The notes under the pieces are model-generated. The model saw nothing but the letters and a program-made list of their open reading frames with translations, searched no databases and was not told the DNA's origin. Shown here piece after piece: positions 1 to 32,000 of a stretch of DNA of 32,000 nt (positions are counted from its first letter, which is position 1; the number at the start of each line of letters is the position of its first letter). The DNA comes from Paenibacillus algorifonticola. Lineage in GTDB: Bacteria > Bacillota > Bacilli > Paenibacillales > Paenibacillaceae. Both the position numbers and the translations under genes were made by a program. The stretch spans positions 175,181 to 207,180 of the forward strand of contig NZ_LAQO01000003.1 in the NCBI RefSeq assembly GCF_000971975.1, written 5' to 3'.

Positions 1-169
1 ATACCGAATTACAAATTGAAATCAACTTAGAAAACCTCACCCAAATTGAAATAACTTGCTTAAAATCCGATTAAGCTTTCATCATTTTGCTTTCTTTAAA
101 TACCACGATATATGCATTTTTTAATAGTGAAATCATTTCTTGATTAAAGTTAGAGGAGAGAATACAAAG

Positions 170-919
170 ATGGATAAGGATCTATTAAAACAGCTCACTC
201 TTTGGCATAACAAGGACCAGTATGAGAAAATCATTAACAAAATTATGGAAATACCCGAAGCAGACAGGGACTATGACTTAGTTTGCCATTTGGCAAGAGC
301 ATTGAATAATCAAGAAAATTATAATGAAGCGATTAAATATTTTTTATCTGTGCAAAAGCAAGGCGAGCATGACCCTCTTTGGCATTATCGATTAGGATAT
401 GCTTATTATTACCTTGAACAGTATAAGGAAGCGATCGTTGCTTTTGAACAAGCTGTAGCACTAGACCCTGAAGATACACATGGCAGGACGTTTTTAGAAA
501 TGAGCCGCAACGCCGCTAGTAGAGCAGGAAATGAAACCATCCCTATAGTTAAAGTTGAACAGGATGAGGGTTTGTTAGAAGTTAATGAAAAAATAAATCC
601 ATTTGGGCTAGTTTCGCATAATAACGGAAGCCTATCAATGATTTTAAGTGTTGGCAAATATAAGCATGAAATTTTTAAAACACGAGCCGAAGAAGGATTT
701 GAGGGCAATGGCTATGATTGGGGTTCATTAGCAGCCGTGTTTCTTGAAGAAAAAATGCCTCATTTAGTTGATATCGTGCGATTTGACCCTGAAGCCGATA
801 TGTTCGCTGCTTATACAGACAATAGAGAAGCAATACTTAGTTTTGCAATAGCCTTTAAGGAAGCATGTGAAGATGACTCATTAATAAAAGACCTATTTTC
901 ACGAGCTGAATTAGATTAA
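170..919 (+). CDS. TPR-repeat protein with C-terminal immunity-protein-like domain (tentatively Imm51-like)
   Basis: ORF 140..919. GAGGAG at 153-158 favours ATG 170 (MDKDLLKQ). The N-terminal half has a TPR-type pattern (YNEAIKYF...WHYRLGYAYYYLEQYKEAIVAFEQAVALDP). The C-terminal ~110 aa (EGNGYDWGSLAAVFL...FDPEADMF) resembles small polymorphic-toxin immunity proteins; that family assignment is from memory only. Confidence 0.6.
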   Translation: MDKDLLKQLTLWHNKDQYEKIINKIMEIPEADRDYDLVCHLARALNNQENYNEAIKYFLSVQKQGEHDPLWHYRLGYAYYYLEQYKEAIVAFEQAVALDPEDTHGRTFLEMSRNAASRAGNETIPIVKVEQDEGLLEVNEKINPFGLVSHNNGSLSMILSVGKYKHEIFKTRAEEGFEGNGYDWGSLAAVFLEEKMPHLVDIVRFDPEADMFAAYTDNREAILSFAIAFKEACEDDSLIKDLFSRAELD

Positions 920-1001
920 TTGGAAATATCAAGGTACAACAGTATCCTCAGTTGCAATGAAATGACATTAGCCGATCCAACATTCTAGAGGTGATGACCG
1001 T

Positions 1002-1925
1002 ATGGGAACATGGAGTGCTGAGGTTTTTGGTAATGACACCTCGTGTGAGATCAAGGAATATTTCTATGAGCAGTATAATCGGGGTTCTGAAGTTACTGAG
1101 ATTGTCAGCGAATTACAAGAGAAATTTACTTATAGCTTAAATAGTACAGATGATAGAAACAATGTATTATTTGCGTTGTCCTATTGCCTTTGGGAAACCA
1201 AATGCTTAGAGGATTCGCTGCTAGAGCAAGTCGCTCAGATCATTGAGAGTGGGAGTGACTTAACTGTCTGTGAACAGCTTGGAGCAAATGTACCATTTAT
1301 TAACCAGCGAAAAAAGTATTTACATACATTTATCGCCAAAATTAGCGTACCCAAAAGTATAGCAAAAAAGAGGGTCAAGCCACCTACGCAATTTGAAAGT
1401 GATTATCACAATGGCAGCTGCCTTACTTTTCAATATCCCAGTGGCTTATACGGTGGCATTATCATTATCGACTGCGCCTTTTATCGTAACCGAGGTTCAA
1501 TGCGCATAGCATTCACCGATATTGAGCAGCACTCTGAACCCGATTATAACGATTTTCTAGCCTCTCGCCTGACCAACTTCAGCTGGGAGGGAGTATGGGG
1601 AGAGGCAAACAAGTATGCCGCCTTTGAGGGTAAGACTGCCCGCATTTCTACCTATCCGTTGAGCTATGATCATGCTAAAGAGCGTGCTTCTTATTTTGAG
1701 TATAACGATAAGTTCTTCACAATTGTGGGCGAGCTCCCTAAATACACACAATGCCTACTAGCTACAGTTGGCATTGGAGTCCATTACAATCTTGCTTATC
1801 CTGAGTTCGCCATCTCTATGAAAAAGACATTACTATATTGGAAGCAGAATGAAGACCTATACCGTAAAAAAGTTTCTAAGGAAACGATTACTAAATTAAA
1901 TAACTTATTAGTCCTCAACAAATAG
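1002..1925 (+). CDS. DUF4259-like N-terminal domain protein (possible orphan immunity protein), function unknown
   Basis: 307-aa ORF with AGAGGTGA upstream of ATG 1002. The N-terminus MGTWSAEVFGNDTSCE matches the GTW..F.ND signature I associate with DUF4259. The remainder is unassigned. Confidence 0.6.
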   Translation: MGTWSAEVFGNDTSCEIKEYFYEQYNRGSEVTEIVSELQEKFTYSLNSTDDRNNVLFALSYCLWETKCLEDSLLEQVAQIIESGSDLTVCEQLGANVPFINQRKKYLHTFIAKISVPKSIAKKRVKPPTQFESDYHNGSCLTFQYPSGLYGGIIIIDCAFYRNRGSMRIAFTDIEQHSEPDYNDFLASRLTNFSWEGVWGEANKYAAFEGKTARISTYPLSYDHAKERASYFEYNDKFFTIVGELPKYTQCLLATVGIGVHYNLAYPEFAISMKKTLLYWKQNEDLYRKKVSKETITKLNNLLVLNK

Positions 1926-2154
1926 CTGTTTACGTATTTTCATATCATAAATAATTAACTGAGTCCGGCTTTTGATATCCCATTTGCGGAATATATTCGT
2001 GAGGTGCTTCTTTACCGTCGATTCACTAATTATATAAAAGCTGAGCAAATTCCATATTCGAATGTCCCTCTACGATCATTTCAACGGCCTTGGTTTCCTG
2101 AGGTGTCAGGATTTTCAGTGGTAATTGTTTCAGGGACCTTTGCAGGACTATTAT
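1908..2154 (-). pseudogene. LuxR/GerE-type HTH domain remnant (no start codon, internal frameshift)
   Basis: Minus-strand translation reads ..LTPQETKAVEMIVEGHSNMEFAQLLY, then an in-frame TAG at 2026-2028. It resumes one frame over as ISESTVKKHLTNIFRKWDIKSRTQLIIY. This is the classic LuxR C-terminal HTH (SN.EIA..L.IS..TVK.H..NI..K) broken by a single extra A. A stop lies just upstream (2155-2157), there is no ATG, and no receiver domain is present. Confidence 0.55.
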
Positions 2155-2309
2155 CTAATTTTTTAGTATATCTTTTTTTCTGAGAAGAGAAATAAAATTA
2201 GAAAAATCATTGAATATGTAGAACAAACAAATGAAAGGGCATTCCAGGTGTATTAAAGAAACTATCTTATTTGGAAAATTAGAATGCCTAAAAGAAAGTG
2301 GAGATGAAC

Positions 2310-2798
2310 ATGTACATAAGCAAATGGTGGGGAGATTTAATTGGCGGTTCCGATGATTCGCTTGCATTAATAGACTATTTGGAACAATTGGACTTAACGG
2401 ATGTGACGCTCATTCAGATTTTAAAGGACCTTGGTTTCGATATTTTGCTTTCTGAGGGGGACTTGAAAAACGGCGGAAATATTGGATTTGATATGAGAAG
2501 TGCTAACGGCATGTTTCGGGTAGAACTTGATATTGCCTGCGGTGCTCTAATCGATCTTTCAGCCATTGTGCTGGAGAGTCTTAAATCAGGCTATGTCGAT
2601 TTGCATGATTTGGATGAGGCTAGGCAGCCGCGCAAACTTTATATTGATGCCTCCGAAGAAAAAAGAAACCTGCTTCGGGATGAATTGAACAAGTTTTCCC
2701 GTAATCCGCTGTCCTACGATTTAGCCGAGCTTGTTCCGGCCGATGATATGAGGGAGCTTGCGGAAAAGGCAAAAATGATCGCAGATGAGCTGTTATAA
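2310..2798 (+). CDS. hypothetical acidic protein
   Basis: ORF 2298..2798. GGAG at 2299-2302 favours ATG 2310 (MYISKWWGDL). No recognisable motif. Same strand as the neighbouring immunity-like genes. Confidence 0.55.
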   Translation: MYISKWWGDLIGGSDDSLALIDYLEQLDLTDVTLIQILKDLGFDILLSEGDLKNGGNIGFDMRSANGMFRVELDIACGALIDLSAIVLESLKSGYVDLHDLDEARQPRKLYIDASEEKRNLLRDELNKFSRNPLSYDLAELVPADDMRELAEKAKMIADELL

Positions 2799-3118
2799 GT
2801 TGGTCTTAGCCTTTGGATATGGGCAGGTTTAGCGATTTCGCTCCGCGCCGGATTTTTCGCTGATAGACCCGATAAGCTGAACCGAATCACAAATTATCAT
2901 CGGAAGAGAGGGATATCGCTATGAAGTGTGTTAGTAAAACTATGCTTCGTGAAATTTTACCGATGCAAAGTTACGAGACTCGCTCCATGCAAAGTCTAAT
3001 TTTTTCAATTTGGTGAGGTGAGTTCTATTGAACTTTTGGTTGATGGAGAACATAAAGAAAGCTTAATGGGACACATCGATTTGGAACGTCCAATGATCAG
3101 AAATGAGGATAGAGAACA

Positions 3119-4420
3119 TTGATTTTTAGAATATTCAAACCATTAATCACAGTAATCGTCGTTTGTATACTGGCAATATATGTGTTACCGCTCTCAGTTT
3201 CAGCCACGAACCAAGGAACACTTAACTCATCGGGGATGTCTGACATACCGACTGTGGAATCATTGCATCTTAATGTTAAATCCGCCATTCTCATTGAACA
3301 AACTACAGGAGATGTTCTATTGTCCATCAATGCCGATCAGGGCTTTGCGCCGGCAAGTATGGTCAAAATGATGACAGAGTACATTGTTGCCAAAAAAGTT
3401 AGAACAGGAGAACTATCCTGGGATGACATCGTTACAGTCAGCGATCATGCATCTAAAAGCATAGGTACCCGTGCATTTCTTGCAGAAGGAGATCAGCATA
3501 CGGTAAAAGAACTGTACACCGCAATGGCAGTGGGATCCGCGAATGATGCTGCGATTGCTCTTTCTGAGCATGTATCGGGCACAGAACAGAACTTTGTAAC
3601 ACTTATGAATGAGGAAGCCAAACGCATGGAACTGACTAAAACCCATTTTATCAATGCTACCGGACTGAGCCGCGCCGACATGCCAGAAGGCTTTCGCCCT
3701 GATGAAATGGGAGAAACGCTGATGTCAGCAAAAGACGTGGCCACATTGGCGAAAAACCTTATTCAAGATGAACCAGATTATGCTGATGTCACATCCATTC
3801 CATTTTACAAGATGCGTAAGTCCGATAAAGATCCAATTGTCAATTCAAACCGGATGCTAGAGACTAACAAAGCTATTCCGAGTTATGCTTATGAGGGCTT
3901 GGATGGGCTCAAGACAGGATATACCGAAAGCGCAGGCTATTGCTTTACCGGAACTGCAGAGCGCAATGGTATGCGTTTAATCAGTGTTGTCATGGGGACT
4001 CCATCGATGGGGAGCCGCTTCGAAGAGACGGCAAAGGTATTAGACTATGGATTCAATCACTTTACAATGAATCAAGTAATTCCTGCTGGGAGTTTAGTCA
4101 CTGGGATGGAAACATCTCCTGTCAAGGGCGGGAAAGAAAAAAATGTTCAGATAGTAACAAAAGATGATGTTTATTTTATTCTCCCGAAATCAGATGTATC
4201 TACACAACCTATTGCTACAGTCAATTTAGTTCCAGGTGGGCTCGCTGCCCCTGTGGTAGCTGGTACAAAAGCTGGAACGGCGACATTTACTTACGTAGTC
4301 AAAGGGCAAAGCGTCGTACAATTAAGAACTGTTGATTTAATCACTGAGCGAACAGTGGAGAAAGAAAACTGGTTTATGTTACTTCTTCGGTCAATTGGTG
4401 GTTTCTTTAGTGCTGATTAG
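3119..4420 (+). CDS. D-alanyl-D-alanine carboxypeptidase (PBP5/DacA-like, serine-type)
   Basis: 433-aa ORF. It has an N-terminal signal/anchor (ITVIVVCILAIYVLPLSVSA), SxxK (ASMVKMMT), SxN (GSANDAA), KTG (LKTGYT) and a C-terminal amphipathic tail (WFMLLLRSIGGFFSAD). TTG start with GAGGA about 10 nt upstream. Confidence 0.9.
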   Translation: MIFRIFKPLITVIVVCILAIYVLPLSVSATNQGTLNSSGMSDIPTVESLHLNVKSAILIEQTTGDVLLSINADQGFAPASMVKMMTEYIVAKKVRTGELSWDDIVTVSDHASKSIGTRAFLAEGDQHTVKELYTAMAVGSANDAAIALSEHVSGTEQNFVTLMNEEAKRMELTKTHFINATGLSRADMPEGFRPDEMGETLMSAKDVATLAKNLIQDEPDYADVTSIPFYKMRKSDKDPIVNSNRMLETNKAIPSYAYEGLDGLKTGYTESAGYCFTGTAERNGMRLISVVMGTPSMGSRFEETAKVLDYGFNHFTMNQVIPAGSLVTGMETSPVKGGKEKNVQIVTKDDVYFILPKSDVSTQPIATVNLVPGGLAAPVVAGTKAGTATFTYVVKGQSVVQLRTVDLITERTVEKENWFMLLLRSIGGFFSAD

Positions 4421-4670
4421 CAGTGTCAAGATGCTTTGAAAGATTATGAATTGGAGAACGAATAGGGTCTTTTAATTTGAACGGAATGATAAACAAAAAA
4501 GAAATATACAGCAGAACGATTTCGAGTGGAGACTGATCCCGATACTTGATCAGTTGAATATAAGAAGTCTTGCTAAGTCACTCCATGATTGAAACCATTT
4601 TCGAGCAGGAAAGAAGCTGCCAAGTTTGAAGAGGGGTTTAAACTCGTCTTCTTTCATAAGTTGTCTCTTA

Positions 4671-4727
4671 CAACCGATGGAATACAGGTAACCACTCCTG
4701 ATTTTCCATCGGTTGTTCTATTTTTGT
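4671..4727 (+). terminator. rho-independent terminator-like hairpin
   Basis: CAACCGATGGAA (4671-4682) pairs perfectly with TTCCATCGGTTG (4704-4715). It is followed by TTCTATTTTTGTG. No convincing ORF lies immediately upstream, so the terminated transcript is unknown. Confidence 0.5.
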
Positions 4728-4824
4728 GATGAAATTTTTTGCAGTAAAAAGCTTTTTTCAGAATGAAGATTTTTTCTTCGAGTAAAAGGGATGTAAGTTT
4801 GACCGCTTTTACAGTTAAGTATAT

Positions 4825-4866
4825 ATGTTCTTGTCTTTTAAGGTACTATGTTCTTGTCCTCCGACA
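4825..4866 (-). repeat. solo transposon-end-like repeat, copy A (GGACAAGAAC family)
   Basis: Read on the minus strand: TGTCGGAGGACAAGAACATAGTACCTTAAAAGACAAGAACAT. That is a TGT terminus followed by two direct GACAAGAAC sites about 23 bp apart. The terminal 19 nt recur at 17561-17579 and 27926-27944. The layout resembles the Tn7 terminus TGTGGGCGGACAA. Confidence 0.6.
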
Positions 4867-4872
4867 ACCGAC

Positions 4873-4877
4873 ACACA
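4873..4877. repeat. 5-bp target-site duplication ACACA (tnsA-proximal copy)
   Basis: ACACA immediately precedes the TGT terminus at 4878. The identical pentamer follows the ACA terminus at 15035-15039. Confidence 0.8.
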
Positions 4878-5018
4878 TGTCCAATGACACAAAACAACCC
4901 CCAATTCACTTCCAGAATTTACTGGACATATCAGTGAATTGGGGGTATATTTGTGTCAAGATAAAATGACACAAATATACCCCCGAATTAAGAGTTCGTC
5001 ACAATACTTCCCTCAAAT
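4878..5018. repeat. tnsA-proximal transposon end with four TnsB-type binding repeats
   Basis: Motif copies are TGACACAAAACAACCCCCAATT (4885-), its inverted copy (4933-4958), TGACACAAATATACCCCCGAATT (4967-) and TCGTCACAATACTTCCCTCAAAT (4996-5018). Confidence 0.8.
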
Positions 5019-5083
5019 AAAGAGTTTTCTTACCGCTGATCAGCGGCGACAAGATGAACAATTTACGAAAATGAGGTGAAAGC

Positions 5084-5749
5084 GTGTACACACCAATCCC
5101 CATGAAGCGCAGCACTCGATACGGTAATAATTATTGGGAAGCATTCAGCGTCAAAATGAATCGAGATGTACGATTTTTTAGTGACCTGGAATACGATCAT
5201 TGGATTCTCGTTGAAGCTGATTCGGACATTGTTGCCTTCTGTGAACAGCCCAAGCGAATACAAGTCGAATGGCAAGGAGAATTGGTAGAATCCATTTTTG
5301 ACATGTGGATTCAGCGAATGAACGGAACGGAGTGCTTCTTGGAAGTGAAATACGCTTCTGAACTTGACCCTAACGACAAAAGATTTTCATCAAGATCTTA
5401 TAAACAAACGAATGCTCAAGCAAAATGGTGCCAAGAAAATGGTTACAATCATCTCATTCGAACCGATAAAGACATCCGATCAAACTTGATTTATTTGAAT
5501 AATTTGAAAACTATCATACCATACATTCAACAACGCCCTGTTCTTGTGGAAACGGTCCAATATCAAATTATGAATGTTCTAGGTAAGACCTCCAAAACCA
5601 CGATAGAAGGGATAGAACAAGCGCTTCCGGTTCTTGGTCGTCAACGGATTCGGGAAACTGTGTATCAGCTGATTTATCGGGGAATGATTGACTCTACAAT
5701 CACTCACAAACCTTTAGATTCAAAAACAGAGGTGTGGAGCAATGCCTAA
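5084..5749 (+). CDS. tnsA: TnsA-like transposition endonuclease
   Basis: 221 aa with GAGGTGA before GTG 5084. Restriction-endonuclease-like E/D/K triad context (SDLEYDHW, SIFDMWI, FLEVKY), as in Tn7 TnsA. Its 3' end overlaps tnsB by 8 nt. Confidence 0.85.
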   Translation: MYTPIPMKRSTRYGNNYWEAFSVKMNRDVRFFSDLEYDHWILVEADSDIVAFCEQPKRIQVEWQGELVESIFDMWIQRMNGTECFLEVKYASELDPNDKRFSSRSYKQTNAQAKWCQENGYNHLIRTDKDIRSNLIYLNNLKTIIPYIQQRPVLVETVQYQIMNVLGKTSKTTIEGIEQALPVLGRQRIRETVYQLIYRGMIDSTITHKPLDSKTEVWSNA

Positions 5750-7706
5750 AAAAAGATGGATTGAGAATGAGAAAATTGATCCGGCACATTTAGATACATC
5801 AATCTGGCCGATTGTTCATGAAGATAAATTGGATTCTAATGACAAAGAGACTTTTTTTGCGAGAAAAAAGGCCATCGACATGTATATGAAGAATGAGCGC
5901 CCACTCCATGAAATTAGCGCCGTTACACTCATTGACAGGAAAGATATATTGGCATTTGTGAAGAGATGCCTTTCTTACGATGACCAAGGTAGAATCTGGG
6001 GTTATAGAGCACTTATTCCCAGGAAACGTTTAAAACAATATGAACGCAAGTCTCTACCTATATTATCAACGCAGGACGAGCTATCCAAAATGACGGGCGC
6101 TTTTACATTGCTATTAAAGCAGTATCCTACCGTTAAAGAAACGATTGACAATTTGTATTTGGGTAGAAATACAAAACGAGAAGTACGATCCCCTAAAATT
6201 AGTGTGAAAGATCTTCATGGTAAACTCTTGGATGCCTGTACGAAGGCAGGTATTACATCCAGTGAATATCCATTTATAAGTGGAGATTTAGGAAAACGGT
6301 CGTTATATCGTTATGTCGATATTCTTGAACAATGGCATTTTGGCGAAGCCGCTAAACGCTACGGTGAGAATGCAAGTCAAAAAGCAAGACATACAGGAAT
6401 AGGCGCTCCGAATGCCCCTTCACCAGTTAGACCTTTGGAACGTGTTCAATTTGACGGACATCGAATAGATTGTTCAATTGCCATCGTGTTCCACACGCCA
6501 GAAGGCGACGAAATTGTGGAGGTAATGGATCGCCTTTGGTTACTCTGCATCATTGATGTTGCGACAAGAATCATCTTGGGTCACCATCTTAGCTTTAATA
6601 AGGAGTATTCCGCTAGCGATGTACTGCATTGCATTAAAAAAGCTGTCATGCCCAAAGAAGTGCTTCAATTAACAATCCCAGGATTAACTTATCACCCGAA
6701 TGGCGGTTATGCATCAAGGCTGTTTCCTGAAATGGAATGGGCTTTGTGGGATGAGTTTCATCTTGATAATGGTAAATCTAATTTAGCGAATCAAGTCAGA
6801 GATCGACTAAAACGAACCATAGGTTGCTCGGTTAATGCTGGTCCTGTGGCATTGCCAATGAGAAGAGGAATAATTGAAAGGTTTTTCGAAACGTTAGAAG
6901 AAAATGGGTTCCATCGTCTAGTAAACACAACCGGCAGCAACCCAAAAGATCCACGACGGCAAGATCCGGAGAAAAAAGCAGTGAAATATCGGATTACCGC
7001 TGAGCACATAGAAGAACTGACAGATGTACTCATATCCAACTACAACGGAACGAAACATGAAGGAATAAATCTTTTGACACCGCTGCAATGTTTAGAACAA
7101 CGTTTAAACAGAGGTTTACTTCCACGAGTTATGACTGAGGAAAAGAGACAGGAAATCGCTTTTCTTTCTCTTGCAGCAAATCGAGTTGTTCAAGGAAACA
7201 TTAGCCAAGGAAAGCGTCCTTTTATTTATTACGAGGGGACTGAATATCGTAATGAAGTATTATCACGAAGTCCTGAACTTATTGGTACCCCATTAGATCT
7301 ACTGGTGAATATCGACGATCTCCGAGTAATTAGAGCATTTTTGCCTGATGGAAGTGAGTTTGGCACACTTACGGCCAATGGAAAATGGGGTATTACGCCG
7401 CATTCACTTCAAGTTAGAAAACAGATAAACAAATTAAAAAAGTTGAAAATACTGCATTTCACCAATTACGATGATCCAATTGAATGCTATCACAGATATT
7501 TGCAAGAACAGGCTAAAACGAGCCGATCGGATCGTAATCGGTTAGCTGCACTTCAACGAAGTAAAAAAAAGGAGAAAGAGAAATTGGTCTCCAAAGAGGT
7601 TCTTCCTGATGATACTCAGAGCGAAAATGTTGTTCCATTAATAGAAGCATCCACTAAAAAGAGTATGAATATAGATCGAAAACGGTTTAGGACCATTACT
7701 TATTAG
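5742..7706 (+). CDS. tnsB: TnsB-like DDE transposase (retroviral-integrase superfamily)
   Basis: 654 aa. Candidate DDE residues sit in VQFDGHRID, FHLDNGKSN and GIIERFFETLEE, with about 105 and 36 aa spacing, similar to Tn7 TnsB. Basic C-terminal tail. Confidence 0.88.
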   Translation: MPKKRWIENEKIDPAHLDTSIWPIVHEDKLDSNDKETFFARKKAIDMYMKNERPLHEISAVTLIDRKDILAFVKRCLSYDDQGRIWGYRALIPRKRLKQYERKSLPILSTQDELSKMTGAFTLLLKQYPTVKETIDNLYLGRNTKREVRSPKISVKDLHGKLLDACTKAGITSSEYPFISGDLGKRSLYRYVDILEQWHFGEAAKRYGENASQKARHTGIGAPNAPSPVRPLERVQFDGHRIDCSIAIVFHTPEGDEIVEVMDRLWLLCIIDVATRIILGHHLSFNKEYSASDVLHCIKKAVMPKEVLQLTIPGLTYHPNGGYASRLFPEMEWALWDEFHLDNGKSNLANQVRDRLKRTIGCSVNAGPVALPMRRGIIERFFETLEENGFHRLVNTTGSNPKDPRRQDPEKKAVKYRITAEHIEELTDVLISNYNGTKHEGINLLTPLQCLEQRLNRGLLPRVMTEEKRQEIAFLSLAANRVVQGNISQGKRPFIYYEGTEYRNEVLSRSPELIGTPLDLLVNIDDLRVIRAFLPDGSEFGTLTANGKWGITPHSLQVRKQINKLKKLKILHFTNYDDPIECYHRYLQEQAKTSRSDRNRLAALQRSKKKEKEKLVSKEVLPDDTQSENVVPLIEASTKKSMNIDRKRFRTITY

Positions 7707-7719
7707 CGGAGGGAGAGTC

Positions 7720-8730
7720 ATGGTAAATCAACCTAGTCCCATCGAAAAAAGTTCTGCCTTGTCACCGCCAAGACCGTATGTGGCTCAAGGTACTCATCCC
7801 ATTGAGACCGGAAGATACCTGCTGCCGACGAACGAAATTATTCGTATGTATGATACCGTTGCCCAATGGATCACAAATCGTTCACCCGGCGGGATGATTT
7901 ACGGCAGACCGAGACTCGGGAAATCAAGAGCCATTACGTATCTTTCATACGAACTTCCGAATGAATTCGGTAATCATCTCCCGATATTTACTATGAAATG
8001 TCGACAATACAAACAACCGAGTGAGAGTAGCTTCTTTGAAGATATATTGAATGATGTAGGGCACGCTTTGCCCTTTAACGGAAAAGCCAATTTAAAAAGA
8101 GATCGACTATATCGATACTTTGTAGAAAAGGCTGAACGCTCAGCTCAAAAACGTATTATTTTGTTCATCGATGATGCTCAACGTCTTTTTGAAATTCAAT
8201 ATGGCTGGTTGATGGATATTTACAACGAACTTGATAGTTCAGGCATTAGCATGACAGTTATCTTGGTTGGACAGGAGGAACTTGTTCATCAACGCAGCGC
8301 ATTTATTCAAGCCAAGAAAGCTCAGATCATCGGAAGATTTATGGTTCACGAATTCAATTTTAAAGGAATAGTCGACGCCGATGATATGGCTGTTTGTTTG
8401 TCCGGTTACGACAATATTTCAGAATATCCTGAAAATAGCGGATGGTCCTTTACACGTTACTTTTTTCCAGATGGGTTTGATCATCATGGATGTCGTCTTG
8501 AGAATTGTGCAAAGGATCTATTTAGCATATTTACGAATCTTCGCAAAGAACACGGACTTACAAGAGCAACTGAAATACCAATGCAATATTTAACGCTAAC
8601 AGTTGAAAATGCACTTCGTCATTTTGGAGCAAATGGAGAGGATCTTCACTGGCTGAACAATGAGCAATGGAAATCCTCGATTACTAGCTCTGGTTACATT
8701 GAAGCCGAGACATACCACGAAGTGGTATGA
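7720..8730 (+). CDS. tnsC: TnsC/TniB-like AAA+ ATPase transposition regulator
   Basis: 336 aa. Walker A GRPRLGKS and Walker B ILFIDDAQ. GGAGGGAG RBS. Lies between tnsB and tniQ. Confidence 0.85.
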   Translation: MVNQPSPIEKSSALSPPRPYVAQGTHPIETGRYLLPTNEIIRMYDTVAQWITNRSPGGMIYGRPRLGKSRAITYLSYELPNEFGNHLPIFTMKCRQYKQPSESSFFEDILNDVGHALPFNGKANLKRDRLYRYFVEKAERSAQKRIILFIDDAQRLFEIQYGWLMDIYNELDSSGISMTVILVGQEELVHQRSAFIQAKKAQIIGRFMVHEFNFKGIVDADDMAVCLSGYDNISEYPENSGWSFTRYFFPDGFDHHGCRLENCAKDLFSIFTNLRKEHGLTRATEIPMQYLTLTVENALRHFGANGEDLHWLNNEQWKSSITSSGYIEAETYHEVV

Positions 8731-10193
8731 GAAAACTAAAATGTGTTTTTCCTGAGTATAAAGAAATACAGAGGCAATTCACTTGGAATCCGGACTGGAT
8801 CTCAGATTACGAATCACCTTGGGGAATTTTCGAAAAATTTAAGTACGCAAATTGCGTTACGGCAAAAGATATTCTGTTCCAATTCGGTAATGAGGAAGTA
8901 TTAAGTAGAAGATCCATAAGTTACAGTCAACAGAATTGCAATCTAATTGATATGCCCCGATTGAACAATGAAAGTATTACAAACATCTTGAAATTAGACG
9001 TAAAAGCTAGAAATCAAGAGTTTATGAACCTGATGGCATTTGTTCCGAGACATCGTCCTTATCAAGATTTTTTTCGCAAACAGCTTACATTCTGCTTAAC
9101 GTGCATGAAGAAAGGCTTTCACAGCATATTAAACCAATTCTCGTTAATTCATGTATGTCCTATCCATGGAGATCCATTGTCGGACCGCTGTCCGATATGC
9201 GATAAATCTTATCCGTATCGTCTCGGTGATGATGCGTTAACTGCACCGTTTCAATGTTCCTGTGGCCATCAATATTTAAGCGGTACTTGTAATTATTCGG
9301 AGTTATGGGAATCCAAACCCGTAATCCAATCAACCGAAGTGGCTGATTGGATATCCATGCACTATAAACAAAAGATCAATTTTAATGATCTCATTTTGTC
9401 CAGTGAAATTTCGTTTCGTAATTTACAAGGTGGCATGGATTTTATTTTGCAGGCAGTCGATCCAAGTTATAAATCAATTCAGCCCGAAAAACATTATGTG
9501 GTTAAGTCGCCGTCAAGAATCATGGTTTACGGAAATTATAATAAAGAATTCGAATCCATTAGAGAGTCTGGCAGTGATGAGAGGTACCTCAGATTCATTG
9601 AAAAAATAAACGAACTGATTTACCAGAGCAATAGAAGCACCTTCTATGCGATTGCTAAACACTTGAGAGCTACAATCCTTCGGGATCATATCGCTTGTGT
9701 TAGAAAGTTAGAACTGTTTGATACCAAATGCCCTTATGCGTTTGCATATGTAAATTGGAAAAAATTTATTGAAGGACATACACATACGCGACAGGTAGAC
9801 AATAAATATCGGCCTTCAAGAGAACGAAGCAAATATGAAATGGAGTTCATCTCAAAACAAGACGACTCGGCATTATGGGATATTATCACCAAGTGGGAAT
9901 ATGGCAAGCCCTATTGGAAGTATAAACATCTTACAGCAACAATTTGGATTATCAACAGAGTGCTTGCTCATTTCGCTCTCAATCATTTTTACAGCTGGTT
10001 AGAAATCGCTAAGAATACGGAATCACTTGGCTTGGAGTTTGATAATGTTCCTTTTCGTTACGAAAACGTTCCGTTTTTTCTTATCAAACTACCTCGTGAC
10101 AATGAAAAGGAACTAGAGTTCCATTGGTGGCTTAAGGACCATGATCAAAACAAGCCCCATTTGGTGTGCCCATTCAAAACTGGTTTCGGATAA
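8727..10193 (+). CDS. tniQ: TniQ/TnsD-like target-selection protein
   Basis: 488 aa; its ATGA start overlaps the tnsC stop. Cys/His cluster CLTCMKKGFH...VCPIHGDPLSDRCPICD, typical of the TniQ/TnsD zinc-finger region. Size is close to Tn7 TnsD. Confidence 0.75.
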   Translation: MRKLKCVFPEYKEIQRQFTWNPDWISDYESPWGIFEKFKYANCVTAKDILFQFGNEEVLSRRSISYSQQNCNLIDMPRLNNESITNILKLDVKARNQEFMNLMAFVPRHRPYQDFFRKQLTFCLTCMKKGFHSILNQFSLIHVCPIHGDPLSDRCPICDKSYPYRLGDDALTAPFQCSCGHQYLSGTCNYSELWESKPVIQSTEVADWISMHYKQKINFNDLILSSEISFRNLQGGMDFILQAVDPSYKSIQPEKHYVVKSPSRIMVYGNYNKEFESIRESGSDERYLRFIEKINELIYQSNRSTFYAIAKHLRATILRDHIACVRKLELFDTKCPYAFAYVNWKKFIEGHTHTRQVDNKYRPSRERSKYEMEFISKQDDSALWDIITKWEYGKPYWKYKHLTATIWIINRVLAHFALNHFYSWLEIAKNTESLGLEFDNVPFRYENVPFFLIKLPRDNEKELEFHWWLKDHDQNKPHLVCPFKTGFG

Positions 10194-10288
10194 TCTGTTC
10201 GTAGTGAAGTTATGAATAAGCTCGAACTACAGCAGCTAATTTCAAGCCATCTTATGGTTTCCTAATTTCTAAATATGGAGCGTATGGT

Positions 10289-10954
10289 ATGGATATTGAC
10301 TTAAACAAATTGCGTGATACCGGATGGATTTTCTTAAGGGGAGAGAAGTCACTGAAACAAGATAATCTACTAAAACTAGCAAACACCTTGGGTGAACCAA
10401 TTCCATCGAGGGCAACTGGTACCCTAGTTGATACACTAATGCCTGTAGATACGAAGAAGGCAAGACCAAATTCATTGAGCGCATTATATGGGACAGGTCA
10501 TTTTCCATTACATACTGATACTGCTTATAAAAAAGTTCCAGCAAGATATATTTTATTGTATGCAAAGCAAATTGAGGGTGAAGTTCAGTCAACAACTTTA
10601 ATAGATCTTGAGAAAATTAAGTTTTCTCAAGATCTTGAAGAGCGTTTAGATAGATGTTTATACACCATTATAAATAGTCGGCATAGTTTCTTGGCTACTC
10701 TACGTGGATATAGCAATACTCACAGAAAGAACTGGATCAGGTTCGATACAAGCTGTATGCTCGCAACGAATAAGGAATCAACTGTTACAATAAACGAGCT
10801 TAATGAATCGATCTCCAAAGTTACATTGGATACAATAAACTGGACTCAAGGCGATATATTGATCATAGATAATTGGCGTTGTTTGCATGGACGAGGAGTA
10901 GCTAATTCGAGCGCCAAAGCAGTTCGGGTTATAGAAAGAGTTACAATACAATAA
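10289..10954 (+). CDS. TauD/TfdA-like Fe(II)/2-oxoglutarate dioxygenase (transposon cargo)
   Basis: 221 aa. HxD facial-triad motif in GHFPLHTDTAY, and a distal His/Arg in IIDNWRCLHGRG (the family's DN....H.R pattern). Short for the family. GGAGCG RBS. Confidence 0.6.
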   Translation: MDIDLNKLRDTGWIFLRGEKSLKQDNLLKLANTLGEPIPSRATGTLVDTLMPVDTKKARPNSLSALYGTGHFPLHTDTAYKKVPARYILLYAKQIEGEVQSTTLIDLEKIKFSQDLEERLDRCLYTIINSRHSFLATLRGYSNTHRKNWIRFDTSCMLATNKESTVTINELNESISKVTLDTINWTQGDILIIDNWRCLHGRGVANSSAKAVRVIERVTIQ

Positions 10955-10971
10955 GAAATACGGAGGCCATT

Positions 10972-11865
10972 ATGATAGATTACGAATCCTTATGGAACAA
11001 ATCTAAATTATACATGGGAAAAGCAATTAACAAACGTGACGAAGGGGATTTCGCTGAGTTTCAACTCTGGGCATCTCTTTTTTTGGAACTCTTAGGGAAG
11101 GCTGCATTAGCATATAAGCACCCGTCATTGATTGTTGATCCCAACACTCCACACGGATTCTTGGTTGCTATTAACGAGTCTCAGAGCACAGATTTTAAGA
11201 CAATTACAGCAAAAACAGTATTTGAACGCCTTCAAAACTTAGTAAATGTCCCCCGTTTTGATGCTGATACAAAGAAATTTTGCATGACTCTAGCAAATCA
11301 CAGAAACGAGGAATTGCACTCGGGAGCACTTCCTTTCGTAGGAATGAGTATGGACCACTGGCTGCCAAAGTTTTGGGATGTATGTAAAATGCTTCTTGAG
11401 TTTCAAAACAAATCGTTACGTGATCTGCTCGGACCAAGAGAGGCAAGAGCGACAGAAGAGATTATTCAAGCTCGGTCCGTCAGTTTGAAGGCGATAATTG
11501 AAGCTCGAATTCAGAGACATCGTACAGAAGTGAGGATAAAATACGAAGGTCCTGTTCCTCGTGATGTGTTGAAAGTGATCCCTGTATTATCAGATGATGA
11601 TCAGGAAACCACTACATGCCCTTCTTGCGGCAGCCACGCTGTAATATACGGAGAAATTTTAGATGAAGGACCAGAGTATATCGACGAGGAAGAGCCGTGG
11701 ATAACATACCAGGATAATCAATATGAAATCACGTCATTAAAGTGTAGAGTTTGCGATTTGAAACTAAATAGTTTAGACGAGGTAACGGCCGCCGGCATAG
11801 ATCATACGTTTGAGAAAACAATTACTATTGAGCCTGATTATGAACCCGAATACGGAAATGACTAA
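10972..11865 (+). CDS. HEPN-motif protein with C-terminal zinc ribbon (transposon cargo)
   Basis: 297 aa; starts 17 nt after the dioxygenase gene, with an ACGGAGG RBS. The helical N-terminal domain carries LANHRNEELHSG, i.e. the R-N-x3-H (Rx4-6H) HEPN ribonuclease signature. The C-terminus has paired CxxC (CPSCGSHA...CRVCDLK). Confidence 0.55.
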   Translation: MIDYESLWNKSKLYMGKAINKRDEGDFAEFQLWASLFLELLGKAALAYKHPSLIVDPNTPHGFLVAINESQSTDFKTITAKTVFERLQNLVNVPRFDADTKKFCMTLANHRNEELHSGALPFVGMSMDHWLPKFWDVCKMLLEFQNKSLRDLLGPREARATEEIIQARSVSLKAIIEARIQRHRTEVRIKYEGPVPRDVLKVIPVLSDDDQETTTCPSCGSHAVIYGEILDEGPEYIDEEEPWITYQDNQYEITSLKCRVCDLKLNSLDEVTAAGIDHTFEKTITIEPDYEPEYGND

Positions 11866-11998
11866 TATGCGGCTTAATAAAATGAATGAGATAATTTAGA
11901 TTTGGGATTATTATTTTAAGAAATGGTGTTCAATAGCCTGAATTTGTTTTTTCGTAAATTGATTGGTACATTCACCAAAATAACTAGAGGTGCATACA

Positions 11999-13777
11999 AT
12001 GAGCCATATTCGTATAGAGGGCATACAAGTCCAAAATTACAGGTCATTTGGCCAAGCAGTAACAGTTCATTTTCCTAATAGCGATTTTAAAAAACCAGTA
12101 GCAATAGTCGGGTACAATAATGCAGGTAAGACGAATTTTCTTAATTCAATTTTGTACGGAATAACAGAAAAGTATGTGACTAAAGACACCTTTACAATTA
12201 ACGACTTTCACAAAAGGAAATTTAGCAATATACCTAAAATTGTAACTAAAGTAAGCAGTAGTAGCGAGCCTAAAGTTGAATGGGGGACTGCAAATCTCAC
12301 TGGATATCATTTTTTAGAAATCAAACTCGATGGTCATGAAATAGAGAGCACAAAAATTAGTTCCTATGATGACTACAATCAAAGTAGCAGGAGTTCTAGC
12401 GCTTTCGGTGCAGCAAAGTATTTTAAAATATTCTACATAAACTTCCATGAAATAAAAAAAGAAATATCGACAAAGAAAACGAGTTGGGGAAACCTGTCTT
12501 CTTTTCTTGCAAAGCATATCAGAAGCATAGTGGATACAGATAATATTATGGTTGGAAAAAAAGATGTTTTTAAAGGAGAAGTAAAAAGCGCGACTGATAA
12601 AGTTCTTGCAGACTCTAAATTAAATGAATTTCTTGGAAAAATACAAATTAATTATTCAACAAATTTAAGGCAGAATCAGTGCCACATTGAATTTGGATTA
12701 CCTGATTATGAAGATATATTTTTAGAGATGATGTTTAAAGTGGGTCTTAACGGAGACATGGATAATCTGGTGCCAATCGACCATTTCGGCGATGGTTACA
12801 TTTCTATGTTTGTTATGGCAGTAATTCAAGCAATAGCAGAGAGCAACGGAACCGACAAGTGCCTGTTTTTATTTGAAGAACCTGAGAGCTTTCTACATGA
12901 AAATCACCAAGAATATTTCTACAAAACCGTTCTTTGTGGATTAGCGGAAAAGGGACATCAAGTAATTTATACAACACATTCTGATAAAATGTTGGATATC
13001 TTTGATACCCGAGGCTTGATTCGTTTTGAATTTGATGAAATAACCAAACAAACTGTTCTGAAATACAACAAACATGATAAAGAAATTTTTGAAGATTCAG
13101 ATGAAGAAGCACTTTCTGAAATAAAAGACTATTACAATTATATTAAGCTAATTGATCCAAATCTTAATAAAATAATATTCAGTAAAAAAGTGCTACTAGT
13201 AGAAGGTCCCAATGACCTGATGACGTATAAAGAAATTATCAGAAGAAATGTATTGGATATCACTGCTGATGATAAGTATGCTGCTACATATTTGAATTTT
13301 AATAATATCTCAATAATTCCACATCATGGTAAAATTACTGCTTCAATTTTAATCAAGCTCTGCAAACATTTTGGAATTGATTATTTTGTGATTAATGATT
13401 TCGACTTTGAACAAGATTTTGTCTCAGAACTCACCTTTACATCAATCGATGAGTTGCAAAAAAGCCATCTATATAACGATGGATTAGAAGAAATCATTGT
13501 TTTTAATTCCAAAGGTGAAGCAATGAATGCTAAAACCAAACGTTCAATGATAACAACAAATTGGAGATTAATTTCGGAATCATCTCCTGCGAAAATACAT
13601 TTTAACATTCCAAAACTAGAGTCAGTTATAGGCTATGACTCTAATGACAAAAGCAGTGTTGGAATTTGGAACACACTTAAAAAGACCTCTCATTTTGGAG
13701 AGGAGATCTTCCCAGCAAAACTTCAAGAATTCCTTGAAATAACTCAGATCAAGAAGAAGCATGAGGGACAAAATTAA
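11999..13777 (+). CDS. OLD-family nuclease (ABC-type ATPase + Toprim) (transposon cargo)
   Basis: ORF 11990..13777. AGAGG favours ATG 11999 (MSHIRIEGIQVQNYRSF). Walker A GYNNAGKT, Walker B/D-loop LFLFEEPESFLH and H-loop YTTHS, with a long insertion between A and B as in OLD/GajA. The C-terminal Toprim has LLVEGPND and VINDFDFE. Confidence 0.8.
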   Translation: MSHIRIEGIQVQNYRSFGQAVTVHFPNSDFKKPVAIVGYNNAGKTNFLNSILYGITEKYVTKDTFTINDFHKRKFSNIPKIVTKVSSSSEPKVEWGTANLTGYHFLEIKLDGHEIESTKISSYDDYNQSSRSSSAFGAAKYFKIFYINFHEIKKEISTKKTSWGNLSSFLAKHIRSIVDTDNIMVGKKDVFKGEVKSATDKVLADSKLNEFLGKIQINYSTNLRQNQCHIEFGLPDYEDIFLEMMFKVGLNGDMDNLVPIDHFGDGYISMFVMAVIQAIAESNGTDKCLFLFEEPESFLHENHQEYFYKTVLCGLAEKGHQVIYTTHSDKMLDIFDTRGLIRFEFDEITKQTVLKYNKHDKEIFEDSDEEALSEIKDYYNYIKLIDPNLNKIIFSKKVLLVEGPNDLMTYKEIIRRNVLDITADDKYAATYLNFNNISIIPHHGKITASILIKLCKHFGIDYFVINDFDFEQDFVSELTFTSIDELQKSHLYNDGLEEIIVFNSKGEAMNAKTKRSMITTNWRLISESSPAKIHFNIPKLESVIGYDSNDKSSVGIWNTLKKTSHFGEEIFPAKLQEFLEITQIKKKHEGQN

Positions 13778-13805
13778 AAAAATTAACAGAAGGGGCAAAG
13801 AAAAA

Positions 13806-14927
13806 ATGTCAACTTTTCACAAAACTTTCGATGAAGTGAACGAAGACGATTTGAAATTTTTTATTGAAAGTGGAGCTACAGAAGGGTTACAGCTCGAATT
13901 TAAAGAAACGATTTCAAATAACATTAGTCTAGTTGAAGAGGTGGCTGCATTTGCAAATACACAAGGTGGAGATCTATTTATTGGAGTGAAGGAAAGGGAA
14001 GGAACTCCGATTGAGGTTACCGGCATTGATATCAACCCCGATCAAGAAATTTTAAAGTATAAGCAATGGGTAGAAACTAATACTGATCCAGCTCTTACAA
14101 ATATATTGTACAGACATATTTCCTTGACCGGTGGAGGGCACGTTATCCATATACGCGTACCAAGGAGCTGGAATGGGCCACATATGGTTAAGAATTTTAA
14201 GTTTATGTTACGTACAGCCTCTGCTAAAGTCCCTGCAGGTACATCTGATATTAGAAGAATGATGAATGTTAGAGATCATTTTCTTGATCAATACAATCGA
14301 TTTCGTGTACAACGTATAGAAAAAACATTAAACATATATAAACAAGAGACGCCCTTTGTACTAGTTCACTTCTTACCGACTTCTGCTTTTAATATTGAAT
14401 CAAATTATCCTATAGTCGAAAGGCGAAGTAGTATTAATCTTTCTGTGTTAGGTGGATCAGGATATAACCAGGGCATAAATGCCCATGGATTATACTATCA
14501 ATCTATAGGAACCAATGGTTATAGGGGGCATACCCAAATATTTCGGAATGCTATTATAGAACAAGTGTCAAATATGTCGTTTAATTATCGTAAAAGCTAT
14601 GAAGAGCCACGTAAAGAGTTTTTTAGCACTACACATTTTGAAAATTCACTAAGAGATTCAATTCTTAATCAAATAAGGAATTATGAACAGCTGAACATGC
14701 AAGATCCCTTTTACATATTCGTTAACCTAATTGGGGCGAGTGGAGTAATAGGACATTCATATGGGGCATATTACATTTCAGCTCCTCAAGCAATCGATGA
14801 TGATTTACTTCAGCTGCCAGAAACTATGATTGATCCGATTGCAAATCTAGATCTAGAAGTGATTTTATCAACGATTATTAACTATTTATGGAATGCCTTT
14901 GGGTTTGTAAGCAAACCAGAACAATGA
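13806..14927 (+). CDS. Schlafen/AlbA_2-domain protein with unknown C-terminal domain (transposon cargo)
   Basis: ORF 13761..14927. GAAGGGG favours ATG 13806 (MSTFHKTF), 28 nt after the OLD gene stop. N-terminal EGLQLEFKE...VAAFANTQGGDLFIGVKE is the AlbA_2 (Schlafen-like) signature. The ~230-aa C-terminal part is unassigned. Confidence 0.7.
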   Translation: MSTFHKTFDEVNEDDLKFFIESGATEGLQLEFKETISNNISLVEEVAAFANTQGGDLFIGVKEREGTPIEVTGIDINPDQEILKYKQWVETNTDPALTNILYRHISLTGGGHVIHIRVPRSWNGPHMVKNFKFMLRTASAKVPAGTSDIRRMMNVRDHFLDQYNRFRVQRIEKTLNIYKQETPFVLVHFLPTSAFNIESNYPIVERRSSINLSVLGGSGYNQGINAHGLYYQSIGTNGYRGHTQIFRNAIIEQVSNMSFNYRKSYEEPRKEFFSTTHFENSLRDSILNQIRNYEQLNMQDPFYIFVNLIGASGVIGHSYGAYYISAPQAIDDDLLQLPETMIDPIANLDLEVILSTIINYLWNAFGFVSKPEQ

Positions 14928-15034
14928 CACAAATGTGCCCTCAATCATTTAGTTGATTGAGGGCACATTTGTGTCAAAACCCTTATTGAGGGTATTGTTG
15001 AGTCGTCATTGGGAGGGATTTGAGTCATTAGACA
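14925..15034. repeat. distal transposon end with four TnsB-type binding repeats
   Basis: There is a perfect 23-bp inverted pair: TGACACAAATGTGCCCTCAATCA (14925-14947) and its complement (14954-14976). Two more minus-oriented copies follow (14985-15008 and 15008-15034), the last ending in the ACA terminus. Confidence 0.8.
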
Positions 15035-15039
15035 ACACA
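15035..15039. repeat. 5-bp target-site duplication ACACA (distal copy)
   Basis: Identical to 4873-4877 and directly abuts the ACA terminus. Confidence 0.8.
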
Positions 15040-15141
15040 AAAGAAACCAGTCGTGGTAAGGCTTTGAGTCTATTTATATACATATGTATAAAATACGGGT
15101 TTTGTGAAAATGTCTGTGAGAATCCGCGTAACCACGCGGGT

Positions 15142-16212
15142 TTATCGGTCCATGTTATCTACAGCTTTCCTCATCTCTTCATCTGTTAGATGTGTATATA
15201 TCATTGTTGTTTGTATCGATGAATGTCCTAATTGATTTTTTAATCTCGGGACATCATTGTTCTCTAGATGGTATCGTGTTGCGAAAGAATGTCTTAGTGA
15301 ATGTACGGTTAAAGCTGGTTTCCCAAAAGCAGTTGCATATTTTTCGATTAGTTTTTCAATGGATCTTTGCGTTAAGCGCCGGCTTTTTCCTTTACGGCCG
15401 ATAGGAGCTGCAATAAACAAAAAGGGTTCCAGTTTTTCTGGTTTGTATCTTGATTCTCGAATTTGTAGATAACTTTCCACATCTAATAATGCTTGCTTGC
15501 TGAAGTAAACGTATTGTTCTTTATTGCCTTTGCGTATCACTCGTACGATAGCTTTACTTAAATCCAGATCTTCCAGGTTAATGCCGGCAACCTCAGAAAG
15601 CCTAAGTCCGGAGCCTAAAATAAGAGATACGATCGCTGTATCCCGTTCACGATTCATCTGATGGAAATGATATATCCGTTTATTCTCTTTATTTACTTCT
15701 CCGAAATCATGGGCTACAAATTGTCTAAACGCCTCAAATTCGTCTTCTCTGAGAATTTTCCCTTCAATACGGTTCGCAATGGTTTCCTGGCTTTCCTTGA
15801 CGACATTTAAATCCATTTTGGCCATGACATTACGCTGAATATATGGCTTTAGCTCAGCGGTCTCAGCCTTGTTCTGCAGGTAATCAAACAAGGATTTCAG
15901 TGACGATAACTTGCGATTAATCGTGAGATTTGTATTACCCAGCTGATACTCTAAAAAAGATAAAAAATTCTCTACTTCACGGATCGTCAGCGTTTCTAAT
16001 GAAGCTAAACTAATCTCTGTACGGCTGGCCGTTGTTAAGTTTTCTGCAACCAACCAGTCAAAAAATATAATGTAATCATGGCAATAATTAAGAAGCGTTG
16101 TTGGAGAAAGCTTGCGTTTACGGCTATCAATAAATTCAGTCACGAACCACGGCAATTGATTTATTTTTTCATCTATGCGATTCATGTAATGAAGCTTCAT
16201 TTGTTTGTCCAT
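15142..16212 (-). CDS. tyrosine site-specific recombinase, XerS-like architecture
   Basis: 356 aa with a GGAGG RBS. C-terminal catalytic signature: SGLRLSE (Arg), LRHSFATRY (H/R), GHSSIQTTMIYTH (His, Tyr). Length and N-terminal layout (LPWFVTEFIDS...SPTTLLNY) resemble streptococcal XerS as I recall it. Confidence 0.8.
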   Translation of the reverse strand: MDKQMKLHYMNRIDEKINQLPWFVTEFIDSRKRKLSPTTLLNYCHDYIIFFDWLVAENLTTASRTEISLASLETLTIREVENFLSFLEYQLGNTNLTINRKLSSLKSLFDYLQNKAETAELKPYIQRNVMAKMDLNVVKESQETIANRIEGKILREDEFEAFRQFVAHDFGEVNKENKRIYHFHQMNRERDTAIVSLILGSGLRLSEVAGINLEDLDLSKAIVRVIRKGNKEQYVYFSKQALLDVESYLQIRESRYKPEKLEPFLFIAAPIGRKGKSRRLTQRSIEKLIEKYATAFGKPALTVHSLRHSFATRYHLENNDVPRLKNQLGHSSIQTTMIYTHLTDEEMRKAVDNMDR

Positions 16213-16350
16213 ATGTAAGAACCTCCTATAGTTAAATATATATCACGCATAATTATTCGTCAAATTATTATTTTACGTAATTATATAGGTGTAGCCTTGT
16301 TCATCCCATCCGGTTCGCAGGATCGCTGAGGAAGCTAAGTTTTTTTTCTT

Positions 16351-16626
16351 TAGTTTAGTTGCTACCACTCTTGGAGTCTTTTGATTGTATTACCTCCGCT
16401 TTTGTACTCTATTGGTATGCCACATATTGGATCAGGAATGGGTACAATTATGACCGCATCTGAATTACCCATGGCCGTTATAATGTCTTCACTTGTACTA
16501 GGAGAATTCGTAGGTTGGTCTCAATGGCTTGGAGTTATTATTATTTTATGCGGTATCTCATTTAGCAGCATAAGACAAAGAGGATCAAGACCACAATCTT
16601 CAATGAAGGAATATACATCTCTTTAG
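16351..16626 (+). pseudogene. EamA/DMT-family transporter, C-terminal fragment only
   Basis: The frame is open only from 16351, with three stops just upstream. It encodes about 90 aa with two TM helices and the typical DMT C-terminus (ELPMAVIMSSLVLGEFVGWSQWLGVIIILCGI). The ~200 N-terminal residues and a credible start/RBS are missing. Confidence 0.55.
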
Positions 16627-16715
16627 ACTTAGCGATGTATGAAGGAGAAAGTTATAGGTGAATTCCATCGTTACACATATATCAAAAATCCAAAATTTAA
16701 GAAATTGATGAAATA

Positions 16716-17228
16716 ATGATTTCAGAACAAGACTTGAAGCATTTACAACGCTGTGTGGAACTTGCGCGAGTTGCACTAGTAAACGGAGATGAACCGTTTG
16801 GTTCCCTTCTAGTCGATCAACAAGGTAATGTGTTGGAAGAAGACTTTAATCATGTTTCTGGGGGTGATCCTACCCAACATCCAGAATTTGCTTTGGCACG
16901 ATGGGCTGCTAAGCATATGACACCAGAGGAGCTCGCACAAGCAACTGTATATACTTCTGGGGAACATTGCCCGATGTGTGCAACTGCTCATGCTTGGGTT
17001 GGATTAGGCCGTATTGTATATGCGAGTTCCTCTGCTCAACTAGTTCAATGGATGAATGAACTAAACGTCCCCCCAGCGCCTATCTACAATTTGTACATTC
17101 AGGAGATCATTCGCAATGTGAAAGTTGATGGTCCTATACCTAAGTTATCTGACCAAATCAAAGCACTACATGTTGAACTGCACCAACGAACAAATGAGAG
17201 TACCTCTATAATAGAAGAGAAAATTTAA
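16716..17228 (+). CDS. CDA-fold nucleoside/nucleotide deaminase (guanine/cytidine deaminase-like)
   Basis: 170 aa. Zinc-binding H-x-E (QHPEFALA) and PCxxC (EHCPMCATA) motifs of the cytidine/dCMP deaminase superfamily. Confidence 0.8.
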   Translation: MISEQDLKHLQRCVELARVALVNGDEPFGSLLVDQQGNVLEEDFNHVSGGDPTQHPEFALARWAAKHMTPEELAQATVYTSGEHCPMCATAHAWVGLGRIVYASSSAQLVQWMNELNVPPAPIYNLYIQEIIRNVKVDGPIPKLSDQIKALHVELHQRTNESTSIIEEKI

Positions 17229-17452
17229 ATCTTGCTCGACAATCACTGATGTTGGCATCATTCTTTATAAAGAAAGGTCACTAAAACTTTCTTTTTATAT
17301 TTGAAGATGCTTTAAAAGGAACCTTATTTGCGAATATATATTGATTGCGGTTCCAGTTTTTCAAATCGCCATAGTTACGCTATCCTGACCGTCAGCTAAA
17401 TGAATTAGCTGGCGAAAATCGATTAGACATATGCCTAATCGGTAATCGGACT

Positions 17453-17579
17453 ATATTCTTGTCCATTACGGCAATCGGTACAAGTTCTTGTCCTTGGCTC
17501 GGGACACGAACTTGCGATAAAACAAAAAAAGCCGCTAAATTAGCGACTTTCAATGGGAATATGTTCTTGTCCCCCGACA
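17453..17579 (-). repeat. solo transposon-end-like repeat, copy B (GGACAAGAAC family)
   Basis: On the minus strand it reads TGTCGGGGGACAAGAACAT..., with further GACAAGAA(C/T) sites at 17482-17493 and 17453-17464 and an inverted site forming a palindrome (17482-17513). About 100 bp aligns with copy C at roughly 90% identity by eye. Confidence 0.6.
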
Positions 17580-17584
17580 TCTAC

Positions 17585-17628
17585 AATACCACATGGCGTG
17601 CCATTACAGTGGCACGCCATGTGGTATT
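17585..17628. terminator. perfect 18-bp stem hairpin between convergent transcription units
   Basis: AATACCACATGGCGTGCC (17585-17602) pairs with GGCACGCCATGTGGTATT (17611-17628) around an 8-nt loop. It lies 19 nt past the stop of the minus-strand OYE gene. The U-tract is weak on both strands. Confidence 0.5.
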
Positions 17629-17646
17629 TATGTTCTTACTGCTGTG

Positions 17647-18729
17647 TTACTGCCTTTGAGCTTTCACTTCATCCATCGTAGGATAATCTGTATAACCCTT
17701 ACTTCCGGTACCAGCATATAAAGTATTACGATCAACTTCATTTAAAGGGAACCCTACTTTGAGACGTTCCACAAAATCTGGATTAGCCAAAGACCATACA
17801 CCAACGGGTACCAGATCAGCTGTGCCACTATCAATATCTACACTAATATCATCAATAGCACGCCCTGCTCTGTTGACCAATAATGCGTTTGTCCAGTTTG
17901 TGCGAATGTCTTGGAGAAGCTTCTCATTTCCAAGATGCATGACATGAAGGTAAGCTAAATCCAATTGAGCTAATTCCTTTACGAGGTGGAGATAAAGTTC
18001 AGGACCTTGTTCCCCATCTTGTATTCCTCCAAGAGGTGTTCCTGGCGAAATACGGAAGCCGGTTCTTTCTGCTCCAATTTCTTCGATAATAGCTTTCGCT
18101 ACTTCGATCGCGAAGCGACTACGATTTTCTATAGAGCCTCCATATTCGTCTGTCCGTGTATTTGAATTCTCTCCAAGAAACTGATTAATCAGATAACCAT
18201 TCGCTCCATGAATTTCGACGCCATCTGCTCCTGCTTTTATAGCCGCTGCTGCTGCTTTTCGGAAATCAGCAATGGTTGTTTGAATATCCTCTTTACTTAA
18301 CTCCCGCGGAACCGGGATATCCTGCATTCCTTTAGCGGTGAACATCTCCACACCTGGCGCGATTGCAGATGGAGCAACAGGTTGACGATGATGGGGTGTA
18401 TTATCTGGATGCGACATGCGGCCCACATGCATTAATTGGATAAATATATAACCATCAGCTTTATGCACTGCATTCGTAATCTTATTCCAACCTTCTATAT
18501 GCTTTTCAGTATAGATACCAGGTGAATTCAAGTAACCTTGCCCATCATCAGAAGGTTGTGTGCCTTCACTAATGATTAACCCCATAGATGCTCTTTGAGC
18601 ATAGTAAAGGGAGCTTAGTTCACCTGGTGTACCGTCCTCTTCTGCTCTGCTACGTGTCATTGGTGCCATAGCTAAACGATGAGGCAATTCCATTTTTCCG
18701 ATTTTTGTTTTAGTCCACAATTTACTCAT
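17647..18729 (-). CDS. Old Yellow Enzyme family NADH:flavin oxidoreductase / alkene reductase
   Basis: ORF 17647..18738. GAGGAG 9 nt upstream favours ATG 18729 (MSKLWTKT). Motifs LAMAPMTRSRA and EIHGANGYLINQFL are typical of OYE/NemA-type reductases. Confidence 0.9.
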   Translation of the reverse strand: MSKLWTKTKIGKMELPHRLAMAPMTRSRAEEDGTPGELSSLYYAQRASMGLIISEGTQPSDDGQGYLNSPGIYTEKHIEGWNKITNAVHKADGYIFIQLMHVGRMSHPDNTPHHRQPVAPSAIAPGVEMFTAKGMQDIPVPRELSKEDIQTTIADFRKAAAAAIKAGADGVEIHGANGYLINQFLGENSNTRTDEYGGSIENRSRFAIEVAKAIIEEIGAERTGFRISPGTPLGGIQDGEQGPELYLHLVKELAQLDLAYLHVMHLGNEKLLQDIRTNWTNALLVNRAGRAIDDISVDIDSGTADLVPVGVWSLANPDFVERLKVGFPLNEVDRNTLYAGTGSKGYTDYPTMDEVKAQRQ

Positions 18730-18763
18730 TTCGAACAACTCCTCTGTAGTTTAAATTAGTTTT

Positions 18764-19465
18764 TTATTTAGAAAGTTGTGGGTATAACGCTGATACCCCA
18801 CCTGCAAGTGCACCTTGTAGCTTACGACTAATTTCATCTGCGATAATTTCAAAGCTGCCAGATTCTATGCCGTCAATAGCTATTTTCGCGATATCTGCAG
18901 GATTGGATTTAGGCATGTCTACGTTGGCAGTCATGTCTGTCTCCATAAAGCCAACATGTAGACCAGCTACTCTTACATTGCGTGGATATAAATTCAATCG
19001 TAAATCATTCGTTAATGCCCACTCTGCAGCCTTTGCAGCCGTATACGCGCCTAAAGTTCCCGAACTAAACCATGATAATCCGGAAAGAATATTCAAGATT
19101 GATCCTCCCCCGTTTTTCTCTATGATCGGTGCAAATTCCCGAACCATGGACAGTGTACCGAAAAAGTGTGTATTAAATTCCAAACCTATTTTTTCAGAAT
19201 CACCGTCTAGTAAAGACGCCCCTGTTGATGAACCTGCATTGTTAATTAGCACGGTAACATCCTGAGCGATCATAGCAGCAGCTGCAACTTCTTGAGGTTT
19301 GGTAATATCCAACTTAACTGGTGTAACACCTGGAATATCAATAGTCTCCGGGTTTCTTGCACCTGCATACACTTTCGCCCCTCTTGATAGAAGTTCAAGG
19401 GCAAGATGGCGGCCAAATCCCCGGTTTGCTCCAGTAACAAATGCTACTTGTTCAGAAATTATCAT
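18764..19465 (-). CDS. SDR-family oxidoreductase (tandem paralogue 1)
   Basis: 233 aa. TGANRGFG dinucleotide motif, NNAG, and the YTAAK catalytic Y-x3-K. AAGGAG RBS. Confidence 0.9.
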   Translation of the reverse strand: MIISEQVAFVTGANRGFGRHLALELLSRGAKVYAGARNPETIDIPGVTPVKLDITKPQEVAAAAMIAQDVTVLINNAGSSTGASLLDGDSEKIGLEFNTHFFGTLSMVREFAPIIEKNGGGSILNILSGLSWFSSGTLGAYTAAKAAEWALTNDLRLNLYPRNVRVAGLHVGFMETDMTANVDMPKSNPADIAKIAIDGIESGSFEIIADEISRKLQGALAGGVSALYPQLSK

Positions 19466-19525
19466 TTTTATTGTCTCCTTTGTTCTGTTTTTAAGTGAAA
19501 TTCCTTATTATTACTGCCCCTTATT

Positions 19526-20224
19526 TTAGGAAAGTTGGGGGTATAGTGCAGCTACACCACCGGCAAGTCCACCTTGTACTTGACGACTAGCATCATCCGC
19601 AATAATTTCAAAATTGTCAGATTCTATACCATCAATCGCTGCTTTTGCAACGTCCAAGGGGTTAACTTTGGGAACTTCTAAGCCCGATGTCATGTCTGTC
19701 TCCATATAGCCCACATGTAACCCCGCTACTCGAATATTTTGAGAGTGGAGATTTAAACGTAGGTCGTTCGTCAATGCCCATTCTGCAGCTTTTGCAGCCG
19801 TATAAGCGCCCACAGTACCCGAACTGTACCAAGACAATAAGGAAAGAATATTCAGAATCGAACCACCGCCATTTTTAGTCATAAGTGGTGCAAAAGAACG
19901 AACCATAGAAAGAGTACCAAAGAAATGCGTGTTAAATTCTAAGTGTATTTGATCTAGATCTCCTTCAAGTAAAGAAGCACCTGTTGACGATCCCGCATTG
20001 TTTATTAGAAGTGTTACATCCTGAGCGATCTTAGCAGCTTCAATCACCTCTTGAGGATTGGTAATATCCAGTTTCACGGGGATTACACCTGGGATATCAA
20101 TAGATTCTGGATTTCTTGCTGCTGCATAAACTTTTGCTCCTCTGGACAGAAGTTCTAGCGTTAGATATCGACCAAGACCTCGGTTGGCACCAGTAACAAA
20201 TGCGACTTGTTCAGAAATTTTCAT
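19526..20224 (-). CDS. SDR-family oxidoreductase (tandem paralogue 2)
   Basis: 232 aa, colinear with 18764..19465 and about four-fifths identical by eye. Same TGANRGLG / NNAG / YTAAK motifs. Confidence 0.9.
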   Translation of the reverse strand: MKISEQVAFVTGANRGLGRYLTLELLSRGAKVYAAARNPESIDIPGVIPVKLDITNPQEVIEAAKIAQDVTLLINNAGSSTGASLLEGDLDQIHLEFNTHFFGTLSMVRSFAPLMTKNGGGSILNILSLLSWYSSGTVGAYTAAKAAEWALTNDLRLNLHSQNIRVAGLHVGYMETDMTSGLEVPKVNPLDVAKAAIDGIESDNFEIIADDASRQVQGGLAGGVAALYPQLS

Positions 20225-20344
20225 TTTTATTACTCCTTTTTATTTTGTAGTATAGTATTCCAATTCCAAAACAACATTTTCTGGATTCTTCTCATTACGA
20301 AGATACAATTTCTTATTAGATGGAGGGATATGTTTTATAGTATA

Positions 20345-20358
20345 AGAATGATCATTCT
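20345..20358. promoter_or_regulatory. candidate TetR operator, perfect palindrome AGAATGATCATTCT
   Basis: A 14-bp perfect palindrome in the 248-bp gap between the TetR gene (20473..21051) and the SDR-SDR-OYE genes. Related copies lie at 20416, 21089, 26277 and 26939. Confidence 0.5.
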
Positions 20359-20415
20359 ATATTTGGTAAAAAGAAGGATCTCTTCAAGAAGAAAACTTTG
20401 TTGGTTCAATATATT

Positions 20416-20429
20416 AAAACGATCATTCT
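20416..20429. promoter_or_regulatory. candidate TetR operator, second copy (AAAACGATCATTCT)
   Basis: Shares 11 of 14 positions with the palindrome at 20345, in the same intergenic region. Confidence 0.4.
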
Positions 20430-20472
20430 AAAAATTATAAACATTGATACATAAAGGACAATTAACCTATAA

Positions 20473-21051
20473 CTATTTAGTTAAAAGTTTTATAGAGATG
20501 TTGGCTGTACGTTGCAGGTTCTCTTTAGGAATGGAAGTTCTCGCCATTGCCCTCAACCCAATACCCACCACATTCAGATGTTCTGCCAGTACTGAGGCAT
20601 CATAATCTAGGTTTAATTCTCCATTCTCCTGTCCCCACAAAATAATATCCTTGAACAGTTGCTCTGCTAGTGTAAATGATTCAGTGGCCTTTGAATCCAC
20701 ATCTACATCGCGCATAGCTAATTCCACGGCAGAATTCACCATTAAACAACCAGAAGGTGAATCTTCATTCCCATATATCATGTAACTAATAATCAATTGA
20801 AGAGCCTCAACAGCCGTCTCAGAGCCTTTAACTACTCCTGCAAGCTCGCTATTTATTTTAGTTCGAAATCGATCCATTGCTTTCAGAAACAACGTATGTT
20901 TGTCGCCAAAGGTGTCATACAAACTTCTCCGATGGATACCCATATGCTCAACTAGATCCGTCATTGATGTCTTTTCATAACCTTGTTCCCAAAAGAGCTT
21001 CATTGCCTTATCTAGTACTACATTTTCTTCAAATTCTTTGTAACGTGCCAT
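20473..21051 (-). CDS. TetR/AcrR-family transcriptional regulator
   Basis: 192 aa. N-terminal HTH (GYEKTSMTDLVEHMGIHRRSLYDTFGDKH). GGAGGAGGG RBS. Lies upstream of the SDR-SDR-OYE genes on the same strand. Confidence 0.9.
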   Translation of the reverse strand: MARYKEFEENVVLDKAMKLFWEQGYEKTSMTDLVEHMGIHRRSLYDTFGDKHTLFLKAMDRFRTKINSELAGVVKGSETAVEALQLIISYMIYGNEDSPSGCLMVNSAVELAMRDVDVDSKATESFTLAEQLFKDIILWGQENGELNLDYDASVLAEHLNVVGIGLRAMARTSIPKENLQRTANISIKLLTK

Positions 21052-21088
21052 TCTGGTTCCCTCCTCCCGTATTCAATATAACATATTG

Positions 21089-21102
21089 AGAACGATCGGT
21101 AA
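21089..21102. promoter_or_regulatory. candidate TetR autoregulatory half-operator (AGAACGATCGGTAA)
   Basis: Lies 38 nt upstream of the TetR start. The 24-nt block CATATTGAGAACGATCGGTAA is nearly identical to the reverse complement of 26277-26300, upstream of the paralogous TetR pseudogene. Confidence 0.4.
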
Positions 21103-21181
21103 AGAATAAAAATGTTATTGCTAATCCATTCAATATCACAAGCAATGAAAACGAACTATAGTCCGTAAAAAATGTATAAGA

Positions 21182-21970
21182 TTAGTTTTCCTTATTACCT
21201 TGCTTAAGAATCATTTGACCCCAAGTATGCGTGATAAAATCCGGGGCGAACTTCATTGAAAAGCGCATAACTTTGGTAAAACCTACGTTCACGCGTAGTT
21301 TATTTCTCAACATGCCTTTAATACCAACATTAACAAGCTTTGTTAAGGGGAAAGAGATCAATTTATTCATCAATCCTTCATCATAAGTGTCCGTGAGATT
21401 GGTTTCAGAAATAACTGGTGGACAAAGCTCCATCACATGAATATTTTTTCCTTTGTAACGGATTTGCTCACGTAATGCATCACTGAACATGTGTATGCCA
21501 GCCTTCGTTGCAGAATAAGTCGGTGCGTTGGCTACTGTAATATTAGCAAGTAGTGAAGTAACGTTAACAATCATTGCCTCTCTTTGTTTGGCTAACAGTG
21601 GCAACAAAGCCTTGGTCACATATATTGTACCATTCAAGTTTGTGTTGATTTCTGAAATAAGATACTCGTAGGTAATACTTTCATCGAATAAGTCAAACTC
21701 GTTTATGATACCAGCATTATTGAAAACAATATCCAGTTTGGGATAATGTTTAGCTAATTCTTTGGCAAGTTGCTCAACGCTTTTAGCATCACTAACATCA
21801 GCTACCATCCCAATGATTCCAGGATTGTTCTTTACTGCTTGATCAATGCGTTTTTGTGAGCGCCCTGTGATGATCACTGTGTTTCCCATCTCATGAAAAC
21901 GTTTTGCAAAAGCAGAGCCAATTCCAGACGTGCCGCCTGTCACCAGTATCGTTCTATTATTCAATTTCAT
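21182..21970 (-). CDS. SDR-family oxidoreductase
   Basis: 262 aa. TGGTSGIG, NNAG and YSATK motifs. Its start overlaps the stop of the upstream MDR gene by 4 nt. Confidence 0.88.
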   Translation of the reverse strand: MKLNNRTILVTGGTSGIGSAFAKRFHEMGNTVIITGRSQKRIDQAVKNNPGIIGMVADVSDAKSVEQLAKELAKHYPKLDIVFNNAGIINEFDLFDESITYEYLISEINTNLNGTIYVTKALLPLLAKQREAMIVNVTSLLANITVANAPTYSATKAGIHMFSDALREQIRYKGKNIHVMELCPPVISETNLTDTYDEGLMNKLISFPLTKLVNVGIKGMLRNKLRVNVGFTKVMRFSMKFAPDFITHTWGQMILKQGNKEN

Positions 21971-22977
21971 TCTTCATCATCTACTTTCAATATGACTTTC
22001 CCTTGACTATGGCCTGTCGCAATTTTAGTAATTGCGGCATTCACTTGATCAAAGGGGTACTCAGAATCAATTACCGGCTTAGATTTTGCTTTTTCAAGAT
22101 ACTGTGTGAAAGCTGCTAATTGCTTGCCACTTGGTTGAACGTATATGAAATCATAACTTTTATTATGCCATTTCGCTAGCCCATCAAAAGGCAACCCCAG
22201 TAAACTGAAAAGAATCTTCTTCGCCGTTGACAAGTCTGCGCTTCGTTTAGCGAAACGGGCATTGGGACCAGCATTTAACGACAATAATTTACCACCGGGC
22301 TTTAATATTTTAATTTGTTTACTAATTTCACTGGCGCCCCGGGTATCAATAACATAATCATAGCCTCTCAGTATGTGAGTATAATCCTGCGTTTCATAGT
22401 CGATAAACTCATCTGCACCGAGTCGATTGGCCAAATCACGCGCTGATCCACTACCACTGACGGTCACAAACAGTCCTTGTGACTTCGCGTAAGGTATGGC
22501 AATCTGTCCAAAGCCCCCCGTACCTCCAGAGACAAATAATTTATTGCCTTGTTGAGCACCTAAAATATCAAGTGCTTGGATGATCGTCAAAACAGACAAT
22601 GGTACGGCTGCTGCTTCTGTAAAGGAATGATTAGCTGGTATTTTAGCCACAATAGATGCATCTACTGCGACATATTCAGCGAACGCTCCCATTGTATCTA
22701 GCGGTGGCATAGTGTACACGAAATCACCTGTTTTGAAATTTTGGACACCGGTACCGACTTCAACCACAACTCCAGCCAACTCGTTGCCTAGAGTCAATGG
22801 AAAGTTGTAATGATCGAACAACTTAACTTTTCCTGTAATCGCCAAGACAAGGTGTGGATCAACACCGGCTGCCTTAGTCTTGATCAGAACCTGAGTTGAT
22901 GTGATTGATGGAACATCGACTGAGTTGATTTCCACTTCAAGTGTTTTGGAATATCTAGAAATTTGTGCAGCTTTCAT
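21967..22977 (-). CDS. MDR-superfamily NAD(P)H quinone oxidoreductase-like dehydrogenase
   Basis: 336 aa. GroES-like N-terminal domain and a GGTGGFGQIAIPYAK cofactor loop. AAGGGGAG RBS. Confidence 0.85.
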   Translation of the reverse strand: MKAAQISRYSKTLEVEINSVDVPSITSTQVLIKTKAAGVDPHLVLAITGKVKLFDHYNFPLTLGNELAGVVVEVGTGVQNFKTGDFVYTMPPLDTMGAFAEYVAVDASIVAKIPANHSFTEAAAVPLSVLTIIQALDILGAQQGNKLFVSGGTGGFGQIAIPYAKSQGLFVTVSGSGSARDLANRLGADEFIDYETQDYTHILRGYDYVIDTRGASEISKQIKILKPGGKLLSLNAGPNARFAKRSADLSTAKKILFSLLGLPFDGLAKWHNKSYDFIYVQPSGKQLAAFTQYLEKAKSKPVIDSEYPFDQVNAAITKIATGHSQGKVILKVDDEE

Positions 22978-22989
22978 TAGGTGCTCCCC

Positions 22990-23991
22990 TTAAAATCGGA
23001 TAATGACTTTTCCTTTAGGATGACCAGTCGCAACAAGCTTCAGAGCCTCATTAATATCTTCAATGTGGAATTCAGTCGGGTCCACCGCTGGTACAATCCC
23101 GTTATCTTCAATAATCTTCGTAATTTTCTTTAATTGTTCGCCATCACTGCGAACAAAAATGAAATGATATTGAATCTTCTTTTTCTTCGCTTTGTGATCA
23201 TACTTAGCCCCGGCAATGGTGAAGAGCTTTTGTTTCCAACCTGGCAAGCCCATATGCTCGGCGAAACGTTTGTTAGGGCCGGTCCGCAGAGAAAGAAGGC
23301 GACCTCCTGCTTTAATAATGGAAAGTTCATGATCAAATTCGCTTGGTCCCAACGTATCCATCACATAATCTACATTACTAAGCTGCTCCCAATAATTCTC
23401 AGTCGTGTAATCAATATATTGGTCTGCTCCAGTCGCCATTGTCCGTTCACGCGCTTGCGGATTTCCACTAACGATGACCCTCAGCCCCATGCTTTTGGCG
23501 ATAGGAATGGCCATTTGGCCAAATGAACCAGAACCCCCGGGAATAAACACGCTTTCGCCAGCTTTGGCAGCCAATTCTTCATGCAAACCTTGATAAGCAG
23601 TCAATCCTGTTAATGGCGCAGCAGCACCGGTCACAAAATCGAGATTAGCGGGCAAGTGCCCGATGGCATCCGCATGAATCGCCGCGTATTCCGCAAAGGC
23701 ACCGATTTTTTGTAGTGGCAGGCGTGAGTAAATTGCATCGCCAACTTTAAATCCCTGGACGTTCTTACCAACCTTTTCAATAACACCTGTCAGCTCGTTA
23801 CCCAGTACCAACGGGAACTCATAATCCTGGATCAGCTTCACGCTCCCGGTACCAATGAGCAATTCCAAATGATTAACCGCCGCTGCTTTCACCTTGACCA
23901 AGACTTCGTTATCACTTATTTCCGGGACTGGAATATCATTGACTTCTACTATGAATTTTTTTGAATATTTGGTAATCTGTGCTGCTTTCAT
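22990..23991 (-). CDS. MDR-superfamily NAD(P)H quinone oxidoreductase-like dehydrogenase (paralogue)
   Basis: ORF 22990..24057, but a perfect GGAGG lies 9 nt before ATG 23991 (MKAAQITKYSKK), which also aligns with the paralogue N-terminus MKAAQISRYSK. Cofactor loop GGSGSFGQMAIPIAK. Confidence 0.85.
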   Translation of the reverse strand: MKAAQITKYSKKFIVEVNDIPVPEISDNEVLVKVKAAAVNHLELLIGTGSVKLIQDYEFPLVLGNELTGVIEKVGKNVQGFKVGDAIYSRLPLQKIGAFAEYAAIHADAIGHLPANLDFVTGAAAPLTGLTAYQGLHEELAAKAGESVFIPGGSGSFGQMAIPIAKSMGLRVIVSGNPQARERTMATGADQYIDYTTENYWEQLSNVDYVMDTLGPSEFDHELSIIKAGGRLLSLRTGPNKRFAEHMGLPGWKQKLFTIAGAKYDHKAKKKKIQYHFIFVRSDGEQLKKITKIIEDNGIVPAVDPTEFHIEDINEALKLVATGHPKGKVIIRF

Positions 23992-24177
23992 AATTAATAG
24001 CCTCCTATGCGCTGAATAATAAGTAACATTTATTTGTTTTTGTAACTTATGTGACAAGCATAATGCCAGAGGTTACAAAAGTCAACAATTGTTACTCATT
24101 GTTTTATATGCTAAAATACAGGCAGGTGTATAAACGATTATTGGGGATTTATTGAAGAAAGAAGGGTTGGCAGCACA

Positions 24178-24726
24178 GTGGCTAAAATCACACAAGAGCT
24201 CATTATTGAAACAGCGGAGACATTAATTGAACGCACGGAAAAATCCGAAGTGACCCTCTCACAAATTGCGGATGAATTAAGTATCACCCACGCAGCGCTT
24301 TATAAACACTTTAAAAATAAGCAAGAGCTCTGGGCAGCCGTGTCGAAGAGCTGGTTCAACCGGATGATTTCAGAACAAATCAAAATAGACATGACTAATA
24401 TGGCTAATCCACAGGAATTGCTCCACGATTGGCTTTGGGCATTTGCTAACGCAAAAAAACGTGCCTATAACGAGAATGCCAAAATGTTCGCCTTGAATAC
24501 GCAATATGTTGACAGCAATCCACTGGTATTACGTGACGTTCTCTGGGATTCCTACCAAATTATTGACGGCTTCATGGACTATCACGATCCCCACTTGGAA
24601 CGGGCAGAAGCGATTCTCTCCGCGTTTGCGGTGTTTAGCCTCCCGTCCTTCAAAGAATCCTGGAATTTACCAGACTACCAGGACAGGTTTGAACGCATCT
24701 GGAGTTTAATCAAACAGGGTCTCTGA
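24178..24726 (+). CDS. TetR/AcrR-family transcriptional regulator (divergent from the MDR/SDR operon)
   Basis: 182 aa with a GTG start. HTH SQIADELSITHAALYKHFKNKQEL. The divergent 186-bp intergenic region contains the palindrome AACAATTGTT. Confidence 0.85.
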   Translation: MAKITQELIIETAETLIERTEKSEVTLSQIADELSITHAALYKHFKNKQELWAAVSKSWFNRMISEQIKIDMTNMANPQELLHDWLWAFANAKKRAYNENAKMFALNTQYVDSNPLVLRDVLWDSYQIIDGFMDYHDPHLERAEAILSAFAVFSLPSFKESWNLPDYQDRFERIWSLIKQGL

Positions 24727-24983
24727 ATCCAAACCTCTAGTTGGATTCAAAAAAACCGCAAAAGAACTCTCTCTAAAACCAAGAATGTCCAAACCCTTTT
24801 TGGAGCTTCGTCGAATTCCAAATTCATCGTGAATCCCTTTTTTTCGTAGAGATATAGCAGTTGGATATACTAATCCGCATTCATCAGGGGTTCACCTAAA
24901 AAACAAAAGCAACTTAACCGCAGACAAGTCGTTTTTTAACGTTTTTATTTTAAAATACTACTTTGTAATTATCATTTCATTTC

Positions 24984-25510
24984 TTACCGCTTCACCTTAT
25001 AAAACTCATGATACAGCTTCATCAGCGCTCTTTTCTCAATCCGCGACACATAACTCCGCGAGATCCCCAGCTCCTTCGCAATCTCCCGCTGCGTCCGCTC
25101 TTCCCCGCCGGTGTCCAAGCCAAACCGCCCCACTACAACTTCCTTCTCCCGGTCATCCAGAATGTCGAGATTGCGGTAAATCTTGCTCTTCTCGATCTTC
25201 AGATCGACTTCCTTAACAATATCATCTGCATCGGAACCAAGGATATCGATTAGGGTGATCTCGTTACCTTCCTTGTCCGTCCCTATAGGGTCATGCAGGG
25301 ATACGTCCTTTTTGGTCTTTTTAAGCGATCTCAAATGCATCAAGATTTCATTCTCTATACAACGGCAGCAAAAGTAGTCAGCTTCGTCCCCTTGTTCGGG
25401 CGGTAGCTTTCGATGGCCTTGATCAGCCCGATGGTACCAATGGAGATGAGATCCTCCATGTCTTCACCGGTGTTGTCGAATTTCTTGAGGTTATGGACAC
25501 GGGTGCGATG
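24984..25510 (-). pseudogene. sigK: sigma-K (sigK) homologue, 5'-truncated and frameshifted
   Basis: 24984..25343 encodes ..[75 protein letters not shown], near-colinear with B. subtilis SigK regions 2.4-4. Another frame, 25355..25510, encodes [41 protein letters not shown]. The two parts are offset by a missing base near 25362-25366. Similarity stops at a TGA (25511-25513), so about 60 N-terminal residues are absent. Confidence 0.8.
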
Positions 25511-25735
25511 TCAAACACAATTATATTCACACTCAGCATTTTACAGATCGAACGTATGAAAGAGGGGTAGAATCTGTACAGTGTTAAAGGCTGGCTTTCG
25601 CCTGAAGGAGAGCTTTGGTGTACTCTGCGAGCTGATGCTATATCTTGCCATTGGCGGTCAGGGCCGAATCTTCGTGCTAGAATTTAATCCTAACCAGTCT
25701 CGCACAGCCACAAAGGGGGAAAAGAAAAAAAACAA

Positions 25736-25784
25736 ACAACCGCCTCTCCACACATTAGTGTACAAGAGACGGTTGTTTTGTTCT
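25736..25784. terminator. bidirectional rho-independent terminator-like hairpin (stronger on minus strand)
   Basis: ACAACCGCCTCT (25736-25747) pairs with AGAGACGGTTGT (25765-25776), 12 bp with one mismatch. The plus-strand trail is TTTGTTCT. The minus-strand trail is TTGTTTTTTTTCTTTTCC. Confidence 0.5.
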
Positions 25785-26276
25785 AAATAGCGTGAAGGCT
25801 TTTTACATAACAAACCCTATATTTAGCGCTCTGGATCAAAACAGCAAGAAAAGTACTTATTATTATTAACACGAGTATCGCTGTAGCTTTGTTATTATTC
25901 ACCCCAGCCATTATAAACGTTTACTCTACATCATCAGAAGAATTCCGAATTTTATTTCATTCAAATCATAAAAAGGAAATCCAATTGATAGAGAAAACTA
26001 TCAAATATCAACATCTTCCATTTCATCTTTATAGAAAAGAAAGTTTACAAGACTCAAAGGATTTTAATAAACTATCTATCCTAGTTGTTAAAACTTCGTA
26101 TAGTAGACTTACTTTTGAGGAAGTACAGTCATTCATTAGTAAAATGCCTATATATTTTAGTGACCATATATAAGGGAAAGTAATCATAAAATGGAAACGA
26201 TTTTCTTCACGGTGCAATCCGTAATGTACACATAAACCCCATTGCTGCGGGCTGCAGCTCAATTCAAAACAATACT

Positions 26277-26290
26277 TTACCTATCGTTCT
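26277..26290. promoter_or_regulatory. candidate TetR half-operator upstream of the TetR pseudogene (rc AGAACGATAGGTAA)
   Basis: Mirror image of the 21089 site, embedded in the conserved block CATATTGAGAACGAT. Confidence 0.4.
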
Positions 26291-26351
26291 CAATATGATA
26301 ATATGAATTTGCAGACAGGAGGTGGGGCAGCAAAAGGGCGTGAGAATGATC

Positions 26352-26922
26352 ATGGCGAGAAGCAAAGAGTTTGAAATCAACGTGGTATTAGACAAGGCAA
26401 TGGACTTATTCTGGCGTCAAGGCTACGAAAAAACCTCCATACAGGAGCTTGTTCAGGGCATGGGTATTCACAGAAGAAGCTTGTATGATACGTTCGGAGA
26501 CAAGCATCAGTTATTTATGGATGTCTTGAACCGATATACTTCGACTTTGAATTCAAATATTACGAATCGCATTCATCGCTCAAATTCTGCCAAAGAGGCT
26601 ATCCGGCAGTTGTTTGAAATGATAGTCAGTTGTGAAGAGAATCAACCACTGTTTAACGGTAAATGCGGCCGTTGAACTGTCACTGCTCGATCCAGAAGTG
26701 GCAGTTAAAATTCATGAGCAGTTTTTTGCTTCAGAGCAATTGTTGTATGATTTGCTGGTGAGCGGTCAGAAAACGGGAGAAATTCCCGAACATTATGATG
26801 CTGTGAGCCTTTCCCTCTATCTGCATAATGCTTGGGTGGGATTGCGTGTAATGATTAAAACGACAGAAGACAAAGAAAAGCTGGAAAGCATTATTAATAC
26901 AACTTTAGCAGTCCTGGGATAA
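26352..26922 (+). pseudogene. TetR-family regulator, frameshifted paralogue of 20473..21051
   Basis: ORF 26322..26675 (MARSKEFEINVVLDKAMDLFWRQGYEKTS..) and ORF 26632..26922 (..CLTVNAAVELSLLD..) together align along the full length of the intact paralogue (MARYKEFEENVVLDKAMKLFWEQGYEKTS ... GCLMVNSAVELAMRD). The reading frame changes near 26648-26652. Confidence 0.7.
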
Positions 26923-26938
26923 ATTTTTTAACATAATT

Positions 26939-26952
26939 AGAATGATCGTTCT
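26939..26952. promoter_or_regulatory. candidate TetR operator AGAATGATCGTTCT upstream of the SDR gene
   Basis: A 14-bp near-palindrome, one position off perfect symmetry, about 105 nt upstream of the SDR start at 27060. Same motif as 20345. Confidence 0.5.
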
Positions 26953-27059
26953 TGATTTAAATCGAAAGCGGCATTAATTTTAGGTGTGATGCCAATCCTA
27001 AAATCATCAAGGCTAAGTCAAAGGACTGTATAAAATAAATCTTAAAGGAGAATTTAAAA

Positions 27060-27812
27060 ATGACTATAAACATGGACGGCAAAGTTGCTTTTGTAACTGG
27101 AGGAAATCGTGGCATTGGATTGGAAACGGCACGTCAATTAGGTAAGCTTGGCGCCACTGTCGTTATTGGGTCACGCGATTTGGCGAAAGGGAAGGTTGCT
27201 GTGGATACACTTCGTTCGGAGGGAATCCAAGCGGAGAATATCAAATTGGACGTCAATCTAGCCGAAGACCTTCAAGTTGCCTACAATTTTTTTGAACAGC
27301 GGTACGGTAAGCTTGATATGTTGATTAATAATGCTGGGATACAGATAGAGATTGAAGATCTTGCACCCATTAATGAAACAAGTACCGTTTCGCCGGTCGT
27401 TATGCGTGAAACCTTCGATGCCAATTTCTTCAGCATGGTTGAATTAACTCAGCTACTGCTGCCGTTGATTCGCAAAGCGCCAGCCGGAAGAATTGTTAAT
27501 GTATCCAGTGCGCTTGGATCGAATACACTCCATTCCGATCCCGCTGCTCAAATTTATGATGTCAAGCTTCTTGCTTACGATGCCTCGAAGGCGGCAATGA
27601 ATACCTTTACGACCCATCTTGCACATGAGCTGAAGGATACACCAATCAAAGTGAATTCTGCTTACCCTGGTTGGGTGAAGACTCCACTGGGCGGAAAATA
27701 CGCTGATATGGATCTTGAAGATGGCGGTAAGACAAGCGTAATGCTTGCCACGTTGCCTTCGGACGGACCGACAGGCAAGTTCTTTCATATGGACACAGAG
27801 CTGCCTTGGTAA
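27060..27812 (+). CDS. SDR-family oxidoreductase (carbonyl-reductase-like)
   Basis: 250 aa. AAAGGAG RBS, TGGNRGIG, NNAG and the YDASK catalytic motif. Confidence 0.9.
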   Translation: MTINMDGKVAFVTGGNRGIGLETARQLGKLGATVVIGSRDLAKGKVAVDTLRSEGIQAENIKLDVNLAEDLQVAYNFFEQRYGKLDMLINNAGIQIEIEDLAPINETSTVSPVVMRETFDANFFSMVELTQLLLPLIRKAPAGRIVNVSSALGSNTLHSDPAAQIYDVKLLAYDASKAAMNTFTTHLAHELKDTPIKVNSAYPGWVKTPLGGKYADMDLEDGGKTSVMLATLPSDGPTGKFFHMDTELPW

Positions 27813-27844
27813 TACGGTAGTTAATAGAAAAACGTGTTAATACT

Positions 27845-27944
27845 AAGTTCTTGTCCTTGGCTCGGGACAAGAACTTATACCGATAAAACAAAAAAACCGC
27901 TAAAATAGCGACTTTCAATGAGACAATGTTCTTGTCCCTCGACA
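27845..27944 (-). repeat. solo transposon-end-like repeat, copy C (GGACAAGAAC family)
   Basis: On the minus strand it reads TGTCGAGGGACAAGAACATTG... It includes the palindrome AAGTTCTTGTCCTTGGCTCGGGACAAGAACTT (27845-27876) and the same internal CGCTA-loop-TAGCG hairpin plus A/T run as copy B. Confidence 0.6.
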
Positions 27945-28359
27945 GATCGATCGACCTCAAAAAATTTGTCTACGGATTTTGAGCGGGCCATTGTAACCGC
28001 ATAGAATCGTGTTCAGTGCTGACACTCAACAGCCTTAAGGTGTAGAGGCTGTTGAGCTACAGTTCTTACTTGCTAAATTGCCTAGACTGGTTAATGAGTC
28101 GTTGAAAGCTATTGCGGTCTCCGACTCGTTTCAATCTGGCATCTAAAAGTCCTTTTTTCTATTCGATATATGATAAGGATAATAGATATATTAACCAGGT
28201 TAACGGATTGAAAAACCTTTTCTATATCAGTGCTTTTTTTGAGTCGCCGCTAGCGCACACGCTGTCCAACAAGGTGAGGTCAAGTTCCAAACCATGCCAA
28301 TCCATGTGCCACTATCCGGCAGAGTAGAACTTTCCATCGTCTTCTCTATTTCTCATTTT

Positions 28360-29982
28360 TTATTTGACTATTGCATTTTTCTTAATAGAATCCAGTTCTT
28401 CTTTGCTGTGATAAGCACCTGCGCGTATAACAGCGTCTATCTTATGAAGGTTCTGAACACTCTCTAAGGGATTTTCGTCCAGAAGCACTACATCGCCATT
28501 CTTACCTATTTCCACGGTGCCCATATCATCCATGCGCCCCAGAAATTCAGCCCCGTTAAGTGTGGCCATTTGCAGAACATGGAGGGGTGAGATGTCTGCT
28601 TTTTCAAGTTCATCAAATTCTTGATGAATGGAGTAACCTGCGGTACGCCAATTAGCTCCGCCGCCTTCATCTGTGCCAACCATCATCTTTACGCCTTCTG
28701 AATCAAATGTCTTTGCCAGTTTCAAATAAAGGTCGTAGAGTTCCTGCTCAATGGAATTACTACCATCAGCGAACAGACCTAAATGCATCCGTACCAGTGT
28801 CAGGCATTGCCAGGTGTTGTTCTCAACATATACATCCGCAAGCTCAATTGCCTTTTCTTCACTGTAAGTGTCAATTAAATGTTGAAGTTGCGCGGAATCC
28901 TTTTTTCCTCCAGAAGTCTTAATGGCTAAACTGATGGCTTGCTCGTTCACAAAATCTCTAAGACCTTTTATCTTCATGAATTGCACGAAGATTGGATTTT
29001 CTGTGATTGAAGGAACCCCAGTCGCCTCTGCCCTCAAGGTCTTCTCGTCTGTTGAGGTGGATATCAGTGCCCCGTTGTTGATTCCGAAGTGTTCGACACT
29101 GGCGAATCCATTTTCCGCAACCTCTTTCAAGTCCATATCAGGAAGCACATGACCCTCAAATGGAATATTTAATTTATCCGCCTCCGCTTGAACAGCATTA
29201 AATACATCCGGAGAAACGCCCCCCACTTTTATAATGCCGGCCCCTTCCTTTTTCTGCCGGCGGACCAATTCCACGGCAATCTTGGGTGTGGGCGCGTTAA
29301 TCGGTGTTAAGACATCGCTGGGCATCGTGAGCAGTGCCGGTTGATCCGTGGAACTGGTAAATGCGCCGGATCTCCATTCCTTCAGGAGTTCAGCCGAGCC
29401 GCTCATCTGCCTGAATCCGGTTACGCCATTGGCAAGCAGCAGATCCATTGTGTCAGAGGTGTGCTTCTCCCCTATCAAGTGCATATGCATGTTCAGGTAC
29501 CCGGGAACCGCATACTTTCCTGTAGCATCAACAATCTTCATGTCTTTGTCAGCCTTGATACTCCCAGCCGGTGCAATGTCTATAATTTTCCCATCTGCAA
29601 ACAGAATGCTTACATTAGAAGTTAAATTACCAGTACGTGTATCCACAATTGTCAAGTTATTCAATAAAAGCTGATAGGAAGCGCTGGGCTGTTCCAGTTC
29701 CGCAGTGGTATAGGGCTGAATATCTGCCGAAGGCTGACCGGCAAACAAACCGATCCATGCAACCACAAGCGCAACTACCCAACAGAGCGGAACACGCCAC
29801 CCGTGCCAGAATTCCGTCCTTCTTAGCATAACGAGCGAGCCGATGCAGGCTGTCAGAATCAGATATGCAAACCAACGTTCATCACTGCTGATCATCAGCA
29901 CTAGAACAATCCCGAATAATAACACTAATAAAAACATAAATCCAACCATCTTTAGAATTTTTCTTTTTCTACTTTGCTCCAT
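28360..29982 (-). CDS. membrane-anchored amidohydrolase-family metallo-hydrolase
   Basis: ORF 28360..30048. AAAGGAAAGG 7 nt upstream favours ATG 29982 (MEQSRKRKILK). Three N-terminal hydrophobic helices are followed by the HxH metal motif (YLNMHMHLIG) and an amidohydrolase-like C-terminal region (VGTDEGG, GDVVLLDENP). Confidence 0.8.
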   Translation of the reverse strand: MEQSRKRKILKMVGFMFLLVLLFGIVLVLMISSDERWFAYLILTACIGSLVMLRRTEFWHGWRVPLCWVVALVVAWIGLFAGQPSADIQPYTTAELEQPSASYQLLLNNLTIVDTRTGNLTSNVSILFADGKIIDIAPAGSIKADKDMKIVDATGKYAVPGYLNMHMHLIGEKHTSDTMDLLLANGVTGFRQMSGSAELLKEWRSGAFTSSTDQPALLTMPSDVLTPINAPTPKIAVELVRRQKKEGAGIIKVGGVSPDVFNAVQAEADKLNIPFEGHVLPDMDLKEVAENGFASVEHFGINNGALISTSTDEKTLRAEATGVPSITENPIFVQFMKIKGLRDFVNEQAISLAIKTSGGKKDSAQLQHLIDTYSEEKAIELADVYVENNTWQCLTLVRMHLGLFADGSNSIEQELYDLYLKLAKTFDSEGVKMMVGTDEGGGANWRTAGYSIHQEFDELEKADISPLHVLQMATLNGAEFLGRMDDMGTVEIGKNGDVVLLDENPLESVQNLHKIDAVIRAGAYHSKEELDSIKKNAIVK

Positions 29983-30090
29983 ATATGTACCTTTCCTTTT
30001 CATTATTCTCATTCCTGCTTTGTACAGCAAGAGATGGATACCTTCCAAGCCTATCCAAAGTATATTCTTAGATCAGCAATGTTCTATAAA

Positions 30091-31029
30091 CTACATTGCT
30101 AGCGAACCGCATTCCTCCGGCCTATCCAGCCAAGGAAGATGCCCGGCATCCTGTATTGCATGAAACTCCGCCTGTTGGAAGCAAGATGCAACCTTCCGCC
30201 CTATTTCTATGGTGCCAAACGGGTCATTTGTACCCCATAGGAACATAACCGGCTGCTTTACTTGATTCAATTCTTCCTTGTGAAGCAAGACATCCGGCTG
30301 AGAACCTCTCATGGAATTAATTCGCCGCATAAGACTGAGACTTGAAATTTTATAGTTGGGAAGCTGCTGAAAATAGTAATAGCAGTCTGAGAATTCACTG
30401 GGAAGCTTCGTCAGTCTTTCCGAAGAATGGCCCATAAAACGCAGGCTTTCCAGCGATTTGTCCGGTTTTTTGGGCATGACGAGCTTGTACAATAAACTGT
30501 TGAGACCTGGTATAGAAAGCGCACGGAGAGCGACAGGTGGGCTTGTGTTGATCAGGTTCCCGGGCACGCCCAACAGCACAAGTGTGGAAACACGTTCCGG
30601 ATGGTCGATCGCCGTCAGTATACTCATGTGTCCACCGATGGAATGGGCTATGATGGGCACTTTGTCGAGTTTGAGTTCGTCCAACACGCTTATAACCGTT
30701 TGAACCGCAAACTTTCTGAAATCAATATTCCGGTGGTCCATGCTGTCGCTCATTCCTCCACCCGGACGGTTGATGGCGATAATGCGCCGGTCTGTCAAGC
30801 GAGCCATCAAGGGGATGAGCGGAAAGACGTCGCCGGTATTACCGGGAACAAGCACGACGGGCTTGCCGTTGCCGATCTCAGTCACTCTGATTTTATAGCC
30901 GGAATCCCCGAACGGGACATACCTGGTTTTTGCTTCAAGTTTGTAATACGAAAGCAAATCCCGTTCCGCATTTCGCGCCTTAACGACACGGGAATCATCA
31001 TCATTCAGAATCAGAGACGAGCTATTCAT
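30091..31029 (-). CDS. alpha/beta-fold hydrolase
   Basis: 312 aa. Nucleophile elbow AHSIGGH (GxSxG) and a C-terminal catalytic His context (DAGHLPWLD). Confidence 0.85.
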   Translation of the reverse strand: MNSSSLILNDDDSRVVKARNAERDLLSYYKLEAKTRYVPFGDSGYKIRVTEIGNGKPVVLVPGNTGDVFPLIPLMARLTDRRIIAINRPGGGMSDSMDHRNIDFRKFAVQTVISVLDELKLDKVPIIAHSIGGHMSILTAIDHPERVSTLVLLGVPGNLINTSPPVALRALSIPGLNSLLYKLVMPKKPDKSLESLRFMGHSSERLTKLPSEFSDCYYYFQQLPNYKISSLSLMRRINSMRGSQPDVLLHKEELNQVKQPVMFLWGTNDPFGTIEIGRKVASCFQQAEFHAIQDAGHLPWLDRPEECGSLAM

Positions 31030-31106
31030 AGATCCAATTCTCCGCTTCTTCGTAGATGTGCTGTACAGACTCCGGTCTGTCGATGCTCGGAAGATCCATA
31101 TTCACT

Positions 31107-31445
31107 TCAAATCCACTTTTTTGTAAGAGATATGAAAGATGCGCGTAACTGGGTCTGTATGGTTGCCATTGTCGCCGTCACGGCCCTGTCGTTGTTCAGT
31201 TCAACCACCGTGTTATAAAGCTTATGCGGCGCATGGGAGCTCATATTAATGGATGCGTCCACGAATTCGGCCCCAGTTCCCGTAAACCACGAGATTGTCA
31301 CCATGGAATCAAGAGTAAAACATTTGTGCATTTCATGACATTGCGCGTTATCCCTGCAAAAGCGCTCAAACTCAATGAGTTCCTTAATCTTAAATTTGTC
31401 TTTTATCATTTGGACAGTGTTGCGAACAGGTCTTGTAAACAGCAT
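31107..31445 (-). CDS. NTF2/SnoaL-like fold protein, possibly truncated by a frameshift
   Basis: ORF 31107..31469. AGGAGG favours ATG 31445 (MLFTRPV). The pattern IKELIEFERFCRDNAQ...FTLDSMV...ELNNDRAVTATMATIQT fits SnoaL_4-type proteins. The ORF ends right after ..KKWI, where such proteins normally continue for about 30 aa. Confidence 0.55.
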   Translation of the reverse strand: MLFTRPVRNTVQMIKDKFKIKELIEFERFCRDNAQCHEMHKCFTLDSMVTISWFTGTGAEFVDASINMSSHAPHKLYNTVVELNNDRAVTATMATIQTQLRASFISLTKKWI

Positions 31446-31582
31446 ATTCTCTCCTCCTGGTACATCCAATTGCTGCTTTTGGCAGCTCTATCTTGCTAAA
31501 ACAACCAAATATATGATACAAATGTATCATAATCATAAATGAAGTCAATACAAGATCGAGAAGTGGAACAGGAGTGGTGGAA

Positions 31583-32000
31583 ATGTATCGTATCGGAAAT
31601 GATAAGCGAAAAACACAATCCGCAATACTCATTTGCAGCGGCATGGAAGAATTGATGCGAACACAGGATTATAATGATATCTCCGTCACGCAGATCATTA
31701 ACGTGTCCGGCGTGGGCAGAGCCACCTTTTATCGTTTGTTTGACGATAAATCGGATGTCGTGCTGTACCAGATGGAATCGGTATTCAATGAATTAATCCG
31801 GCGTATGGGCCCCCGTACCGATCCCAATGTGGTAGTTAAATCTTTATTTGATCTCTGTCTTTCCCACAAACTGCTCTTTTTATCCTTGGTAAAAGCAAAT
31901 CTGTATGGGGAGTTTCAAACCCAGCTATCCTTTGTAATGGGAGAAAAACTGAAATTCATTAAAGAAGATGTTGGTTTAGACGACAGGAAATGGCAGTATT
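31583..32000 (+). CDS. TetR-family transcriptional regulator (3' end beyond window)
   Basis: Open frame from ATG 31583 (GGAGTGGTGG RBS) to the window edge: MYRIGNDKRKTQSAILICSGMEELMRTQDYNDISVTQIINVSGVGRATFYRLFDDKSDV. It has the typical TetR HTH. It is absent from the ORF track because no stop falls inside the window. Confidence 0.75.
   Translation, partial: MYRIGNDKRKTQSAILICSGMEELMRTQDYNDISVTQIINVSGVGRATFYRLFDDKSDVVLYQMESVFNELIRRMGPRTDPNVVVKSLFDLCLSHKLLFLSLVKANLYGEFQTQLSFVMGEKLKFIKEDVGLDDRKWQY

What the first reader, a model, noticed from the sequence alone, without database searches (positions are those of the whole stretch)
4873..15039. Complete Tn7-like transposon delimited to the base pair, with 5-bp ACACA duplication and no tnsE or CRISPR targeting module
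Seen in the sequence:
- 5'-TGTCCAATGACAC at 4878 and GTCATTAGACA-3' ending at 15034 are inverted matches.
- Both are abutted by ACACA.
- Four copies of a ~22-bp motif (TGACACAAAtaTaCCCCCAAT-like) occupy each end.
- tnsA-tnsB-tnsC-tniQ overlap each other as an operon next to one end.

Established knowledge: Tn7-family elements have TGT/ACA termini and multiple TnsB sites per end, and they generate 5-bp duplications.

Inference: the element looks intact and recently active, because the duplication is perfect and all four core ORFs are uninterrupted. It uses a single TnsD-like selector. It is not next to glmS, and no conserved protein-coding gene ends beside the tnsA-proximal end.
Basis: partly seen in the sequence, partly recalled or inferred. 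Interest (0 to 1): 0.65.

Follow-up and report, generated by a model that had tools for sequence, protein, structure and literature searches.

The report
Tn7-like transposon homing beside dif
The 10.2-kb Tn7-like transposon is real, intact and correctly delimited, and it sits about 45 bases from the Paenibacillus chromosome's dif site, a landing place I found no published report of for Tn7-like elements.

Summary
TGT...ACA termini lie at 4878 and 15034, flanked by a perfect ACACA duplication. Each end has about four TnsB-type sites, and tnsA-tnsB-tnsC-tniQ is uninterrupted with its catalytic motifs present. Two further copies in other Paenibacillus genomes begin and end at the same bases with different duplications (AATGA, TCCGA). 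dN/dS of 0.06-0.15 indicates the genes are under selection.

It lies at the other end. A 34-bp dyad-symmetric site (15080-15113) starts 45 nt beyond the tniQ/cargo end.
- It is present in 71 of 74 genomes of the genus, exactly once in 68.
- It lies 46-52% of the chromosome from dnaA in five closed genomes.
- It lies within about 10 kb of the GC-skew switch in this genome.
I read it as dif, probably served by XerS.

All three copies, sister families and four metagenomic ends lie 39-60 nt from it. In 12 of 13 genomes with a TniQ homologue, that gene is within 9 kb of dif.

No exact empty site was found. Whether TniQ reads dif DNA itself or XerS bound to it is unknown. This scan has already noted dif-homing Tn7-like elements on other DNA. 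I found no such report in the papers I could search. Verdict: a new variant of a known kind.

The parts
4873..4877 (.). Target-site duplication, left copy (ACACA)
   Evidence: Identical 5-mer at 15035-15039. Sister copies have AATGA and TCCGA.
4878..15034 (+). Tn7-like transposon, 10,157 bp, family 'A' of this report
   Evidence: TGT...ACA termini. GC 37.8% against 41.3% in the flanks. Single copy in its own genome. Two further copies elsewhere.
4878..5018 (+). tnsA-proximal end, the 'right end' by the Tn7 convention. TnsB-type 22-bp sites at 4885-4906(+), 4937-4958(-), 4967-4988(+) and 4997-5018(+, weak).
   Evidence: Weight-matrix scan, repeats, convention from PMC11406308.
5084..5749 (+). 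tnsA, 221 aa, endonuclease subunit
   Evidence: PF08722 at 33.1 bits (cut-off 26.5). NF033179 E=1.8e-10. E36...D73...E86-V-K88 read in the sequence by me.
5742..7706 (+). tnsB, 654 aa, DDE transposase, very divergent
   Evidence: No Pfam family at E<=0.001; rve only at E=0.06. phmmer to ShCAST TnsB 7svw E=6.9e-8 over residues 256-629. D238, D342 and E378 read by me.
7720..8730 (+). tnsC, 336 aa, AAA+ adaptor
   Evidence: AAA_22 at 52.4 bits; TniB at 21.6 bits, just under its 22.4 cut-off. Walker A GRPRLGKS and Walker B IDDAQ.
8727..10193 (+). tniQ, 488 aa, TnsD-sized target selector
   Evidence: PF06527 at 22.6 bits, below the 27-bit cut-off. AlphaFold2 model pLDDT 74.6. Best Foldseek hits TnsD 8v32_J (prob 0.99) and ShCAST TniQ 8bd5_Q (prob 1.00, TM-score 0.57 on the target). 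Invariant Cys/His zinc-finger columns. Foldseek aligns at most ~250 columns to TnsD, and no hit accounts for the C-terminal half.
10289..10954 (+). Cargo: short TauD/TfdA-like Fe/2OG dioxygenase, 221 aa
   Evidence: PF02668 E=2.1e-14.
10972..11865 (+). Cargo: 297-aa protein. N-terminus resembles DUF3644/HEC-08, with a zinc-ribbon-like C-terminus.
   Evidence: PADLOC HEC-08 E=5.4e-7 and DUF3644 E=2.1e-6. Only weak zinc-ribbon hits.
11990..13777 (+). Cargo: OLD-family ATPase/TOPRIM nuclease, 595 aa
   Evidence: AAA_15, AAA_21 and OLD-like_TOPRIM. PADLOC Old E=2.3e-33.
13761..14927 (+). Cargo: Schlafen/AlbA_2-domain protein, 388 aa, overlapping the OLD gene
   Evidence: PF04326 E=6.7e-16. No PADLOC model.
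14925..15034 (-). tniQ/cargo-side end, the 'left end' by convention, which faces dif. Sites at 15006-15027(-, one base shorter, seen by eye), 14984-15005(-, weak), 14955-14976(-) and 14925-14946(+, inverted).
15035..15039 (.). Target-site duplication, right copy (ACACA)
15080..15113 (.). Candidate chromosomal dif: ACATATGTATAAAA-TACGGG-TTTTGTGAAAATGT. Two 14-nt arms (10 of 14 symmetric) around a 6-nt centre. Inferred target of the transposon.
   Evidence: The 26-nt core is found in 71 of 74 genomes of the genus, exactly once in 68, with zero control hits. It lies 46-52% of the chromosome from dnaA in 5 closed genomes. GC skew in 10-kb bins changes from +0.10 to -0.085 between the 180-190 kb and 190-200 kb bins of contig C3, with the site at C3:190,261. 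Neighbouring genes differ between species.
15142..16212 (-). Second xerS-family recombinase gene, lying right beside dif. Context, not part of the transposon.
   Evidence: NF003462 XerS at 388.9 bits (cut-off 267). 41% identical to the core xerS at C3:379,879, with catalytic R, H-x-x-R, H and Y present. The same arrangement occurs in G009, G018, G074 and G084.
4827..4866 (+). Solo end of a second dif-homing Tn7-like family ('B', ...GTTCTTGTCCTCCGACA), pushed away from dif by the newer insertion
   Evidence: No family-B protein remnant to its left. In L030 the family-A element sits inside such an end.

Best explanation
This is a functional, cut-and-paste Tn7-like transposon. It encodes the TnsA+TnsB heteromeric transposase, the TnsC AAA+ adaptor and one TnsD-sized TniQ.

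Its TniQ pathway homes to the chromosome's dimer-resolution site, dif, at the replication terminus. The element inserts in one orientation about 40-47 nt outside the CATATGTA arm of dif, with its tniQ/cargo end facing dif, and makes a 5-bp duplication. dif itself is left intact.

Because dif survives, later arrivals insert between dif and the residents, so elements stack outward. That explains the solo family-B end 11 bp to the left of this element. The cargo is a changeable set of probable defence genes: here OLD nuclease plus a Schlafen-like protein, and a TauD-like protein plus a DUF3644-like protein.

**Shown:** anatomy, ends, duplications, three independent insertions, the link to the site, and the site's terminus position.

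**Inferred:** that the site is the functional dif, that TniQ is what reads it, and that the element still moves.
For: **Ends and duplication.**

**Core genes and motifs.**

**Three copies, each with its own duplication and its own distance from the end to CATATG.**

| Copy | Duplication | Distance (nt) |
|---|---|---|
| Window | ACACA | 46 |
| P. baekrokdamisoli L023 | AATGA | 44 |
| CP133017.1 L030 | TCCGA | 52 |

- Left flanks differ: a family-B end in two copies and other sequence in L023. The right flank is always dif.
- In L030, removing the element and one duplication copy restores an intact family-B terminus, GTCATCCGACA.

**Selection.** dN/dS is 0.06-0.15 for tnsA, tnsB, tnsC and tniQ.

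**The site behaves like dif.**
- Present in 71 of 74 genomes, exactly once in 68.
- Opposite dnaA in 5 closed genomes.
- Within about 10 kb of the GC-skew switch of its own contig.
- Dyad symmetric, with unrelated neighbouring genes in different species.
- No Bacillus-type dif in the own genome at up to 6 mismatches.
- XerS is present in 74 of 74 genomes.

**Link between TniQ and the site.**
- In 12 of 13 genomes with a TniQ homologue, the gene lies 0.2-9 kb from dif with its 3' end facing dif.
- Family-B ends lie 39-60 nt from dif in seven loci or more.
- In G062 dif is flanked on both sides, by a family-A-like end 40 nt from one arm and a family-C end 49 nt from the other.
- Four further metagenomic ends lie 44-53 nt away.

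**Shared ancestry.** Families A and B share TnsB at 46%, TnsC at 46% and TniQ at 28% identity over about 400 aa.
Against: - No transposition has been observed.
- The spacing to dif is looser than Tn7's. The duplication starts 40-52 nt from CATATG among family-A-type ends.
- The end facing the target is the conventional left end, the opposite of Tn7 at glmS.
- No Xer protein has been shown to act on this site. The genome also encodes a XerD over its curated cut-off.
- TniQ's C-terminal half has no recognisable DNA-binding fold.
- The CP133017.1 copy has a frameshifted tnsA.
- A Brevibacillus relative with 27% TniQ identity shows no recognisable dif nearby.
Confidence: 0.8

Rival explanations
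1. The homing is the same, but TniQ does not read naked dif DNA. It docks on XerS (host, or element-encoded in family B) bound at dif, in the way Tn5053-family 'res hunters' need a resolvase-occupied res site.
For: - The sister family B carries, divergent from tnsA, a XerS-like protein. Its catalytic Arg-I, His-II and His-III are replaced (L, R, L) while the fold and the Tyr are kept.
- This recalls TnsF of Tn6022, as described in PMC10293859.
- XerS is universal in the genus.
- The loose 40-52 nt spacing fits a protein bridge.
- TniQ's C-terminal half has no known DNA-binding fold.
Against: - Family A carries no recombinase-like gene.
- A profile comparison of TniQ with XerS-like proteins finds nothing.
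- TnsD-sized TniQ proteins usually bind DNA directly (PMC10293859).
- No interaction data exist.
Confidence: 0.3
2. The element targets the ends of resident Tn7-like transposons (end-directed insertion), and its nearness to dif is inherited from those residents.
For: In all three copies the tnsA-side flank is the end of another element, 0-11 bp away. In CP133017.1 the insertion is inside a family-B terminus.
Against: - The resident ends differ in sequence: family-B type in two copies and a GTGTATGACACT type in L023.
- dif is the constant feature.
- Family-B, family-C and metagenomic elements sit at the same distance from dif with nothing between them and dif.
- Stacking next to an intact attachment site is expected for Tn7-like elements.
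Confidence: 0.05
3. There is no sequence-specific homing. The terminus region is simply a tolerant, hypervariable dumping ground, or is favoured by a TnsE-like preference for replication termination.
For: The flank of dif is hypervariable. The closest relative, G013, has 14.6 kb of ordinary accessory genes in place of the transposon. Solo ends are scattered in the window.
Against: - More than 15 independent ends fall in a 39-60 nt band from a 34-bp site in genomes of 5-8 Mb, in a fixed orientation.
- There is no tnsE homologue.
Confidence: 0.03
4. The element is a recent fossil: correctly delimited but no longer mobile.
For: - There is one copy per genome.
- tnsB, tnsC and tniQ are too divergent for Pfam thresholds.
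- One sister copy has a broken tnsA, and the PL91 copy is heavily rearranged.
Against: - The duplication is perfect and all four ORFs are intact with their catalytic residues.
- Purifying selection is strong.
- The core is about 95% identical in different species while the cargo differs.
- One copy per genome is what a single-site element should show.
Confidence: 0.12

Closest known systems
Tn7 (TnsABC+TnsD pathway, attTn7 downstream of glmS)
   Same: - TnsA/TnsB heteromeric transposase, TnsC AAA+ adaptor and a TniQ-domain selector of TnsD size.
- TGT...ACA termini with several 22-bp TnsB sites per end.
- A 5-bp duplication.
- One orientation, a set distance from a conserved site that stays intact.
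- Stacking of elements at the site.
   Different: - The target is a non-coding recombination site at the terminus, not the 3' end of an essential gene.
- The conventional left (tniQ/cargo) end faces the target. In Tn7 the right end faces glmS; that orientation is from my own knowledge, and the naming convention is from PMC11406308.
- The spacing is about 40-47 nt and looser.
- There is no TnsE.
- One TnsB site per end is inverted.
- TnsB, TnsC and TniQ fall below Pfam cut-offs.
Tn6022-type elements (TniQ + TnsF, comM target; PMC10293859, PMC11014353)
   Same: A Tn7-like core whose targeting involves a degenerate tyrosine-recombinase-like protein. The sister family B found here carries a XerS-like protein with a degraded catalytic centre next to tnsABC-tniQ.
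   Different: - The element in the window (family A) has no such gene.
- TnsF is a zinc-finger plus partial-recombinase protein that targets inside comM.
- The family-B protein is a full-length XerS look-alike, and the target is XerS's own presumed site.
Tn5053/Tn402 family 'res-site hunters' (TniA-TniB-TniQ)
   Same: TniQ-dependent insertion, in one orientation, beside a dimer or multimer resolution site.
   Different: - Those elements lack TnsA and transpose replicatively with their own resolvase.
- They hunt plasmid res sites occupied by serine resolvases.
- This element has TnsA and sits at a chromosomal dif.
IS1202-family insertion sequences (ISAjo2 group) that target dif and pdif (PMC10132070)
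   Same: Transposable elements found in one orientation at a fixed short distance from Xer sites, chromosomal dif included.
   Different: They are single-transposase 1.5-kb insertion sequences, 5 bp from the XerC arm, in Acinetobacter. They have no TnsABC/TniQ machinery and no cargo.
IMEX elements (integrative elements exploiting Xer, such as CTX-phi-type elements)
   Same: They use dif as the chromosomal landing place.
   Different: They integrate by Xer recombination within dif and duplicate the site. This element transposes beside dif with a DDE transposase and a 5-bp duplication.

Membership tests
Tn7-like (heteromeric TnsA/TnsB) transposons | TnsA-type endonuclease subunit | tested here: met
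   PF08722 at 33.1 bits, above the 26.5 cut-off. NF033179 E=1.8e-10. The E...D...ExK motif is present.
Tn7-like (heteromeric TnsA/TnsB) transposons | TnsB DDE transposase | tested here: met
   phmmer to ShCAST TnsB E=6.9e-8 over the catalytic core. D238, D342 and E378 are present. Pfam rve alone is not met (E=0.06).
Tn7-like (heteromeric TnsA/TnsB) transposons | TnsC/TniB-type AAA+ adaptor | tested here: met
   AAA_22 at 52.4 bits. TniB at 21.6 bits, just under the 22.4 cut-off. Walker A and B motifs present. No PDB match by sequence.
Tn7-like (heteromeric TnsA/TnsB) transposons | TniQ-domain target selector | tested here: met
   PF06527 at 22.6 bits, below the 27 cut-off. The AlphaFold2 model's best Foldseek hits are TnsD 8v32_J (prob 0.99) and TniQ 8bd5_Q (prob 1.00), with E-values of only 0.014-0.026. 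Zinc-finger Cys/His columns are invariant.
Tn7-like (heteromeric TnsA/TnsB) transposons | TGT...ACA termini, several TnsB sites per end, 5-bp duplication | tested here: met
   Three copies have three different 5-bp duplications.
Tn7-like (heteromeric TnsA/TnsB) transposons | Site- and orientation-specific insertion at an attachment site | tested here: met
   Comparative evidence only. All family-A copies and related ends lie 39-60 nt from the same site in a fixed orientation.
Tn7-like (heteromeric TnsA/TnsB) transposons | Demonstrated transposition | not testable with these tools
   Needs a mating-out or papillation assay.
Tn7 proper (TnsD/glmS, right end facing the target, TnsE second pathway) | glmS attachment site, right end proximal to the target, tnsE present | tested here: not met
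   - The flanks are a PBP-type carboxypeptidase gene and xerS/dif.
- The conventional left end faces the target.
- No TnsE-like cargo gene.
Chromosomal dif (Xer dimer-resolution site) | One copy per chromosome | tested here: met
   Of 74 genomes, 68 have exactly one, 3 have two or three, and 3 have none (one of these is only 63% complete). Control pattern: 0 hits.
Chromosomal dif (Xer dimer-resolution site) | Located at the replication terminus | tested here: met
   It lies 46-52% of the chromosome from dnaA in G013, G014, G018, G017 and G002. The GC-skew sign change on contig C3 falls between the 10-kb bins at 180-190 and 190-200 kb, with the site at 190,261.
Chromosomal dif (Xer dimer-resolution site) | Two inverted recombinase-binding arms around a 6-8 bp centre | tested here: met
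   14-nt arms, 10 of 14 symmetric, around TACGGG, read directly. The variable positions between species fall in the centre.
Chromosomal dif (Xer dimer-resolution site) | Sequence match to a characterised dif | tested here: not met
   No Bacillus subtilis-type dif at up to 6 mismatches anywhere in the genome. The resemblance to streptococcal difSL (AAAA-N6-TTTT architecture) is from memory only.
Chromosomal dif (Xer dimer-resolution site) | Bound and recombined by a Xer recombinase | not testable with these tools
   XerS-family genes are present in 74 of 74 genomes. XerD is also present. No biochemical data.

The most novel reading that the evidence does not exclude
A whole clade of Paenibacillus Tn7-like transposons uses the cell's dimer-resolution machinery as its address label. 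TniQ recognises XerS sitting on dif, not DNA alone.
- One branch (family B) has captured and catalytically disabled a copy of XerS to carry its own label-reader.
- The branch in this window relies on the host's XerS.
- The clade presents its conventional left end to the target, so the polarity signal passed through TnsC would be reversed relative to Tn7.
Probability: 0.25. Interest if true: 0.8.

Novelty: new variant of a known kind. Interest (0 to 1): 0.62.

Why it matters
Tn7-like elements are studied, and engineered, because they insert once, in one orientation, at a chosen safe site.

- **Why dif suits this role.** It is short, non-coding, present once per chromosome and conserved across a genus. 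It needs no essential gene next to it.
- **A compact machine to test.** This element has four proteins, about 150-bp ends and a 34-bp site, so it is a small system for asking how a TniQ protein reads such a site.
- **Open questions it makes testable.** Does TniQ need the resident recombinase? How is end polarity set when the 'wrong' end faces the target?
- **A genome-architecture consequence.** It explains why the flank of dif in these genomes is a stack of transposon ends and defence cargo. Terminus islands can therefore be built by transposition as well as by Xer-mediated integration.
- **A point about the host.** Paenibacillus appears to have a non-canonical dif that is probably served by XerS. 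I found little about this in the papers I could search.

Tried and rejected
**Empty site.** Joined flanks searched in 60 relatives, the exact junction with up to 3 mismatches in 74 genomes of the genus, and the exact junction in metagenome contigs. None was found. The closest relatives carry other DNA at the locus: G013 has 14.6 kb of ordinary accessory genes with no transposase.

**An RNA-gene target beside tnsA.** No tRNA or tmRNA and no Rfam family. Rejected.

**The 3' end of xerS as the target.** Rejected. In most species the conserved site has unrelated neighbours, and two of the three copies have no xerS beside dif.

**A Bacillus-type dif elsewhere in the genome.** None at up to 6 mismatches.

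**TniQ C-terminal half derived from a recombinase.** hhalign of the TniQ profile against XerS-like proteins gives probability 0.2%. Rejected.

**Resident-end targeting.** Rejected, as set out under the rival explanations.

**More distant relatives.**
- The Brevibacillus laterosporus element (L031) and the dual-TniQ elements (L032-L034) contain no copy of the Paenibacillus dif core at up to 7 mismatches, and I could not define their targets.
- Distant relatives on Bacillus cereus-group and Paenibacillus plasmids were seen. One, looked at, was degraded and uninformative.

**Literature.** Seven full-text searches found no report of a Tn7-like or TniQ element homing to dif. Subscription journals are not covered.

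Full report
**1. The observation**

The sequence reads ...CCGACAACCGACACACA|TGTCCAATGACAC... at 4878 and ...GAGTCATTAGACA|ACACAAAAGAAACC... with the element ending at 15034. The 5-mer ACACA therefore flanks both ends, at 4873-4877 and 15035-15039.

A weight matrix built from the five clear motif copies scores 12 or more at only eight places in the 32-kb window. Seven of them lie within about 140 nt of a terminus.
- At the tnsA end: 4885(+), 4937(-), 4967(+) and a weak 4997(+).
- At the other end: 14925(+), 14955(-) and a weak 14984(-).
- By eye, a terminal copy one base shorter lies at 15006-15027(-).

The four core ORFs are tightly packed: tnsA 5084-5749, tnsB 5742-7706, tnsC 7720-8730 and tniQ 8727-10193. 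There is no CRISPR-like array, no tRNA and no Rfam match. The element is 10,157 bp, has 37.8% GC against 41.3% in the flanks, and occurs once in its 7.5-Mb genome.

**2. The core machinery**

| Gene | Evidence |
|---|---|
| tnsA | Passes Pfam's TnsA model; carries E36...D73...E86-V-K88 |
| tnsB | No Pfam family at E<=0.001; catalytic core aligns to ShCAST TnsB (E=6.9e-8); D238, D342 and E378 in place |
| tnsC | AAA_22 ATPase with Walker A and B motifs |
| tniQ | 488 aa; below Pfam's TniQ cut-off |

An AlphaFold2 model of TniQ has pLDDT 74.6. Its best PDB matches by Foldseek are TnsD and TniQ chains (probabilities 0.99 and 1.00), although the E-values are only 0.014-0.026. The TnsD alignment spans about 250 columns, and no hit accounts for the mostly helical C-terminal half.

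**3. Other copies fix the boundaries**

Three relatives of this element turned up.
- Paenibacillus baekrokdamisoli (L023) has an intact copy.
- CP133017.1 (L030) has a copy with a frameshifted tnsA.
- Paenibacillus sp. PL91 (L024) has a scrambled remnant.

The core is 94.7-94.9% identical in nucleotides from the TGT to the end of tniQ. After that the cargo differs completely.
- L023 carries an 811-aa ABC-type ATPase, a beta-lactamase-fold protein, a PIN_12 protein and a GNAT acetyltransferase.
- L030 carries a PIN_12 protein and a GerA germinant-receptor operon.

The junctions read AATGA|TGTCC...GGACA|AATGA in L023 and TCCGA|TGTCC...GGACA|TCCGA in L030. That makes three independent insertions with three different 5-bp duplications and the same termini.

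In L030, taking out the element and one duplication copy rebuilds the intact terminus of another transposon (...GTTCTTGTCATCCGACA). This is an internal empty-site reconstruction for the family.

Between the window and L023, dN/dS is 0.10 for tnsA, 0.12 for tnsB, 0.06 for tnsC and 0.15 for tniQ.

**4. What lies beyond the ends**

It does contain a solo end of a different TGT...ACA element (4827-4866, ...GTTCTTGTCCTCCGACA), 11 nt from the transposon.

On the other side, homology searches in relatives picked out a short block at 15075-15114. It is 90-100% conserved in most genomes of the genus and in some other families of the order, while everything around it varies.

Its core, CATATGTAYAAAATACNNGTTTTGTG, allowing up to 2 mismatches, is found in 71 of 74 genomes. 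It occurs exactly once in 68 of them, and a reversed control pattern gives no hits.

In five closed genomes the block lies 46-52% of the chromosome away from dnaA:

| Genome | Position relative to dnaA |
|---|---|
| G013 | 49.7% |
| G018 | 49.7% |
| G014 | about 50% |
| G017 | about 52% |
| G002 | about 46% |

On this genome's own 386-kb contig, mean GC skew in 10-kb bins is +0.10 up to 190 kb and -0.085 after it. The cumulative maximum falls in the 180-190 kb bin and the block is at 190,261, so the switch is resolved to about 10 kb.

The block is two 14-nt arms (10 of 14 symmetric) around a 6-nt centre: ACATATGTATAAAA-TACGGG-TTTTGTGAAAATGT, at 15080-15113. The positions that differ between species are in the centre.

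A Bacillus-type dif is absent from the genome. A XerS-family recombinase over NCBIfam's cut-off is present in 74 of 74 genomes, usually 150-300 kb from the site. This genome has a second, catalytically intact xerS paralogue right beside the site, at 15142-16212. A XerD over its cut-off also exists.

I conclude that the block is the chromosomal dif, probably of the XerS type. Which recombinase serves it is inference.

**5. The transposon homes to that site**

From the last base of the element to CATATG there are 46 nt here, 44 in L023 and 52 in L030. The orientation is always the same, with the tniQ/cargo end facing dif.

TniQ homologues occur in 13 of the 74 genomes. In 12 of them the gene lies 0.2-9 kb from dif on the same contig, with its 3' end towards dif.

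Most of these belong to a sister family, which I call B.
- Its ends read TGTCGGAGGACAAGAAC.
- Its proteins are 46% (TnsB), 46% (TnsC), 33% (TnsA) and 28% (TniQ) identical to those in the window.
- Its ends lie 39-60 nt from dif.

In G062, dif is flanked on both sides. A family-A-like end (...GTCATTAGACA) lies 40 nt from one arm. A third family's end (TGTCTAATGAC...) lies 49 nt from the other arm, again with tniQ pointing at dif.

A pattern search of metagenome contigs found four more distinct ends, 44-53 nt from the site.

The left flanks of the three family-A copies differ while the right flank does not. This argues against the idea that resident transposon ends are the target. Stacking of older ends outward from dif is what an intact attachment site predicts.

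**6. How it most likely works**

The following sequence is inferred from the Tn7 paradigm.
1. TniQ marks dif.
2. TnsC assembles next to it.
3. TnsA and TnsB excise the element and insert it about 40-47 nt away, with a 5-bp stagger.

There are four differences from Tn7.
- The target is a non-coding recombination site.
- The end that faces it is the conventional left end. The convention is that the end upstream of the tns genes is the 'right' end (PMC11406308).
- That end, not the tnsA end, has three closely spaced direct sites, at offsets 7, 29 and 58.
- The spacing is looser.

Whether TniQ reads DNA or XerS bound to dif is open. Family B carries a XerS-like gene divergent from tnsA. In it, catalytic Arg-I is L, the first His of HxxR is R and His-III is L, while Tyr is kept. 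In one locus it lies inside the element's ends. This parallels TnsF of Tn6022 (PMC10293859) and hints that recombinase-dif contacts matter in this clade. The window's element has no such gene, and its TniQ shows no similarity to XerS-like proteins.

**7. Comparison and novelty**

It is a member of the Tn7-like heteromeric-transposase elements, and every structural criterion tested was met. It is not Tn7 proper.

Seven full-text searches found no Tn7-like or TniQ element reported to home to dif. The survey of Tn7 target selectors does not mention dif, Xer sites or Paenibacillus in its text. Known dif-seekers are IS1202-family insertion sequences (PMC10132070) and Xer-dependent integrative elements. 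Tn5053-type elements hunt plasmid res sites.

Earlier notes of this scan report dif-homing Tn7-like elements in other genomes, with left ends facing dif at 36-45 nt, and one with a degenerate recombinase. I reached the same reading independently on a lineage that shares no close sequence with them, and here the site appears to be of the XerS type.

**8. Limits**
- There is no activity data.
- No empty site was found.
- The identity of the recombinase at the site is untested.
- The targets of more distant relatives are unresolved.

Noticed in passing
L025:3692-4747 (-); the same gene occurs in L026, L028 and L029: The sister dif-homing family B carries, divergent from tnsA, a 351-aa XerS-like protein. 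Catalytic Arg-I is L, the first His of HxxR is R and His-III is L, while Tyr is kept. It is probably a dead recombinase co-opted for finding dif. In L028 it lies between the element's two ends.
   Followed up: partly
L027 (G062 contig C167) 3700-3900: dif is flanked on both sides by Tn7-like ends in mirror image. A family-A-like end lies 40 nt from the CATATG arm, and a third family's end (TGTCTAATGAC) lies 49 nt from the GTTTTGTG arm. Each has tniQ pointing towards dif.
   Followed up: partly
window 15142-16212 (-): A second, catalytically intact xerS paralogue lies about 30 nt from dif. It is 41% identical to the core xerS at C3:379,879-380,928. The same arrangement occurs in G009, G018, G074 and G084, with truncated copies in G013 and G021. 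It may be a mobile xerS-dif module.
   Followed up: partly
window ~17434-17584 and ~27840-27944: Further copies of the family-B-type end repeat, with no transposase nearby.
   Followed up: no
own genome (G000), whole: No Bacillus subtilis-type dif at up to 6 mismatches, although a XerD over its curated cut-off (C9:106,123) and a XerC-like gene exist alongside two XerS genes. Which recombinase resolves dimers in this genus is unclear.
   Followed up: partly
L017 (G013) 1452-16074: In the closest relative, 14.6 kb of ordinary accessory genes fills the same interval between the carboxypeptidase gene and dif: APH, TetR, an FAD monooxygenase, MFS, AraC, a beta-glucoside PTS operon and ptsI. There is no transposase. 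The flank of dif is hypervariable.
   Followed up: yes
L030 (CP133017.1) 11792-16741: This copy's cargo includes a complete GerA-type spore germinant receptor operon (GerA, spore permease, GerAC) and a PIN_12 protein. That is unusual cargo for a Tn7-like element.
   Followed up: no
L031 (Brevibacillus laterosporus CP033464.1) 6017-6090: A 64-bp miniature element, made of two inverted ends only (TGTCTGGTGAC...GTCATTCGACA), lies 9 nt from the end of a full tnsABC-tniQ relative. The target of that relative could not be identified.
   Followed up: partly
L032/L033 4308-11821; L034 3849-11527: Relatives from sequencing-run assemblies carry two long TniQ-family genes in tandem after tnsABC. They sit next to CBASS-like genes (SAVED, E2/JAB) or SIR2-HerA genes. 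These may be dual-selector elements.
   Followed up: no
plasmid hits H1-H10: tnsB-tnsC relatives at 64-68% nucleotide identity lie on Bacillus cereus-group megaplasmids and on a Paenibacillus rhizovicinus plasmid, where the copy is degraded (L036). Whether they sit beside plasmid resolution sites was not examined.
   Followed up: partly
G036, G015, G084: Three genomes have two or three copies of the dif core, some with 1-2 mismatches. This would fit elements that integrate by Xer recombination and duplicate the site.
   Followed up: no

Follow-up and report, generated by a model that had tools for sequence, protein, structure and literature searches.

A TauD-like oxygenase gene paired with a HEPN-type zinc-ribbon gene: a probable conflict module of bacterial mobile elements

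Few effectors are commoner in bacterial immunity and in toxin-antitoxin (TA) systems than HEPN RNases, and the factors known to control them include nucleotidyltransferases, cyclic-oligonucleotide sensors and protein antitoxins. A stretch of 32,000 nucleotides from Paenibacillus algorifonticola (contig NZ_LAQO01000003.1, positions 175,181–207,180; hereafter the window) raises the question of whether an Fe(II)/2-oxoglutarate (2OG) oxygenase can play such a part, as a gene of the TauD family (gene A) is followed there by a gene encoding a HEPN-type motif and a zinc ribbon (gene B). A reading made earlier from the letters of the DNA (the sequence-only reading) had called this pairing unfamiliar, and indeed no description of a HEPN protein paired with a TauD/2OG oxygenase was found in PADLOC, PHROGs or the literature, including that on defence and type VII TA systems. 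The same sources yielded no defence or TA system that makes use of a 2OG oxygenase. In PADLOC-DB v2.0.0 gene A had no match at E ≤ 1 and no catalogued system held both genes, B giving only partial matches to single-gene HEPN models, and neither A nor B had a PHROGs family. The evidence assembled below indicates that the pair is, with good probability, an autonomous HEPN-effector/oxygenase conflict module, whose function is probably that of a toxin-antitoxin switch or of a switch against phages.

The two genes and their products

The features of the pair and of its surroundings in the window are as follows.

10289–10954, + strand: gene A, predicted minimal TauD/clavaminate-synthase-like Fe(II)/2OG oxygenase, 221 aa
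10511–10519, + strand: A, H75-T-D77, predicted first two facial-triad iron ligands (aligned with CAS1 H144/E146)
10592–10594, + strand: A, T102, predicted 2OG-binding threonine (aligned with CAS1 T172)
10886–10927, + strand: A, H200 (predicted third iron ligand), R202 and R213 (predicted 2OG C5-carboxylate arginine)
10955–10971, + strand: 17-nt spacer between A and B, with Shine-Dalgarno sequence GGAGG (10962–10966) for gene B
10972–11865, + strand: gene B, 297 aa, comprising a HEPN-type domain, a long helix, a C4 zinc ribbon and an acidic tail at the C-terminus
10972–11406, + strand: B, HEPN-like four-helix domain, aa 1–145 (AF2 secondary structure compared with the definition in PMC3710099)
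11086–11100, + strand: B, E39-L-L-G-K43, Ex3K motif in helix 2 (motif as in PMC3710099)
11302–11319, + strand: B, R111-N-E-E-L-H116, putative catalytic Rx4H motif closing helix 3
11617–11754, + strand: B, zinc-ribbon core C216-x2-C219 ... C258-x2-C261 with long beta hairpins
11830–11862, + strand: B, disordered acidic tail I-E-P-D-Y-E-P-E-Y-G-N-D-COOH
5084–10193, + strand: context outside the module, Tn7-like transposition genes (Pfam matches)
11990–14927, + strand: context outside the module, OLD-family ATPase-TOPRIM gene and SLFN_AlbA_2 gene (PADLOC, Pfam)

The coordinates, reading-frame lengths and motifs that the sequence-only reading gave for both genes were all recovered, as was their 17-nt separation, measured at 10955–10971, within which no terminator is predicted. 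Its description of the locus as transposon cargo is fair wording: a TnsA-like gene (5084–5749), a 654-aa ORF in the TnsB position, a TniB-like (TniB/TnsC-like) gene (7720–8730) and a TniQ gene (8727–10193) lie upstream of the pair.

Gene A matches the Pfam TauD family (PF02668; 54.5 bits, E = 2.1e-14, against a gathering cut-off of 27) and has sequence matches in the PDB to NapI (9e-17) and CAS1 (1.5e-16). Its AF2 model (pLDDT 93.9) adopts the TauD/clavaminate-synthase (CAS) double-stranded beta-helix fold anticipated from the letters, the best Foldseek match in the PDB having an E-value of 5e-12 and a TMq of about 0.76, with BBOX1, IsnB, CarC, CsiD, OrfP, AsnO and CAS found at E-values from 5e-12 to 1e-10 and TMq values of 0.70–0.77. 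The facial-triad context reported for this short protein is present as PLHTDTAY (H75-T-D77) and DNWRCLHGRG (H200). Among 66 members of the family, whose mean pairwise distance is 0.65, H75, R202 and R213 occur in 66/66, T102 (as T) and H200 in 65/66 each, and position 77 is D in 39 and E in 27. H200 aligns with CAS1 H279 and R213 with CAS1 R293; the 2OG-binding role of T102 is presumed from published structures of CAS1. From its sequence, gene A is predicted to encode a minimal Fe(II)/2OG oxygenase that is catalytically competent and belongs to the clavaminate-synthase-like branch, and whose closest solved relatives are amino-acid hydroxylases (NapI, CAS, KDO1, VioC/OrfP and AsnO). A reading of A as a degenerate oxygenase was dropped, the catalytic residues being conserved. 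Databases list A under the names "TauD/TfdA family dioxygenase", "alpha-ketoglutarate-dependent taurine dioxygenase" and "L-asparagine oxygenase".

The AF2 model of gene B (pLDDT 92.4) places helices at residues 4–23 and 27–49, an insert at 50–97 and two further helices at 98–117 and 127–144. This arrangement, the insert between helices 2 and 3 included, conforms to the published HEPN layout with its Ex3K and Rx4-6H motifs (PMC3710099), which served as yardstick. In an alignment of 79 B homologues (36–98% identical) E39 and K43, both inside helix 27–49, are invariant, and so are R111, N112, H116 and S117; the R111-N112-x3-H116 motif, with its polar residue after the arginine, closes helix 98–117, and RNxxxH is found in nearly all B homologues, metagenomic as well as representative. 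Helix layout and motif position thus agree with the HEPN fold that the sequence-only reading expected around RNEELH, whereas the structural match is qualitative and falls short of statistical significance: the top Foldseek PDB matches of the B model are HEPN proteins, an enrichment seen at E > 1 (best E 1.3), and nothing was found at E ≤ 1e-3. Searches of the B profile against PDB sequences gave matches at chance level, and nothing meaningful was obtained with the B model in the viral BFVD library (Foldseek).

Similarity in sequence to named HEPN families is weak and limited to about 80 residues. PADLOC profiles for HEC-08 (5.4e-7) and DUF3644 (2.1e-6) match B at residues 38–116, the former only over its positions 50–122 of 358, and among the 79 members DUF3644 is matched in 25 and HEC-08 in seven. 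The Pfam DUF3644 model (PF12358) has no match to B at E ≤ 0.1. A B HMM run against 118 neighbour proteins, two bona fide Pfam DUF3644 proteins among them, found no relationship to any, and since these two were not recognised as kin, homology between B and DUF3644 is remote at best. LANHRNEELH and the two CxxC pairs (C216xxC219 and C258xxC261) are present in B as originally described; the four cysteines are invariant in the 79 homologues, the ribbon is modelled on strands 211–215, 222–238 and 241–258 (AF2), and Pfam zinc-ribbon matches are weak only. An N-terminal HEPN-type domain followed by a C-terminal zinc ribbon is the architecture of the HEC-08/DUF3644 family.

The C-terminal tail of B was overlooked in the sequence-only reading. 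It is disordered in the AF2 model (pLDDT about 60 in the last block) and near-invariant at Y(-4), G(-3), N(-2) and D/E(-1), with Y294, G295 and N296 invariant in the 79-homologue alignment. A census of 361 distinct full-length B homologues found N(-2) in 320, Y(-4) in 320 and D/E(-1) in 312, and D in place of N at -2 in nine. The motif always stands at the exact C-terminus; a divergent clade with tails of the form DDNNEP(F) still keeps N-[D/E], and about 10% of B representatives have other tails. This tail is the best mechanistic clue to the pair, although its conservation could alternatively serve another partner or a degron.

Linkage, distribution and carriers of the pair

Whether A and B belong together was examined at about 160 loci, which come from over 10 phyla; A stands directly upstream of B there, and the pairing is obligate. 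A genome scan seeded with B returned 75 loci, in which a same-strand, in-family TauD gene stands immediately upstream of every intact B. None of the 75 species hit appears to be an obligate anaerobe. A second scan, of metagenomes, started from a TauD peptide pattern alone and returned 80 loci; B was present at every one with downstream room except a single locus (L131), where the RNxxxH ORF adjacent to the partner-less TauD gene showed no relationship to the B profile by hhalign. Linkage of the two genes was seen at practically all loci examined, whether in genomes, on plasmids, in prophages or in metagenomes. B begins within the end of A in 59 of 74 loci, the overlap being 8 nt in 36 and 4 nt in 23, and the two proteins diverge together (r = 0.897 in a mirror-tree Mantel test of 117 unique pairs, a value reached by 0 of 999 permutations).

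The integrity of the two genes is unequal. Among the pooled loci L011–L173 both genes are intact in 119, an intact A accompanies a broken or absent B in 12, and an intact B accompanies a damaged A in two (L017 and L170) and an absent A in none; A is absent in eight loci and B is truncated or fragmented in all eight. That B rarely occurs without an intact A is as expected of a toxin B with an antitoxin A, the asymmetry being small and confounded, as it sets genomes of isolates against assemblies from metagenomes.

No third gene is conserved with the pair, any one family accounting for at most 11 of 118 flanking genes, and the pair is autonomous. It is also widespread across bacteria (more than 10 phyla) and not confined to one genome: clustered at 50% identity, the B family comprises 1,897 clusters for E ≤ 1e-3 and about 1,100 for E ≤ 1e-10. 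Its carriers are diverse and their neighbourhoods hold defence and TA genes. The pair is Tn7-like cargo in the present window and in two further loci (L001 and L002); it occurs on integrative and conjugative elements (ICEs), where it adjoins Fic and ABC-3C genes, and as a moron of P2-like prophages, and some pairs adjoin Gabija-like and VapBC genes. By tblastn it was found on 55 plasmids, 32 of them conjugative; the conjugative carriers include plasmids of Pseudomonas aeruginosa and Agrobacterium and megaplasmids of Ralstonia. A blastn search of plasmids with the pair gave no match.

Known systems and possible modes of action

The closest parallel in organization is the type VII TA system HEPN-MNT, in which an enzyme neutralises a HEPN toxin by covalent modification (PMC11586414). 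MntA AMPylates HepT. The two share a gene order and a proposed logic: an Rx4H HEPN RNase toxin, as B is predicted to be, is coupled just downstream of an enzyme gene, which for A and B takes the form of the frequent overlaps (59/74 loci) and of the 17-nt spacer in the window. They differ in the partner, a TauD-family Fe(II)/2OG oxygenase instead of a minimal nucleotidyltransferase, and in the size of the HEPN protein, since B, with its zinc ribbon and acidic tail, is 297 aa long and HepT about 130 aa. The acceptor motif of HepT is Rx4HxY, and its tyrosine is absent from B, which reads RNEELHSG with an invariant S117 and no Tyr at +2.

HEC-08 is a validated phage-defence protein that combines HEPN and zinc-finger domains and needs the His of its Rx4-6H motif (Payne et al. 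2024, preprint, 10.1101/2024.01.29.577857). It gives the best PADLOC match of B and has, like B, an N-terminal DUF3644-type HEPN domain followed by a C-terminal zinc ribbon or zinc finger. HEC-08 consists of one gene and lies within Hma loci, whereas B is obligately preceded by a TauD gene, and neither an oxygenase partner nor a YGN[D/E] tail is reported for HEC-08. The DUF3644/EC042_2821 family of HEPN proteins, from conflict loci, carries Rx4-6H, in some cases together with a fused zinc ribbon (Anantharaman et al. 2013, PMC3710099). B resembles it in the conserved Rx4-6H HEPN domain and in the zinc ribbon that some members have; the described EC042_2821 members differ in being fused to wHTH and REase domains within restriction-modification operons, with no oxygenase neighbour.

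Gene A has the same fold as CAS1, AsnO, VioC/OrfP, NapI and KDO1, along with their HxD/E...H triad and their Thr/Arg site for 2OG. These enzymes beta-hydroxylate Asn, Asp, Arg or Lys; SyrP is another clavaminate-synthase-like amino-acid hydroxylase. Such hydroxylases have 320–360 aa and reside in biosynthetic clusters, whereas A has 221 aa, is never found in such a cluster and aligns to them only from about their residue 100–130 onwards. Two further cases are conceptual precedents only, the first of an antitoxin that depends on O2 and the second of Asn hydroxylation used in regulation: TomB inactivates the toxin Hha through oxygen-dependent oxidation, and FIH hydroxylates an Asn within the C-terminal region of HIF-1alpha. 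Their protein families are unrelated to A and B, and no kinship of sequence or fold is claimed.

From these comparisons and from the genomic context we infer a defence or toxin role for the pair. The interval 10289–11865 would be a self-contained, translationally coupled toxin-antitoxin or abortive-infection module carried as cargo by mobile elements. B would be its effector, a HEPN-type metal-independent RNase, presumably dimeric, fused to a C4 zinc ribbon, and A would restrain B enzymatically, with a logic like that of type VII TA systems. By analogy with HEPN-MNT, it is quite possible that A controls B by catalysis. The likeliest target would be the penultimate Asn (rarely Asp) of B's own tail, modified by beta-hydroxylation; that A hydroxylates this residue is a tentative and somewhat doubtful proposal. 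Loss of A supply or activity would leave freshly made, unmodified B to cut RNA, and growth would stop; possible triggers are phage takeover, loss of the element, or scarcity of O2, Fe(II) or 2OG. The RNase activity and toxicity of B, the action of A upon it, the Asn target and the trigger are likewise what we infer from the features described above. The complete scheme is that of a mechanistically new class of TA system or immune switch, in which an oxygenase antitoxin would keep hydroxylating the penultimate Asn of a HEPN toxin, whose activity would then depend on O2, Fe(II), 2OG or continued production of the oxygenase; this scheme is on the whole unlikely. To our knowledge, the substrates of characterised TauD/CAS-like enzymes are small molecules or carrier-tethered amino acids and never protein tails, and the protein Asn/Asp hydroxylases FIH and AspH belong to other 2OG subfamilies.

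This preference for small substrates is also what recommends an alternative already put forward in the sequence-only reading, in which A acts elsewhere, on a nucleotide, a modified tRNA or rRNA base or a small metabolite. In such restriction-modification or signalling at the RNA level, the oxygenase would protect self-RNA from B, or make or destroy a ligand that controls B, and the tail would serve for partner docking or autoinhibition. Every solved relative of A works on small molecules, the catalytic residues of A are conserved, and restriction-modification, too, is marked by a modifying enzyme that is obligately paired with a nuclease. A, however, consists of just a catalytic core of 221 aa and lacks any further domain, nucleic-acid-binding or other, no recognisable ligand-sensor domain (e.g., CARF) was found in B, and the near-invariant N-[D/E] C-terminus of B is left without explanation. 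We know of no member of the TauD/CAS-like clade that acts on nucleic acids, AlkB and TET/JBP being different subfamilies. There is perhaps a small chance that A works in this way.

A binding role for A, in the manner of a type II antitoxin or of a sensor, is improbable. A would bind and sequester B, perhaps through the acidic tail, its chemistry being irrelevant or vestigial, and B would be freed when A is degraded or captured by a phage protein. The overlapping upstream gene order is typical of antitoxin-toxin pairs, the co-divergence of A and B is tight, and the invariant arginines R151, R202, R213 and R217 of A could hold an acidic tail. Against this, H75, D/E77, H200, T102 and R213 are all conserved despite the mean pairwise distance of 0.65, and retention of the full ligand set in so divergent a family is hard to explain without selection for catalysis.

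An ordinary metabolic role would make A an amino-acid hydroxylase or a dioxygenase of taurine, sulfonates or phenoxy herbicides, and B a redox CxxC protein. This reading agrees with database annotations of A as taurine dioxygenase or L-asparagine oxygenase and with a Ralstonia outbreak paper that interprets an acquired TauD/TfdA gene and a CxxC-motif protein metabolically, yet it is hardly credible and was dropped, as A scores 10–45 bits against substrate-defined NCBIfam equivalogs (TauD, AsnO, VioC, CAS, GlaH and others; 13–44 bits for the best matches) with cut-offs of 268–450, no transporter, regulator or pathway gene is conserved beside the pair (118 flanking genes), the obligate partner B bears an invariant HEPN motif, and the carriers are transposons, ICEs, plasmids and prophages amid defence and TA genes. 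Assignment to a known metabolic pathway, which the sequence-only reading had named as grounds for giving up its proposal, was accordingly not found. Present annotations, under which A is a taurine or herbicide dioxygenase and B "hypothetical" or "CxxC", may mislead by presenting the two as metabolic genes, and the Ralstonia study may have read the pair in this way.

If the oxygenase does modify the toxin, protein hydroxylation would join the mechanisms of toxin control, and growth arrest would be tied to oxygen, iron and central-carbon status. If the reading of the tail Asn is also true, the pair would be the bacterial counterpart of sensing through hydroxylation as in HIF/FIH, and would detect phage takeover or loss of the element.

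The OLD and Schlafen-like neighbours

The sequence-only reading had left undecided whether the pair and the two genes that follow it form one system or two. The gap that it noted between the pair and the OLD gene measures 124 nt to a GTG at 11990 and 133 nt to the likelier ATG at 11999. The TauD, HEPN, OLD and Schlafen-like genes (10289–14927) share one strand, no + strand terminator is predicted from 10100 to a hairpin at 14927–14974, and two close Paenibacillus relatives (L011 and L012) keep a 595-aa ORF, the length of OLD, directly 3' of the pair. A single four-gene system is nonetheless very improbable: in 60 other genomes the genes nearest to the pair, 118 in all, include only four of the OLD family and two SLFN_AlbA_2 genes, and its other Tn7-like, ICE, plasmid and prophage carriers have unrelated neighbours. 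In the window, the 124–133 nt gap and a drop in GC content precede the two genes, which overlap each other. Conserved linkage to OLD, as in a joint system of the class 1 OLD, Gabija or PARIS kind, is thus lacking; the four-gene reading was dropped, OLD rarely adjoining the pair, and because no third gene is conserved with A and B the OLD and Schlafen-like genes are regarded as a separate neighbour. The OLD gene matches PADLOC Old at 2.3e-33 and the gene downstream of it, with which it overlaps by 17 nt, matches Pfam SLFN_AlbA_2 at 6.7e-16.

Linkage of the oxygenase and HEPN-type genes

The pair comprises a gene for a TauD/clavaminate-synthase-like Fe(II)/2OG oxygenase (A) followed by one for a HEPN-type and zinc-ribbon protein (B). 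The ORF list contains both genes with the coordinates, separation and peptides quoted in the sequence-only reading:

10289..10954, + strand: gene A, 221 aa
10955-10971, + strand: A-B spacer, 17 nt, with GGAGG five bases 5' of the ATG of B
10972..11865, + strand: gene B, 297 aa

No terminator was predicted on the + strand from 10100 to a hairpin at 14927-14974. The locus has its nearest relatives in Paenibacillus (B identity 93%).

Profile searches recovered 1,075 proteins for A and, among 1.84 billion representatives, 1,897 clusters for B at E <= 1e-3 (1,119 at E <= 1e-10). Linkage in other genomes, proposed earlier as a check, was examined in two independent samplings and is obligate in both. 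In the B-seeded scan (one genome per GTDB species; 75 loci) an in-family TauD gene lies directly upstream, on the same strand, of every intact B, and the loci lacking TauD all carry a truncated or fragmented B (5'-truncated or fragmented in L013, L077, L078, L081, L082 and L085). In the metagenomes, seeded with a TauD peptide pattern alone (80 loci), B is encoded wherever there is room downstream, with one exception. This locus (L131, 4677-6460) has the sole in-family TauD gene with such room yet without B; a convergent 278-aa ORF (5624-6460, - strand) contains ARNCLVH, an RNxxxH motif, has no Pfam match and shows no relation to B by hhalign. In a Cohnella sp. locus (L013, 6055-6837) B is 81% identical to the window protein; since its first 19-37 codons are gone and TauD is missing, a single deletion appears to have taken out both genes.

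In 36 loci the stop of A overlaps the start of B by 8 nt, and in a further 23 the overlap is 4 nt; pairwise distances of A and B are correlated (r = 0.897, 117 unique pairs; 0/999 permutations as high). Because of the linkage, the overlap and the correlated distances, A and B must be inherited as a unit.

A predicted active oxygenase and a HEPN-type protein with a constrained tail

A scores 54.5 bits against Pfam TauD (cut-off 27), and a profile of 92 family members matches solved amino-acid hydroxylases, all clavaminate-synthase-like: NapI (9e-17), clavaminate synthase 1 (CAS1; 1.5e-16), KDO1, VioC/OrfP and AsnO. The AF2 model (pLDDT 93.9) matches TauD-family structures over its full length (Foldseek E 5e-12, TMq ~0.76), as the sequence-only reading had anticipated, and the facial triad noted there is kept across 66 partners of B drawn from several phyla: H75 never varies, position 77 holds D or E, and conservation extends to H200 (65/66), T102 (65/66) and R213 (66/66). 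By HMM alignment these correspond to CAS1 H144, E146, H279, T172 and R293, the iron and 2OG ligands in the published CAS1 structures. R151, D153, N195, R202 and R217 are also invariant, with C156 and W196 at 65/66 each. The alignment starts only at residue ~100-130 of relatives 320-360 aa long. Because the iron/2OG residues are conserved and the fold is that of TauD, A is predicted to be a working oxygenase cut down to a 221-aa core.

The AF2 model of B is confident (pLDDT 92.4) and comprises:

aa 4-23 and 27-49: helices 1 and 2
aa 50-97: insert
aa 98-117 and 127-144: helices 3 and 4
aa 155-191: 37-residue helix
aa 211-286: beta-rich domain
last ~10 residues: low-confidence tail

B shows each of the three features in the published HEPN definition (PMC3710099). 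Helix 2 contains E39 and K43 and R111-N-x3-H116 ends helix 3, with no variation at these positions in 79 homologues whose identity is 36-98%. The PADLOC models HEC-08 (5.4e-7) and DUF3644 (2.1e-6) cover residues 38-116, the latter matching 25/79 members; DUF3644 is a HEPN family (PMC3710099) and HEC-08 a validated single-gene phage defence that requires the motif His (10.1101/2024.01.29.577857). The HEPN fold expected for B is thus favoured by topology, motif position and PADLOC matches; against it, Pfam DUF3644 does not match, and the best Foldseek PDB matches, although HEPN proteins (AbiV, HepT, 1wol, 2hsb), have target-normalised TM <=0.62 and never E < 1. B is therefore predicted to be of HEPN type on support that is not airtight. 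The double CxxC was borne out: C216, C219, C258 and C261 are invariant in the 79 homologues and placed on long hairpins; zinc-ribbon profiles match B only weakly.

The sequence-only reading had passed over the end of B, where the chain runs out into a disordered acidic tail (...EPDYEPEYGND). The 79-homologue alignment has no variation at Y294, G295 or N296, and 120/120 homologues among the matches listed end in [DEG]YGN[DEC]. Among 361 distinct full-length homologues, 320 have N at position -2 and 9 have D there; Y occupies -4 in 320, and -1 is acidic (D or E) in 312. Tails of one divergent clade, such as DDNNE, DDNNER and DDNNEP(F), retain N-[D/E]; the motif is always at the extreme C-terminus.

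Proposed mechanism and relation to known systems

These comparisons show a mobile, obligate module in which a predicted active Fe/2OG oxygenase accompanies a HEPN-type effector with an exposed, constrained C-terminal N-[D/E]. B would be a growth-arresting RNase and A its enzymatic controller, with the tail of B as a candidate substrate of A. This substrate is suggested because the nearest relatives of A are hydroxylases of Asn, Asp, Arg and Lys, it is an Asn (occasionally Asp) that is constrained in the tail, the tail is flexible, and A is a stripped core whose many invariant arginines would suit an acidic peptide. Gene integrity, pooled over L011-L173, is asymmetric in the direction expected if B is the toxin and A the antitoxin, but the difference is slight and assembly quality confounds it.

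Integrity of the two genes in loci L011-L173
Both genes intact: 119 loci
A intact, B broken or absent: 12 loci
A absent, B broken: 8 loci
A damaged, B intact: 2 loci (a frameshift-like split in a MAG; a divergent viral copy)

The 75/75 species of the B-seeded scan presumably belong to aerobic or facultative lineages, which is weakly consistent with oxygen-dependent chemistry, the scan being pattern-limited.

In the main rival reading the substrate of A is RNA, a nucleotide or a metabolite, and the pair would be an RNA-level restriction-modification or signalling system. An antitoxin acting by binding alone is disfavoured, as the catalytic residues of A are conserved in the 66 partners.

For control of B by A, the nearest precedent is HEPN-MNT, whose upstream enzyme AMPylates the toxin (PMC11586414). 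Both have the enzyme gene upstream of a HEPN-type gene; membership was rejected, as the partner here is a TauD-family oxygenase instead of MNT and B lacks the HxY motif. HEC-08 was likewise rejected, since its profile matches B only in part and it has no partner gene. A has no match in PADLOC, neither protein has a PHROG family, and a HEPN-TauD pair turned up nowhere in the literature searched. The pair is best classed as a HEPN-based toxin or defence module whose enzyme partner belongs to an unprecedented class.

Neighbours and carriers

In the window, Tn7-like element genes (TnsA-like, TniB/TnsC-like and TniQ by Pfam) lie 5' of the pair; on its 3' side, the gene of an OLD-family ATPase-TOPRIM protein (PADLOC Old 2.3e-33) overlaps a Schlafen-like (SLFN_AlbA_2) gene. 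Among the 118 nearest flanking genes in 60 genomes, the families that recur are linked to conflict or mobility:

AAA_21/AriA/AbiLi/HEC-01A-type ATPases: 11/118, the maximum
OLD: 4/118
HipA: 3/118
DUF3644: 2/118
SLFN_AlbA_2: 2/118
T4SS coupling proteins, helicases, methyltransferases, integrases: also recurrent

Because no family exceeds 11/118, TauD-HEPN is one system and OLD with the Schlafen-like gene a separate neighbour, which settles whether the four genes form one system or two; a four-gene system is contradicted by the OLD and SLFN_AlbA_2 counts. A metabolic role is contradicted by this company and by the substrate-defined NCBIfam equivalogs, none of which comes near its own cut-off with A.

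Carriers include Tn7-like elements (the window, Guptibacillus L001, Paenibacillus polymyxa L002), an Afipia/Bradyrhizobium ICE, where Fic and an ABC-3C system adjoin, and 55 plasmids (32/55 conjugative), with Gabija-like genes (Ketogulonicigenium), VapBC (Shinella) or a TrlF ATPase (P. aeruginosa plasmid) as neighbours. P2-like prophages carry the pair as a moron between tail tube and tape-measure genes; in three IMG/VR contigs (L167, L168, L169; e.g. L168 7240-8912) it lies between tail sheath/tube and tape-measure plus gpU genes, adjoined by a FitA-like RHH protein gene. The Ralstonia solanacearum CIAT_078 megaplasmid (L174, 2000-3903) holds a pair unannotated in PLSDB, with FPLHTD...DNWRMLHGRS in TauD, a 4-nt overlap, and RRNEELH, two CxxC and the tail EDDNNE in B. 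This pair may be the acquired 'TauD/TfdA dioxygenase' and 'CxxC motif protein' read as herbicide-degradation and oxidative-stress genes in a Ralstonia outbreak study (10.1101/2024.10.16.618685 / PMC13540745).

The OLD and Schlafen-like genes (11990-14927, + strand) look like a separate two-gene unit: the likelier OLD start is ATG 11999, with a 17-nt overlap with the SLFN_AlbA_2 gene (13761-14927), and GC is 31-36% against ~40% in the surroundings. The SLFN protein also weakly matches ABC-3C CTD6 and LmuA. The perfect hairpin at 14927-14974 (20-bp stem), between the convergent SLFN and tyrosine recombinase (15142-16212, - strand) genes, probably serves as a terminator in both directions and may mark where the transposon cargo ends. 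At the TnsB position, between the TnsA-like and TniB-like genes, a 654-aa ORF (5742-7706, + strand) has no Pfam match at E <= 1e-3, rve included, and may be a very divergent transposase. Upstream of the element, genes for TPR+Imm51 (140-919, + strand) and Imm68 (2298-2798, + strand) proteins, polymorphic-toxin immunity families, precede a D-Ala-D-Ala carboxypeptidase gene (3119-4420). Just past the recombinase gene lies a cytidine/deoxycytidylate deaminase-family gene (16716-17228, + strand) with a MafB19-like deaminase match.
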